Shown in pieces: positions 1 to 64,000 of a DNA stretch of 64,000 nucleotides. The notes under the pieces were generated by a model, which saw nothing but the letters and a program-made list of their open reading frames with translations, was not told where the DNA came from and made no database searches. Numbering within the stretch: position 1 is the stretch's first letter; each line of letters opens with the position of its first letter. The translations under genes and the position numbers were made by a program. The DNA is from Lepidodermella squamata (Eukaryota > Animalia > Gastrotricha). Location of the stretch: assembly GCA_047495785.1 (NCBI GenBank), contig JBLDXI010000085.1:62001-126000 (forward strand). The letters are read 5' to 3'.

Positions 1-147
1 AAGCACGTAAAATTTTTGAAATATTTTGAAATAAAATTTTGGAATCTCCTAATTCACCTTCGGATTGAAAATCAAACCTTTTTTAATCAGGAATAATTTT
101 TAATCCTCAAAAACATGGCTTTTTCCAAAATTATATATAATATGAAG

Positions 148-690
148 GGTATATGGGTTTATAATCGCCTGAAGGCGAATTTAAACCCATATAACCTGAA
201 TGCCTTCCGTATATGTGTGTTATCCGGGTCGTATCGTAAAATGTTCAGGGTTACTAGGTATGGTACACTCGCTGAATTTCTATTGCTTTAATTTGAAATA
301 AAAAATCCAACTCAAAAAATCATTTAATTTGTTTCTTGCTCATTTTATTCTCGCATTCTTCATTTTGCGAGTTTTTGGTTTGTTTTTCACATCGAATTTC
401 CCGCATTTCTCGCATGCTCAACAAATTGCTGCTACTGAATCACAAAATTGGGCTCTCGAATTCAAGGTGGTTCTGCTCGGCTGGCTTAGGATGGCTATAT
501 CAATGCGACTGTCACGAGGCCTTCAACACCTCGGTTTGTAGAGCTGCTTCAAAATCGAAGAAGAACACGATCGACGAAATCTTGAACGATTGCTTGGCGG
601 GCATTTTTTGATATAAAAATATATAATTCGGCCATTAAGAAGGCATATTTTACGATACGGTCCGGATAACCTATCATATACGGTATACTT
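148..690 (-). mobile_element. Helentron/DINE-1-like (HINE) or MITE non-autonomous element
   Basis: Imperfect inverted repeats at 207-246 (ccgtatatg..gttatccgg..cgtatcgtaaaat) and 643-683, plus a long stem-loop at 148-196 (ggtatatgggttt..aaacccatataacc) just outside one repeat. Confidence 0.55.
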
Positions 691-1980
691 CCATCAACTG
701 TATTAATGTTCAAAATAATAATTCAATAGTTGAAAATATAAATAATATTTTTCATAAGCGACATGACCTGGCTCATTAAATTCACGTTGACCTCTCGCAT
801 CGACGGTTTATTTCTATCAAAATGTTTCCGCAATTATTATAGCAATTTGCCCATGAAATCGAATAAGGCGTATGAGGCGGTTATATCTTCGACTTTTAAC
901 GTTGACATGTCTCGGCAATTTTCCATGGCAAAGAAGTGCTGACTCATTGCGGTAATAACACACACAAGCACATACAAGCGCGCTCCTTAATATTTTGTTT
1001 GTTTTATTATTAACAGCAAAAATTGTTTACTCACCCTGCTGCTGCTGCTGATGGCACCGGGCGCCGCCGTGTTTGATGAGGGTGACTAAAACGGGTGCAC
1101 TCTGGTGTTACGCCGCGCACTTGAACCAGCCGCGCGGGCTGTTGCACAACTGATGCCAATCGCTAGTAGAGAGCCTTCTTGCCTGTGATCACATGAGCAA
1201 ACAAACCATTTTGCCCCATTTTCGTTGAATAGGTCATAATGATAACATCATCAGGCCGCGGTAATAGCCACAGCAAAAAGTCATTTCCGATGGCTCATTT
1301 GCGGCATTAATTAACGATTATCGTGAATTTCAACGATTTTCAATGCCAATGTAAATTTTCCAATATTATTATTATTTTTTTTAATTTTCCGAATTTTTAG
1401 GACATTTGAATCTATTTCACTGTCACTCATTATAGATTTTAGGAATTTTTTATCAAATTACTCGGAATTATTTGTGAAATGAATCGGAGCTGAAAGTTTT
1501 CTGGCTTTTCAACGAAGCTGAATTTTGAATGATTAATATGGATTATCAAACAAATTTTCAGAATTTAGTGTTGCCACCCGGAAGGTGTGGACTGGGCTCT
1601 TATTGATCCTTTTTTTAAGGGAAATTTCTTGGCCTGATTAAAGCTGATTTTTGGCTAGTCAAGCTAGATTTTATGAGCTGAGCACACTTCTATCTCTATT
1701 TAGTTTGGGAAATTTCGAAAAATTAAAATGGAACCTATCTTTTTGAATACCTCGAATTTTCCTATAAACCTGTATTGAATGTTCCAAAAAGGCTGAAATG
1801 AAATATATTTGGCTTAATTCTCAATTATTTACTGATTTCTTATTATTATTTTTATTTCATGACATTTCATGGCATCAATTTGCTCGGGTTTCTCAGTTTT
1901 GGTTTTGGTTTTTATCTAAAAAAAATTCTTATTTTCAATGTTCTCTCGTGTCAGTCTATTTTATTTATTTCTGCATAGAA

Positions 1981-4900
1981 ATGAGGCGAAAGCGTGATTT
2001 TATTGAATTAATATATTTTTCGCTACGATGTTTGGCACTCGCAGCATTTTTCGGTGATTTTCCTGCCATCGCGCAAGATCCGTGTTCGTTCTCGTACCCG
2101 CATCAGTGTACGAACCAGCCGACAGGCGGCCCAGGCGAGGTCGATTGCCTGTACGAGACCACGTGGAGCCACAACGCCAGAACAGATTTGGTTACCTTTG
2201 ACTTGTCCATCAAAGACACGGACGGCGATCGATGGCTGTCGATTGCTTTCTCAAACGACCGCCTCATGGTTAGCAAATATTCGCATTTTTTCTGAATTTC
2301 TAGGAATTTTCTGAAATTTTTTAAATTTTCAATAAATTGATCAGCGAATAAATTTTGAAGCGAAATGATCCGTAGAATTTCACAATTTCATTAAAAAATT
2401 TTTATTTTTCAATATTTACTGAGTTTTTGAAATTCGAAATTTTGTTGGGAATTCTAAATTTCAATGTCCGAAATTACAATGGATAATAGGTGAGAGCATA
2501 GTTCATTTTGTAAAATTGTCCCCAGCTCGAAACAGTTGAAAAATTCAAACTAAAAAATTGGGAAAGTTTCAAAATTTTCAAAAATTTCAAAATTTTAATT
2601 TTTTTTATATTTTAATTGTACAACCTTAGAAAATATTTTCAATGAGACTATGCGAGTAAATTCAAGTTAGCTGGTTCATATTTTGGCACTTGATATTTTG
2701 AGAATTGTGCTAATTATTCTAATTGTGTTTAATTTTGTGATTTTTCTAGCCACGATCTGATGTGGTCATGGGTTGGATCGACCAATCACCAGCCTCGCCC
2801 GAAGCAGCCACCCTAACCGATCGCTACATATTCGGTTACCTGGAGCCTATCGTCGATAAAGACCAGGACGTACAACTGTTAGCCTGGTCTTCGCAAGACG
2901 GCCGTTCGGCGATGCGATTCACGCGATCTCGCTTGTCGTTCGACTCGCGAGACGTTAATTTGACGTCATCATCGCCGTGTCCTTACTTTTTCTTCACGCA
3001 TGACCCGGGCCGTGTTGACTCACGCGGATCGGTTTCACAGCACAACGAAGCGCCTATCATTTTCGGCCCGGTTTGCATGTCGTCTTGTTCAGGTAAATTT
3101 CCAATTTTCATTTTGAAAATATTCTCAAATACAAGAAAATCTAAAATATACCCTAAATTTCTTGATTTTTCATGACAAATTGAGAATTTAAAAATTTCTG
3201 AAATTTTTTAAAATTCATCATAAATGTTATATTTTTCCAGATTTTTATATTTTTTTGAATTTTTTTTTTAAATTTATGAAATTGAGGGATTTTTAAAAAT
3301 TTGCGAATAATAATTTAGTAATTTGTTTCTTTTCAGCTAACAATTATGTGTTGAGGCGAGGTGATTGCCGGCGGCATTCGCACATTCCACTCGCGGCGCC
3401 AATCGAGCGTGAATTTCTCAACTTCACGCGCCACCTTAATTCGGATAATAAGGCGCCGCCCAATGACGCATCGAATGACATGCACCTGTTTACGGCCAAC
3501 CAGATATCATTCGCCGAATGCAAACAAAGGTATTTCGAAAAAATAGAAAATATTGAATTTTTTTAATTTAATTGCAAAATTTAATGAAAAATTGGGGTGA
3601 TTCCCGTTCTCCCAACCACGACCACCCAACCGCGCAGTTTCCCAATAATTAATCCCAACCGCGCACTCTCCCAACCAATTCTCCCAACCTTGGGATTTAA
3701 TTTAAATTAAAAATATTTTCCCAAATTCCCAATCGCGTGTCAAGTTTAAACTGCTGAACTGCAACACCTGCTTATCGCGCGCTTATATGAAGAGCTCGGA
3801 GGAATAGGCACTCCCTCAAATACGAGGTACAGCTTTATGACTTCATTGACTGATTTAAAACCAATACAATTGTTGACTTCAATATTTTTCATTCTTGTTA
3901 TTTTTTTCAATTTTTTTCAATAATGCGGGTGAAACCTCAATTGGGAGTATGTAAAACCTGTAAGAAGAAGGCACCCAAGACTAGATTTTCGGCTTCGCAA
4001 GGCCCGCAATAAAAGCTTAAGGCCATTGAAAGCGCGTTACGCTGTGAAGGCCCTCTGGTAGATGCTCCTGTTCGAGTCATTTTCACTAGAGACTCGCCGC
4101 CGAAGAAACGTGGCCGTCCGCCGAAGCGCCTGCAAGTGCCGGCCGTTGCTGCGCCACCTTGTAATATTGATATTAATAGGAAATTATTTCAAGTGTTAAG
4201 TTTTAACTATACTACAGCACCTCCGCCTCGCAAAAAATCAGCAGAGTGGGGATGAAGTGGTTGTTAAGCGGAAACGCGGAAGGCCACCTAAGGTCAAAGA
4301 GCAGGTAGCTGAGGATAAGCCGAAGAGGCGCGGCCGCCCGCCCTTGAGAAGTCAGCAGCCTGCAGAGAGCGAGGCAACGCCGCGACCCTCGCCTCACGTC
4401 GCCTCACCTGGACTTGAGTCAACTCCCCCTCCCCGCACTCGAACCACAACCGTCGCATTACCGCTCGCAGCACCGGATATCACTCGCCTCACCCAAGGCT
4501 AAGAAGCTTAAGCTTAACCGCAGCGCGTCCGCGATTATTGCTGTCGAGAAAGGACGAGTCTGGTCATCGCCACCGCCTCCAATTACACTCTCTAACCCTT
4601 TCACGGCGGAATTATTTATCTACGAGACAAAAATATTTCACGGAATTTGTAGGGGCTGTGTGAAAAGTGGTCGAAATCGCCCTTCCGCCCAGCTGATTTC
4701 AGGCGATTTTACGAACACCCTAATTTCTGTATCAGATACTTTCAACTTTGGATTTCAGATGATAGATTACTCCCATGAAATCCGCTAACAATCTCCCTCA
4801 CTTATATCACCGAAAACAACTAATTTAAAAAACTTTATTGGCGAAAAAGTATGTATTCAGCTTTTCTAGTTATTCTTTGCGACAGTTTTGCTGCACAAAA

Positions 4901-7900
4901 ATCACGCATTCCACCTTTATACATCTGGGCGGATAGGGCGATTTCAAGCGGTTTGAAACTTAAATGGGGTGGTAATTTGTCATCAAAAATTCGAGAAAAT
5001 TTAGACACAGGTCAATGAGACTAAGCCTGTCGCTTTGTTTGTTTCAGGTGTGCGTGCGCTTATATATTATTATTTATTTACTCAGTTGGGAGAATAAGTT
5101 GGGAGAGTGCGCGGTTGGGAGAAATTATTGGGAAAATGCGCGATTGGGAGAAAAAGTTGGGAGATCGGGAACACCCCGAAAAATTGAAATTCATAATTCT
5201 TGAAAAATTGAAAAATATCATTCTTGCATATTAATTATATGGAAATATCCAATAAAATATCCATACCAAAATTTTAAATTTAAAAAAATTGGGAAAATTT
5301 AAAAATTGATTTTTTCGATAATTAGGTGTGATTTCACGGCTGAGTGCACATCGTTTACTTACCTGGCTGATGGGTCAGCTTGCTACCTGTTACGGTCGAG
5401 TTGTCTCTCAAACGAGTTCAATCCAACCATCGCAAATACGTACCACTACGAGAAAATGGGTATGCTGAAAAATTTGATAGCCCAATTTATTTGATTTTTG
5501 ATTTTTTCCATAGATTTGCCTGGCTTTTCGCATATTCGTACCGATTCATGTATCAGCCATCACTATGAGAATGCGCTCGATGTCCGGCTGCTGAATCTAG
5601 CCGATTGCGCTAAAGTTTGTGAGGTTCTGCCCACGTGTCCTGGTTTTTCGTACCAGCCAAGCGAGACGCGGTGCTTCATTCACGCGACAACCTGTGCCCC
5701 AAATGCCTACCCGGATATTTCGGCTCAAAATCAGCTAAATATCGATAATGAACCGTATTTTATGGATACATACGCCTTCATTAAATTAGGTACGTGGGCC
5801 AGTTAAAAAACAAGAAAAATCCGAACAATCCGATAATAAAAATCGAAAAATCTTGGCATTTTTCAAAATTTGTTCAAATTCTAGGGATCCAGAAATTAAG
5901 TAGAATTTTCTAAAATTAAAATGAAAATCGCGCAAATTTAAAAGAAAAATCAATTTTTGAAATTCTGACTTTTTCTAAATTTTTGAAATTTTTTTGAAAA
6001 TTCTTTGAGCGAAATTGAATGTTCGGTTTCACAATTTATTCACCATCTGAGCTTGAAATTAATTTGTTTTGAATTAATTTTCAGCATCCTCTTGTGAGAT
6101 CAGCGATGTCCTGGTTATGATGGCCTTTACCCAGGACACTATCACCCCAGACGGCCTTAATTCAGTTGTCGATTTCCTCGTGTCTCTACTCACCCGGCTC
6201 GATATCGACTCAGACGTAGTAAAATTCGCCTACACGCTATGGAACGAAGACGCCCCGAGCCGAGTCGCCGATTTCCAAGGCGAATTTGACCGCGAACAGC
6301 TAATAGCGAGTGTTAACCTTATCAACCACCAAGATTTGCCGCAATCGCACCTTCAAGCTGCTTCGATGTTCCAATTCGCCTATACCCACGCCTTTGTACC
6401 CAGCGTGGTCCGACCGCATGCGAAACACACGATCATTTTCCTAACTTCGACAAATTACGACGACGAAAATATCGACGCAGCTGTTTACGAAGCCTCCCAA
6501 GCTTTGAAACGCAACATTCGCATCGTAGCTGTTGGATTGGGCCAGTTCCCAGTCGAGCATCAATTGACGGCAATTGCGAACAATAGTTTGGAAAATGTCT
6601 ATTTCGATCGGAATTTTGAGAAGTTGTCCGATCTCTCGTGCCAACTTAGCAACCTTCATTGCTCGTACCGGGAATGTTCGCCAGCTTTCCAGCAAGCTTC
6701 AAAATCGACCACTGAAGCTTCGGAACATTCGACTACAACCACACAGGAATCTACTACAACAACCCAGGAACCTTTACCGACTTCGACAAAAGAACCTGAG
6801 ACGACTTCAAGTTCGGAACCTTCAACAACTGAACCTTTGCCAACTTCAACTGAAGTTCCAACTACAACGGAGGCTCCAACTACGACTACAACGGAACCTT
6901 TTGTGACGGAAACCGAAACTACTACTGAACCTTCGACTACAACAACAACCGAAGCTCAAACGACTGTTACCCAAGCTGGAACTACGCCAACTTCGAAGCC
7001 GAATGAAAGATTGGTTGATATCGGCTCGATCTACCCGAATATGGACTGCCCGCAGGGTGCCTCGAGCGAGGGTTACACCTTCTACGCAGTTTTCATGTCT
7101 AATGTCCAGCCTGAGCTGATCAGTGACCTCGAACTGTTTGTGGCGTTATCTGGAACGAATCGGCCCAATGTGATCGCAGCGGTTGAGATTGACTCGCACT
7201 ACTTCCGAGATCGGCTGTTTGTTCACGGCGGGCAGATGGGTCGAGTTTTGTTGCCAAGGTCTGCGTTTGAAATGCCGCTGACTGGATCGGCGTCTCTACA
7301 TGCGAAGGGATTGAAGATTTCTGCGAATGCGTCGATCACGGTCTATACAATCAATAGACAGGGCTACTCGTCCGATGGAACGATTGTCTTCCCTGAGGAA
7401 GGGCTTGGTTCCGAGTATCTTACAGTTTCTTACTACCCGTCGGATCACTTCACCCAATTCGGCGTAAGTATTTCAAACAGTTATAGTTGATTTGGTTAGT
7501 TTCTTAAGCTGCGTGGTTTGAATCCTTGGAGGCTTTGTTGGCACAAGTTTGAAGCTCTGAAATAGGAACTTCATATTTTTGAAGCTTAGTCCCAGCTTGA
7601 ATCAGCTTAGCCGAGCCTATGAACCTTCGCTCAAGCTCTAATTGAGCCCGGTACATTTCTGAGTGGGAATATCTAGGTTCCAGTTCATCGGCTAATAGAT
7701 TTCTAAGCTCTATCAGCATGTTTCTATCTTGGAATATTTCGGCTATCGATTTAGGGGAATTATGGGAGGTCTTTGGGTAGATTGCGCAGGATTCCTAACT
7801 TTCTTGTATAGCCTTTTATCCAACTAAAATTGTTAAATTTTGGAATATTTCAGATCCTATCGCCACACAATAGCAATCTGGTTTCGATTACCCTCCCTCC

Positions 7901-10900
7901 ACGCGAGGAACCTTTACTTGGTTCAATAATCGATGACAAGCTGAACAAGAATTCGAATGCTCGCGCCAACTGTACCCTCCGATACGGCGGCGAGACCTTC
8001 ACAAATGGCGATACTTTGACCATTCGAATGAACTACCTGGACACGTTCCAAATGCAATCCTCCTGCGACCTATCCGGAACAGCCATCAGATCTCGGAAAC
8101 CAGTGGCCGTTTTCAGCGGTAACGTCCTGACCAGTGTTGCTACCCCGGTTTACGGTGGCTACCAAGGTTCAGTTCCGCCTCACCAGAACGGCAGATTCCA
8201 GTCTCATCTCATCGACCAAATCCCGCCAGTATCGAGATTGGGCCGGCTCTACTCCGCAGTTTCTGCCCCGAGGCGGTTGACTGGAGACGCCTGGGCAATA
8301 GTGGCGCCTTTCGACAACACCGAAATCTCTGTCTACAGCAACGACCGGTCTACGATCGAAGTCGCGACGAAGTTCCTTCATTTCGGCCAGAAATACGAGT
8401 TCACTAGCGTGAATGACATGCATTTCCTTATCGCGAGTACTAAGCCGATTTTGGTCGCTCAGTTCGTGAAGAGTGAGCAGCTGGGTTCAGCCTACGGGCG
8501 GGGATCTTCACCGTCAATGGTTGTCTACCCTTCAATGGAGCAATGGTCGAAACGGTATACCTTCTTAGTCCCTTACGGCTACAAGCAGGCCTATAAGAAC
8601 TACCTGGTTGTAACCGTGAAGAAGGGTTTCGAAGATGGAATTTTGTTGAACGGCGAATCTGCTCAACTACCAACTGATGCATCTTGGTTGCCGGTTAACG
8701 GGAGCCCGGACCTAGTTTCGGCCTTTGTTCCGATCTCGGAGGGTGTTCATACTGTATATCACGAGCAGTGGTTCGATATGAGGTTCGGGGCGTTGGTCTA
8801 CTCGACTGGGCCCAATGGAAGCTTGTACTACTCAGCTGGGCAGTGTTTGGCAAATCTCAACTGCGAAGTCACACTGACACTACCCAATGACCTCATCGTA
8901 AGTATTTTCACCTATTATATTTTCAAATGTTCAAAAATTTCAAATTTCAAATTCCTATTTCAAAATTTTGAATTTATTTCCCATTTTTTCAAATTTTCAA
9001 ATTTTAATTTTAAATTTAGGGGAAATTTTGGAAATTTTAAATTTTAAATTTTAAATTTTAAATTCCTGAAATTTCAAAAATATTTGAAACATTATCTAAA
9101 ATCCCATAAATCGTGTAACTCGTTAATTTGTTTGCCTTAGGACAATGACTGCGATGGATTTATCGATGAAGAAGTTCTGAACGATCGCGATGATGACGGC
9201 GATGGTCGAATCGATGAGGATACTTACGAGGTGATCGTTCGGCCAACCGATGTTCCAATCATCGAAGATCCCGAAACTACTGCAACTACCGAAAGTACCG
9301 AATCATCGTCTGCCAGTACCGAAACTACAACGCAAGAGACAATAATCATTACCGAAGCTGCTTTCACGACAAAACGGACTGGGAAACTTGAGATGGAGCG
9401 GCCGTATGAACCGGTTACTAGGCCGACCCCTCGCATGCCACCGGTTCGGGCAACAATCTACTTCAATGCGACGAAAATGCCGCCAAGACTGCCGTGGCCT
9501 TTCACGCAAGAAGTTACGATTGAACAAACTCAGCCTGGTCCGATTTACCTGACGATGAGTGGCTGGACCCCGGAGCCTCATAGTTCCACCTCGGCACCGA
9601 CTGGTACCACGAAGGAACCTTACGGGGGATCTTACCGAAAACCAGGCGCGCCGTCTATTGTTTCGATAATCGATGGCCATGGCAATCGGAGGAAACCAGG
9701 CCGGAAACCGAGTAGACGTCCCTCTGGCAAGTATAGCTACCTGAAACCAGCAAGACGACCTGTAACCCTAGCGCCAATGCCTTCCACAACGCCAAAGGTG
9801 ACCCTAAGGCCAACCCCGGTCGAACAATTCACATCACCCACGAAAAGCAACCTCGGCCTTTTAACGACTTGCTACGGCGATGTTGTAGAGATGAAGTGTC
9901 CGAAACAAGGTCACGTGATCTCGCTGATCAGCGCCCATTTCGGTAGGATCAACTACGTGCGAGAGGTGACGTGCGCCTCGGAGAATCCGCACGTCTGCGG
10001 CGGTAATTATGCCGACGATTGCGGGTTTGCGGACGCGTTCTTCGCTATCGACCCGATTTGTTCGAACAAAACAAGCTGCTCAGTGCCGTTAGACGGCGCG
10101 CTGTTACGGAAAATACCGAATAATTCGACTTGTGATGTCTGCCAGATGTACCTAGCGTATGCCTACACCTGCAGGCCTGTTGAAGAATGTTCGTACCTAG
10201 CTAGTCAAAACCCGGATTCTGTGACTTACACCCAGGGCAATTATGCTTATAAGAACGGCTATGAAATCGCGTATTCGTTCGAGGCGATTGAAGCAGCGAT
10301 GAATGTGCTACGAGCTCCGAATTGCTCGAAATCCGGCTCGGTCACGGATTTTGTCGACAATCGATCCGGCGAGCCGGATTCTTGTGAGGCCGATGCTGAT
10401 TTTCATCGTAACCAGTATTACCCGCCCATGTTGGGTAAGCTGTGTAACATGTCGCTTGGCGCGTCGTTTCAATCCGGTGGAATGATGGCGTGGTGCCCGC
10501 CCTTCACGTGTTCGGCTGGCTGTTTGCCGTATCTTGAGATTGATCTTCATGGGTATCACAAAATTACTGGCATTGTTTTTCAAGGCCGCAGGCGGTGGGA
10601 TGCTTGGATTTCAGAGTTCAGGATCGAGCATAGCTTCGACGCCAAGGCGTTCAATGCACTTGCTAGGGTAAGTGTGTTTGAATTTCGTAAAACCCCTCAT
10701 TTTGGTCCTTAACGAAATGCGAAATGAAACAAAGGAATCTCTTTGACTACAACAACGAAATAAATACGAATTTCCCCTTGTCCTGTAATTCTTAGAAGTC
10801 CCAATCGCAAATCTGTTGGGAATGTTGTTTCAAAGCTAAGATCTGGCCCATAGTGAGTAAGAAAACACGAAAATGTTACTTTGAACTTCAGGAACTAGGA

Positions 10901-11853
10901 AATTTTAATTTCAACTTACAAATGGCATCGTAAGGAATTTTCTGATATTTTCAGAGTTTCCATTTTGATTTCATAGCTGAAGCTCTAATTTATTAATTTT
11001 TTTTGTTTATTTCATGGAATCCGGCGGGAACCTTTTATTTTTCGCATTCTTACGTTTTTTCTCAACATTATTTTTATTTTTTTCTTGTTTGAATTTAGAT
11101 CTTCACTGGGCCGTCGAATGCTCGCGATGTCGTTCATTGGAAGTTCAACAGTCAAGCTTTCACAGCTCGTTACGTCCGCATCGTTGTTACTAGATACCAC
11201 GGCTATCCAGCTGGCCACATCGATCTCCTCCGCTGCAAACAATGTAAGAATAAACATACAATCGTATTTAAACATAGTTTGCTGATTTGAGGATTGAACC
11301 GAAAAATTCATCGGAAGGGAATTTGTTAAACTAATTTTCTGAAATTTAGAAAAAAATTTCAAAAAAATCCATGATGAATTTCCATAAAGCCTTATTTTGC
11401 TCTTTTTTGCAATTTCATTCGTGGGAAGTTAAAACTTTATTTTCAAATTTTTCAGATGAACCTGTTGGTTGTAAGCCAATCACAATCCCGCACTCTACGA
11501 TAAAACGTGAACCAGCCCTCCGGAGCCGAGTCCTCGAAGCTCGCTGCGATCCTGGCTGGATGACCTCGACCAACCAAACCGTATTCACAGTCCGCTGTGC
11601 TAGCAACTTATTCTGGTCAGGCGTACAACCATGCGACATGCCTCGCACCTGTGGCGACATTCCCCTAGTCAAAGGAGCTCTTCACAATGCCACGTCCCTA
11701 GGTGTTGGCTCTGTTGTTCGATACACATGCGCCGATCCTGCGAGCAGGTTGAAAGGGAATAATACAATTTATTGCAAGGACGATGCTCGCTGGTCGCCGG
11801 AACCTGCTTGCGTTACGACACAGGAGCAGACAACAGTGGCGCAGGATATGTGA
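1981..11853 (+). CDS. Secreted mosaic protein, ~1908 aa: signal peptide, DOMON, 2x PAN/apple, vWA, Thr/Glu mucin-like, IgGFc-binding N-terminal, DNDCDG acidic motif, Pro/Thr linker, SUEL/Gal-lectin, F5/8 type C, 2x CCP
   Basis: Ten phase-compatible GT-AG exons: 1981-2268, 2750-3092, 3337-3529, 5326-5459, 5514-5789, 6085-7463, 7854-8897, 9141-10667, 11099-11243, 11456-11853. Motifs: DOMON (WLSIAFS..M|PRSDVVMGW), PAN (C..C....C.SF.Y), IgGFc-binding (DLSGTAIRSRKPVAVFSGN, HLIDQIPP), SUEL (ISAHFGR, C...YL..AYTC), discoidin (YLEIDL..ITGIVFQGRR, TARYVRI), CCP (GSVVRYTC..C...ARWS). AATAAA near 11922. Confidence 0.85.
3594..5177. mobile_element. Non-autonomous DNA transposon in intron 3, with GGGGTG..CACCCC termini and an 8-bp TSD
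   Basis: ~100-bp imperfect terminal inverted repeats built from (T)CCCAAC units. GAAAAATT is duplicated at 3586-3593 and 5178-5185. The interior has AT-hook-like RGRPP codons. Confidence 0.75.
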
Positions 11854-12549
11854 GGACATTTTGTTGCTTGCTTTCTTATTGCTTCTTCGGTTCTTGTTGA
11901 CATCATGCGAAATGATTTTTTAATAAAAATGAATTCTAATGAGTTTTGCCAATATTTAAGGCAGTCGAGTGAGAATTTGCAAATGAAAACGTTCTTTTAT
12001 TGCAGACGTTCAGTTAGCTAGGCATTCGCCAAGAGCCAAATTTAACGGATTTCAAATGGATCCATTCCTAACTCAATCGGTTCAGCTTCCCATTTTTTGT
12101 GGTTTTTGAGGTCATAAGCGTCGAATGGGGTGCGACACACCATAAATTTGGGATTTCGAGACTAAATTTGTAGATTTCTCCAAAATACGGATTGAGTTTC
12201 CAAATCAGCGATTTTTCTGATATCGAACATTGGATCTTAGAACCCAACATGTCTATATATCTTAGGATCGCACGGAATCCGAGACTTTTAGTGCCGGATA
12301 ACTTTTCCGATCCTCGATCCTTGGTATCACCCTTGATACCTAGTTAAGAACGTTTTTCTGCCCACTTATTACCTCTCTATCGGATTCTGCGTGATTGGTG
12401 ATATTGGATGTGAAAAGCGAAATATCCGAAAAACCCATAGGTCTTTCTAGCGAGACTTTATTGCCATCTCAAATAAGAGATCAGAGAAAGATTAAAGAAC
12501 GGTGAATGAAAGTCCGATATTTAAAATAACATTAATTTTCGACTAGAAG

Positions 12550-14572
12550 TCAATCGTAAGTTTCACAGAGAAAAGCAGGCCCGCCGAATCCGCACGAGCC
12601 GTCGTACAAATAGCCACTTGCAAAAGCAGCACATGCATTAGCGCCGGCATTGGGGTTCGAATCAGACCATGGCGGAATGTTGGCGTAGGGCGTGCCATCA
12701 GCCCACGCCCATTGTCCTGAAACATTTGACAGGCCAATCAAGTCCGTTGACCCTGAGCTGATAATCGCTAGAACCGCGTCAAGTTCCGTCTGATTCTTGA
12801 TCGTTGCGATCATTCCGCCGATGCTCGCGCAAGTTGCGACAGCAGCGTCGCGACTTCCGCCGATTCGGTAGTTTACGAACGATTTGACAGCGTTCTGGCA
12901 TGCTGCTTCGCTCACGTAGTTTTTCGCAGGGTATTTAGTTTCACCAGCTAGGCAAGCAGTCGCTCGGCACGTAACCACGCCTCCAGACCCAAGACACCGG
13001 GAGAACACGGCCTAAGAAAACAAAACATTTTCAAAGCAAGATTTTCAAGATTCAAATCTTGGTAATAGCTTCGTAACTCACCGAGTTCAGCTCAGATAAG
13101 CACGCGTCGTAATTGATTTGAAAGGAAGTAGAGTTGGAGTAGAGCTTCATCTAATACAGGGACAGAATTAGATGTAATCGCCAACATTTTCACGTACCTT
13201 TGTCGAACCTGTAGGGCACGCCATTCCGACGCACAGCTTCGTTCCATTCGAATCACACTGGGCAGCAGCCTATAGAACAAAACAAGAAGGTTCAAGTTCA
13301 TCGCCTGGAAGCCATTAAGCAGGAATTTCAACTCACTCCTCGAAGGCAGTTCTGTTGGTTCATGTAGGGCTTCGGAGTTGCTTCTTGTGTTTCGTTGTTG
13401 GGCGAACAGCCCGCGGAGCTGAGACGACAGCCGGCAAAAGCTCGGCCTTGTGCTCCGAAACAGCGAACATGCGGCTTCTCAGTATCAGGTACATGAACTG
13501 AAATAGATTTCGTGTTGGAAATTGAAGCTCTGCATTCGGAGATATGAATAGTTTCCTTACTTTTCCCATCGACGCAAGCAGCAAGATTCGAAAACGTCTG
13601 GCCACCAGCAAGCTACCAAGATTTCATAAAAAATGAATGTTCGAAATTTTGTAATTTAAAAAATTTAAAATTATTTTTCCTTGTTTGAAATTTATTTTTT
13701 CGAAAATAAAACTTCGTTTTTTGAATCATCTGCTTACTGTGAAACATTTTCTCAAAAATTTAAGAAATCGTCAAAAATTTCAAAAAGACTAAAACTGTTG
13801 GATAGTTTAGAAATCACAGTCGCCTTAAATATTTATCATGCATTTCTGAAATTGTCCGAAATCAGGATATTGCCCTAATTTACTAACTCGATATTGGAAA
13901 AAAGACAAATACCGTGTTATTTGGGCACTTCTGAACCGGTGGGATGCATGTGATGAGTGACCCGTTCGACAAGCAGCGAATGAAATTCTGATTCTGAAAA
14001 AGCAAGCAAATACAATCAACGCATGGAAGTAAGCCAGGTTGTTACTTACCGCGAAGTTATTTCTTGCGTCATAACAGTACTGCATGCTGGAGCGAAGCGT
14101 TGCTGTGACGTAGAACGGCTGAAACTGGACAAAGTCGTTGATTCAGTTTTGTTTAATTGATACCAATGAAGAAAGCTAACCGATATTTCCTCAGGAGCTT
14201 TGCACGGTATCATGCCTGGTCGACAACTCGGTGTGAGAGCTGCGAATTTGTAGCACATTCGGGCATTCTGATGGGTCAAAGAAGCCAAACCGCTGCTTGA
14301 ACATTCTCGAGACAAATACTTACCCCACTTCGACACAAATCAAAGGTGCTAAAGTCAGGGCCAGACTATGGAAAACATGAGTTGCAAAGCTTTCATATTA
14401 GATCTGAAGTGTTAATTCAAACCTGGTATTCTTTTAATAAGTCGCATGTTGCTGAGCATGTTACGAACACGTTATCGAGTAGTGATAGGCATCGTCTCCA
14501 TTGGCACGAAACTCCGGCGATATGAAGAAACACGACCAGAAGACAAGTGTTGAAAAAACCTGCTTTCATCAT
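12550..14572 (-). CDS. Secreted protein: six 4-Cys modules (2 triplets) + C-terminal C-type lectin domain
   Basis: Starts MMKAGFFNTCLLVVFLHIAGVSC (signal peptide). About 10 small GT-AG exons. The last exon (13011-12550) encodes a CTLD (A..TCASIGGMIATIKNQTE..IGL..WAWADGT..W..NPN..C..YDGSC..FLCE). Confidence 0.8.
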
Positions 14573-15785
14573 GCTATTATTGAAAATAGAATCGAATGAG
14601 AAGGTCGAAAAGATGGCGCTTTATTAGTGTCCGAAAACAGATCTAAGGCTATAACCAGTGAAAAACAGTCTATAGCCTGCTATCGAAAACGCGTGACTAC
14701 TTTCGCCGTCCGAATACACAGAACGTATGCAGACGAAAACAATTTTTTTTTGTCAAAATTCAGATTATTAATAGAGAATTCTTCACGTCTTTTAAGGAGA
14801 GTAAAATTCAACAAAATTATTCGTGGCGCCACTCTCAACGCTTTTTACATTAAAACTGAGTTGAATTTTGATAAAATTGTAATAAGTAAGTAAGAAATAA
14901 GGATTTTAACCCTGATTTTGAATTTTGAATTACCCCCTGTTTTTTCGCATTTTTACACGTTTCAGAGGGTCCTGATTCCGACTCTATAGAAAGCTCAATT
15001 TACCCAAGGTATAGGGCGAATCGGTCAGGTGATTTGGGGTAAATTGGGTTTGAAAAATGTAGTTTAAACCCAATTATAAGGGTACTTGTAGCCAATTTAC
15101 CCCAAATCACCTGTGTACGAAGTAGTGTGCGAATAGTAGGATCCATGAGCTGAGGTGCTTCTAGCAAGTTTGTAGCACGCAGCCGAAGAAACCAAAGGGT
15201 CCCCTGAGGTTTTTTTAGCCTTGCTCTGTTAGAAGTACCGGAGCTGGGGTGTCCCAACAGCCCAGCACCCCTGTACTTCGCACCCTGAATTTAGTTATTA
15301 TGAGGGGTGAATGGTCGAATAGTTTTAATGCGTCATCAGAGCCAGTGTTATCATCGGCATCGTTTGCATCGTTCGAATTTAATTGTTTTTATTTCGATAT
15401 CGATTCACAATAATTTCCAACGCGAAGCATAACCTCCAAACACTATTTGTATATTTCACCGTTGAATGTGGTTGCTCAGTCAGCAATCGAAGCCATGAAC
15501 GGTGATCGATGGCTGATGAAATTTGGGCAGCCAATGGGTGTTTTTCTTTTTTCTACATCGGCAATGCCGACGATAATATACCCGGTTGATTCACTGGCAC
15601 CTGGGTTCCTCGCGCGCCAATGATGCGGAACATGCGTTGCTGCTGCGATTTTGAAGCAACACCAACATTTGCCGCGGCACGTTCAACCCCAAGGTTCAAC
15701 AGCCGTCACTTTTCGACCCCGAAGAGCTAGCAATGATTCAAACGCTCTTCAGCGAAATGTCGCTCCATCTGTTCCGTCCTTCCAG

Positions 15786-15973
15786 CAGTTTGAGAGAGAA
15801 TAATACAATTTTTTGCAAGGACGATGCTCGCTGGTCGCCGGAACCTGCTTGAGTTACGACGCAGAAGCAGACAACAGTGGCGCAGGACATTTTGTCGTTT
15901 GCTTTCTGATTGCTTCTTCGGTTCTTGCTCACTCCATGCGAAATGATTTGTTAATAAAAAGCAATTTTAATGA
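15786..15973 (+). pseudogene. Degenerate partial copy of the last CCP exon and 3' UTR of the 1981-11853 gene
   Basis: Near-identical to ~11746-11943 (aataatacaatt..gcaaggacgatgctcgctggtcgccggaacctgcttg..cagacaacagtggcgcagga). A TGC codon has become TGA. Confidence 0.8.
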
Positions 15974-16992
15974 GCTGAGTTAACGTTTTGAATGTTTATT
16001 ACAGTTTGATTTCAAATTTACAATAAGCATCGAGATTCGAGATCTTATTTATTAAGACGTAGTTAGTACCGAGATGAATAACGGACAGTGTTTCGAGCAC
16101 AGGAAAGGGTGTTGGGAGGAAGGGGAAGGGGAAACCCCCAGGCGTTCAAAAATTTCGGAGTTTTGTGAAAAACCGTCATATTATTGACGATAATGAAAAA
16201 CTGAGTCACAGTAAAAATCTCATTTTCGATTTCGAAGGGACATAAAATGGCCGCACGCAACGGTGAGCGGTATCAATTTTGCTGTAGCGTTTGGTCTCTC
16301 TCTCCGTAAAAGGAGGACTCAAAAAGCTCGATTTCACCCCTTGTGAGAAGGACGGAGATAGCAGAAAATCTGGCAAAAGAACAGAGTCCTCTAAGCCAAA
16401 CGTTTTTGTTACTATGTACGTTTTACGCCAATGCTGCAGTATTTGATAACGTCCCGAGCGCTTGTATTTCAATAGTTGAGTTGAGTTTATGAAATATTAA
16501 CATCACGGAATTTTTCCCCTGTTTCCGATGTCAAGGATTATCTCTACCTCTCTGATAGATTAGCTGCCTTCTAAAGTATATTCATCGCTCTTAATTGTTT
16601 TCGTGTGATCCAAGTATTCGATTTCATTTGAAATGACTGCCTCAGGTCTTGATGATACATCGTATAGTGGCAAAAAATAACATTACAAATTAGGCTCACA
16701 CGAGGGAAATTGGCGTAGTATGCACCTTCACACTGTAAGATATTTGATCTCATCAATGCGTCACTTAATCGATTGCTTCTCGTCTTGCTTTTCGCATCAC
16801 GCGAACACTAATATCCGCAAAGTATAGCGGATATTTCACGCCTGTGAGCACAGACCGTTTTTTTGCCGCATATTCACGGTAGTAGAAAAATTGCGCAGGA
16901 ATAATCTCAACTCCCACAAGGTCTTGTAATTTCCTCAAAAAAAAATCATTCCACTTTCAGGGGACATCTTTAAACTGCTTTATATCTTTTCG

Positions 16993-19583
16993 ATGGAGCT
17001 CCTCTACCTTCTGAGCTTTCTATTGCTGGCTGTTAAAACACAATCGAAAGATGCCGCCTTCAAGGTTTTGGCAAGCAACGACTCGTCAGTTCAGCCTCTT
17101 TGCGCTGAGAAATTTATCAGAGCTGTGCAAGCGATCAATGACGATAGGAAGAACTGTTCGAAGGTTGACATCGAATTTGCTGATCTACCCTCAATTTCTC
17201 GAATGCCGAACGGCAGAGATTTCTTATTTGTAGCGGCTAACAGCGTCTACGGCATGCGGGCTATGTCTTCGCTAACAAAACTTCTCGGACCGAATTCATT
17301 TTCTTTGCTTGGCGATACGGCTACAGATTTGGCGGCTGAATGGCAAACTAACGATGCTATCGTGAAAATCGCTACGACTTTTCGCTCCGGTTATATTGGA
17401 ATAGTTACTTCATTGAGCAACTGGCGAACAACTGTTCAGCTTAATCTAATGGCGCAATATAAAAATCTAATGGTATGTTGTTTCTACACATTTTCAAAAC
17501 TTTGATTCATCGCAGTTATTCCCTTATTTCCTATCAAATTTATTGAGTATTGGAAAATTCGCATAATTCGAGCGTTCTCTTCTTCGGGAGGCTGTTTCCG
17601 CTTTCCTGAATTTTATAGGATTATTGATCCATCCTACAGCGTCAGCATTTTTGGTCGTTTGATCACGTGATCGTAAACACAGTAGGAATTTTCCAAGAAT
17701 TTCACCTCCAAATTAGCTATCGGAATTTTCTATTTTGCGCTTGGCGGAGGACGAATTAAGTTTCCTTCCATATGACGTAAAGCAGACAGGGCTTTTCAAA
17801 ATTACTTTAAGTTTTAGTCGCGAAAACGCTATAATTTCCGATATCCGAGTTAACACCTCCGATGCAGGAAACTAACCGTTACTAGAACCTGCCGCTGAAA
17901 AAGTCTAAATTAAGATGTCTCCGGATGAGTGGCTTGGCTAAATTCCAAAGGATGGGTTGTAAAACTAAAACCTGGAAAACCGCCGGAGACCAAAAGTCAG
18001 ATATTGAAAAGGATGGGGAAACAATGGAAAAAGTGGAAAAGTTACGCTTTCGCTCATCAAATTACGAGCTATTTGTTCTCTTTCAGGTTGACGAAATTCA
18101 CGTTCCAAGACACACCCCACTTCGGAAAGCCCATTTCCTCATGTTAAGAGTGCTATTGCTGAGAAATCCGCAAGAAATCATCGAATGGCTGTGCGATTCC
18201 CAACCAACTTTTTCACGGGAATTTACATTTTTCATCACACCGACAAATATGGCTAACATTTCTAACATCGTCACGCCTACGCAATGCGACAATTCCACCT
18301 TGCAACAGCAATTAGCTAATTTGGTCTGGATGAGTCCATCAATCGAAATCAGCAGACCATCAGAAGATAAGTGCTTTGAATCATCGATACAACAACTTCA
18401 AAGCTTAAAGCTCACATGCGATGGTTCAAATTTCACGAGGGCCAATAGGCAAAGTCTTGCTTTCAAAATCTACCGATTTCCGTCGCAAAATCAATTGTGC
18501 GAAATGTTGAATTCAACCCTAAAATGCTCATCCGACCTGTTTTACCAGGTCAACACCCAAGGAATTGAATATCCGACGGAATATCCAAACGAAGATTCAG
18601 TCAAAATCCTAACAGCAATCAGTGGCGTATCGATCCTTATCATAACAGGCGTGGAAGCCGCAACACTCGCTATGAAAAAATTAGTAAAAGAAAAAGAAAC
18701 CGTGGCTTATTTCTTCGATATCGACGGCGCGGTGATTCTGGGAGTCGGATGTTTGCTGCTTCATATTTCCGTCATTGTCCAATTCCACGCTTCAGACTGC
18801 GATTGGTCACTTGTCGTGCCAAGTTTCGGCCTAATCCTAGTCAATGGCGTCCTATTCGCAAGATCCGCGACCCTAACGCGGTTGCTACATTACGGAAATT
18901 CGAGGATTCTCCATACCAGGAGTTACTTCATCAAATTATCGATAAATGTGATTAATGCGTTGAAAATTGCGAGGAAGCCGGGGCTGAGGCAGATCAAATC
19001 ACGCGATGCACCTGTTTCGACTCCGCCCCTTAATCAGAATCGGAAAAAGGCGACCTCAACCCTGCGGAGTACGATGAGTGAAGCGACTGAGACTATGACC
19101 CCGAAACAGGTCACTGAATTCACGGTAACAACCAGCGCGATTTTCGCTATCCTAACCGGACTTCTGCTTTTCATCTGGCTATTCGTGACTAAGCAATTCG
19201 AGGAGAAATCGAGCTTTCCCGGAATAATCAAGTTCTATTACGTAACAAGTGAATTTTGTCTCGAGGATAGCGACGTTCGTTGGATTATTGGATTTTGCGG
19301 TATCAATTTCGCCATGTTAGCTTCAAGCTGTTACTTCGCCGTTGAAGCTAGGCCTATACCTAGGGCTGGTCATCTCAAAGTTGACTGCCACATTCTGAGA
19401 CTGACAATAGCTCTGAGCAGTGGGCTGTTCGTTATCATGTTCTTCATTCTGCTTGGCCTACAGCAATGGATTGATCGTTTGGAGGCGTTGGCCTGTGGTG
19501 AAATTGCACTCGCAGATGCTGTTTTCTTCGCTTATTTCGCCCCTGTTTGGACAAGGCGTTGGCCAAAACCAGTTCACTTCTGA
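16993..19583 (+). CDS. Divergent class C GPCR (GABA-B/mGluR-like 7TM) with a short extracellular domain
   Basis: Exons 16993-17472 and 18087-19583, phase 0. Signal peptide; venus-flytrap-like start F..AV..IN; seven hydrophobic segments with class C-like motifs C.W....FG..L..G.LF.R...L and CYFAVEARPIP. Confidence 0.65.
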
Positions 19584-20129
19584 CCAAAATTCTGATAAAA
19601 TTATGTAATCCTCCTTGAAACTTGAAACATTAAATGTGATCCTTCCTCTACGGAATTCCTTTCATTTATCAAAGGTCGTATCGTCGATTGTCGTTAATTT
19701 TCTCATCGAAATAAAAATTGCGTTGTAATCAGCTTTCCACAAGCTTCGGATCGTATGAATCATCCCGCTCAATCAACGTTCAACTCAATCAATGACCAAA
19801 TGGAAAGACCCTAAGTATGTCGATTTTCCTTATTCTAAATAGTTCTGCTCTCTGGAGGAATCTTACACCCACTTCGAAAGGCCAAGGTGCGGAAACGGGG
19901 AAACCATGAAAACTACAGGGGGACCCTTTGGCCATAGGATTCGATATCGGACTGTCCTACTTCGCGCACTGTGTTTGTTTAGAAGGGTGGTTGAGCTGGG
20001 AGCCAGAAGTAACCACCTTGGGAGATGTTTTTATTCACCTGGCCTTAGATTATTCTAAATTCGAAAATCGATTAGATGAAACAATGAAAAACTTGAATTC
20101 AATTTTTATTATTTTTTACTAATTCATTT

Positions 20130-21486
20130 TTAAGGCAATTTATTTTCCAGTTCGATGTCATCCTCGTAGTAATCATCAAAGTAGTAAACTTTTGACGGAG
20201 ATCTTGTTTGAACTTCCTCATTTTTCCCCAATCTAGTTGACGTTTTCCGAGTCGTTCGTGTCAGCGTAGTGGACCTTGCACCTTGCCTAGTGACCATGGT
20301 GAAACTCGATTTCTGAGTACTGCTCAACGATGTTGATGACATGGTTGTGCCTGGGATTGTAGCTTCCGAAGAATCTGACGCCTCATCGCACTCATTTTCC
20401 AGTTTCACAGTCGTTTGCCTAATCCAGTAGAGAACGGAACAAACGCGACTGTAAGAAGCTTCTCTTCCAGCTATTGAAAAAGATGAATTCCCAAGGATTT
20501 TCATAGACCTTGACCAATTTGCTCCGCATTCCTGATCACCAGATCGAATTCCGACAAGAACGTGAGATCCGTTCCTCTTACATGTCAAAGCGTCTCCAGT
20601 TAAGCTGGAACAAGCGTTGCTTTGTCTCAAATTCGAGCTGGTATAACATATTTCATTCCCGGAAACTCTGATATTGGAAGATTCAGTCACATTGGAAAGG
20701 CATTGTTCCTCATTTGAATCTGAACCACTTCCTACAGTAGCTCGACTCGGCAATTTAGTCCAGCCAACTCTCAAATCTTTTATAGTTGCAAAAATTTATT
20801 ATGAAAATTATGAAAATTACGATTGACTCACAGTTATAATCCGGTGAGCTGAAAATCAAAGAATTGAGGTCAATCTAAATTCTGGACAATATCCTACCAT
20901 TTATCATTACAAGAGTACGGCATGCAAATTGGAGTGATCGATGTGCATCCTGAAATGGGATTATTTCTAAGGTTTCATCGTACAATTTCACGTTTACCAG
21001 CAAGTTTCAGCAAGCAGAAATTATTCTGAGTCGACGAATAGTTGAAATGCTTTACGATTGATTCGATTTTAGAAGTGACTTCCGGATTCCCATAACCGGA
21101 AATCACTGAATAGTCGGTAATTCTGCTTGAAATCGAACAGCAGCTTGCTGTAGTCAAAATCCACTAGGAATTTCAGACTTTTGAATAATTGCGAGGTGAG
21201 AATCACTGAAATCACATGCCTTGTGGTTTATTACCGAAGCTCCACAACTCTGCTCCTTGATATTAAGCTTGATATGCCACGCGGAATTCTCGGATTTTAA
21301 ATTTCCGCATGTCTCTGGTTCTATTATTTCCTTTCGAGGTGCTAGCACGAATGGCTCGTCAAGGACTGGCCGAGTTGCAGCTATGGCAGTCACAGGTTCT
21401 TTCGTGGATGTAACACTGCGACTTGGCACTGAGACACTACAAGCGGAAGCTGAGTAAACAAGGCAAATTATAGCTAGCACTTTCAT
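20130..21486 (-). CDS. Trypsin-like serine protease homolog, catalytically inactive, with Thr-rich tail
   Basis: Multi-exon with signal peptide. Motifs CGASVI, WILTTASCC (His lost), NNFCLLKL (Asp lost), CSSLTGDALTC (GDSGG lost), YSRVCSVLYWI. Confidence 0.8.
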
Positions 21487-22806
21487 TTAAATTTTTTATA
21501 CGTGAGACTCATATGTGTTAAGAACCGCGTGTGAAGGAACACACTATCGTATCACCATTTGGCTTATTTTAATCTCTGTGAGATAAACAAAGCACGCATT
21601 TTAACAATGAATGACAATTTAAAAGGTTATCTTATGCCCACGCATGTCAGCAGATGATGGAAAATATAGTATCCGCAACCAGAGTTCAAAGTACAGGCGT
21701 TGTGACACCTCACTAGCAGGAAGGCTCAACAAACCACAGGCATAATGTGACGTAGATAGTAGATAGACCACGTCACATGACCACAGGGGGCCCTTTGGTT
21801 TCTTCGGCTTGGCATTTATTAACAACTCAGCTTCAGAATTCTTTACTTTGGGCACTGTCAACCACCGTCGTTTGGGATGAATTGGGCACTTGGGACAAAT
21901 TGGCTGAAAATTGATGCCATTATATTATTTTTGATAGCTCTAAAACTATAAGTCTGATCTGAGTAAAAATGTGTACCGGTTATCTTCAACCTATATCTAT
22001 AAAAATTTGCAGCTATGTCCCATAATGAGTCAAGCCGGTAATTACAGGTCAGTTTAGGCGGGCTGAAACGACCAATATGAATTGAATTATCTAAAACCGA
22101 TTGATGGGCTTTGAGTTTGGATGCTATTTTTTCCTTCGATCATTTTCTTTGGTGATAACAGGAAAAAAACCGCGAACCGAGGCGAGGTATGGCTAAGTAA
22201 TTGCGCCTAAATTGTCCCATGGAAAATTCAATTATGAATTATGAGGCGAATTGTTATTTTGGTTATTTAATTGGTGCATTTAATTATGAGAACTTTTTGA
22301 ACGCCCTCCGACCATTTAGGACAGTCAGGAGAAGAGCCAGGAATATCAAAAAAATATTGAACAAATTTATTGAAAATATTTTATTAATAAAATGATAAGA
22401 TAAAATAAAAATAAAAATCTGGCAACTGGGAGTCGAACCCAAAGCAGACATACGGCGCATCATAACCACTCGGCCGTTCAACAATCTCATTCAACTTCTG
22501 CGATTCATTAGCCGTTTATCAAGATTAAGCTAAACAATTCACCCATATTTGATATTTGGGGCAAATTGGACAGGTTTTTTGTCGCGTTTGGCGAAAGGAA
22601 CGCGAAAAGCGCGAGATCGTGGTTTACTTGTTATTTCTATCCAATCAATATCTTTAATATCGCTTTACTGATATATCGATGTGCATACAAATGCTTCTCA
22701 GGAAATTTGACATTGCTGGTAACTTGGCGGATGAGCTCTATGCCAACCTGCGTAGAATCAGTAAAACGTTTTCGTTCAGTAAATCAAATTGTATTAAAGA
22801 CATATC

Positions 22807-23979
22807 ATGAGATCGCCCTTTGCTTTGCTGTTGTTGGCAAAGCTCGCGTCGATAGCATCTGCGACAACGATTGCTGGTAAGTTGAAGGCGAAATTCTCTG
22901 AACGTTGCCCGGCAGTTTTGTCGGAAAACCTGTTGATGGAACATGCAGCGTATTTCAACAACAGCAAGCCGCTTGTGGTGGATATCAATGTCGTCCCATA
23001 CCGTTTTGTTGGAATTGATGACGTGGAGCAAAAGATGTCTTTACTTTTAAATCTAAATATAATTTGGGGACTGCCATGCGAAGAACTCAAATGCACAGAT
23101 TTACTGTCCGAAACAGAATGCACGACACTTAGTCCTCCTGAGCTCTACTACCCAGTCCCTGTGTCGGGTATCTGGACTCCGATTATATATCATTTGTCAG
23201 CTTATCACTCACCAGATGTTGGTCGCAAATCTTATGACCAGCTCTTTGTATATCCATTGGAAACGTCGTATTCAATGGTATACATCATTTTCGACCGATT
23301 CGACGTTTCTTGCACGGCACTCAGCTACCGAAAATTCCCATTCGATACTCAATCTTGCTCGCTCGTTCTCGAATCACCTCATGCTCACAAAAACGTGGCT
23401 CTCCGCCTTGGAGCATTCGAAATCGACACATACGGAAATAACACCTTCATCGTTGATACAGATATATGGTCATTTATTGAGCTATTCGGATATAACAGAA
23501 CTGAAATACAACCGGGGGGTAATTACAATTTTGATCGAATCTACTTAACGATCCGATTCCAGCGCAAAAGTGGATATTACGTCTGGAACATCTTCGTCCC
23601 AACTATCACACTTTTCATCCTTCAAGTTGTGTCATTGATTGCCGAACCTGTCAACAGGGACCAATCGGCATTTTGCGTGACTGTTGTGCTGTCTTATGTG
23701 GTATTTCTTACAATAATCTTCGGCATGATTCCAATAACTTCAGACCATGTCTACCTTGTGTATATGGTCGCAGCTAAATTCATCGTTGCTGTCGTCATCA
23801 CAGCCCACACTTGCTTGAGTCCCAGTATCCCAGAGCCACTGAAATCTCGCGTATTCAAGTTGAACAATTCCGTTGCCTTGCCCATGCATCGCCTTGTTGA
23901 CCTTGCAATAGCTGCAGCGGCAGTTATAGCAGTAACGATAATTGACGCAGTTCTCTTTTCCTTGATGCTAATATCTTGA
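22807..23979 (+). CDS. Intronless pentameric ligand-gated ion channel subunit (divergent nAChR-like)
   Basis: Signal peptide, IWTP, Cys-loop CTALSYRKFPFDTQSC, RKSGYYVWNIFVP M1, nAChR-like M2 (VTVVLSYVVFL..IPITSDHV), four TM helices. Confidence 0.85.
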   Translation: MRSPFALLLLAKLASIASATTIAGKLKAKFSERCPAVLSENLLMEHAAYFNNSKPLVVDINVVPYRFVGIDDVEQKMSLLLNLNIIWGLPCEELKCTDLLSETECTTLSPPELYYPVPVSGIWTPIIYHLSAYHSPDVGRKSYDQLFVYPLETSYSMVYIIFDRFDVSCTALSYRKFPFDTQSCSLVLESPHAHKNVALRLGAFEIDTYGNNTFIVDTDIWSFIELFGYNRTEIQPGGNYNFDRIYLTIRFQRKSGYYVWNIFVPTITLFILQVVSLIAEPVNRDQSAFCVTVVLSYVVFLTIIFGMIPITSDHVYLVYMVAAKFIVAVVITAHTCLSPSIPEPLKSRVFKLNNSVALPMHRLVDLAIAAAAVIAVTIIDAVLFSLMLIS

Positions 23980-24887
23980 TGCCGAATCGCTTGTTGATTG
24001 TGATCCTAATCCTGTTTTTGATGTAGTGAATCCACAATTTTGGCTGATTGACTGCTATTTTTAGATTGACTGATAACAAACGAAAAGCATATCAATCGGA
24101 ATGGAGATCTTGGTGTCAAGTTTTTAAGCAGTGTAGAAATTCGAATTTGCTTGTCTTGGCGGAAGTCTTGGTGGCTGGGAGACTGCACGGGATTTTATTT
24201 TATCATCAATTTTGAAATGAGGAAACTAATTGGGCTGAAAGCGATCTCTTTTTTCCCCATAGTTTCTTTTCGAATTTTTCGCAAAGGGTTGAAATTAAAG
24301 TTCGCAAAAACCGAGGGGAACAGTTGTCTTCCTATGAAATGTTTATTCAGACTATTCCTTTGAGGTGTCAACAGGAGGACTGAACAAACCACAGGGCGAC
24401 CTTGGGATTTGAAAACTCAGCCTCAGAATCCTATACTTTGGGCACTGTTCGCATGCTCAGTTTGCCAATAGCATTGTCGAATTTTGGTAGATCCCATCTC
24501 CAGCCCTGAATCTAGCCTAATTTTGAACTTGTCTTACGTTTGACTTCAGAACCAAATTTCCGAATTTTCAATGTGTCTGATACCACTTTTCGAAACTCTC
24601 AAGGATGCCATGACGTATCAGCATAATTTTAGATAAATCATCTTTAAATTCAGCATAAAATTCTTTATCCAGAATTAGGTTCCGCAGCATGCCGATTTGG
24701 TTCCGCTAAAGGATATTCTGAATTTGAATAGGCCCTAATTACAGAGCGCGAAGTAGAACCCTCGAACTTGTGATCCAATATTGCCCTGAGCAAATTAAAG
24801 ACGCAAGCTCCAACAAGTTCAAGGTCAAGCTTATCAAAATTAACAAGTTTAATAATCGAAATTTCAAATAAAGATTGTTATCAGTTC

Positions 24888-26529
24888 TCAGGAATCATAA
24901 GTAGCCTGAGTTGCAAGTCTCTGCCTTTCTGTTGGCTTTGTCCTTGAGTTCCGATTCCTTCTCTCAGCTGCAGCGTCATCTTCATCGGATGCGACCTCGT
25001 TTCCTTTTCGAGTTGTTGTTGTAGTCGCACGGCGGGTTGTCGATGTTCTTGCAATTCGAGACGTTGTGCCATCATCTTGCAGCATCAGATCTTCAACTGG
25101 CACAATGATTTCTTGTTCGGTGGTTGTACTACGGCCTTTTGACGTCGGGCTGTCGGTTTCTAGGATTAGAACTCGGCGATTCCCACTGGCGGCGGGAGTA
25201 GCAGATGATTTCGTCGTACCAGCGACGTGGCCGCCATTAGATGGCACTTTTTGGTTTCGGCCACTACTGCTCGATCGAACCGGAGCTGTTGCGAAAGTAC
25301 TAGAGATCCAATCCACTACTTGACAGACCCTGGCATATACTCCATAGTACCCAGCTAGAAAAAAAAGAAGAATTAGGACTGAAAAATTCGAAAAATTCAC
25401 ACAGAATCAATAGATTTTTTTCAGAATTTTACAGGGTTCTAGAGATTTTCCTCGAATTTTTCGAGATGAAATTGAGCTTACCTCTTCCGCATCCGTTACC
25501 ATACGAAGTGATGCCCATCAGAGTATGGTAGCCATTCGCTGCACAAGTTAGCGGACCCCCGCTATCACCCTGACAGGTATCAATCCCTCCATCCGTATAG
25601 CCAGCGCAAAATTTGACATCAGTTATCGTTTGTGGGGTCGACCTGTAAGCATTCGAGCACGCATATCTGTCCACAATAGGGATTTTAGCCTTTTGGAGGA
25701 TCCTGGTCGCTGATGAGCTATTTTCTTTAGAAACACCCCATCCAGCGACAAAGCCTGAATAAAAAATTCGAAAATTATTCATCAAATCACAAAAATTCGG
25801 TACTTACCATAGTCATCAACTTGGCTGAAATAGAAGTATAGGAAAATTAGGAAAAATTCTAGAAGAAATGCTGAAATTTTACCATTCGTCACTACAGGAA
25901 TCTGGCAAGCATACAGGCTGAACCTCCCATTCTGAGAAGCCAAGGTCGTAATCGAGTTGAATCATGCAAAAGTCGTAATTCTGAGATCTCGCGTTGTAAC
26001 GAGGGTGAATCGCGATGTAGTAGGCATACAGGCTAAATTCGCCCCGATCCAGAGATTTAAAATCATGGTCCGCAAAAGTGATCAGAACATCGCCAGGTTT
26101 CGACGCTAACTCGCAACAGTGAGCTGCCGTAAGAATCCACTGGAAAATTGAAATTTATTTGTAAAATCTCCAGAAAATTCCTGAAAATACCTGAGAAGAA
26201 ATGATTGATCCTCCGCATAAGTTGTTGTTTTTAATCATTATTTTAACCAGCCATGGAAATTCGTTTGGTAACGCATTGACTCCGCCTAAAATTCGGCCTT
26301 GCCCAGCGTTCCAGTATCTACTGTGGCCACAACCGTTAACAAAATCGCTTGAAGGTACGCCGCTTTCCGGTGAGGGTGTCCTGAGCTGGGCTGTACCCAG
26401 CTGGTTGTACTGATCCGGAGGTAAATTCGACGGTGGCTTTGTCGGGCTTTCTCTAACTGTGAAACAGCTAGTAGCTATGTGCCAATTTAAAGCAGCTATT
26501 AAAAAGGAGCTAAAACAAAATTGCAGCAT
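24888..26529 (-). CDS. Trypsin-like serine protease (S1A) with Thr/Arg-rich C-terminal tail
   Basis: Multi-exon. Signal peptide, activation site R-ILGG, WILTAAHC, YDFCMI, DTCQGDSGGP, GITSYGNGC, YGVYARVC. Confidence 0.9.
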
Positions 26530-26892
26530 TTTCTTTGACGATGAATTTTAACGTCGTCAGGATTTTGGCTGTTCACAATGGGAGGAATATGAGTCATGCG
26601 GCCGTTTATCTTCTTAGCATGTCGTGACAAGCTGATGAGCACGTTTGTGTAACGTGGCTTTGAATTGTATCACATATATGGGTAGAATTTTTGAATTTCT
26701 TACCTCCGTTCGTTGGTTAAAAAAGACGTTTTTTGGCAGCGTGGGCTTCTTTCAATGGCGGTTTCTGCTGTGATTAATAGTGCCATTTAGTTTCTTTGAT
26801 TAGGAACTTGTCTAATGGGGCTCAATTGAACAATTGAGTACTGAATCGAGATTCGAAATATAGAGAAACATCATAGACGTTTGATCGAGTTA

Positions 26893-27339
26893 CCGTATTT
26901 TACGAATTATTAGGCAGGACCCAATTATAGGGCAGAACCGGAATAAAGGGCAGAGGGTAATGGTCATTTGAAACAATAAAGGGCAGAACCGTATTAATAG
27001 GCAGGGCCTTGTATGAAGTGGCTTACATGAGCACCTGCTGGGTGAGTGGTTAGAGTTGGATAGGTTGAGATTTTTCGTCAGGGAGTGCACAAATCGCCCT
27101 TTATCCACCTTAATCCTCTTGAGCAAACACTTAACCCGTGTAGTCACAGGTAAAAGCCAGTAGCTAGAGTGGTTATTCGGCGGTTTTGACTGTTGATCTA
27201 GGTACTCTTCAGGTGACTGATTAGGTTCGAAAAAATAAAGGGCAGACCCGAAATAAAGGGCAGACCCTAAATACAGGACAGGACTTGAACCTCGTTTGAA
27301 AAAAATACAGGGCAGGGTCTTATAATTCGTAAAATACGG
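26893..27339. mobile_element. Tc2/pogo-like MITE
   Basis: TIR CCGTATTTTACGAATTAT at both ends, flanked by TA. Internal repeats of aataaagggcagac/agggcagaacc. Confidence 0.85.
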
Positions 27340-27407
27340 TAATCGAGATTCAAAATCTGATGAGGCGGCAGGTAAATGCGGCAACCAGCTGAGCAGTTTC
27401 CTATGTT

Positions 27408-27437
27408 CATAGAGATCAGATTAATCTGATCTCTATG
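27408..27437. mobile_element. 30-bp TIR-only hAT-like insertion
   Basis: Perfect palindrome CATAGAGATCAGATTAATCTGATCTCTATG flanked by the exact 8-bp direct repeat CCTATGTT. Confidence 0.75.
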
Positions 27438-28887
27438 CCTATGTTATACGGTTTCATGAAGCTGAAACGGTGGTTCCGCTCTCATTCTACATCGCTTTGA
27501 TCCCTTCTGGTTACATATTGGTGAAACTCGATCCTCGTTGCTGTAACTTGAATCCTGCTGAATCATCGCGGTCCATCCGGATTGGAAACTCGATCCGCAG
27601 CATAACCTAATTGCATAAAACTAATGCGAAAATATAGAAGCATGAGTTCTAGATTGAAACGCGCCAAGTGGTGAGTGCGTAAAGCCGGTTCATTTTTCGC
27701 CTCCTGTTCTCATTAACCAAATCACAGATAAAAATTTAGGCTGGACTATGAATGGTAAATGGTAAATTTTCATATTTTAATTTGCTTCAAGCCTAATAAA
27801 TATGCATCACTTAGCTTTCGGTTATAGACAGACTTACCTCCTATTTACAAGAAAATTAGAGCTACCGCATCTGAAACCCTGCCTTCTAATTTGCCCCCAA
27901 GGCCCAATGTTCCGCTTAGTAAGTATCCGCCATTTTCTATTTAAGTTCTGCCTTATTATTCGGATTTTAAGGTATTAGGAACGGAAGGATTAGGAGGTAT
28001 TAGGAAAATGTTGGTGTCCAACATTGTTTGCGTTACTGTGATCCATTCATGAAATTGGCATGATCTTTTTGATGTCCTATGATATGTTGCTACGGCTTAC
28101 AACCCTGGGTCTCGGATCGAGTCGTAGTCCTGTCGTAGCCATTTTGCGCGCCATGACTTGGGTTTTACTAGTTAGCGTTTTCTTGCACAATCGTGGCTCA
28201 CTTTTGCGTCCCTTTTTCGTCATTATTTGAGACGTGGCAAGTGATTCAGACTCTTTCCTATGTATTCAAGACTGTACGTAGGGAAAGCAATGAAATGTTG
28301 TTCACGATTTGGCTTAAGGAGGCCCTACACAATGGTTTTTCGATTGCGAATCTGGAGCATTATTCAACTTTTTTTTCGGACGGTCTCATTAATTAATGGC
28401 ATCATACGAATGCTGTTTGTTTAGGGTCGTCAATTTGAAAATCACAGGTTCCACTTCGTCATTTATTGATTCTACGACCTCTCCTTTCTCCTTCTGTTTT
28501 ACGAATAATGAGGTCATTGAGAGCACCTCAGTGCATTTATATAATATTGGCGGATTTTACGAACAACGGAGCCATTTGTTAGCTGCCACATGTTGCCACA
28601 TCTATCACGTTAAAATAGACAGCCACATCTAATGTTTGTTTGCTTTATTTCTTAAGCATAAACGTTTTCAATTAAGTATCAATGAGAACTGCGTACAATT
28701 TTTGCTAATGAGCTCATTGGAATATTTTATAGCCAAGAAATCACAAAAATTGCGTCAATTTTTTGTCTGCTCTGGAGTGAATGATTTTCTGCGGCGCCAC
28801 TTTGAGATCGCGTGCTCTGTTTTTTTGTCATCGCCATTCAATTCTGATTTGTAGCCAGCATTGTTTCGCGACTGAGCTTTATCTACA

Positions 28888-30167
28888 ATGACTTCTTTTT
28901 CTTGCTTTGCCACAATGAAGCCTTATAAAAAAATGAATGACAGCAGCGATGATATGCCGTTGGATTTTTCTAAGAAATCTGTCGCTTCGAAGCCTGTCAT
29001 CCTTTCGATTAAATCAACAGCCCCGCCATTGAATCCTGTACCAGCTTTACCTCGTCTACCCCCGAATTTCGCCCCGAACCAGGTTCCTGCGTTCTACTTC
29101 CAGCCAAACTTCCGGCCTAACTTCACCCATAATTTGCAAAATGTCAGGATTATTGGGCCATACAGCGGCAATAATTATCCGATAATCGAAAATCAACCCC
29201 GTATTATTGAGACAATCCCACCAGAGGCTTTGGTAGCCAAGGTAATAATATTTTATTTTAAATTTTGAACATTTATTTATAATTCAATGTGAATAGGCTC
29301 CGGTGGAGAATGTTTATCCTGATGCAGGAGGAATGGTGAAAAAATCAGTACAATTTTTAATTTCGTATAACATTTCCTATTCTAGAGGAAAGGTTAGGGA
29401 TATTGGTAGATAGAGCAACGCAAGGGTTAGAAATTAGGATTAGAATTATAGTATGGTAGGTTAGGGTTAGGGTTAGGGTTCGTGGTGAGCTGGAGTTGTG
29501 GTTCGGTTTAGATTCAAATTGCATGATGACTAAAAATTAGGAAACTCTATTCAAGTTGGCTAGAATCCTTTTAGAAGGTTCATTGTGCGCCTCGAACCTG
29601 ATTTACTAATTTCACTCATCTTTTCAGAAATTCGGCTTTGTATGTGAGTACTGTCCCAACCCAAGGGCTTACTCCTCGCAAGGCGGCCTGCGAAATCACG
29701 TGACCAAGTTCCACAGCGATCAAATGCCTTATGCCTGCTCGATATGTTCTAGGCGATATGAAACGCCCCAAACACTGAGACGGCACACTCTACGGCATGA
29801 AGTCTCCGCCCTTAATAACGGCAATAATTTCGGTCAAGGTCCAACAGCTGAGCCGATCGACAGCCCGTTGCCGTTGTATTCTACTAGCGAATACCCGTCT
29901 CAGTTTGTGTTCCCAGATCGAGCTGCGTCCTCGGCATCTTTCGACCGTGAAGCTTCAGCCACGCCGTATCGACAACTGGAAACGCCCGTTGAATCAGCTC
30001 AAGATCAGGCAAATGTCGCTTGTTCAATGTGTGGAACGAGTTTTGATACCGAAGATATGTTGCGACTTCACGTTATCACCTTTCACGCTGTTTTGGAGGC
30101 CGGTGATGACTACGACGTCTACTCGGAGGCGAATAACGAAATGGCTAATTTGATTGATAAAGTTTGA
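28888..30167 (+). CDS. C2H2 zinc-finger protein A (3 fingers) with PLDFS motif
   Basis: Exons ~28888-29241, 29297-29335, 29628-30167. Fingers CEYC..H....H, CSIC..H...H, CSMC..H....H. The start ATG is uncertain. Confidence 0.8.
29391..29480 (+). repeat. Interstitial telomere-like (TTAGGG)3 with degenerate copies, intronic
   Basis: ttagggttagggttagggtt at 29461-29480, with degenerate ggttaggg/gggttag upstream. Confidence 0.6.
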
Positions 30168-32145
30168 TTTGATTCATTTTCGTCTAGAGTAGATAACAAT
30201 TTGCGTTTGATAATTCAAGTCATTGTATGTTCCATTGTAATGTGAGAAAATTGGTTAATAAACGAATTGGTGATTTGCATCGTTAATTCAATTTTTGACC
30301 TTTTTTGAAGCGGGAGAGGAATAATTGATTAATTCGAGGCACGCGTAAACAATTAATTAAGGAAAAGCCTGGAAATAGACAGAGCTAATTTCATTTTCGT
30401 AGCATTATTCGAAATCAGTCTTTTTTGAGATGAATTCTCATTCCATGTCCTTTAAAAAATTCGGCCCTAGGTCAACAGGGAAATGTTAGATTTTGCCTAC
30501 ATTTTATTTGGATTTTTGAATATCCTAACGTCTTAGCAGCCTAGGTCATATTCTCTATGGCTGCAGCCTGTTGTTTTCGATGTTACAAAAATCAGACGAT
30601 TTAATTTTTTTACGTCGTAGTAGCACGTGCGAATGATTATTCCAGACAATTTATCGCCGATTTTTTAATAGTTTTATTTCAGCCGTGTTCTTATTGTTGT
30701 TTTACTTTTAATTAGATAACCTTAGTCCTTATTTGTCGACGAGGGTTTATCTAGCCTTTAGAAATTTGTTTAAGTAATCGCGAAATGGGGTAAAAATGGA
30801 CCTCGAAAGCTCAAAAATAGCCAATAACAAGCTCGAAATTTGGGGGTGGGTAGCCACATTTTTAGGGTGGGTTGGGGGTGACTAGATAAACTCTTGTTTT
30901 TCGATGTGTTATGGCCAGCTGATTCGTCACCTGCTCGGTACGAGTACGACAAATGAGATGCTTTACTTTTCATCCTTCCGAGCATTGTATTTCTAAAATG
31001 TCTGAACTCCAACGTAATTGTAGTTTACATAATTTTGTAGTCAGATTTGACACCAAATTGCTAGTTTTAGGAAATTGAGTAGGAATATTCGACAATAACC
31101 TGATTAAAGCTGAATCTGTCGTTAACCTTTTTAACTTATTGAAATAAATAAACGCTTAACTTTTCATTGCGGTCAAATTTGAACTTCTTGATATCGCTCC
31201 TTTTGCCCTATAAGGGAACTTTTCTGGTTTTACCCACCCATTTTCAGTTGAGAACGCCTCCTAGCATATTGCATTATCGCGGCGCGGCTCAGTACTGTTA
31301 TTATAAGAATGCGCGGCTCGATGCCTTATACTCTGCAGAATAAATTTATTACATAAAGCCTTTATTGCAGTAGTATGGCTGTTTCGCAGAGAATATTTTA
31401 TTATAGGGCAAAAGGAGCTAGCTTGTGGGGTCATGCTGGAAAGGTGGGAGTTAGCAGTCATTGCCCCGCTTCCGAGGTCAGAGAAGGACTGGTCGAAACC
31501 GTAAGGTTACTGATCGCGGCCTTCATTCATTCTTAGAACGGTCCTTTTGTTTTACAGAGAATGAGGTCATTGAGGTCATCGAGGCCAGTGCATTTACGAC
31601 ATTTATTTGCGTCGTTTGCGAGCAAAGGCGACAGCTGTTAGTTGCACATGTTGCGGTCACCATCTGTGTTTTTCCACATCTGTTCAGCACACGTTTCCAA
31701 TGTTATGATAAAGCGATAGGGTTTAAGAGAACGTGTTGACAACCTGAACATCACTCATTCGATGTTTTCGATATTTTTTCTCTGATATTTCTCGGGTGGC
31801 CCATCGAATGCCTGTCCCTGGTGCCTTCAAAGTCCTCCGATTCGAACCTGCGCCACGTGTTCTCCGCCGTCGGTCCGACCTGCGGTGGCTTGCCGGTTGT
31901 CTATGTCCGCATTCTACCGCCGCCCGTCAACAATGGAACCCGATAAAATCCCGCGTGGCAAACCAAATCGAACCAACTTCTTTCAAAATGTCCGTCTACC
32001 GTCTCCTCGAAGCGCGGCGCTTTTCTCTTCGTTCAGCGCAACCCATGTGGACTCTTTTTTCATGCTTAGCTTCTTCCTATCGTGCTCTCCTATCGTCAGT
32101 ACTTTGAAGTCTCTTTTCTTTCCACTCTAGCGTCGATTAAATAGA

Positions 32146-32652
32146 ATGGAAGCAAGTTACTCGGCACCCTTGGATCTATCGAGAAAAAGACGCCCCAAGG
32201 CAACCATCATTTCGATCAGAACGATTGCTCCATGGGCTCTGCCAAGATCAGTCGCAGCAAACTCGGAAGGACCTCGAGCTTTTCAACCAAATTTGATATT
32301 TCGAAACCCAACTCCCAGTCACGAAGTTGTTCCGCCATTCTCTGTAAAATTTGTTTCTCTCAACTTTGAATCATTGCCAACTCGCCTGTCATTTTTCTAG
32401 TTCAATCCTCGATATAGAGAATTCGTTTGTGAATTCTGCGGCCCCAAACGAACGGCATTCATTTCACTCGGCTTCCTGTTGACTCACCTGAGAAAGTGCC
32501 ACCCCGAAAAGTTCGCAATCACGTGCCACAAATGCTCGCAGCTGTTCGACAACGCGTCTCAGCTCAACAAACACGCTTGTGGGCACAAAAAGTCGAACTT
32601 CGAAGACGAATATAAGCAGAGGACAACAACAACGAAAACAAACACTAAATAA
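32146..32652 (+). CDS. C2H2 zinc-finger protein B (2 fingers) with PLDLS motif
   Basis: Exons 32146-32352 and 32401-32652. Motifs APLDLSRK, CEFC..H....H, CHKCSQLFDNASQLNKHACGH. Confidence 0.75.
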
Positions 32653-33837
32653 TCAGCAATACTGACGAAAATTTAGCTTTATGCTTCATTAAGAATAACT
32701 CCTCCGGAAATTAATAGATCTAAATGAATTATTTATTAACTTGAATAAAGAAATTACGGGTCGATTTTAAAAAATTAACGGGATTTTGTGTCGCTGGTCA
32801 AGTCTCAACCTGAACTTGGGGCAGAAGCTCTGGCAGAAGCTCTTGGGGTAGGGTCAGGGAGCGATCTTGAATCCTGGAGCTGCCAGAGACGGAAAAAACA
32901 TGTTTGTTGTATTTGCCACTTGCCAAAATGACTAGTGATATCAACCAGAAACCGAGTGATGCTAGGAAACTTTGAAGATTTTCCAACTTTAAATTAAAAA
33001 AATTCGAAAATATCACACTTCACCGCACAGGTGCCGGCCAAGGTGTTGGACCGAGCATGACAAGCAACCCGATACCTGTATCAAGCCCCGGCCCCCGGCC
33101 TAAACCCGGCGGCCTGTGAGCAGAGGTGCAAAAGAAGATTAGATTGAAAATCACGGCAATAGAGAATTTTAAACCAAAAATGCCTTAATCTGACCATCTG
33201 CACAAGTTCTTGATTGTGTAAGCCAGTGAACTACCTCTAATTCTTTTCTCAACGGTTTAAATAAGGATTGTTTTCTTGTGACTGCCACTGAGCGTTTTTC
33301 CAGGGGCGAAAAATCGAAAGCCAGGCGCTTGAAAATTCAAGTCATTGCGCATATTTCGCACTGTAATGTGGGAATAAGTTAATATAAGTGTTGATTTAAT
33401 ATCGCCATTTTAACATTATTTGACCTATTTCACGAAGCGTGAGAGGAGTAATTAATTACATCGAGGCACGTGTCGAAAAATTAATTAACAAAAAAGCCTG
33501 GAAGGCGAAAGAACCCAACTTAATTTCGTATCATTAATGGCCTTGGGTCAACAGTGAATTTTTCAACCATTTTATAATTCATACACGTCTTTTGGCCACT
33601 AGTGTTATTTTCTCTAGTGTTGTCACGTGACAGCCTTGTTGTTGTCCGTTTTGGAAAAATCAGACGATTGTATTTGTACGTCGTAGTAGCACGTGTGAGT
33701 GATTTTTGTTTTTTTGCAAACAATTTATCGCTGCGTCTGTCAATTATTTATTTATTTACTGGACACGATCATGTTGTTGTTATTGCTATCATACTTTTAA
33801 TTAAATAGCTTTGGCGTGTTATATGAATGCGCCAACC

Positions 33838-33961
33838 GCCAGCTGATTCATCTCTATTCCGGGCATGATCGCACTATTACCAATTTACACCCGACGGATG
33901 AGTCGCCTGGAACTAATATTTACTTTCCTTAGTCACTAGCCTACATGATGAATCAGCTGGC
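33838..33961. mobile_element. Small inverted-repeat element (MITE-like)
   Basis: gccagctgattcatc ... gatgaatcagctggc; a related end occurs near 30913. Confidence 0.45.
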
Positions 33962-34682
33962 TATAGGGCTATAGGGCCCCAAGTCTCATGTTTTGTTTTC
34001 TATAGATCAACCATAGATATTCATAATATCCATCGCCAATTGTGAATTGTAAGGCTGGATTCTTCCTATTCCATGATCCTATTCCAATGAGTTTCTCGAA
34101 ATTGGGTGAAAAATAAGAAAATTCTTATTTTCAATCCCAGCGTGAAATCTGCCTAATAATAGCATAATATAAATTTAGCAGCTGAAAAAATTTATAATAT
34201 TTCATTTTTAGTATTTTTTTCATTTAAAATCTATTTTGGCTTTGTATTTTTAGCGTGAATTTTGACCTCGGTGTCTCGCCAAGTTTTTGGGTGCTAAAAT
34301 CACGCGACAACTGTTTATTGACCGCTGCGCCAACAAGCAAAATATTAGGTGATGCCACGTAGCAATCGCGTGCCCACTCGGTCTATTATTATCGCGTCCT
34401 GCATTTTTTTCATGCAGTGCATGAATGTTTCGATAAACTATCACACACTGAACCTTATATATTTTAATGCGCATTTATCGATTTGATATCAGTTCGATTT
34501 ATTCTTTATGTGTGACCTCTTTAATTTTTTCTAATTTTCTCTTAATAAGCATTTTCCATTAGAATTTAGATACTCACAAGTATCTCGTTTTTCGTGGTTT
34601 GCTTCTTCGTTTTCCCAATCGTTATTTCTAATATGAAGTGTTTGTCTTTTCTCCCATTCCAGCGTTAATTGAATTATTAAAA

Positions 34683-35337
34683 ATGGATATCAGTCATTCG
34701 TCGCCGTTGGATTTAAGGCGAAAGAGTTCTACAAAGGCAACTATAATTTCAATCACTACAATAGCTCCATGGGCTCTCCCTGTAAAAATCCCAGCCTCAG
34801 AACGCCTTTCAGCTTTCAAACCAATTTCAAGATTTCAAGCCCCATTACAATCGTCGACTTCCAGTTACGACAATTCCCCGTCGATGCCGGTATACAATTT
34901 GGTTTCCTTTACTTTAAATCGTGCCTAACTGTTCATTTTTCTAGGCCAATCCTTTTTCTCCCTCTTGCAATGCAAATTTGAAAATGGCGAATAATTTCCG
35001 TACTGAAAGTAGTGAAGAGCTTGGAAAATTAGGATTCTTTTGCGAGTATTGTCCCAATCAAAAGGTATATACAACGAGCAGCGGGTTCCGCCATCACGTC
35101 AGAACGCGCCATGTTGAGAAATTCACCGTCACGTGCTTCAAGTGTTCGAAACGGTTCGACAACGCGTCACAGCTCAATAAACACGCTTTTGAACACAAAT
35201 CCCGAACTTCAAACTCGAACAAGCAGAGGACAACGGCGTCTCAAGCTTCGCCTGAAGGTTTTCTTAACTCTGAGATTTCTTCCCCAGGTCAAGTTTCGGT
35301 CATCCCATCCTTCCACGGATACATTAAGGTGGATTAG
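34683..35337 (+). CDS. C2H2 zinc-finger protein C (2 fingers) with PLDLR motif
   Basis: Exons 34683-34901 and 34945-35337. Motifs SPLDLRRK, CEYCPN..HHVRTRH, CFKCSKRFDNASQLNKHAFEH. Confidence 0.8.
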
Positions 35338-35609
35338 AACAAATGGATTTATGATTTAATGGTACAATGTTGTTGAAAAGAACTTATATTTACAGGTCGA
35401 TGGAATAAAAAAATGGCTTATTGAATAACTTTTTCCGTGTTTCATTGGCTTGAAAATAGGGCAAATTTCATCATTAGAAAATTAAAATAATAAATTATAA
35501 ACACAGTATCAATGAATAATTAAATTTTATCTAATAACGTTTTCGGTCTAATTTCCTGGTCCATTATCGCCAATGATACCGGAGCCGCAGGATTTTGACC
35601 CGTTTCCCT

Positions 35610-35705
35610 CGAGATAATTAGATAAAACTAACTGGCATTCTTATCTCAGCTATTACGGCTCACTATCTCTTCCGAGGCCCTTCCGGTTCAAGATAAGGGA
35701 TAAAT
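35610..35705 (+). promoter_or_regulatory. GATA-site cluster upstream of the carboxypeptidase
   Basis: Six GATA cores in ~95 bp: gagataa, agataaa, cttatct, ctatct, agataag, ggataaa. Confidence 0.5.
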
Positions 35706-35761
35706 GCAGCTCTCAACAATAACGCCATAACGCCAGTCCAGTCTTCTCAGTTCACGGAATA

Positions 35762-37207
35762 ATGAAGTCTTTCGTCGCTCTAGCTCTTTTTGCCCTAGTT
35801 GCCTGTAATGTGGACGCCCTTCACCGCAGGAAGGCTGAGCCACGTCTCACCCCTCAGGGCGCGGAGAAAGCTCGCGTTAAGGACGACCCAGGCCAGACCC
35901 TCTTCCTAACCCCCTACATCAAAAGCGGCCAGCTTGCCCAGGCTAGAGCATTGTCTGTTGTTGAGCCGCTTATCCCCAACTACTCTGGAAATGCCGGCTA
36001 CATCACTGTCGATGACGCCACTGGATCGAACATGTTCTTCTGGATGGTGCGAACCCCGAAGAATAACGGAAGCGCCCCGCTTCTTCTGTGGCTCCAAGGT
36101 GGACCAGGCGCCTCGTCCATGTTCGGTCTTTTCGTTGAAAACGGCCCGTTCAAAGTCGACGCGAATATGAACGTCTCGCCGCGAGATATCCACTGGACAA
36201 AGGACTACAACATGATTTTCATCGACAACCCAGTCGGCACTGGGTTCTCGTTCACGCAAAGCGAAGCTGGTTACCGGGTCGATGAGGACGGAGTCGCTGA
36301 TCATTTATACAAGTTCTTCCAGCAATTCTACACGCTGTACACCGATCTTCAAAGCCAACCTTTCTACGTATCCGGCGAGTCATACGCTGGCAAATACGTC
36401 CCGGCTTTGGCTGCGAAGTTGGCGCAAATGGAGCAGATCAACAAGGTCCTAGGCCGAGCTTCACCCATCCCGAAATTGGCGGGTGTTTTGGTTGGAAACG
36501 GGCTGTCGGACCCTCAGACCATGCTTGCCCCTAATGCTGATCATTTGTATAGCCTTGGTCTTTTGGACGAGGAGCAGCGCGAATATTTCCAACAGCAAAC
36601 CGATCTAGCTGTTGATTATATGAAGAATCAAAACTACGCCGCTGCGTTCCAGATTTTCGACTATTTGATCAACGCCGATTTCTACCCGTACCCGTCGTAC
36701 TTCGCCAATGCCTCGGGCTGTACGGATTACTTCAACTTCCTGCTGTGTAGACAAGCCCCGCCAGAGTTCAACTACTACGTCCCGTTTTTGCAGCTCAACT
36801 CAACTCGAAAGGCTATCCATGTCGGCAATCAACCCTATGCGGATCAATCCTCGGTTGTTGAGAAGCATTTGATCAATGGCGATATCATGAATTCAGTCCG
36901 AGATCGGGTTGAGTACCTTCTGACCCAGACCAGTATTCCTATCCTGTACTATTCGGGTAATTTGGACCTGATTGTCCCAACAATGGGTACTGACAACTTT
37001 TTGCGGTCGTTAAACTGGCCGTTTTCTGAGAATTGGCTTCATGCGAATCGAACAATCTGGGCCGATTCTGATAATGAGGCGTTTGCTTACTCGACCACTG
37101 TTCAAACGCTGTCGTTCGCCATCATTCGCAATGCTGGCCACATGGTGCCGTACGACCAGCCGGAGAGTGCTTACCTCATGGTTCGCAAATTCATCAGCGG
37201 AATTTGA
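35762..37207 (+). CDS. CPVL: Serine carboxypeptidase S10, CPVL/vitellogenic-like, intronless
   Basis: Signal peptide, LFLTPYI, WLQGGPGASS, IDNPVGTGFS, catalytic GESYAG / LDLI / GHMVP. Confidence 0.92.
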   Translation: MKSFVALALFALVACNVDALHRRKAEPRLTPQGAEKARVKDDPGQTLFLTPYIKSGQLAQARALSVVEPLIPNYSGNAGYITVDDATGSNMFFWMVRTPKNNGSAPLLLWLQGGPGASSMFGLFVENGPFKVDANMNVSPRDIHWTKDYNMIFIDNPVGTGFSFTQSEAGYRVDEDGVADHLYKFFQQFYTLYTDLQSQPFYVSGESYAGKYVPALAAKLAQMEQINKVLGRASPIPKLAGVLVGNGLSDPQTMLAPNADHLYSLGLLDEEQREYFQQQTDLAVDYMKNQNYAAAFQIFDYLINADFYPYPSYFANASGCTDYFNFLLCRQAPPEFNYYVPFLQLNSTRKAIHVGNQPYADQSSVVEKHLINGDIMNSVRDRVEYLLTQTSIPILYYSGNLDLIVPTMGTDNFLRSLNWPFSENWLHANRTIWADSDNEAFAYSTTVQTLSFAIIRNAGHMVPYDQPESAYLMVRKFISGI

Positions 37208-37299
37208 AAATAGAGGAAGAACACAAGGACATTTATCGTGTTTGATTTTATTGGAAATTAATGTGCTGAAATAAATTGAATAATTTGAATGCGACTTAA

Positions 37300-37824
37300 C
37301 CCATTAAAGCCCAGAATGTTTTCGGAAAATATTTTCATTTTTCTTTCCCTATTGACACGTCCTTTTCCGTAAGAGAAAAATTCGGGGATTAAGAATCTGA
37401 AAACCGCATATTTTTATCGTCTACCGTTATTGAGATATTCCAGTGTCAATTTGTCACGTGACCTTACCTTTTGTCACACCTGTACGATTATCTCAAGAAC
37501 GGTGATAGCTAGGAAGCCGCTCTCAAAGAAAAAGTTCATCAGCGTGATGAGATCTATCTAGAAATGCATTCAGTTGGGTCATAGGTGATACTTCGTGCAA
37601 AATCGATTTTGAGGACACTTTAGTGCAGTTTGGTGACAGTCCCAAAAAACGGCTCCTAGCTCATCACCAAGCCTACGAGACACTGGTCATTTATCCGTTT
37701 TCCCCGAATTTATACGATTTCCCAGCGCGGAGATATGCCTTTTAGACACCCTGGGGTTGTAGTCACCCTACAGGATTTTTTAAAAATAAGGTGGCAGGAA
37801 AAGATGCCGTTGGGCTTTAATGGG
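37300..37824. mobile_element. piggyBac-like MITE
   Basis: TIR CCCATTAAAGCCCA / TGGGCTTTAATGGG. TTAA on the left flank, degenerate tgtaa on the right. Confidence 0.7.
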
Positions 37825-38158
37825 TGTAATTTGTACAGTGTGTAATTTTTCTTTCGATGTAAAAAACATCAGATACAGTCGAAGCGTGTCGAAGAAATGT
37901 AGGTTGAAGTAGTTCACCTGCCATTTCATTAATTCGTTAAAGAGGACTCGTGCCCTGGTGATTCAGAACTGGCTAATTTCGAGCGCTAAGTCCAAAAATC
38001 CAAAAATCAAACCGCAAAGCGGCGTTTTACTCCGTATGTGCCCTCATATTTTATTGCTCTTCAACTTCGCAACATACAGGTTTCTCAAAAACGTATTTGT
38101 CATTAAATATGACTATAGTCGTCTTCGCATTCCATTTAATGAAGAATCAACTCGCATA

Positions 38159-41100
38159 TTAATAGCCTGTTGAAATTAAAATCAAATTATTTGATGATAC
38201 ATCATTTTGATCGAGGCTTACCATAAAAAGCAGCACAATTTAACCGGAGGAATTTCGTCTGGTCCGTATTTTTGTAACCATTAATGATACTGAGACAAGC
38301 GATGGAGCCATTCAAATTTGAAGAAGCGCCACTGAATACACGTTTTAACACAAAGATTAGCAATATATAGAACAATCAAAGAATTTTATATTGACAAAAA
38401 CGCGGCTTAACGATCCATGGAGCAGCAACTTTTTCTAGCAAATGTGCATTACGAGATTTGCTGGCGTGAATTTGCTGAGATTCCATGAATTCATGCACGT
38501 TATTCCGCTTCTTGCAAAGGCCTTACTAACTTGCTTAAAAATTCAAAATTTCCGGCCCTCATTTTGACTGTTCTACGCGGCCAGGGAACGTTAGAGAATA
38601 CCTAGCAAAACAACGAAAGATAATAATTTGCCCCAGAAAGTGGATTTTCCACGAGGCGATTTGTTCGGCCGCACCTGGGACTGCATTGCCTCGGGTCGCG
38701 CTTTTTTCCACGCTATCGCCAAATAGAGATGTTCCGGTTCCATTTTTTATCTGTCCGGTTCGGTTCGGTTCGGTTCCATACTTTGTGAGGTGTAACCCGG
38801 TTTTTTCGGTTTAACAGCGGTAATAGGCACACCACAAATTGGCTAGAAACATAGAGCGAAGTAGGACCGCGGAACTGGTAGGGACCAGAAAATTCGACAT
38901 AAGGGTCCCCCCTTTGGTCTTTGAATGAGCTCACCGTACGGACCGATGGAACTGGTAGGGATGATCCCTACCATCCCTAGCGGTACTTCGCTCTCTGGCT
39001 AGAAAACTCGACTTGGAGTAAAAATGATCACGCAACAGCCGAAGTAATTAGCATCGATAATTGCGAAGTAGCTTGTGCAAATTCCGATACGGTATTGCGA
39101 CGTGTTTGTATTCCGAGAAGGAACGGGAAAAGGATTTTCGGAAAAATATGGATGTTCGCGATATTAATGAAGGAACGGTAAATAAACGATTTACGAATGA
39201 TAAAGCATACAAATAGATTTACGAATGATAAAGCATACAAATACCTGCCAAGTCGGAAAGATAGTGTAGATGTCGAGGGAGACATATCATTGATGGATGC
39301 CGTATTTGTATCGCAACTGATTTCCAGTACAACCGAACTGCGTTTGAGATAGTAGAAATGCGGTACTCCATCTTGTTGAGGGCAAGTTGTTGAAAGCAAA
39401 GAACCAGCTGGACCGATCGAGCAAGTGAATGTTGTCTCGTTGCTCATGAAGAGGCTCAGCCCGGTAGTTGTAAGCCCTGGGTCAGAAAACTCAAGTAAAG
39501 GAGCCGGAAAACTCAGAGGCTTCGCGTAAAAGCTGATCGTGAATGACCCACCGCCGAAATTCAACTTGCTGCCAGTCATTCGAATCTGGTTTCCGCTGTT
39601 AAGATTGACGCCTTTACCAGCGGCGCCGAACACGCTTTCCCCGGGTAAGAACGGCGACTGGCTGGTGACTGAAGCTGCAGGAGCGATTATGTCGTCGAAG
39701 TTTGATACGAGAGGGAAATACGCGATATGTCCAGAGATTACTTTGCCTATGTTGCTTGGAACAATCGGGTTTCCGGTGTGAAGTTGGTAACACATTCTCC
39801 GGAGCGAATGAAAACGTTTAGCTGAGATGGTCGCTTTGTGGACGGATAAGCACGAAAAAGAGGCGGGAGCACCTTGTGGGCGGTCCTTGAGGGCTTTGAG
39901 TGACGTGATCGCAGCTGCCGGTGGTACTATAACAGAAGGACTGCTAATGATATCGTTGCAGAACGCATATTGTGAGCTGGTTGATTTTTCGTACGACACG
40001 CCAATGTGGGGCCAAATTCCATTGTCACATTGAACTGTAATTTGAGAACCTGACAATAAATCATAAAATCAGCTATCTAGCTCCCGAAAGCATAGCTCAA
40101 CTTGCCATCAGCTCTCTTAGCAATGACTTTAGAGGTTGAACCATCATATGCGAGAGTAAGTTGGGTGTTTCCAGCTGCATCAAGCATCGCAACTACGGGG
40201 ATGAAGGAAATCGAAATTGGGATATTTACGAAAGCCGCAATAGTATAGTCTGTTGATAAGTTGCCAAAGGCTGGGATGGGGATATCGAGATTTGCCTTTA
40301 CTGGCATGTATATTGCCGTACTCGTCATGCCATATGGGCCAGTTGTCCAGACGAAGTTTCCAATCGGAATAGCGGAAATCGAATCCGGGCCCATGTCGTT
40401 CAGATTACCATTAAGCGGCCAGATTCCAGCTGCAAGAGGAAGCCCCGGAACGGCATCTGTTGATTTAAACCTTATATTAAAAAAGTAGGAGTACGTATGT
40501 ACGTGTATGTAATATCCTTGACAATTGTGTTTATTATGACTGATAATTCGCTGACTTTTGTGGCAATTTTTTATGGAATTTTTCATTTGTCAGATCATGT
40601 ATATTGAGCGGCAAACACTTCTAAAAAAGCTTATTTGCAGACCCCCTAGAAAAGTGAACGACGAGAAATTCAAATTTCCGCATGTTTTTCACTGCAAATT
40701 AAACGTTTATTTATATAAATTAAAAAATTAAATAATATTTCGTTTACATAGCAACGAGATTTCGTTCGTCCGTTAGGTAACGAGGGCGCGCGAAATTGAA
40801 AAATCAATAGGTCAAAAAATCGATCTTTTAGAGATACAACTTCACTCGAAGCTTCACGAAGCTTCTTTCAAAAGAGCTTCTTCCCTTGTCTTAGGACAGG
40901 GTGAATTAGGCGATCATCCTAACTTGCCATGCAAGCTCGTCAAATGACTTTGGACGGTTATGTTCTCTCAAAAAGATCTCTCAAAATTCCAATTTCCAAT
41001 TTCTTTCTTATTTCAATTTTTCAATTTTTCAAATACAAATGACGGGGAACTCCCCGTTGTCACGGGTCGCCTTCGTTCGTTCGTCGTTCGTTCGTCGTTC

Positions 41101-41919
41101 GTCGTTCGTCGGTCTGTCGGTCGTCAAGGAGGATAGTGGGGAACCTATAAAAAATAGCGGTGTAGTCACAGTTACCCCATGCAGGCTGTATTCCGCTGTT
41201 AGGTGTATCGTGAAGGAGGATAGTGGTGTACGTAAAAAAAACAGACTGTCCAACTGTCTCACAACCATCGACTATTGCTTATTGCTATTACTGAAGAAGG
41301 ATGTAAAAGGCGTGTTCAAGATTGCCACACGGCGACGTGCGAACATCTTCGCGCTCTCCATGTAACGTGCTATTCGTATAGCACGAACATCAGACGACGA
41401 ATCTACACGGTAACATACTACAGCTCTGTGCAGTCGCCAACCGATGCCGCGTGCGCTGTGCCGCTGTCGATAACCGCGTTGTGCGCATGACATCAACGCG
41501 CAGCATCCAATGACATGCTGACTCTCGTGACATGGCGTCATAAATCGTCTATCACCTGTTTTCAATCTTCCAATGAAAAGTTCCCGGACGTATGCAATTC
41601 GTACTATTTTAGCATGTACGACTGGCAACTTTTGACCTGAGACTAACGGCAATAGCACATTCCCAGACCCGCTCACGTTTTCGTGAATACTTTTACGCTA
41701 TGCGCTATGCATGTGCGCTATTTTTACCGAATAACAAGCAAATCTTACTACCACGTAGATATTCAAATTCGTGATTTGTAGCTTGAATTGAAGCCCACCT
41801 GAGCAACGATGCATTAACTTGCAAGTCCATCAGCTCGGCCTGCGTGATATGGACCCTGATGCCAATATGTGTAGGTGGCGCTTACGGAATGACTCTCAAA
41901 TGAATGATCATCTCCATCC

Positions 41920-41954
<35 letters not shown>

Positions 41955-44460
41955 CGCATGGGTGACACGATACGTGGTTATGCGCAAAGCTGGGCAGCAA
42001 GTCACGGATGTGCAAGAAAGTTATACTTAGGTCTTAGGTTAGGCATGTTCAAGGTCACACGTGCCCACGTGTTCGAGAAAGTCACGGAGTTCCCCGTCAA
42101 CTGTCAAAGGCCGCAGGCCGACAGTGGTAATTCAATTTGCAGCAGTAATAGTTATAAGTAATAGTTTTATTTAGCCTCTTCTAGACTGAGCGTTGTCATA
42201 TACAGTATCCAGTTATGTAGATGACGAAAGCCGACAAAAAGTAATCCACCCTTACTTTTAGGTTTACCTACCCTCTTTGTTGAAGATCTTGCTTTTCCTA
42301 TAAAATCGTAAGTTTATCGAGTCAACAATCATGCGCAATTATGCGCAATTTTAAAATGAGGTCAATTCAGCTAGTTTTTATTCAATTTTTATAAATTCAA
42401 AAAATATTGAATTCTCAGAATAATGTGTTTAAATTGCCCTCATATTTGCAAGCATGAATTCTAAATTCAAATTTGAAAAGCTATAGTGAAAATTTCGATT
42501 GCAAGATAACGCAAAATTCTTTTTTAAATGCCATTTTGAGACCCCCATTTACGGCTTATCTGAATTTTAGCTTGAGTACGTCAGTGTGCAAAATTCAGAA
42601 TGCGTAAATTCGCAATATGATAGCCTGCTATAATATAAGCTTTAATGGAGCATGGAGGGCTGAATCACGTGTGCCATCACAGCCTCGGCTTCAAATTGCG
42701 GACTAAGCAGATAAGTGAAATCCCAGCTGACGCTAAGTTGGACGTTCCGATCGAGGCAAAGAAACAGCGCGGCCGGAAACCTCGTGCGAAAAGAGCTTTA
42801 ATTTACCAAATTACACTTCAACTTCAATGCCAGTTCGCAAAACTATCAGATCGAAAACTATGCATTTTGCTTTATTTCATGTCTTTCTTGTATTATTGCG
42901 ACGTAATAAAATAAAATAGGGGCGGTTCTCAATTGTAGGCCGGGTTTGCAGGGTCAAAGTACAACTCTAAAAATAGCGCGTGACGGTTAAAAATAGCACT
43001 ACTCTGTAACGTTATATGTGTAGCCTTATTTTTCAAATTTTTCAGATTTTTCAAACTATTTTAGAAATTCCACTATTAAAATAACCCAGCATTCTCAAGA
43101 TACTTTTCAATAATCTGGAGAATCTGGAGAATTTAAAAAATTATTCTAGCAACTAGCTGCATTATTTCAATAGCGTGAATCATGCTTTGGACTTTGACCT
43201 TACGAAGCCTCTATAAAACAATAAGGAAAAACTCTAATTTTATAGAGGCTGTGTATCTAATTAAATTGTGACAATAAGACACTCTTTCATGGAGACAAAA
43301 ATGGATAGAAACGGCAAAAAAATATAGAAAAATCGAACCGTGATACCGACAAAACCATTTAAATAGAGACAAGAAAATGTCCGTCCATTTCCCCAAACTC
43401 ACTGAAAAATTTAGAACTCACTTGTTTCACATTGCAGAGATGTTGGGAAGAGCTTCACCGACTAGAGAAGAAAATTATTAAACAAGCAACAACTAATTAT
43501 ACCTGGTTTTAAACTGACTCACCTGCCACGGGGAAGCACACGGATCATCTTTAGCCACGCATTGGTAACTCAGATCAGAGCTGGCGTAGCATAGTTTTCG
43601 CTGCGAAAAATCGTAGTAACAAATTTTAGCGACAGATCATTTCCAAGTGACAAACCTGAAGTATTGCCACCAGGTAGTCAGCGTAATTGTCAGCAAACAT
43701 TGCTTTCGATGAATAAGAACCCGACTATAAAAATAAAATATTTATTTCAATGGAAAAGCAACTCTTATAAGCAAACGAACCAACGTCGTTCCAGCGGGGC
43801 ATGTGCCGTAGCAGGACGTGAAATACGTGTTGCTCGGGAAGCAATCTACGGCAGCCTTTGCGATATGCAGATAAATAAATCATATAATTCACGTGCTTAT
43901 AAATTGGAGCAAATTTTGATATCGAAGAAAAAATAAGTTCAGCATATTCCTATCAAGGAAAAAGGCTAACCCCTGATTTACAGGAAGCTTCCGTGGCGAA
44001 TTCTTCGCTGTCGCCCAACTGTAATGAAAACACTGCAATCTACATTTTTCTACATGGGGAAAATGACGAACCTTGTTCGAGGAGTTAGGGCAGGTAGTAA
44101 AGCAGCCCACAGTATTGTTGGCGGCATTAACGCATCGAAAGTATGAAGCTATTTTCGAAAATCTTTAACACAAGATTTATATTCAAGTATCGTAGACTCA
44201 CGCAGCGTCAAGCAGTTCTGGAACGAATCAAAGCTACCAGCGATGGGTTTCTGAAAGGATGTGGAGTAGTATAGGCAAAATTTAACACAGAACCAGATGT
44301 CACCGTATCGATTGGACAGTTGGTCGGTTCAGGGACGCAAACGGCAAGCGAGATTGTTGAGTTTACGCATTTCGTATGCTTTCCCTGTTGCAGAAAGATT
44401 GGCAATAGTTGGCTTTCCTTTGAACGAGCATGAGTTACCTGGGTGATATTGATGCATTTT
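38159..44460 (-). CDS. Paralog of the 49843-55205 gene (Cys modules + 2 LamG/pentraxin-like domains); 5' end not found, possibly a truncated pseudogene
   Basis: Exon-for-exon match to ~53010-49843, e.g. KCVNST..CVPEPTNCPIDT, AGIWPLNGNLND, WPHIGVSYE, SFYAKPLSFPAPLLEFSD, NLNGSIAC, ending GY-stop. No convincing signal-peptide exon upstream of 44460. Confidence 0.65.
38850..38997. mobile_element. hAT-like MITE
   Basis: TIR CATAGAGCGAAGTA / TACTTCGCTCTCTG with the exact 8-bp TSD GCTAGAAA. Confidence 0.8.
41040..42130 (+). mobile_element. Helentron-associated / DINE-1-like element (HINE)
   Basis: Subterminal IR TGACGGGGAACTCC..GGAGTTCCCCGTCA, 5' palindrome acggggaactccccgt, (CGTT/CGT)n microsatellite, and a 3' stem-loop actgtc..ggcc gca ggcc gacagt. 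No TSD. Confidence 0.75.
42640..43005 (+). mobile_element. Mutator/MULE-type transposase C-terminal (SWIM-like) remnant
   Basis: VCHHSLGFKLRTKQISEIPADAKLDVPIEAKKQRGRKPRAKRAL resembles the CxH-LG..IP..AK.VP..KRGR..AK.AL tail I recall from invertebrate MULE/SWIM proteins. Confidence 0.5.
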
Positions 44461-46173
44461 ATTAGATTAGAAAATATCACGTTAGATTTAAAGCAAAATT
44501 AGAACGAATGACGAATAAAAACGATCGGTGACCATGCGCCTGATCGCGTGGCAGGTTGGTTGCGCCGTCTTCATTGTGACTTTGATGAACCGTGCAATAA
44601 ATTTCGTCTTTTTCACGCCAACAAGTTAATGTTATAAAAAATCACCTGATCGACATGCTTGTTGCTTGTTTCATGTGTTCATTTATTACTAATTCACTTT
44701 ATTTTCCTCATATTTTTTACGTTAATTCATAGAAATTTGTTTGGGGCCAACGACTTTTTTTTCATTGAAACAAAGAAATCAAGCTGGGCAAACTAGGTTT
44801 AGGCAATCTAGCACAGTTGAATCTATCGCGTATTATCCAGAACTCATCCTGTTTCATGTCATTAACCTGTTCCAGAATGCCATTCCATTAACCTTTGAAT
44901 GCAGTTCTTAATTTTCAACAAAAATAAATCTGGCAGGGTAAACAAGTCAGATTCCATTCACAAAACCATTTATTACAAAGTTCATCGTTCACTCATTTCA
45001 TACTCATTTTCCTTTTTTTAATTCAAAATATAAATATTATTTTCGGATTGTCCGAAATATTATTTTGAACTATCCGTCGGACAAATGATTGTCTATATTT
45101 TCATATAGTTCAAAGAGAGATAACAATTTTTGAATTGTTGTTAGAGAGAGGAAATTCAATACTTCATCAATGTTGGTATCGCGATCGATAATTGTTGAAA
45201 TTACTTCCCCAACGCGGAGTCACACTTCTCGCGTTCTTCACAGCATTAGGCTTGTTTCATTATTTAGGTAAGGTTACCTAAATATGCATAAAAAGTGTCG
45301 AAACTTTTCCTTAACCATGCAGGAGACGTACGCGGCGCTTCGATTTAAAATGTTTGCCTAAAAAATAACCTGATTTCTTTTTTGGCTGATTTGCTAATTT
45401 AGTGTAAACAAATAAGGCTTTAATTTTTGGCATCGATTATCGCTCTGCCAGTGACTGATTGACTGATGAATCATCGAACTAAAAGTGTTATGTACTCCTA
45501 GATTTTTTCTTATGCCATCGTGTTCAGCATTCAAAATTAGGCTTGAAAAAAAGTTGTAAACCTCATGATGGTCGCATAACTGGTCGAAAATGGGAGCCTA
45601 GTCAGCGCTGTCCTCATTTCAGACAAACTACATAAAAAATTCACAACAAATCAATCTTTCCCGATCAAATTATAAAATTGTTATAACTGCAAGAGAAAAT
45701 TGCCCTCCCAATTGTCAAATTTGTTCTGACGTTTTTGAATTCCTATCTGTATCAGATTTGACTTATTTTCGCTCACAGGCGAATTTTACCATGATATCTT
45801 TGATTTTCATGGAATCAACACAAATCGATAGAGCGCGTCGATCTGAGTAATTCCTGGTTCAAATGGTTGGAATTTTACCTTCGGTCCCTGGCGAATTTCG
45901 AGACGCGGCCTGCAGATTATAGTTTATTGACCAAAGTTTAATTGTAAAATGTGTCTATTTTGCTAAATTCTGCTCATCTATTCTGCTTTTGGCTGCTAAA
46001 ACGCATGGAAAACAGTCGCATGGTGCTGTTTGCAGCAATTATTTCTGCCTTTGAAGAAGGCAAACATTTACGTTTAACAAAGATTGCTCATTACACCGCG
46101 AATCTCTTTTACCGCTTCCGTATTTTATCCTGTATTTACAGCCGTCTTCACTTCTGTTTCCATCGTTCGACCA

Positions 46174-49173
46174 TGAAACCAGACTCCAGTCTGCTTTTGA
46201 TTGTTTCAATTTTTCTCACGGCCACGTTTGCCTTAGAGCAGTGTACTTGGAATGCAACGAAAAGTTCAAATAACTTCTATCTGAAGTCTGGCAGTAGAGG
46301 CTTGTCCTACCTTTCGTCGAAATCGAACTTCCAACCAAGCACCAATTTGGTAGTGCCATACGGCACAACCGTCAGTCTCTCGTGCGAGTTTGGTACACAA
46401 GGAGTATCCAAATTCGATATATCCGGTCGATGCTTGGAAAACGGATGGTGGAGCAATGACGTTGCTTGTTCGGGTGAGGCATTTTCACGCTATTTTCAAC
46501 GATTATATTTTCTACCGCCATTGCAGCTGATACATTCATGCAGCAAGGCAGCGATTGCAGCTGGGACAAAACTTTCAACTTCTTCGGGTACAGAACAAGC
46601 ACAAATTCCGAAAAAACATGGTCGTCACTATCTAGCCGTGTCACGAATACCGAAGAGCATACTGTAGTCCGCGTTCACATCTGCTCGTACGGTTCCTATC
46701 GTCAAACCACATGTTTGAACGGCAAGTTTCTCCCGGATCCTAAAGGATTTGCCTGTTCAAAAACGGACCTATTCAGTCAGTCGAAATTAGTTGCCTTTTG
46801 GCCACTAGGCTCGGACACACGCTTGTTAGCCCTCACCCCGAATACGCCTAGTTTCCAAGCATTTGGGAACGCGGCATTCGTAGCTCCGAATGTTAAACCG
46901 CCCGAGTCTGGTTACCATGTTCGCAGAGATAACAGCAGCTTTTTATCCGCAACTGGAGTTACAGGAGTCGGTGGACGTGTTTGGTCGTTTTGCCTCTATT
47001 TCAAATCTGCAGACGGGCCATTGATCACCATTCAGACGCCGGACGGTAAGCCGGTTGAAGTCATCGCTAGCGGCACGAAATATATCGTGCAGAAAGGGCC
47101 TACCACTTTGTCCATCACTTCGACTAAATCCAAACCTGATATGTGGCAGTTTATACTGGTGGTTATCAAGGATAACGCGTTGACTATCATGCTGTTGAAT
47201 GATTACGCCTCGCTCATTAAGGGATATTCAACTAAAGCGTATTCGGGCTTATCGGCGAAGAGCAATATCAGCATCCACCTCGGAAAAATGGGGTATAAGT
47301 TCAGCTTTTATTCTCTTTGTTTAAAGATTATTTTCTTTTCTAATTTTTCGTTCGTCCATCACTGAAGTTATTGTTGTTATTGCCATGGTTTCTAGGTCAA
47401 CAAACACAAGTAGCGCTATTGTCTCGTGTTTAATGATGTTCAACTCGGATCTGTCAGATCTGAATTCCGCCGAAATACTGCGGAAACACTGCAGGAACGG
47501 TGATATATTTAGCACCCGTTCAAATATTGACAATAACATTTTTTCTAGCTACATCATATCCAAATAGTGAAACTTCCGGTTGCCAGAGCTGCGATTGGAC
47601 GTACGATACCCATAGATCGCTTCATCTTGCAAATACTCGTTAGTGAAATGCCACAAAAAACTCCGCATCGTCAATATTTACCAATCTAGGCAGTCAACTT
47701 CGAAGAGGTGGTGCGATTCTAACTGAAAACGGCCTAACGACTCGACTCGCTTCACTAAACCAGCAAGGCGCCGTTTGGTTGTCAGAGGTAATGTCAAACT
47801 AGCATAATTACAATCCTTATTTACTTTAAATTAATTCGCAGCCAATCGATTCCCAGATGAAAAACTGGCTGGTCGAATTTCACGTTTCAAGTGATCGCAA
47901 TTTAGGCAAATTGGAGTTTTACATCGTTCCCCGCGGTAGTCCACTGAATCTTGACAAATTTGACGCTGTGAATAGCCCGATTTGCGTCGATTACACCAAA
48001 TTTCGAGGCTTTTTGTTCCATTATGTTCCGCCATCCACGTTTCACTGGTACGTAAGCTCGAATCCTATAGACATTACTAAGACGTCCCCAAAAGAGAGCA
48101 AAGCAAATGCCTCATTCTCTCCTGTCATGTTCGCTATCGAAAAGGAGGGGTCAGATTTCAGGGTATTCTCGCGGAGTGACGGGACAGCCATGAAACTCAT
48201 GGAAACCAGTTTCCCGGCTTTTTCGCAATTCTCCGAGCTACTGTACATCGGGGCAGCTGCTGATGTGGGCTATGTTACCAAGACGTTTACAACGCTACCC
48301 TACTTGTATCAGATCAAGTTTTACACCGATGGGATAGTTACTACAACCACTTCTCAAACAACAGCTTCGTCTTACCCTGCGAATTTCTCATCGACTGTTG
48401 AAAGCGATTTGATTACAGAAAGTATTACAGATGCTGGAGAAACTGATCTTGGTTCGGGCGATTCGACTACATCGTTTTCAACCGGAATCGAGGGAATAAT
48501 TGTAACATCAATAAACAGCTCTAGTAGTGGAACCACATCGCCATCGACTCGGAAGGAATCTCCTACTACGAAAGCTAAGGTCCCGGCGATAGATCCCGGC
48601 TACCCTTACGATTTGGGGTTGTCTCTCAAGGTCTACGGCGATAACATTACGATTCCTGATAGAAATCTTACGATATTTTCAGAGCCGTGGGATCCTCGGC
48701 TTGATCAACAGGACTCGAATGTTTTCAAAGCTCTGGCAAACTATATGCTTCCAGTTCTTGAGGATCTAGTAAACCAATCGGCTGCGGAACTTGGAGGCAT
48801 CGTTCAAAGCGTGAGAATAACACGTTTCAGAAAAGGCAGCGTCATTTCGGACTACATCGTCGCATTGAGGAGTTTGACGCAATTAACGGAGGAAGAGATT
48901 GCCGAAAAGGTGAACATCGCAACGAAAAAGCTGAAGGAAAAGACGGTTGTGTTGTTGAATGGTCTCAGCTCTTCTCGCCTAGGCGAATCTACTCTGGTGA
49001 ATGCCACTGGACCGCTGCTAACAACTGCGAAATCGTCTACTAGCAGCATGCCAAAAGCGAATGCACCAAAAGCGAATGATCCAAGTTCACCGAATGAGGT
49101 GGCATCGGGGAGAAACCCGGCTAGCTCTGGCTTAGGTTGCACTATCCTGCTCTTAATTTCAATCGCTATCTAA
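46174..49173 (+). CDS. Cell-surface protein: signal peptide, 2 CCP-like, LamG-like, unknown beta domain, Ser/Thr stalk, SEA, probable GPI anchor
   Basis: Starts MKPDSSLLLIVSIFLTATFA. Motifs VPYGTTVSLSC..CLENGWWS, LVAFWPLG, SEA (WDPRL...S..FK.LA, ITRFRKGSVISDY), short terminal hydrophobic tail. About six exons; the middle boundaries are approximate. Confidence 0.7.
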
Positions 49174-49842
49174 CGTCTCAAGCCTGAACTTAACAATGAA
49201 TACTTCTTGAGTTTCTGCGACCTACTTCGCGAATTGTAAATTGATCTAAATATTTTTTCCTTGTCGCCTTCGTCTTACCTATTCTTCACTATCAGAAGTT
49301 TTATTTCTTCGAGATCCCAAGGATCGTTTTTGCTATGGAACCGGATCTATTTCAGTTCCAGGTATGATTGAGCTATGCAAATAATTTTCTGCGAGAAGGC
49401 CAAGGGCCCGGAGTTGAGAAGCCCTCATCTAAACAATTCGAAAATGAAGCTGATTTTTCGATTTATCTTAAAATAAACTCTCATGGAAATAGGACTATTG
49501 GCAGCACGCTCGACGATTTAGGAAAAAAGTTTATTCGAAGTTGGTAATCACGGCTAAACGAGAAAACGGTTTCTCTTTCAGACATCCAGCTAACGCTAGA
49601 AGAGAGCCTAGTGATAATTCTGAATGCGTTTTTTTATTCAAAATTAAATTCTGAACGACAAAATTGCATACGTATCTACAATTCGCATGGAATAAGAATA
49701 ACACAACGCGACGTTTAAATCTGTACGTGCATAGAGTCACTTTTTCTCCAAGATTAAACTCGTATAATAATAATATTGTTCATTCATCTCATTAGTCACT
49801 TTTTGTTTCTTTTCGTTGGACCTTGAACCTGCTTGGACGAAA

Positions 49843-52800
49843 TCAAAAGCCTGTTTAACAAAAATCATCTCATTTGTTGATGAAATTATTCGGATCGAGA
49901 CTTACCAGAATATGCAGCACAGTTGAACTGGAGAATCAACTGCAAGTGCTCATAAGCTGGACCATTAAACACATTAAAACACGCGATAGAGCCATTCAAG
50001 TTATCAGAAGCGACGCTAAATACAATAAGTATAGATATTCATAGTAAAACCTCGGTACGGTATTCCCTGCTCTATCATTTTTTACCTGCCAAGTCGGAAT
50101 GATGACGTAGATGTAGAAAGGGTAAAGGGAACCGATTTGTAGACGAAATTGCCATCGCAACTGATTCCCAATCGGGGGCCAGAAACCGAGAGCGTGTAGA
50201 AATGCGGCAAATCTTCTCTTTCGAGGCATGTTGTTGAAAGCGAGGGGCCATCTGGACTGTTCGAGAAAGTGAACGTTGTCGCGTTGTTCATGAAGAGGTT
50301 CATTCCGGTGGTTGTAAGCGCCTCATCTGAAAACTCGAGCAGCGGAGCCGGGAAGCTGAGAGGCTTCGCGTAAAAGCTCATCATGAATAGCCGGGAGGAA
50401 CTGAAGTTCAACTTGCTAGCCGTCATTCGAATCTGGTTCCCGCCGTTTAGATTAAGGCCTTTATTAGCGACCCCGAACACGCTTTCCCCGAGTACGAATG
50501 GCGACTGGCTTGCGACTGAGGCCGGGGGAGCGATCAAGTCATCGAAGCTTGTTGCAAGAGGGAAATACACGAATTGTCCGTCAAATACGTTTCCGATATT
50601 GTCTGGAACAAGTGGCTGCCCGGTGTGAAACTGGTAACACTTCCTCCTTAGCGAGCGGAATCGCTGAGGTGGGATGGCAACTTTGTGAACGGAGAAGCAA
50701 GCGAATTCAGAGGTTAACAACTCGGAGCTTTTGCCGAGCTTGAGAGACGTGATCTGTGCTGTCGGGGCTGCTTTGTCCAGGCCGTCAGATAGACTGCTAG
50801 TGATATCGTTGCAGAAAACGTACTGCGTACGAGTCGATGCTTCGTAGGTCACGCCGATGTGGTGCCAAAGCAAGTGGGAGAAACAATTAACGCTTGTTTG
50901 AGTACCTAAAGGCATGAGTAATGAAATCGGTGTCACGGTTACACGAACAGCTTAAACTTGCCATCAACCCTGGCGACTGTGACCGTATTAGCAGCATTGT
51001 TGTACGTCAGAGTAAGTTGGACGTTATCACTCGAGTCGTGCATCTCAACTACAGGAATTTCATCAGCGAAACCATATACCACTTTGATGAAAGTCGCAAT
51101 AGTGTAATCTGTTGATAAGGTGCCGACAGCTGATGTGGGGATCTTGAGATAATTCGAAGTCTTTTTAAGCTGTATCGCCTTTCCAAAGACGCCAAATGGC
51201 GAATAATCCCAATCATTCGTCCCAATAACTTGGGCCGAAATTGGATTTAGCCCGATATCGTTAAGATTGCCATCGAATGGCCAGTATCCAGCTTCGAGCG
51301 GCAGGCCTTGAACAGCATCTATTAATTTCAACGAAATAAATGTGATTAGGCCAATTAATTAAAGTCCAAACGAAAACACTACAGCAAAATAAGCGATATG
51401 ACTCATCATTCGGATTGACGATAGACGCAATACTTGAAGATAAAAATATTGAAACTAACTTGCTTCGCACAGTAAAGAAGTGGCGAGGAGTTTGACCAAC
51501 TAGAAAATGATAAAACGGGCAATATTTCATTCCTGGCAATGAAGCGACTCACCTGCCAAGGTGAAGCGCATGGTTCATCTTTAGCAACGCATTTGTAATT
51601 CAAATCGTTTTGATCGAAGCAAAGTTTTCTCTAGAAAAATTGAAATAAAAAATGTCATCGAGAGATATCATTCTTATAATGACAAACCTGCTGGATCGCC
51701 AATAGACATTCAGCGTAATTGTCAGCGAACACTGCTTTCGACGAATAATTGCCTGACTAATTAAAAACACGTATTTAAGCAGATAAGGAAGTAACTTTTC
51801 AATTAAACCAACCGGAGTCGTTCCGTTGGGGCAGCTGCCGTAGCATGCCGTGAAATAGGTGTTGCTCGGAAGGCAATCTACAGCACCCTATCAAAATTTA
51901 AAAGCGAGAATTGATCTCTTTATAGCCTTCATGGAATCCAACGCATTGCAATATAAAGTTATAGAAATTGAATGAATAACAAATATCTCTCGGTGCGATA
52001 AAGAGCGAGAAAATTGTTTAGGTGGGGAGCTAGAGAAACGCAAGGGGCTAGGCCCAGAGCCTAGGAAGTGACATACTTTAGATATTTGATAATTATATAT
52101 TTGAACCACAATCTTGAAAACGACCCTGATTCTTTTAAAGAAACTAAAATTTCCGGACTCTGAAGGCCTCCGGAGACCCCCTGGTGATGAGGCGTTCTAG
52201 TAATAGTAATGAGTAAGGCCCTAGCAGTGCGCGAGGTACGGGGGTAATGAGGGGCATCTTACCCCCAGTTCACAAGGCCAAAGTGGGAAATTCCTCAAAT
52301 AAACAGGGGTTCATAAACTTTGGTCATAAATTTGAGTCCGAAAATAGCCCCTAGTTCGAGCATCCTACTTCGCGCATTGGGCGAACCCGGAGTGGTGAAG
52401 TGCTGCTACCCGACCGCGTCCGGGCCGAAAGCGGGCTCGGGCCCCAAAAAAAGTATATATTATTCTGTAATAAAGGCTAATATAACGGTAAAGCCTAACC
52501 CCTGATAGGCAGGAAGCTTCAGATGCGAATTCTGCATTGTCACCCAACTGCAATGGTATACAATAAATCAGCATTCGGAAATCGGAAATACGAAGAAGGA
52601 CAAACTGCAATCGAGGAATTTTGACAGGAAGAGTAGCAACCCACGAAATTGTTGGCGGCGTCAATGCACCGCAAGAACTTGGTCGTTTCTATATAATTTT
52701 AAAATATTAACAAACGAAATGATTGAAAACTCCATATGAGCCTACCTTCAGGCGTTGAGCACTTCTCAAACGAATCAAAACCGCCAGAGGCTTGTGTCTG

Positions 52801-55205
52801 AATAGGTAAAAGATGCAACATAATATTTGCCATTTACCGCAACCAGTTCTTACCGTATTGATTGGGCAGTTGGTCGTTTCAGGGACACAAATTACCGGCG
52901 AATTTGTCGAGTCTACGCATTTCTTATGCAATCCCTGTCGCAGAACATTTGACATGGTGACATTTTTTGTTTGTACAAGTTACCTGCGTGGCATTGATGC
53001 ATAGCTGAAGATTGCTGCTCAGCGAGGTTGAGGCAGAACCGATCATTCCAAGCTGTTCGCATTGATGGAATTTAATCATGAACGATTAGGCATAAATTTA
53101 ATGACAACTCACGTCGAATTTCCCGACGCCAGCTGGGCAATTCTCTGAGCAGCTACCTCCGTTTGTCACGTCGTAGCAAAGTTCAACAGACTGAATTACA
53201 ACGAAGTTGTAGACTTGTCCTGGTGCTGTCCTGAGGAATACTTACCCCGATTTCGCAGTTAGATTTCGTTGAGTAGACAGTCGAGCTTAAAGTCTAAAAT
53301 AAACAAATCAATACATTCAATGGCTTCAGTTCGAAAGTGGCGAAAGCTCACATCACTGCCATTACAACTCAACGGAGCCTTAACGCAGCCAGAAAACGAG
53401 GGCTTTGTCCAATCGAAGCACCGGCGATGAGGGTACATAACAGGCGATGCTAATATAGAAATAGTCATAATTACTGGAGCCTCTTTCATTTACTAAAAAA
53501 TGAACCTGTTTTGCAATCTGGCAGAGAGTTGAATGTAAAACCAGAAATACTGCCATTTGGGCAAGAGGCGCCGGCTGAAGCCAGTTTGCATTGAACGAAA
53601 GCATATGTCGTCGAGTCGACACAAAGCGTGTGAGGTTGCTTCAAATATATTAATGATACATTCAAAAAGAAAAAAATGCAGAGGAAACCCGTTTCACGTT
53701 TACAAACCTGAGCGATAAGACATTCAGCGTAGTTGCTGGCAAAATCCGACGCCGAGTTAAAATTCGATACCTGCAATAATTTTACGAACAAAATGTTTTT
53801 TTCAAATTATTTGCATAGCCTAGTATTTAAGCTTCGCCTCAATTTTATTGTTGTAAATTTTCTAAACCCGTTAATATTTAGATCAACTCACAGACGTGAA
53901 GCTTGGCGACGGACAATTATTTCGGCAAACAAGTTCAGTTGATGAAGAGCAAAGCGCTGCCGGCTGAGGACAAACGGAAACACTTGAAATTTTTTAATCG
54001 TAAAAACCAAAAACGAACCCCTTTCGTGCAATGAGCTTTGTCGATGTAGGAACCAGCGCTAAACGTCTGAAAAAGGACGGGCTTAGAGGTGAGGGAATTA
54101 ATGTCTTAACAATATCACGTTGGTCAAATTTGCTGGCTCGCAAGCCGTTGATTGGCAGCCAATGTATGACCGATTGCTCGTGGCGAAGCAGCGGTATTGA
54201 GTCTTGAAGTCGTCAGCAATTCGAACAACTAAAAAATAGGTACATGAAACACTCAATGTTTTGTTCACAATAGCTGCCATGAATACTCACTGGACAGCTC
54301 CGAATAGCATTGCTCAATTGTGGTCACAGTCCGAATAAAAGTCTGTTTGAAAGAAAGCGAACAAATAAAATGAATGACATTTCGGATAAAAAATTATAAA
54401 TTATTTAAGAAATCCCAAAATTATTCACTTTTTGGGAAAAATAATTAGGTAGAATGAGAATTTGATTCCGAATCAAAGCGACTAATTCCTAATTCCTAAT
54501 TCCTTATTCCTCTGACATAAAATACTTTTCAATTATTTTGATTTTAAAATATTTTGATAACTTTACACACGAAATCGGTCGGACAGCTGGCATTATAAGC
54601 AACGCACACACGTTGACCGCTTTTATCGCACAGGTTAGCCGGGCGAGTCTGTGCGGAGCAAAAAGTCGCACTTGAAATTGGTGAAAAAATTAACGAACTA
54701 GGAATTTCTTGATATCGAACCGGCATTCGTCGTATTTAGACGAGAAGAGCTCGCCGATGTACTCATTGGCCTAGGCAGAAAATATTTAGCACATTCTGGT
54801 AGATAATTTGAAACTCACAAGGACTTCATCCGAAGAGCAGCCAGCGTTTCTGGGAATGCATCGCATGCTCAGCTGCTTGTAGTTGTAACAGCTTCGAACC
54901 GACTGCAAAAAATAGGTGTGAATCTCAACAATAAGAGGTAGTATTTCATGAAATTACCCCAGAAGTACACGCTGTATATGTGGGTAGAGCATATCCAATC
55001 TGAAAAATCAATAAATGGCATTAAAAATCGAAAGATAATGACCGAATTTCCAATTCATTACCCAAACTTCGTCGAGGTATGAGCAATCGGTTTTACAGCC
55101 GGCGAATGAATCGTTTAGACGGGAGAAGCAGCGTTTGAATGTTCCTTGAGCTTCGCAAAAATTGATTATAGATAATACCAGACATAAACCAAGCAATTTC
55201 TTCAT
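49843..55205 (-). CDS. Secreted protein: twelve 4-Cys modules (4 triplets) + 2 LamG/pentraxin-like domains
   Basis: Signal peptide MKKLLGLCLVLSIINFCEA. More than 20 micro-exons of ~40-130 nt. LamG-like motifs GYWPFDGNLND, WHHIGVTYE, FACFSVH, FVYFPL, GSIACFNVF; ends YSGF-stop. Confidence 0.78.
52225..52379. mobile_element. hAT-like MITE (CAGTGCGCGAAGTA family)
   Basis: TIR CAGTGCGCGAGGTA / TACTTCGCGCATTG. The interior matches 55749-55893 and 57442-57580. Confidence 0.7.
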
Positions 55206-55748
55206 GGCTAGCGTTTAAATTGGATTAAAAATTATTGAAAATCAAAATTGAAATGAATGGCGGTGAACAAAATTATTGACCGTGATTCCGCACGCGTGGC
55301 GCTTTGTTGACCAGCCTGGCTCCACTGATTTCATTTCAGCTTGAGTGACGCGTGCCATTGTTTTTGCGCAAAACGTCAAAAAGTGTAACGCCGAGAGGAG
55401 TTCAAGCCTTTTTATTAAATTGATAACAAAAGAAACAAGGTCAACTGGCCTGTCGAACGTTTGGATACGAAACGCGGTCATTTGTTGGCGATGTCATTTT
55501 ATTTTGCGAAGTGGCCACGGGTTTGAATCTATAAGACAAACATGATAAAAGTAGCGTTACCGCTTCACAAACCGTTTATTTTTATTTGGAAAAACGGCCG
55601 TTTGGAGAAATTCAGCGCTTTGATTCCAGCATTAACAGGAAATTGCAAGAAAAAAGTATCCTGAACTGATTACGAACCGTCATTTCTACGACGGAGGATT
55701 GGGAATCGAACCTTAATAGTCCTTCACAATTCACGCGACAGGCGGGGT

Positions 55749-55893
55749 CACTGGGCGAAGTACGGGGGGAATAGGGAGTATCGTACCCCCAGTCCGCAAG
55801 GCCAAACTCCAAAAGAACCAAAGAGGGGACCCTTAGGTCATAAAATTTGGGACCGAAACTTCCCCTTGTTCGAGGATCCTATTTCGCGCACGG
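55749..55893. mobile_element. hAT-like MITE (same family)
   Basis: Degenerate TIRs; the flanks GGCGGGGT and GGCGGGAT match at 7/8. Confidence 0.7.
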
Positions 55894-56228
55894 GGCGGGA
55901 TTCAGCTTTGTAGTAGGTTTGGCTTCGTAGTTTAGAGGATAAAAAAGATGAGGTATGTGATTGGGATTGCGGCCAGCGGCCAATATGCCGCATGGAAAAT
56001 CCGAAATACGCGTCGAATAATTGGTGCCTTTGTTTATTTTGCTGAAGAAAATAATTGGCAATTTCAGATGGGAAAGCATGTCAAGTTCAACATTGCTCAA
56101 AAAACCAAGACATTTTTTAATCGTCATTTATTAGAACAGAGAGTAACAGTTAACAGTAGCTGAGCTCAATGCATGCAGAATTCCAAGTTCAGGCCTGTAA
56201 TGGCAGAGTTATCTTTATAACCAACATG

Positions 56229-59200
56229 CTAGCAAGATCGAGCTTTACAAACTCCACCACGTGATTTCAGCAGCTCAAAAACTTGGCCACGATTCATTTT
56301 GACCGCGTGGTCCAACGCTGTATTTCCTTTGTTGTCTGTTGCGTTGATATCCCCATCTCGCTCTACAAGCAGCCTCGCAATTTCGACGTAGCCGCGATTG
56401 GCCGCAGTTATCAACGGCGTGTTACCCTTACTCGTTCTCACATCCAATCTCGCTCCACGGTCGAGCAGAATCCTCACAACTGCCGGATGGTTGTTGTTAG
56501 CAGCTGACTGCAACGCTGTATGCCGGCCGGGTTCTGTCTTCCTGTTGATATCCGCCCCGTGAGAAAGTAACATTTCGACAATTTTAAGGTGGTTCGCTCC
56601 AGCCGCGGATATCAGCGGCGTTTCGCCATTATCTGACCCGCCGTTAGCCTCAGCTCCATTCTCGAGTAGCAGCTCGGCCATAAAAGTCAGGTTATTGGCG
56701 GCCGCGTAGTACAACGCCGTTTGGCCCTGGTTATTCTTGATGTTGATATCCGCTCCTCGATCGAGTAGGAGCTTCACAAGATCACGATGTTCGTTAGTCA
56801 CCGCGAGATGCAGGGCTGTGATGCCGTATTCGCTCTCTTTGCTGTTGACATCAGCTTGGCCGTCGAGCAGCAGTCGGGCGATTTCAACGCGTTCGTCCGG
56901 CTTGGATTCGCAGTTGGCGACGCGATGTAGCGGGGTGAAATTTCGAATGGTTAATGTGCAGGTGTCGTCTTTCATTGGTTCGCGCAAATTTGGATCAAAA
57001 TTGCGGCTTGTTGCTGCGTCGATTTCGCTGATTAGTTGCAGTACCTTGGCCAACTCGGCGTTGGAACAGGCCTGGCCGAGTTGCTTGTACAGCTCAAGCA
57101 AAGCGGCTCGAGTCTGGAAAAAGTGAAGTCGATTAAGCAGAGAATGAAGATCAAGATCGAAGATTGATCAAGACTGTAGTTCGTAATTTGGACGATGAAT
57201 TATCAAGAAATTGAACTATTTTTTTTTAAGTTTTCCCACTAGGGCAATCATCCATTTATTATCCATGATTTTACCAAATAAATTAAAAATTTACCGGAGA
57301 AAACCCTGAAAATCCCGATGGTTACCGATTCGGAAATTTTTGGTTTTTACCTGGTCGGATCGAATGTCTTTGGATTTTTTCTAATCCCATTCACAAGAGA
57401 AATGATTGCTTTCCAGCGAAAAGAACGAAATCTAGAAATATCAGTGAAGAAAGTACCGGGGAGAATGGCGGGTATCGTACCCCCCAGGCCACAGGTCACA
57501 AGCCTAAGGCCTAAGGTGAAATGAAAACCATATAGAAAAACTACAAGGGGGATCATTTGGGAATCCTACTTCTCTTACTATTAGCTGAGAGGAGGCAAAA
57601 AGCTTTATAATTGGATGTTTCGAAATTTCCATAATTTTCTATCCTTTCCTCTATCCGTCATCAATCAGCTTACCATATCACATTTTTGCCCATACCAGCC
57701 CTGGGCACACGTGCAAGTATTCGGCCCGGAGCAGGTTCCACCATTGAGACAATGATTGATGCAGGTCGCTGTGGAAAACAAAGGGTAGATTTCAATGGCT
57801 ATGATGAACAATCATTGGAACTCACGTTTGCTGCAAATCGCATCACCACTCCAGCCAGAGGCACAGCTGCACGTGTTCGGCGCCGAGCAAGTGCCTCCAT
57901 TACGGCAAGGCATGTTACAAATAGCTAGAAAATTAAACATAACAAAAATAAATCAGACTGATATTTCCGAAACGTGCGCGAAAAGTTTCAAAGTTCGAAA
58001 TGTTCCAGAATTTGAATAAGGATTGACGATTGAGAGAGAAAACATTTCGGACTATGAAATCAATTGGAAATTTTTGGAAATGGATAATGCTTTGAAACCA
58101 CCCCAACTTTATGTGGAAAGAGCTAACAAGGCCGTATGAGGCTATAACTTACGCGAGCTACAATCAGAGCCAGTCCATCCACCTGAGCAAGTGCAAACAT
58201 TTGGGCCAGAACAGTAGCCGCTGTTTAGGCACTGCTGCTTGCATATCACTGAGTTCAGGATTTCCTATTTCGTTAATTGTAATAAGAATTCAGTTCAACT
58301 CAATTCGCCTCGCCCGACCAGCTATAGTATATGGGACTCACCTCTTGAATACATAGACCTAGTTCTGGATTCCAATGAGTTGAACGATTGCAGACAGCTG
58401 CGAACGAGCCATTCGTGATTTGAAACCCTCGGTCGCACCTTATCATGACCATTGAACCAGGCGGCAACGCCTCATTAGCGCGCAATTTCCTGCCTGTTCC
58501 ATCGCTTATCGCCCCGTTCGAAATAGTTGGTAATTTGCAGTAGTCTAAAGCGGGGAGAAAATTGTTTCTGCATATAGTGAGAGCAATGATTTCCAGACCT
58601 TTTTGATCGATAGCAACACATCGCCCTGTTTCGGACCACAGGTTTTCGTCAACGCATGAGATAGCATTAGGTCCAACAAGTTGATAAGAAGGCTTGCAGT
58701 GAATCTTCAAACTGGTACCAACAGATACCGGATATTCAACAGCTTCGGAAAAGTTCGCGTCGGGCGGGAGGTTAGGCGGAAATAGACATACTATGATGAC
58801 AAAACATCAGCAAATGAGTTGAATGATTTTAGGGTCTTTTCATACTTTTCCCAACACATTCGCCCTGCGCCTGCCAAGTTCCATTAGCTAGGCAAGTTAT
58901 TGCAGGACTTCCTCTGAGGCTGTGACCCGCCATGCAATCGAAGAGAAGCGTACTTCCAACAGTCTCCTGACCCGTGGGTTCTGTTATTGCCCTAGCATTG
59001 TCGATTGAAGGAGGTGGAAATTCACAGACTGAAATGAAAGGTTAACGGGTATATGGTTGATGAAACTTGGTCAACTCTTACCCTTAGCACAGTGGCTGTT
59101 TGTGACCCAGGAATTCTTCACTTTGTCGTAGGTGATCTCACCAGTCCCAACAAGAGCGTAATCCCACTTGCAAACTACCTTGCCGGTGCATGTTTCTTCC

Positions 59201-62037
59201 AAGAACTCGATCTCTCCGTGTTCAACAGATTTCGGCATAGTTCTAAGAGCTGATAACATAGTTTAAAAACAATCTGAGTAGATTGCAAACATAATTAAAT
59301 TTGGAAAACTTAATATTCGATAGTAAAATTGGAGTTCAGAGTTTGACACGATTTTTTCAAACTTCAAACTTCAAATTCGCTCGAAAATCTACCTTGCGAA
59401 TAGCCGTTTTCCGGAATGAGCTTTGTACAAGCAGCAGATTGAAACCGCATGGCACCATCACGGCATCGATTGTACTGCATCAAGACATCAACAACTTCAC
59501 TTAGGCCGAGCGTATGAGCGAAAACCAGCGGCGAATCTCCGGTTGAATCAGCGCTGCAAGTTGCGTTGTACTTGCTCAACAGCACGTCGACCAAACGAGG
59601 GCAGTTTTGAGAGACCGCAATATCCAGCAAGTTCTTCCCTAACTGATTTTTCATCGTTACAGCTGTTTCGCGATCTCGGGAATCAAGGCGAGAAAGGAAT
59701 GAATCAATGAAATCTACAAAACTCGGGACGCAATTTACATATGCGAGAATCGTTAATCGGCCTTGAGAATTTGGTTTCAGTAGTAGACTAGGGCTGAAAT
59801 CCAGCAAAGCTTTGGCTAGGTCGAAATTCCCGGACTCAAGTGCCAGTGATATAGGAATTTCGCCCTTTTTATTTTGAATTATTGATAGCTTCTCAGCAGC
59901 CTTGTTAGACGAAAGCTTTCTCAAAAGGTTCAGATTGCCTTTCCGAACCACAACATGCAGAGCTGTATCGCCTGTGATCTCGTTTACAATTTGGAGCAAG
60001 TCCGGCATCGTACTTAGAAAGTAATCCACAATTTCCGTTCGGTTCAATGTGATCGCTATCAAAAGCGGCGTGTTTCCATCAGAGTCGAATTTATCGAATG
60101 AGATGTAGGTCCCGAATCCGCTTAAAAATGAAAGATAATCAGCCTCTACAGCAAGATGAGCTGCTGATTGCTTCAGGCTATTCACGGCATTGGTATCAGC
60201 GTGGCGTTTTACGATCAATTCCCGAATGAAATCTAGGCTTTTCTTTTCGGAGACAGCGACCAGAAGAGGAGTCATATCCCTTGGGCCGTTGTAGCCTAGA
60301 GATGGAATAGATGGAGCATTGATTGAAATCGTTGATTTTCCCAGGACAAGGTCTAGAATGTGAACCGACTTGGCGAGATGCAGAGCAGTATAACCTCGGA
60401 AATCCGTGCTGTTCAATGAGCATTTTTCATCGGCGAGAGCAGTGGCGATTTTCAAGGCGTTGTTAGTAACTGCGACAAGGAACGGAGTTCTACCAAGCGA
60501 ATCCTTTTCTTCAACAGTTTCTGACATGATGTGTTTTATCCGCCGGATAGCACCTAAAAAATGGGTTGATTATAATATTGATTTTTCTGATTAATTTCGA
60601 AAAAATTAATTCTATTGAATTTCGTACTAAATTAATAAAAATTTAATTTTATGCAATATTTTATAATTTTACGATACGAGATGATGAAGATTACAGTTAT
60701 TGATTTTTTGAAATAAATGGGTATCAGCTAAAATTGACTAAAAGCAAAGAGAATTAACTGAAATTAAGGCTTTTTACACAAAATGGGGTGCCATATTCAA
60801 TCAAGGGAAAAAATTGAAATAATCCGTGAAGTTGATTGCTTGAAAATGTTCAGAACTAAATTGCAGCAATATTTCCGGTGCTTTCCTTTCTCTATTTCCT
60901 TCAAATTAAAAACAAAATAACTATACCTTTGATGGCAGTGCCATTGCGACCGTTCTTCTCGGCTTCTTCGTCAGATAATAAAGCCATTGCATGTAAGCAA
61001 TTGCCACCATTTGAATCCTTGGCCGAGCAATCGATTTTAGCTCGAATCAACTGCATGATAATATCCGCATCGCGCAGGAAGGCAGCTAAATGCAACAACA
61101 GCCCAAGCCCCTTCGATTTAGACCTCGTCTCTCGATTTTTCAATGTGTACAAGCATTTCATCGAAATGGAATTCGCTTTGTTAGCGAACCGTTGAAAGTA
61201 TTCACTGAGAAATCGATCATGGCTATTTCTTACAGTGTAGCACAGCGGCGTGTCGCCATTTTCATCTGCTGCCAACGCATCGAATCGTGAAGACGTAAAA
61301 GGGTTCTCGAGAACTTGCAAGTGATTACAGGCAGCGATCAAATGCGACGTCGAAAGCCTATTCGGCCGAGGAGACCGAGGAGATACAGCATCAATTTTGC
61401 TGAGAATCCTTGCCACATCGGTATTGCCACTTGCTAAAGCGTATTTCAAAGCGAAATCGCCATTCTGGTCAGCATGAAATAGATCCGCGTTATTATCAAG
61501 AAGTAATTGCGTTATGACACCAGCAAACGCAGTTTTCGACCTAGCAGCGTAGAATAACGGTGTTTGGCCAATTCCCTGCTGGGCATTGATCATCTCAGCA
61601 AACCCCAGCTTTAAGTTGTTCGCCTGTTTAATGAGCTGTCCAACCACGCCCATATTGCCATTGGCGCAGGCGAGGTGAATAGGCAACTCGAGATCGTCAT
61701 TGCTGAGCAAAATGCTGAAATGCAGTTTGTCCAAAAGGAACGCTGTGATATTGCCGGCTCCGTCTTTTGCGGCTAGATGAAGGGCTGTGTTGTTGTTTGC
61801 GAATCGAAGGTCCTTAAGAGCCGTAACACTTACAAGCTCCGTTTCAGCCTTCTGCTGTAGCACTTCCACTAAGTCCTTGCCAATCAAAGCTTCGTAAGTC
61901 CATGAGGTATGTTGTAGTTTGCTTTCCCGCTCATTGTCGAATCGCGTTATGTAATCAGGATAATCGTCTTTGTAATCGGTTAGGCCTGCGATGGTATTCG
62001 ATATCAGAAAAACCCAGCAAAACAGCGCTATTCTCAT
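56229..62037 (-). CDS. ~1402-aa protein: signal peptide, long ankyrin array, 4x CCP, 3x EGF, second ankyrin array; no TM helix
   Basis: Ten phase-compatible exons: 62037-60927, 60553-59393, 59249-59082, 59028-58846, 58790-58599, 58544-58342, 58264-58153, 57924-57826, 57768-57674, 57113-56229 (4209 nt, open). Ankyrin TPLH/TALH motifs, CCP C..C..W..C, EGF C.NGG.C..PN.C.C..GW.G..C. Confidence 0.82.
57442..57580. mobile_element. Degenerate hAT-like MITE (same family), intronic
   Basis: cagtgaagaaagtac..gtatcgtacccccc..tcctacttctcttacta, homologous to the 52225 and 55749 copies. Confidence 0.55.
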
Positions 62038-62150
62038 TCAAATTAATCTGGTAACTAAACAAGCCCTGGCAAGAATAAAGCATTGCAATCCGGTGAAATC
62101 AGATGTGACAGAGTTAAACATTGGCAGTTTTCCGTAAAGTTATCCGGCTG

Positions 62151-62332
62151 CAGTGTCGAAGATGGCGGGGGGGACGGGGGGGATTGTCCCTGCTTCGAGC
62201 CCTCGGGCTCGAAGCCTAACCACAGGGGGGACCCTTACGATTTTTTCCCTGGCCCCTACGGAAACTTGAGAGATGTAAGGGGGGACCCTTACCTATATCC
62301 CCCTTTCGGCAAAATGTCCATCTTCTACACTG
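62151..62332. mobile_element. hAT-like MITE
   Basis: TIR CAGTGTCGAAGATGG / CCATCTTCTACACTG with the exact 8-bp TSD TCCGGCTG. Confidence 0.82.
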
Positions 62333-63492
62333 TCCGGCTGGCAAAGCGAGAAAGCCTCGAAAAGTGGCCGAATCTAGGGCTGGATGCTCTATTACACTTT
62401 TAAACTAAACTACTGAAATTAAACTGAAAATCGTGTTAATGAGCAGATGTGACGCTATTAAGCGGCGCTATATTTGCTGATTGAGCAACTTGAGCAAACA
62501 TTTCCATTGCGAGCGTGTAACAGTTCCATTTCACAATTTAAGCCATAGACATAATTTAGAGTGAATTATGTCTACGATGCCTTTACTAATCTGGTTACGT
62601 GTGACGTATTTGTTTGTATTAGCTGCTGACTGGGACAAGCAAGCATCTTTCTACCTCGAGTATGAATCAAGAAAAAAATCTCGAGCGTTCTATGTTCAAT
62701 GTACTTCGATGTTAAATTCAATCAGGTCATGCAATTGAGCGTTGAATTATCGCCAGGAAGTATAACACTCGACTGACTCATAGTTATCCGATGAAAAGTT
62801 TTGCTTTTGAGTCACTACTGTCTTGGATGTTTGGCTTTACTATCATAGGGGTTTGAATAAAGCATGGTAAATATGTAGTGTTGATGTAGTGCTGTTAAAC
62901 CAGCAGCGTTGACAGCTAAATTAGAATCAGAATCAACAAAACGAAAGGAATCGATTGCCAAGTGCCAAGTGAGTTGTGCCATGTTAATCAAATCACACGA
63001 TTCTTAGTTGAAATCACTTGTAATTTTGTCAAATACAGCAAACAATTTGTTTCCATCCCGCCGGCAACTCCGGGATCAAAGATCGCACCCTGGCTGAACC
63101 CTTTTTCGTAGTTGGCAAGACTTTTTATTGACGCTGTATCCTTCGTCCTCCGACGTAGATGCACCAGCCACCGTCTCACACCGTCTCAAAAGCAACCCTA
63201 CATCAAAGGAGAGGATCGCCACCGTCAAGACTCAAGACAATGAAACGTCTGATCGTCCTTCTTCAGACTTCCTAACCGGATGTTTTCAATCTATGCGTGG
63301 GAATTTCAACAAAGGTTCTGAATAATTTAATCCTCACGCATTGCATCAATATTATAAAACGAGAAAAAACACGAGTTGAAACCTAATAAATAAGAAAATA
63401 CTTGAACGAAAACAAAGCAACACGTAGTAAATGCGCATACGGGCAAGAGGAAATTCTTGCTTGACAGCTCAGTTTTCTTGTTTAATTTCAAA

Positions 63493-64000
63493 ATGCTTCT
63501 CTATTTAGCAATTGTAATCGCTTTCCTTGGGCTGGGATCTGAACTGGCCCTTGCTCAGGAAGATCTTGAATGCGGAGCTGCTACCTCCACATCTGCGGCG
63601 GAAGCAAGCGACTCAGCTGGCAGCCAGCCGGTGGAACCAAATGCCTACCCATGGCTAGTATGTTTCGATTGTAAATATTATTAATTCATTTAACAAAAAC
63701 AGAATGTTCATTCAAGGTTTCTCTTGAGATTCGCAAAAGGGGTGAAACATCAGCCTCGTACTGCGGAGCTTCCCTTATCTCGAAGCAATGGCTGATAACT
63801 GCAGCTCAGTGCGTTTCGAATGCCATTTCGTGAGTGCTTTAATAAATTCCCCTACTTATGACGATTCAGTGTTTGTTTGAACAGGATCAAGGCAACGCTA
63901 GGTCGCCATAATACCAGTGATCGTTTAAAGAGAGCCTACTATGAATCTTTCGTATCGCTACCACCTTTGGTGCATCCGCTATACAATAGAAATGAGAATG
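63493..64000 (+). CDS. Trypsin-like serine protease homolog (His to Gln), runs off the window end
   Basis: Signal peptide MLLYLAIVIAFLGLG, PNAYPWL, CGASLISKQWLITAAQC, VHPLYN. No R-IxGG activation site. Confidence 0.8.

Follow-up and report, generated by a model that had tools for sequence, protein, structure and literature searches.

A micro-exon-encoded stalk of repeated four-cysteine modules in a secreted protein with a putative lectin-like head from the gastrotrich Lepidodermella squamata

The window, i.e. the whole 64-kb stretch of Lepidodermella squamata DNA that was analyzed, carries on its minus strand gene 1, a truncated duplicate of it (gene 2) and gene 3, which has the same type of stalk (Table 1). 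The manual GT-AG model of gene 1 comprises 26 exons encoding 1009 aa, from an ATG at 55205 to a TAA stop at 49886-49888; the frame is open over all exons and every intron is GT-AG. This model, on the minus strand, confirms the gene that an earlier note on this DNA had placed here, and the four strings quoted there (RCFSRLNDSFAGC, RCFATSNRSYIGC, RCFDWTKPSFSGC and RCIDAANNFVGC) are all found in the 1009-aa product. Beyond the hydrophobic N-terminus, the gene 1 protein contains no second hydrophobic 19-mer, implying that it has no transmembrane helix. Contigs of run X1, which match gene 1 at an identity of 99% or more, lack exactly the introns 51631-51687, 51319-51459 and 50016-50085, each bounded by GT..AG when read on the minus strand. 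Four more exon edges coincide with contig ends or loose ends: 54066 and 53964, where loose ends mark exon starts in triplet 2, ~53191 in triplet 3, where contigs spanning 53107-53191 stop at the exon edge, and ~54820. The X1 contigs are short, with a depth of 2-9 and joint sides of 20-25 nt, and give direct support for three introns. The RNA thus confirms part of the exon structure, while most stalk junctions lie outside direct reads. Gene 1 is expressed and spliced, and its product is a secreted protein.

Table 1. Coordinates of the genes, modules and other features in the window
Feature	Position	Strand	Exons	Remarks
Gene 1, coding span	49886..55205	-		manual GT-AG model; signal peptide, 12 modules and head
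Signal peptide MKKLLGLCLVLSIINFCEA	55149..55205	-	exon 1, first part	hydrophobic N-terminus
Triplet 1 (A1, B1, C1)	54291..55136	-	55205-55062 (A1a part), 54999-54958, 54902-54819, 54770-54699, 54648-54571, 54342-54291	ends in phase 1
Triplet 2 (A2, B2, C2)	53506..54228	-	54228-54119, 54066-54019, 53963-53892, 53770-53708, 53638-53506 (C2)	both ends phase 1
Triplet 3 (A3, B3, C3)	52746..53449	-	53449-53352, 53293-53246, 53190-53113, 53052-52984, 52934-52854, 52797-52746	both ends phase 1
Triplet 4 (A4, B4, C4)	51460..52688	-	52688-52606, 52547-52500, 51887-51813, 51756-51688, 51630-51553, 51499-51460	both ends phase 1
612-nt intron, A4/B4	51888..52499	-		carries a high-copy repeat, about 52168-52539
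Head, ~440 aa	49886..51318	-	51318-50943, 50892-50086, 50015-49886	
Gene 2	38158..44457	-		duplicate of gene 1 that lacks the 5' part; B3 (end), C3, A4, B4, C4 and head present
Gene 3	12553..14572	-		signal peptide, A1 B1 C1 A2 B2 C2, C-type lectin domain

The 48 Cys within residues 20-575 of the gene 1 protein fall into 12 groups of four, and the modules so defined follow one another in the order A-B-C four times. Each is 38-53 aa long and has no conserved Trp. The Cys spacing is 9-10/3-6/16-19 in A modules, 7-9/3-6/21-25 in B modules and 7-10/6-8/15-16 in C modules; between modules, the Cys gap from A to B is always 7 (7/7 cases), that from B to C is 9-14 and that from C to A is 10-18. Pairs of modules of the same type outscore pairs of different types (label permutation, p = 0.002), and type-specific non-Cys residues are kept across genes, for example R-C-F...F-x-G-C in A modules and F-x2-N-Y-x-E-C in B modules. 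All modules but one span two exons of 39-110 nt each, or more if an exon also carries the signal peptide or a linker; the exception, C2, is one exon. Stalk exons range from 39 to 144 nt. The strict fourfold A-B-C repeat from micro-exons described in the earlier note is therefore borne out, as are the many phase-0 junctions: 19 of the 23 stalk introns are in phase 0, all of them inside triplets, and the other four are in phase 1 and lie exactly after C1-C4. Owing to these phase-1 introns, each triplet constitutes a 1-1 cassette. Exon A2 in gene 3 and exon A4 in gene 2 likewise begin in phase 1, and most exons lying wholly within a triplet are 0-0 symmetric. Module-level exon skipping, as suggested earlier, would fit the intron phases, yet the few X1 contigs show no case of it. 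Two junctions of the gene 1 model, e4/e5 and e24/e25, are uncertain; e24/e25 has three in-frame options, and e4/e5, outside RNA coverage, was picked so that the cysteines stay even in number and conform to the family. An alternative e4/e5 splice (donor after 54723, acceptor before 54670) is less probable, as it leaves one residue past Cys4 of B1 and a fifth Cys in C1, in contrast to all other copies.

In blastn, gene 2 is 66-73% identical to gene 1, introns included, with the homology ending inside exon B3b of gene 1. There is no GT donor after its C3b exon, and B4 has NYADY for NYAEC and has thereby lost a Cys; gene 2 is probably decaying. The head of gene 3 is recognized by Pfam as Lectin_C (PF00059, 41 bits vs a cut-off of 22.6, E 3.6e-10; 12553-13011, minus strand), and a homologous-protein search with its C2+CTLD exon gave 68 candidates, of which 0 were significant. 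Exon C1b of gene 3 has no frame-compatible acceptor and contains an in-frame TAA ahead of any donor. Such damage in the neighbors, the 5' truncation of gene 2 and its lost donor and Cys as well as the frame problem and stop of gene 3, could indicate that gene 1 is a decaying or unexpressed copy and that its regular pattern is a relic. The unbroken 1009-codon frame of gene 1 over 26 GT-AG-spliced exons, the retention of 48/48 stalk Cys and the closely matching spliced X1 contigs make this explanation highly improbable. Comparison of gene 1 with gene 2 over 105 stalk codons yielded a dN/dS of 0.19 (dS 0.92, dN 0.17), indicating, as judged from this paralogue, that the stalk micro-exons are under purifying selection.

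The head of gene 1 probably comprises two tandem LamG/ConA-like domains; members of this superfamily are beta-sandwiches of about 180-200 aa. By ESM Atlas features, 47 of 60 matches of the head were Laminin_G_3 (score 0.98), and the two halves of the head align weakly to each other (22% over 188 aa). A weak tblastn match (26% identity over 118 aa) was obtained with a metagenomic protein carrying the shared WHHIGV.Y motif, and a metagenome scan with the head alignment retrieved nothing but generic bacterial or viral loci of the WHHIGV.Y/LamG type, none of them with stalk modules. Searching 1.84 billion proteins with the 268-aa head exon (phmmer) gave 0 matches. The earlier description of the modules as the stalk of a lectin family holds for gene 3, where the stalk precedes a CTLD, but the head of gene 1 has no Pfam match, and its 'lectin' label derives from the embedding match to Laminin_G_3 and the weak tblastn alignment; 'LamG-like lectin', with putative sugar binding, is a fold-level guess.

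Profile comparison with hhalign aligned A with C, all four Cys in register, at a probability of 92% (E 5e-7), and B with C at E 5e-4. A phase-0 intron 4-8 residues past Cys3 is common to the three types, and AF2 models of A and C (the latter folded from the C2 exon), which are of moderate confidence and derive from 7-row alignments of the first half of each module only, share one topology, in which a hairpin is followed by a third strand and a C-terminal helix. Second-half exon fragments were dropped from the module alignments because MAFFT set them on the wrong Cys. Considering the profiles, the intron position and the models together, we infer that one lineage-restricted module, about 40-50 aa in length, has diverged into the forms A, B and C. 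In the predicted fold, Cys1 and Cys2 would lie in the beta-hairpin, Cys3 in a loop (often as C-P) and Cys4 in a short helix following the third strand, so that each module would have two disulfides. The stalk may have begun with the triplication of a single two-exon module; the triplet would then have become a cassette between phase-1 introns, and the cassette would have been duplicated long ago, to four copies in gene 1 and two in gene 3, and set before different heads. The fixed 7-residue A-to-B gap and the phase-1 borders show that the triplet was the unit that was duplicated. A new superdomain of ~135 aa, as the earlier note had it, is not borne out in that wording, since the three types would go back to a single two-exon, four-Cys module. 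Nor is expansion by unequal crossover supported as worded: the four triplets have no DNA similarity beyond 18 nt, and recombination between them is therefore not favored now.

Pfam assigned no family to the nine stalk exons searched (of 23) or to the complete A (54 aa) and C (42-44 aa) modules, and at E up to 10 there was no match for the complete modules or for eight other exon pieces. On the half-module exon C1a, Kazal_3 scored below threshold (14.3 bits vs a cut-off of 26.2, E 0.034). PDB sequence profiles gave one match at E 0.89 for A and zero for C. Foldseek, VIA-align and the ESM Atlas, searched with the AF2 models of A and C, found no described family; Cys-rich extracellular domains were absent among the structural matches, and the best look-alikes were MbtH-like proteins (6n8e_A, 9up2_B and 5ja1_B). 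By features, the ESM Atlas returned nothing usable for C2 and only unnamed clusters for A (0.81-0.82). The earlier claim that the modules fit no described Cys-rich family accordingly holds for Pfam (nine of 23 exons, whole A and C), for PDB profiles and for fold searches with A and C. EGF-like domains have six Cys, three disulfides and two small beta-hairpins in about 35-40 aa; here we found four Cys, a hairpin with a third strand and helix in the models, and no EGF-family Pfam match at E up to 10 for the stalk exons and complete A and C modules searched. CCP/Sushi domains are all-beta sandwiches of about 60 aa with a conserved Trp and four Cys bonded 1-3 and 2-4, and were rejected on module length, the lack of a conserved Trp, the predicted C-terminal helix and the absence of a Pfam Sushi match for the sequences searched. 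Kazal/follistatin-like domains were set aside on four Cys instead of six, with the sub-threshold Kazal_3 as sole match.

The modules could still represent a very divergent member of a known family (furin-like, ephrin-receptor-like, TNFR-type, Kazal/follistatin-like or EGF-like) that is unrecognized but not new. Furin-like, ephrin-receptor-like and TNFR repeats are stacks of beta-hairpins with C-x2-C and C-P-x-G motifs, and the C-x3-8-C-P-x-G motif of B and C recalls, by description, the C-x2-C-P-x-G-T/S of ephrin-receptor-like and furin-like repeats. In addition, small Cys-rich domains are difficult to detect by sequence, the one Kazal_3 signal points in this direction, and the module-level searches covered complete A and C, not whole B or triplets. 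However, the first-half exons of B and C and complete C gave no Pfam match to furin-like, ephrin-receptor-like or TNFR repeats, which were also absent among the fold matches of A and C; the other Pfam and PDB profile searches came out empty as well, and four Cys, not six or eight, with a predicted C-terminal helix are unlike the hairpin stacks of these repeats and EGF. We therefore consider a hidden known family rather unlikely. Somewhat less doubtful, though still not likely, is that each A-B-C triplet makes up a structural unit of its own, a rigid rod segment of ~135 aa and 12 Cys with an undescribed fold. If true, a large family of secreted recognition proteins specific to gastrotrichs would have the triplet as its signature scaffold, with heads (CTLD, LamG) swapped by phase-1 exon shuffling in a lineage-private, diversifying recognition or adhesion system.

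Our main reading, to which we assign a probability of about 70%, is that the gene 1 product is an N-glycosylated secreted glycoprotein in which an (A-B-C)x4 stalk, built from diverged forms of one lineage-restricted module, serves as a spacer before a pair of LamG/ConA-like domains. With 24 disulfides and N-glycans, the stalk would be stiff and would present the C-terminal beta-sandwich pair to a ligand, probably a glycan, pointing to a role in recognition or adhesion as for other stalked soluble lectins. Alternatively, the stalk modules themselves might bind ligand, as in LDLa, SRCR and CCP arrays, with the heads as accessory effectors or anchors and A, B and C as three specificities. The cross-gene conservation of type-specific residues and the low dN/dS of the stalk are consistent with such binding. 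Nevertheless, the conserved residues are aromatic residues, Gly or neighbors of Cys, as fold determinants typically are, the pairing of one stalk with several recognized binding heads is the usual signature of a spacer, and the 11 N-glycosylation sequons in the gene 1 stalk suggest a shielded rod, all of which makes ligand-binding modules improbable.

As a spacer, the stalk can be compared with those of collectins and neck- or stalk-type C-type lectins, which like gene 1 are secreted and carry a carbohydrate-recognition-type head at the C-terminal end of a long repetitive stalk; their genes form tandem clusters, as here, and the head of gene 3 is a true CTLD. Their stalks are collagen triple helices or coiled coils, whereas here they consist of disulfide-rich globular modules, and gene 1 has a LamG-like head in place of the CTLD. 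EGF, CCP/Sushi, LDLa, TNFR and furin-like repeats are, as here, small disulfide units of ~40-50 aa in long tandem arrays, bounded by phase-1 introns as mobile units and joined to varied partner domains. Unlike them, the present modules have four Cys spaced about 9/3-8/15-25, a predicted C-terminal helix and, for the parts searched, no sequence or fold match; moreover, it is not one domain but a whole triplet of diverged copies, with phase-0 introns inside, that forms the mobile unit. The micro-exon genes (MEGs) of schistosomes, which belong to the Platyhelminthes, a phylum considered close to Gastrotricha, encode secreted proteins mostly from very short frame-symmetric exons (6-81 nt, multiples of three). 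MEG products are short, are not Cys-repeat proteins and show documented variation by exon skipping, whereas the exons described here follow half-module borders and skipping is absent from the few X1 contigs.

No concept is overturned: repeat stalks rich in disulfides and exon shuffling are both well known, and the present stalk is a building block particular to its lineage rather than biology of a new kind. If the module is truly new, a domain family would be added, together with a clear illustration of how such a family can arise, from a two-exon module to a differentiated triplet, a phase 1-1 cassette and shuffling onto several heads. Gastrotrichs are a phylum with almost no molecular data, and the stalk proteins may underlie their recognition, immunity or adhesion. 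The Lepidodermella genome paper nowhere mentions lectins, cysteines or introns, and, by title and abstract, none of the papers listed on gastrotrichs, lectins and adhesives deals with such proteins in this phylum. ORF tracks and Pfam will miss or fragment secreted-protein genes of this kind in Lepidodermella squamata. The high-copy element in the A4/B4 intron has no Rfam match and no second copy within the window, and its word depth in X2 is 889-2162 vs a baseline of 46.

The model of gene 1, the minus-strand gene under study, comprises 26 exons encoding 1009 amino acids. The product begins with a signal peptide (MKKLLGLCLVLSIINFCEA), continues as a Cys-rich stalk (residues 20-575) and ends in a head made up of the other ~440 amino acids; as it carries a signal peptide and no second hydrophobic 19-mer was found in the whole protein, it is secreted. 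The Cys residues of the stalk number exactly 48 and fall into 12 four-Cys modules, which follow one another as A-B-C four times, upholding the strict order proposed in the earlier note, whose four quoted type A sequences all occur in the spliced product. Pairs of modules of the same type scored higher than pairs of different types (p = 0.002, label permutation), and the per-type alignments remain coherent when copies from two paralogues are added. Type A has the consensus R-C-[FILV]-x7-8-[FY]-x-G-C...C...C-x2-G, with gaps of 9-10, 3-6 and 16-19 for Cys1-Cys2, Cys2-Cys3 and Cys3-Cys4, respectively; type B ends in F-x2-N-Y-x-E-C and has gaps of 7-9, 3-6 and 21-25; type C reads C-x7-10-C-[VI]-x5-C-P...F-x3-C, with gaps of 7-10, 6-8 and 15-16. 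The described splitting of modules over two tiny exons holds for 11 of the 12, C2 being a single exon, and no B module is contained within one exon.

Nineteen contigs of sequencing run X1, presumed to be RNA, match the window at 99% identity or higher. X1 contigs leave out three GT..AG introns exactly, confirming one head junction and two that lie inside the stalk or where it ends, and other contigs end or switch to paralogous sequence at four exon edges, marking four further borders; the micro-exon junctions drawn earlier are thus borne out at these places, and the others are predicted by the GT-AG model. Independent support comes from gene 2, a 5'-truncated duplicate: comparison with its stalk gave dS = 0.92, dN = 0.17 and dN/dS = 0.19 (105 ungapped codons), at an overall DNA identity, introns counted, of just 66-73%, so protein-level selection has acted on the micro-exons. 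Gene 1 is a real gene.

Coordinates of the features in the window
Feature	Position	Strand	Description
Gene 1, coding span	ATG 55205 to stop 49886-49888	minus	three-frame reading and stitched GT-AG model
Introns left out of X1 contigs	51631-51687; 51319-51459; 50016-50085	minus	GT..AG
Exon edges marked by X1	54066; 53964; ~53191; ~54820		gene 1
B2b-C2 intron	53639-53707	minus	gene 1
B1b-C1a exons	54555-54729		second contig in X2
High-copy element	52168-52539		within a 612-nt intron of gene 1
Gene 2	38158-44457	minus	tandem duplicate of gene 1, interior of exon B3b to 3' end
Gene 3	12553-14572	minus	signal peptide, A1 B1 C1 A2 B2 C2, then C-type lectin domain (Pfam-supported)
Gene 3, exon C1b	13828-13912	minus	second half of module C1
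CPVL-type serine carboxypeptidase	35762-37207	plus	single exon; Pfam Peptidase_S10, E 1.8e-96
Large secreted-type domain exons	6117-10712 and 47857-49173	plus	VWA, IgGFc-binding, SUEL lectin and F5/8 type C, SEA

Family searches covered single-exon stalk sequence, namely complete A and C modules and nine exon pieces. Neither the complete A module (54 aa) nor the complete C modules (44 and 42 aa) matched a Pfam family at E values up to 10, and eight of the pieces gave none either; the ninth, half-module C1a, gave a sub-threshold Kazal_3 match (14.3 bits vs a cut-off of 26.2). PDB profile searches yielded one match for type A (E 0.89) and none for type C, and Atlas feature searches with stalk modules gave nothing usable. 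Structure prediction covered two modules that each lie within one exon, the 44-aa C2 of gene 1 and the 54-aa A2 of gene 3, using 7-row alignments of first-half exons. The C2 model (mean pLDDT 67.6) has predicted strands at 3-8, 14-19 and 30-36 and a short turn at 39-41, and the A2 model (mean pLDDT 73.9) has strands at 10-15, 21-26 and 36-38 and a helix at 48-53; in both, the first two strands carry Cys1 and Cys2, respectively, Cys3 sits in the loop after strand 2, and Cys4 lies within or at the helix. Foldseek found no match to either model in the PDB (best E 8.4 for C2 and 2.8 for A2), the Atlas shape search returned unrelated families only, and EGF, CCP, TSP1, Kazal, TNFR or toxin-type domains were not prominent in any of these structural searches. 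In keeping with the earlier suggestion, these searches linked the stalk module to no described family. The Cys module repeated in this strict higher-order pattern is unrecognised and lineage-restricted.

Rather than the proposed single 135-aa superdomain, the evidence favours A, B and C having diverged from one small domain and been duplicated together as a triplet cassette. Types A and C align at all four Cys (probability 92%, E 5e-7), B and C at E 5e-4 and A and B at E 0.012, values that the Cys-rich composition may inflate, and all three types share a phase-0 intron 4-8 residues past Cys3. Stalk introns are in phase 0 in 19 of 23 cases, in line with the many phase-0 junctions noted earlier, and the four phase-1 introns are precisely those after C1, C2, C3 and C4, so every triplet is a symmetric 1-1 cassette; phase 1 is likewise the starting phase of the gene 1 head, of exon A2 in gene 3 and of exon A4 in gene 2. 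The last Cys of A and the first of B are 7 residues apart in all seven cases from the three genes, B-to-C linkers span 9-14, and the C-to-A linker varies from 10 to 18. Coupling of A to B is rigid, and the loosest joint falls between triplets. At the DNA level, the four triplets of gene 1 share 18 nt at the NYAEC motif and nothing else, and the duplications are therefore old, none being recent, and expansion by unequal crossover, which the earlier note considered possible, has no support as an ongoing process. Intron phases and position, linkers, relatedness of the types and age of the duplications together point to a history in which one two-exon module would have been triplicated, the copies would have diverged into A, B and C, and the triplet with its phase-1 borders would have been the unit copied afterwards.

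Nothing was found in support of module-level exon skipping. The B2b-C2 intron is 69 nt long, a multiple of three, and has no in-frame stop; its retention would preserve the frame, adding 23 residues with two extra Cys. Over the B1b-C1a exons, DNA run X2 contains a second contig (depth 31 vs 48, 19 differences in 175 bases), which is a divergent allele or close paralogue of that part of the stalk. The intronic element of gene 1 is high-copy, with an X2 word depth of 889-2162 vs ~46 elsewhere; it matched nothing in Rfam, a search for terminal repeats found none, and the window holds no second copy.

Gene 2 is probably decaying: it is 5'-truncated with a breakpoint inside exon B3b, a signal-peptide exon is missing, C3b is not followed by a GT donor, and NYADY in place of NYAEC removes the final Cys from B4. 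Its dN/dS against gene 1 is 0.19 despite the truncation, lost donor and lost Cys, and the ~3 kb intron ahead of its head is filled with other sequence. In gene 3, exon C1b has no frame-compatible acceptor and runs into a TAA before any GT donor, and the frame encoding the expected ...PDFGQFQKC is unreachable from the phase-0 donor of C1a; this could reflect pseudogene damage, a product consisting of modules only, or an indel introduced in the assembly, which was built from amplified DNA.

We read the head of gene 1 as two divergent LamG/ConA-like domains with putative sugar binding. Its 268-aa exon had no match at E <= 0.001 among 1.84 billion representatives (HMMER) and none in Pfam; its language-model features fall among Laminin_G_3 clusters (0.98, 47 of 60 matches). 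The head contains the motif W-H-H-I-G-V-T-Y, also present in a metagenomic protein that aligns with it at 26% identity over 118 aa across the modelled e24/e25 exon junction. Similarity between the two halves of the head is weak (22% over 188 aa). The stalk may be a stiff, glycosylated, disulfide-rich rod presenting ligand-binding heads, and the stalked protein would act in recognition or adhesion.

The best full-length database relatives of the CPVL carboxypeptidase are 40-46% identical and scattered over all bilaterian phyla, none exceeding 46% over the full length, as would be expected of a poorly sampled host phylum. GC content is ~42% in the window and 43% in the Lepidodermella squamata genome (PMC11660948). 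Extracellular and lectin-type genes are abundant across the whole window.
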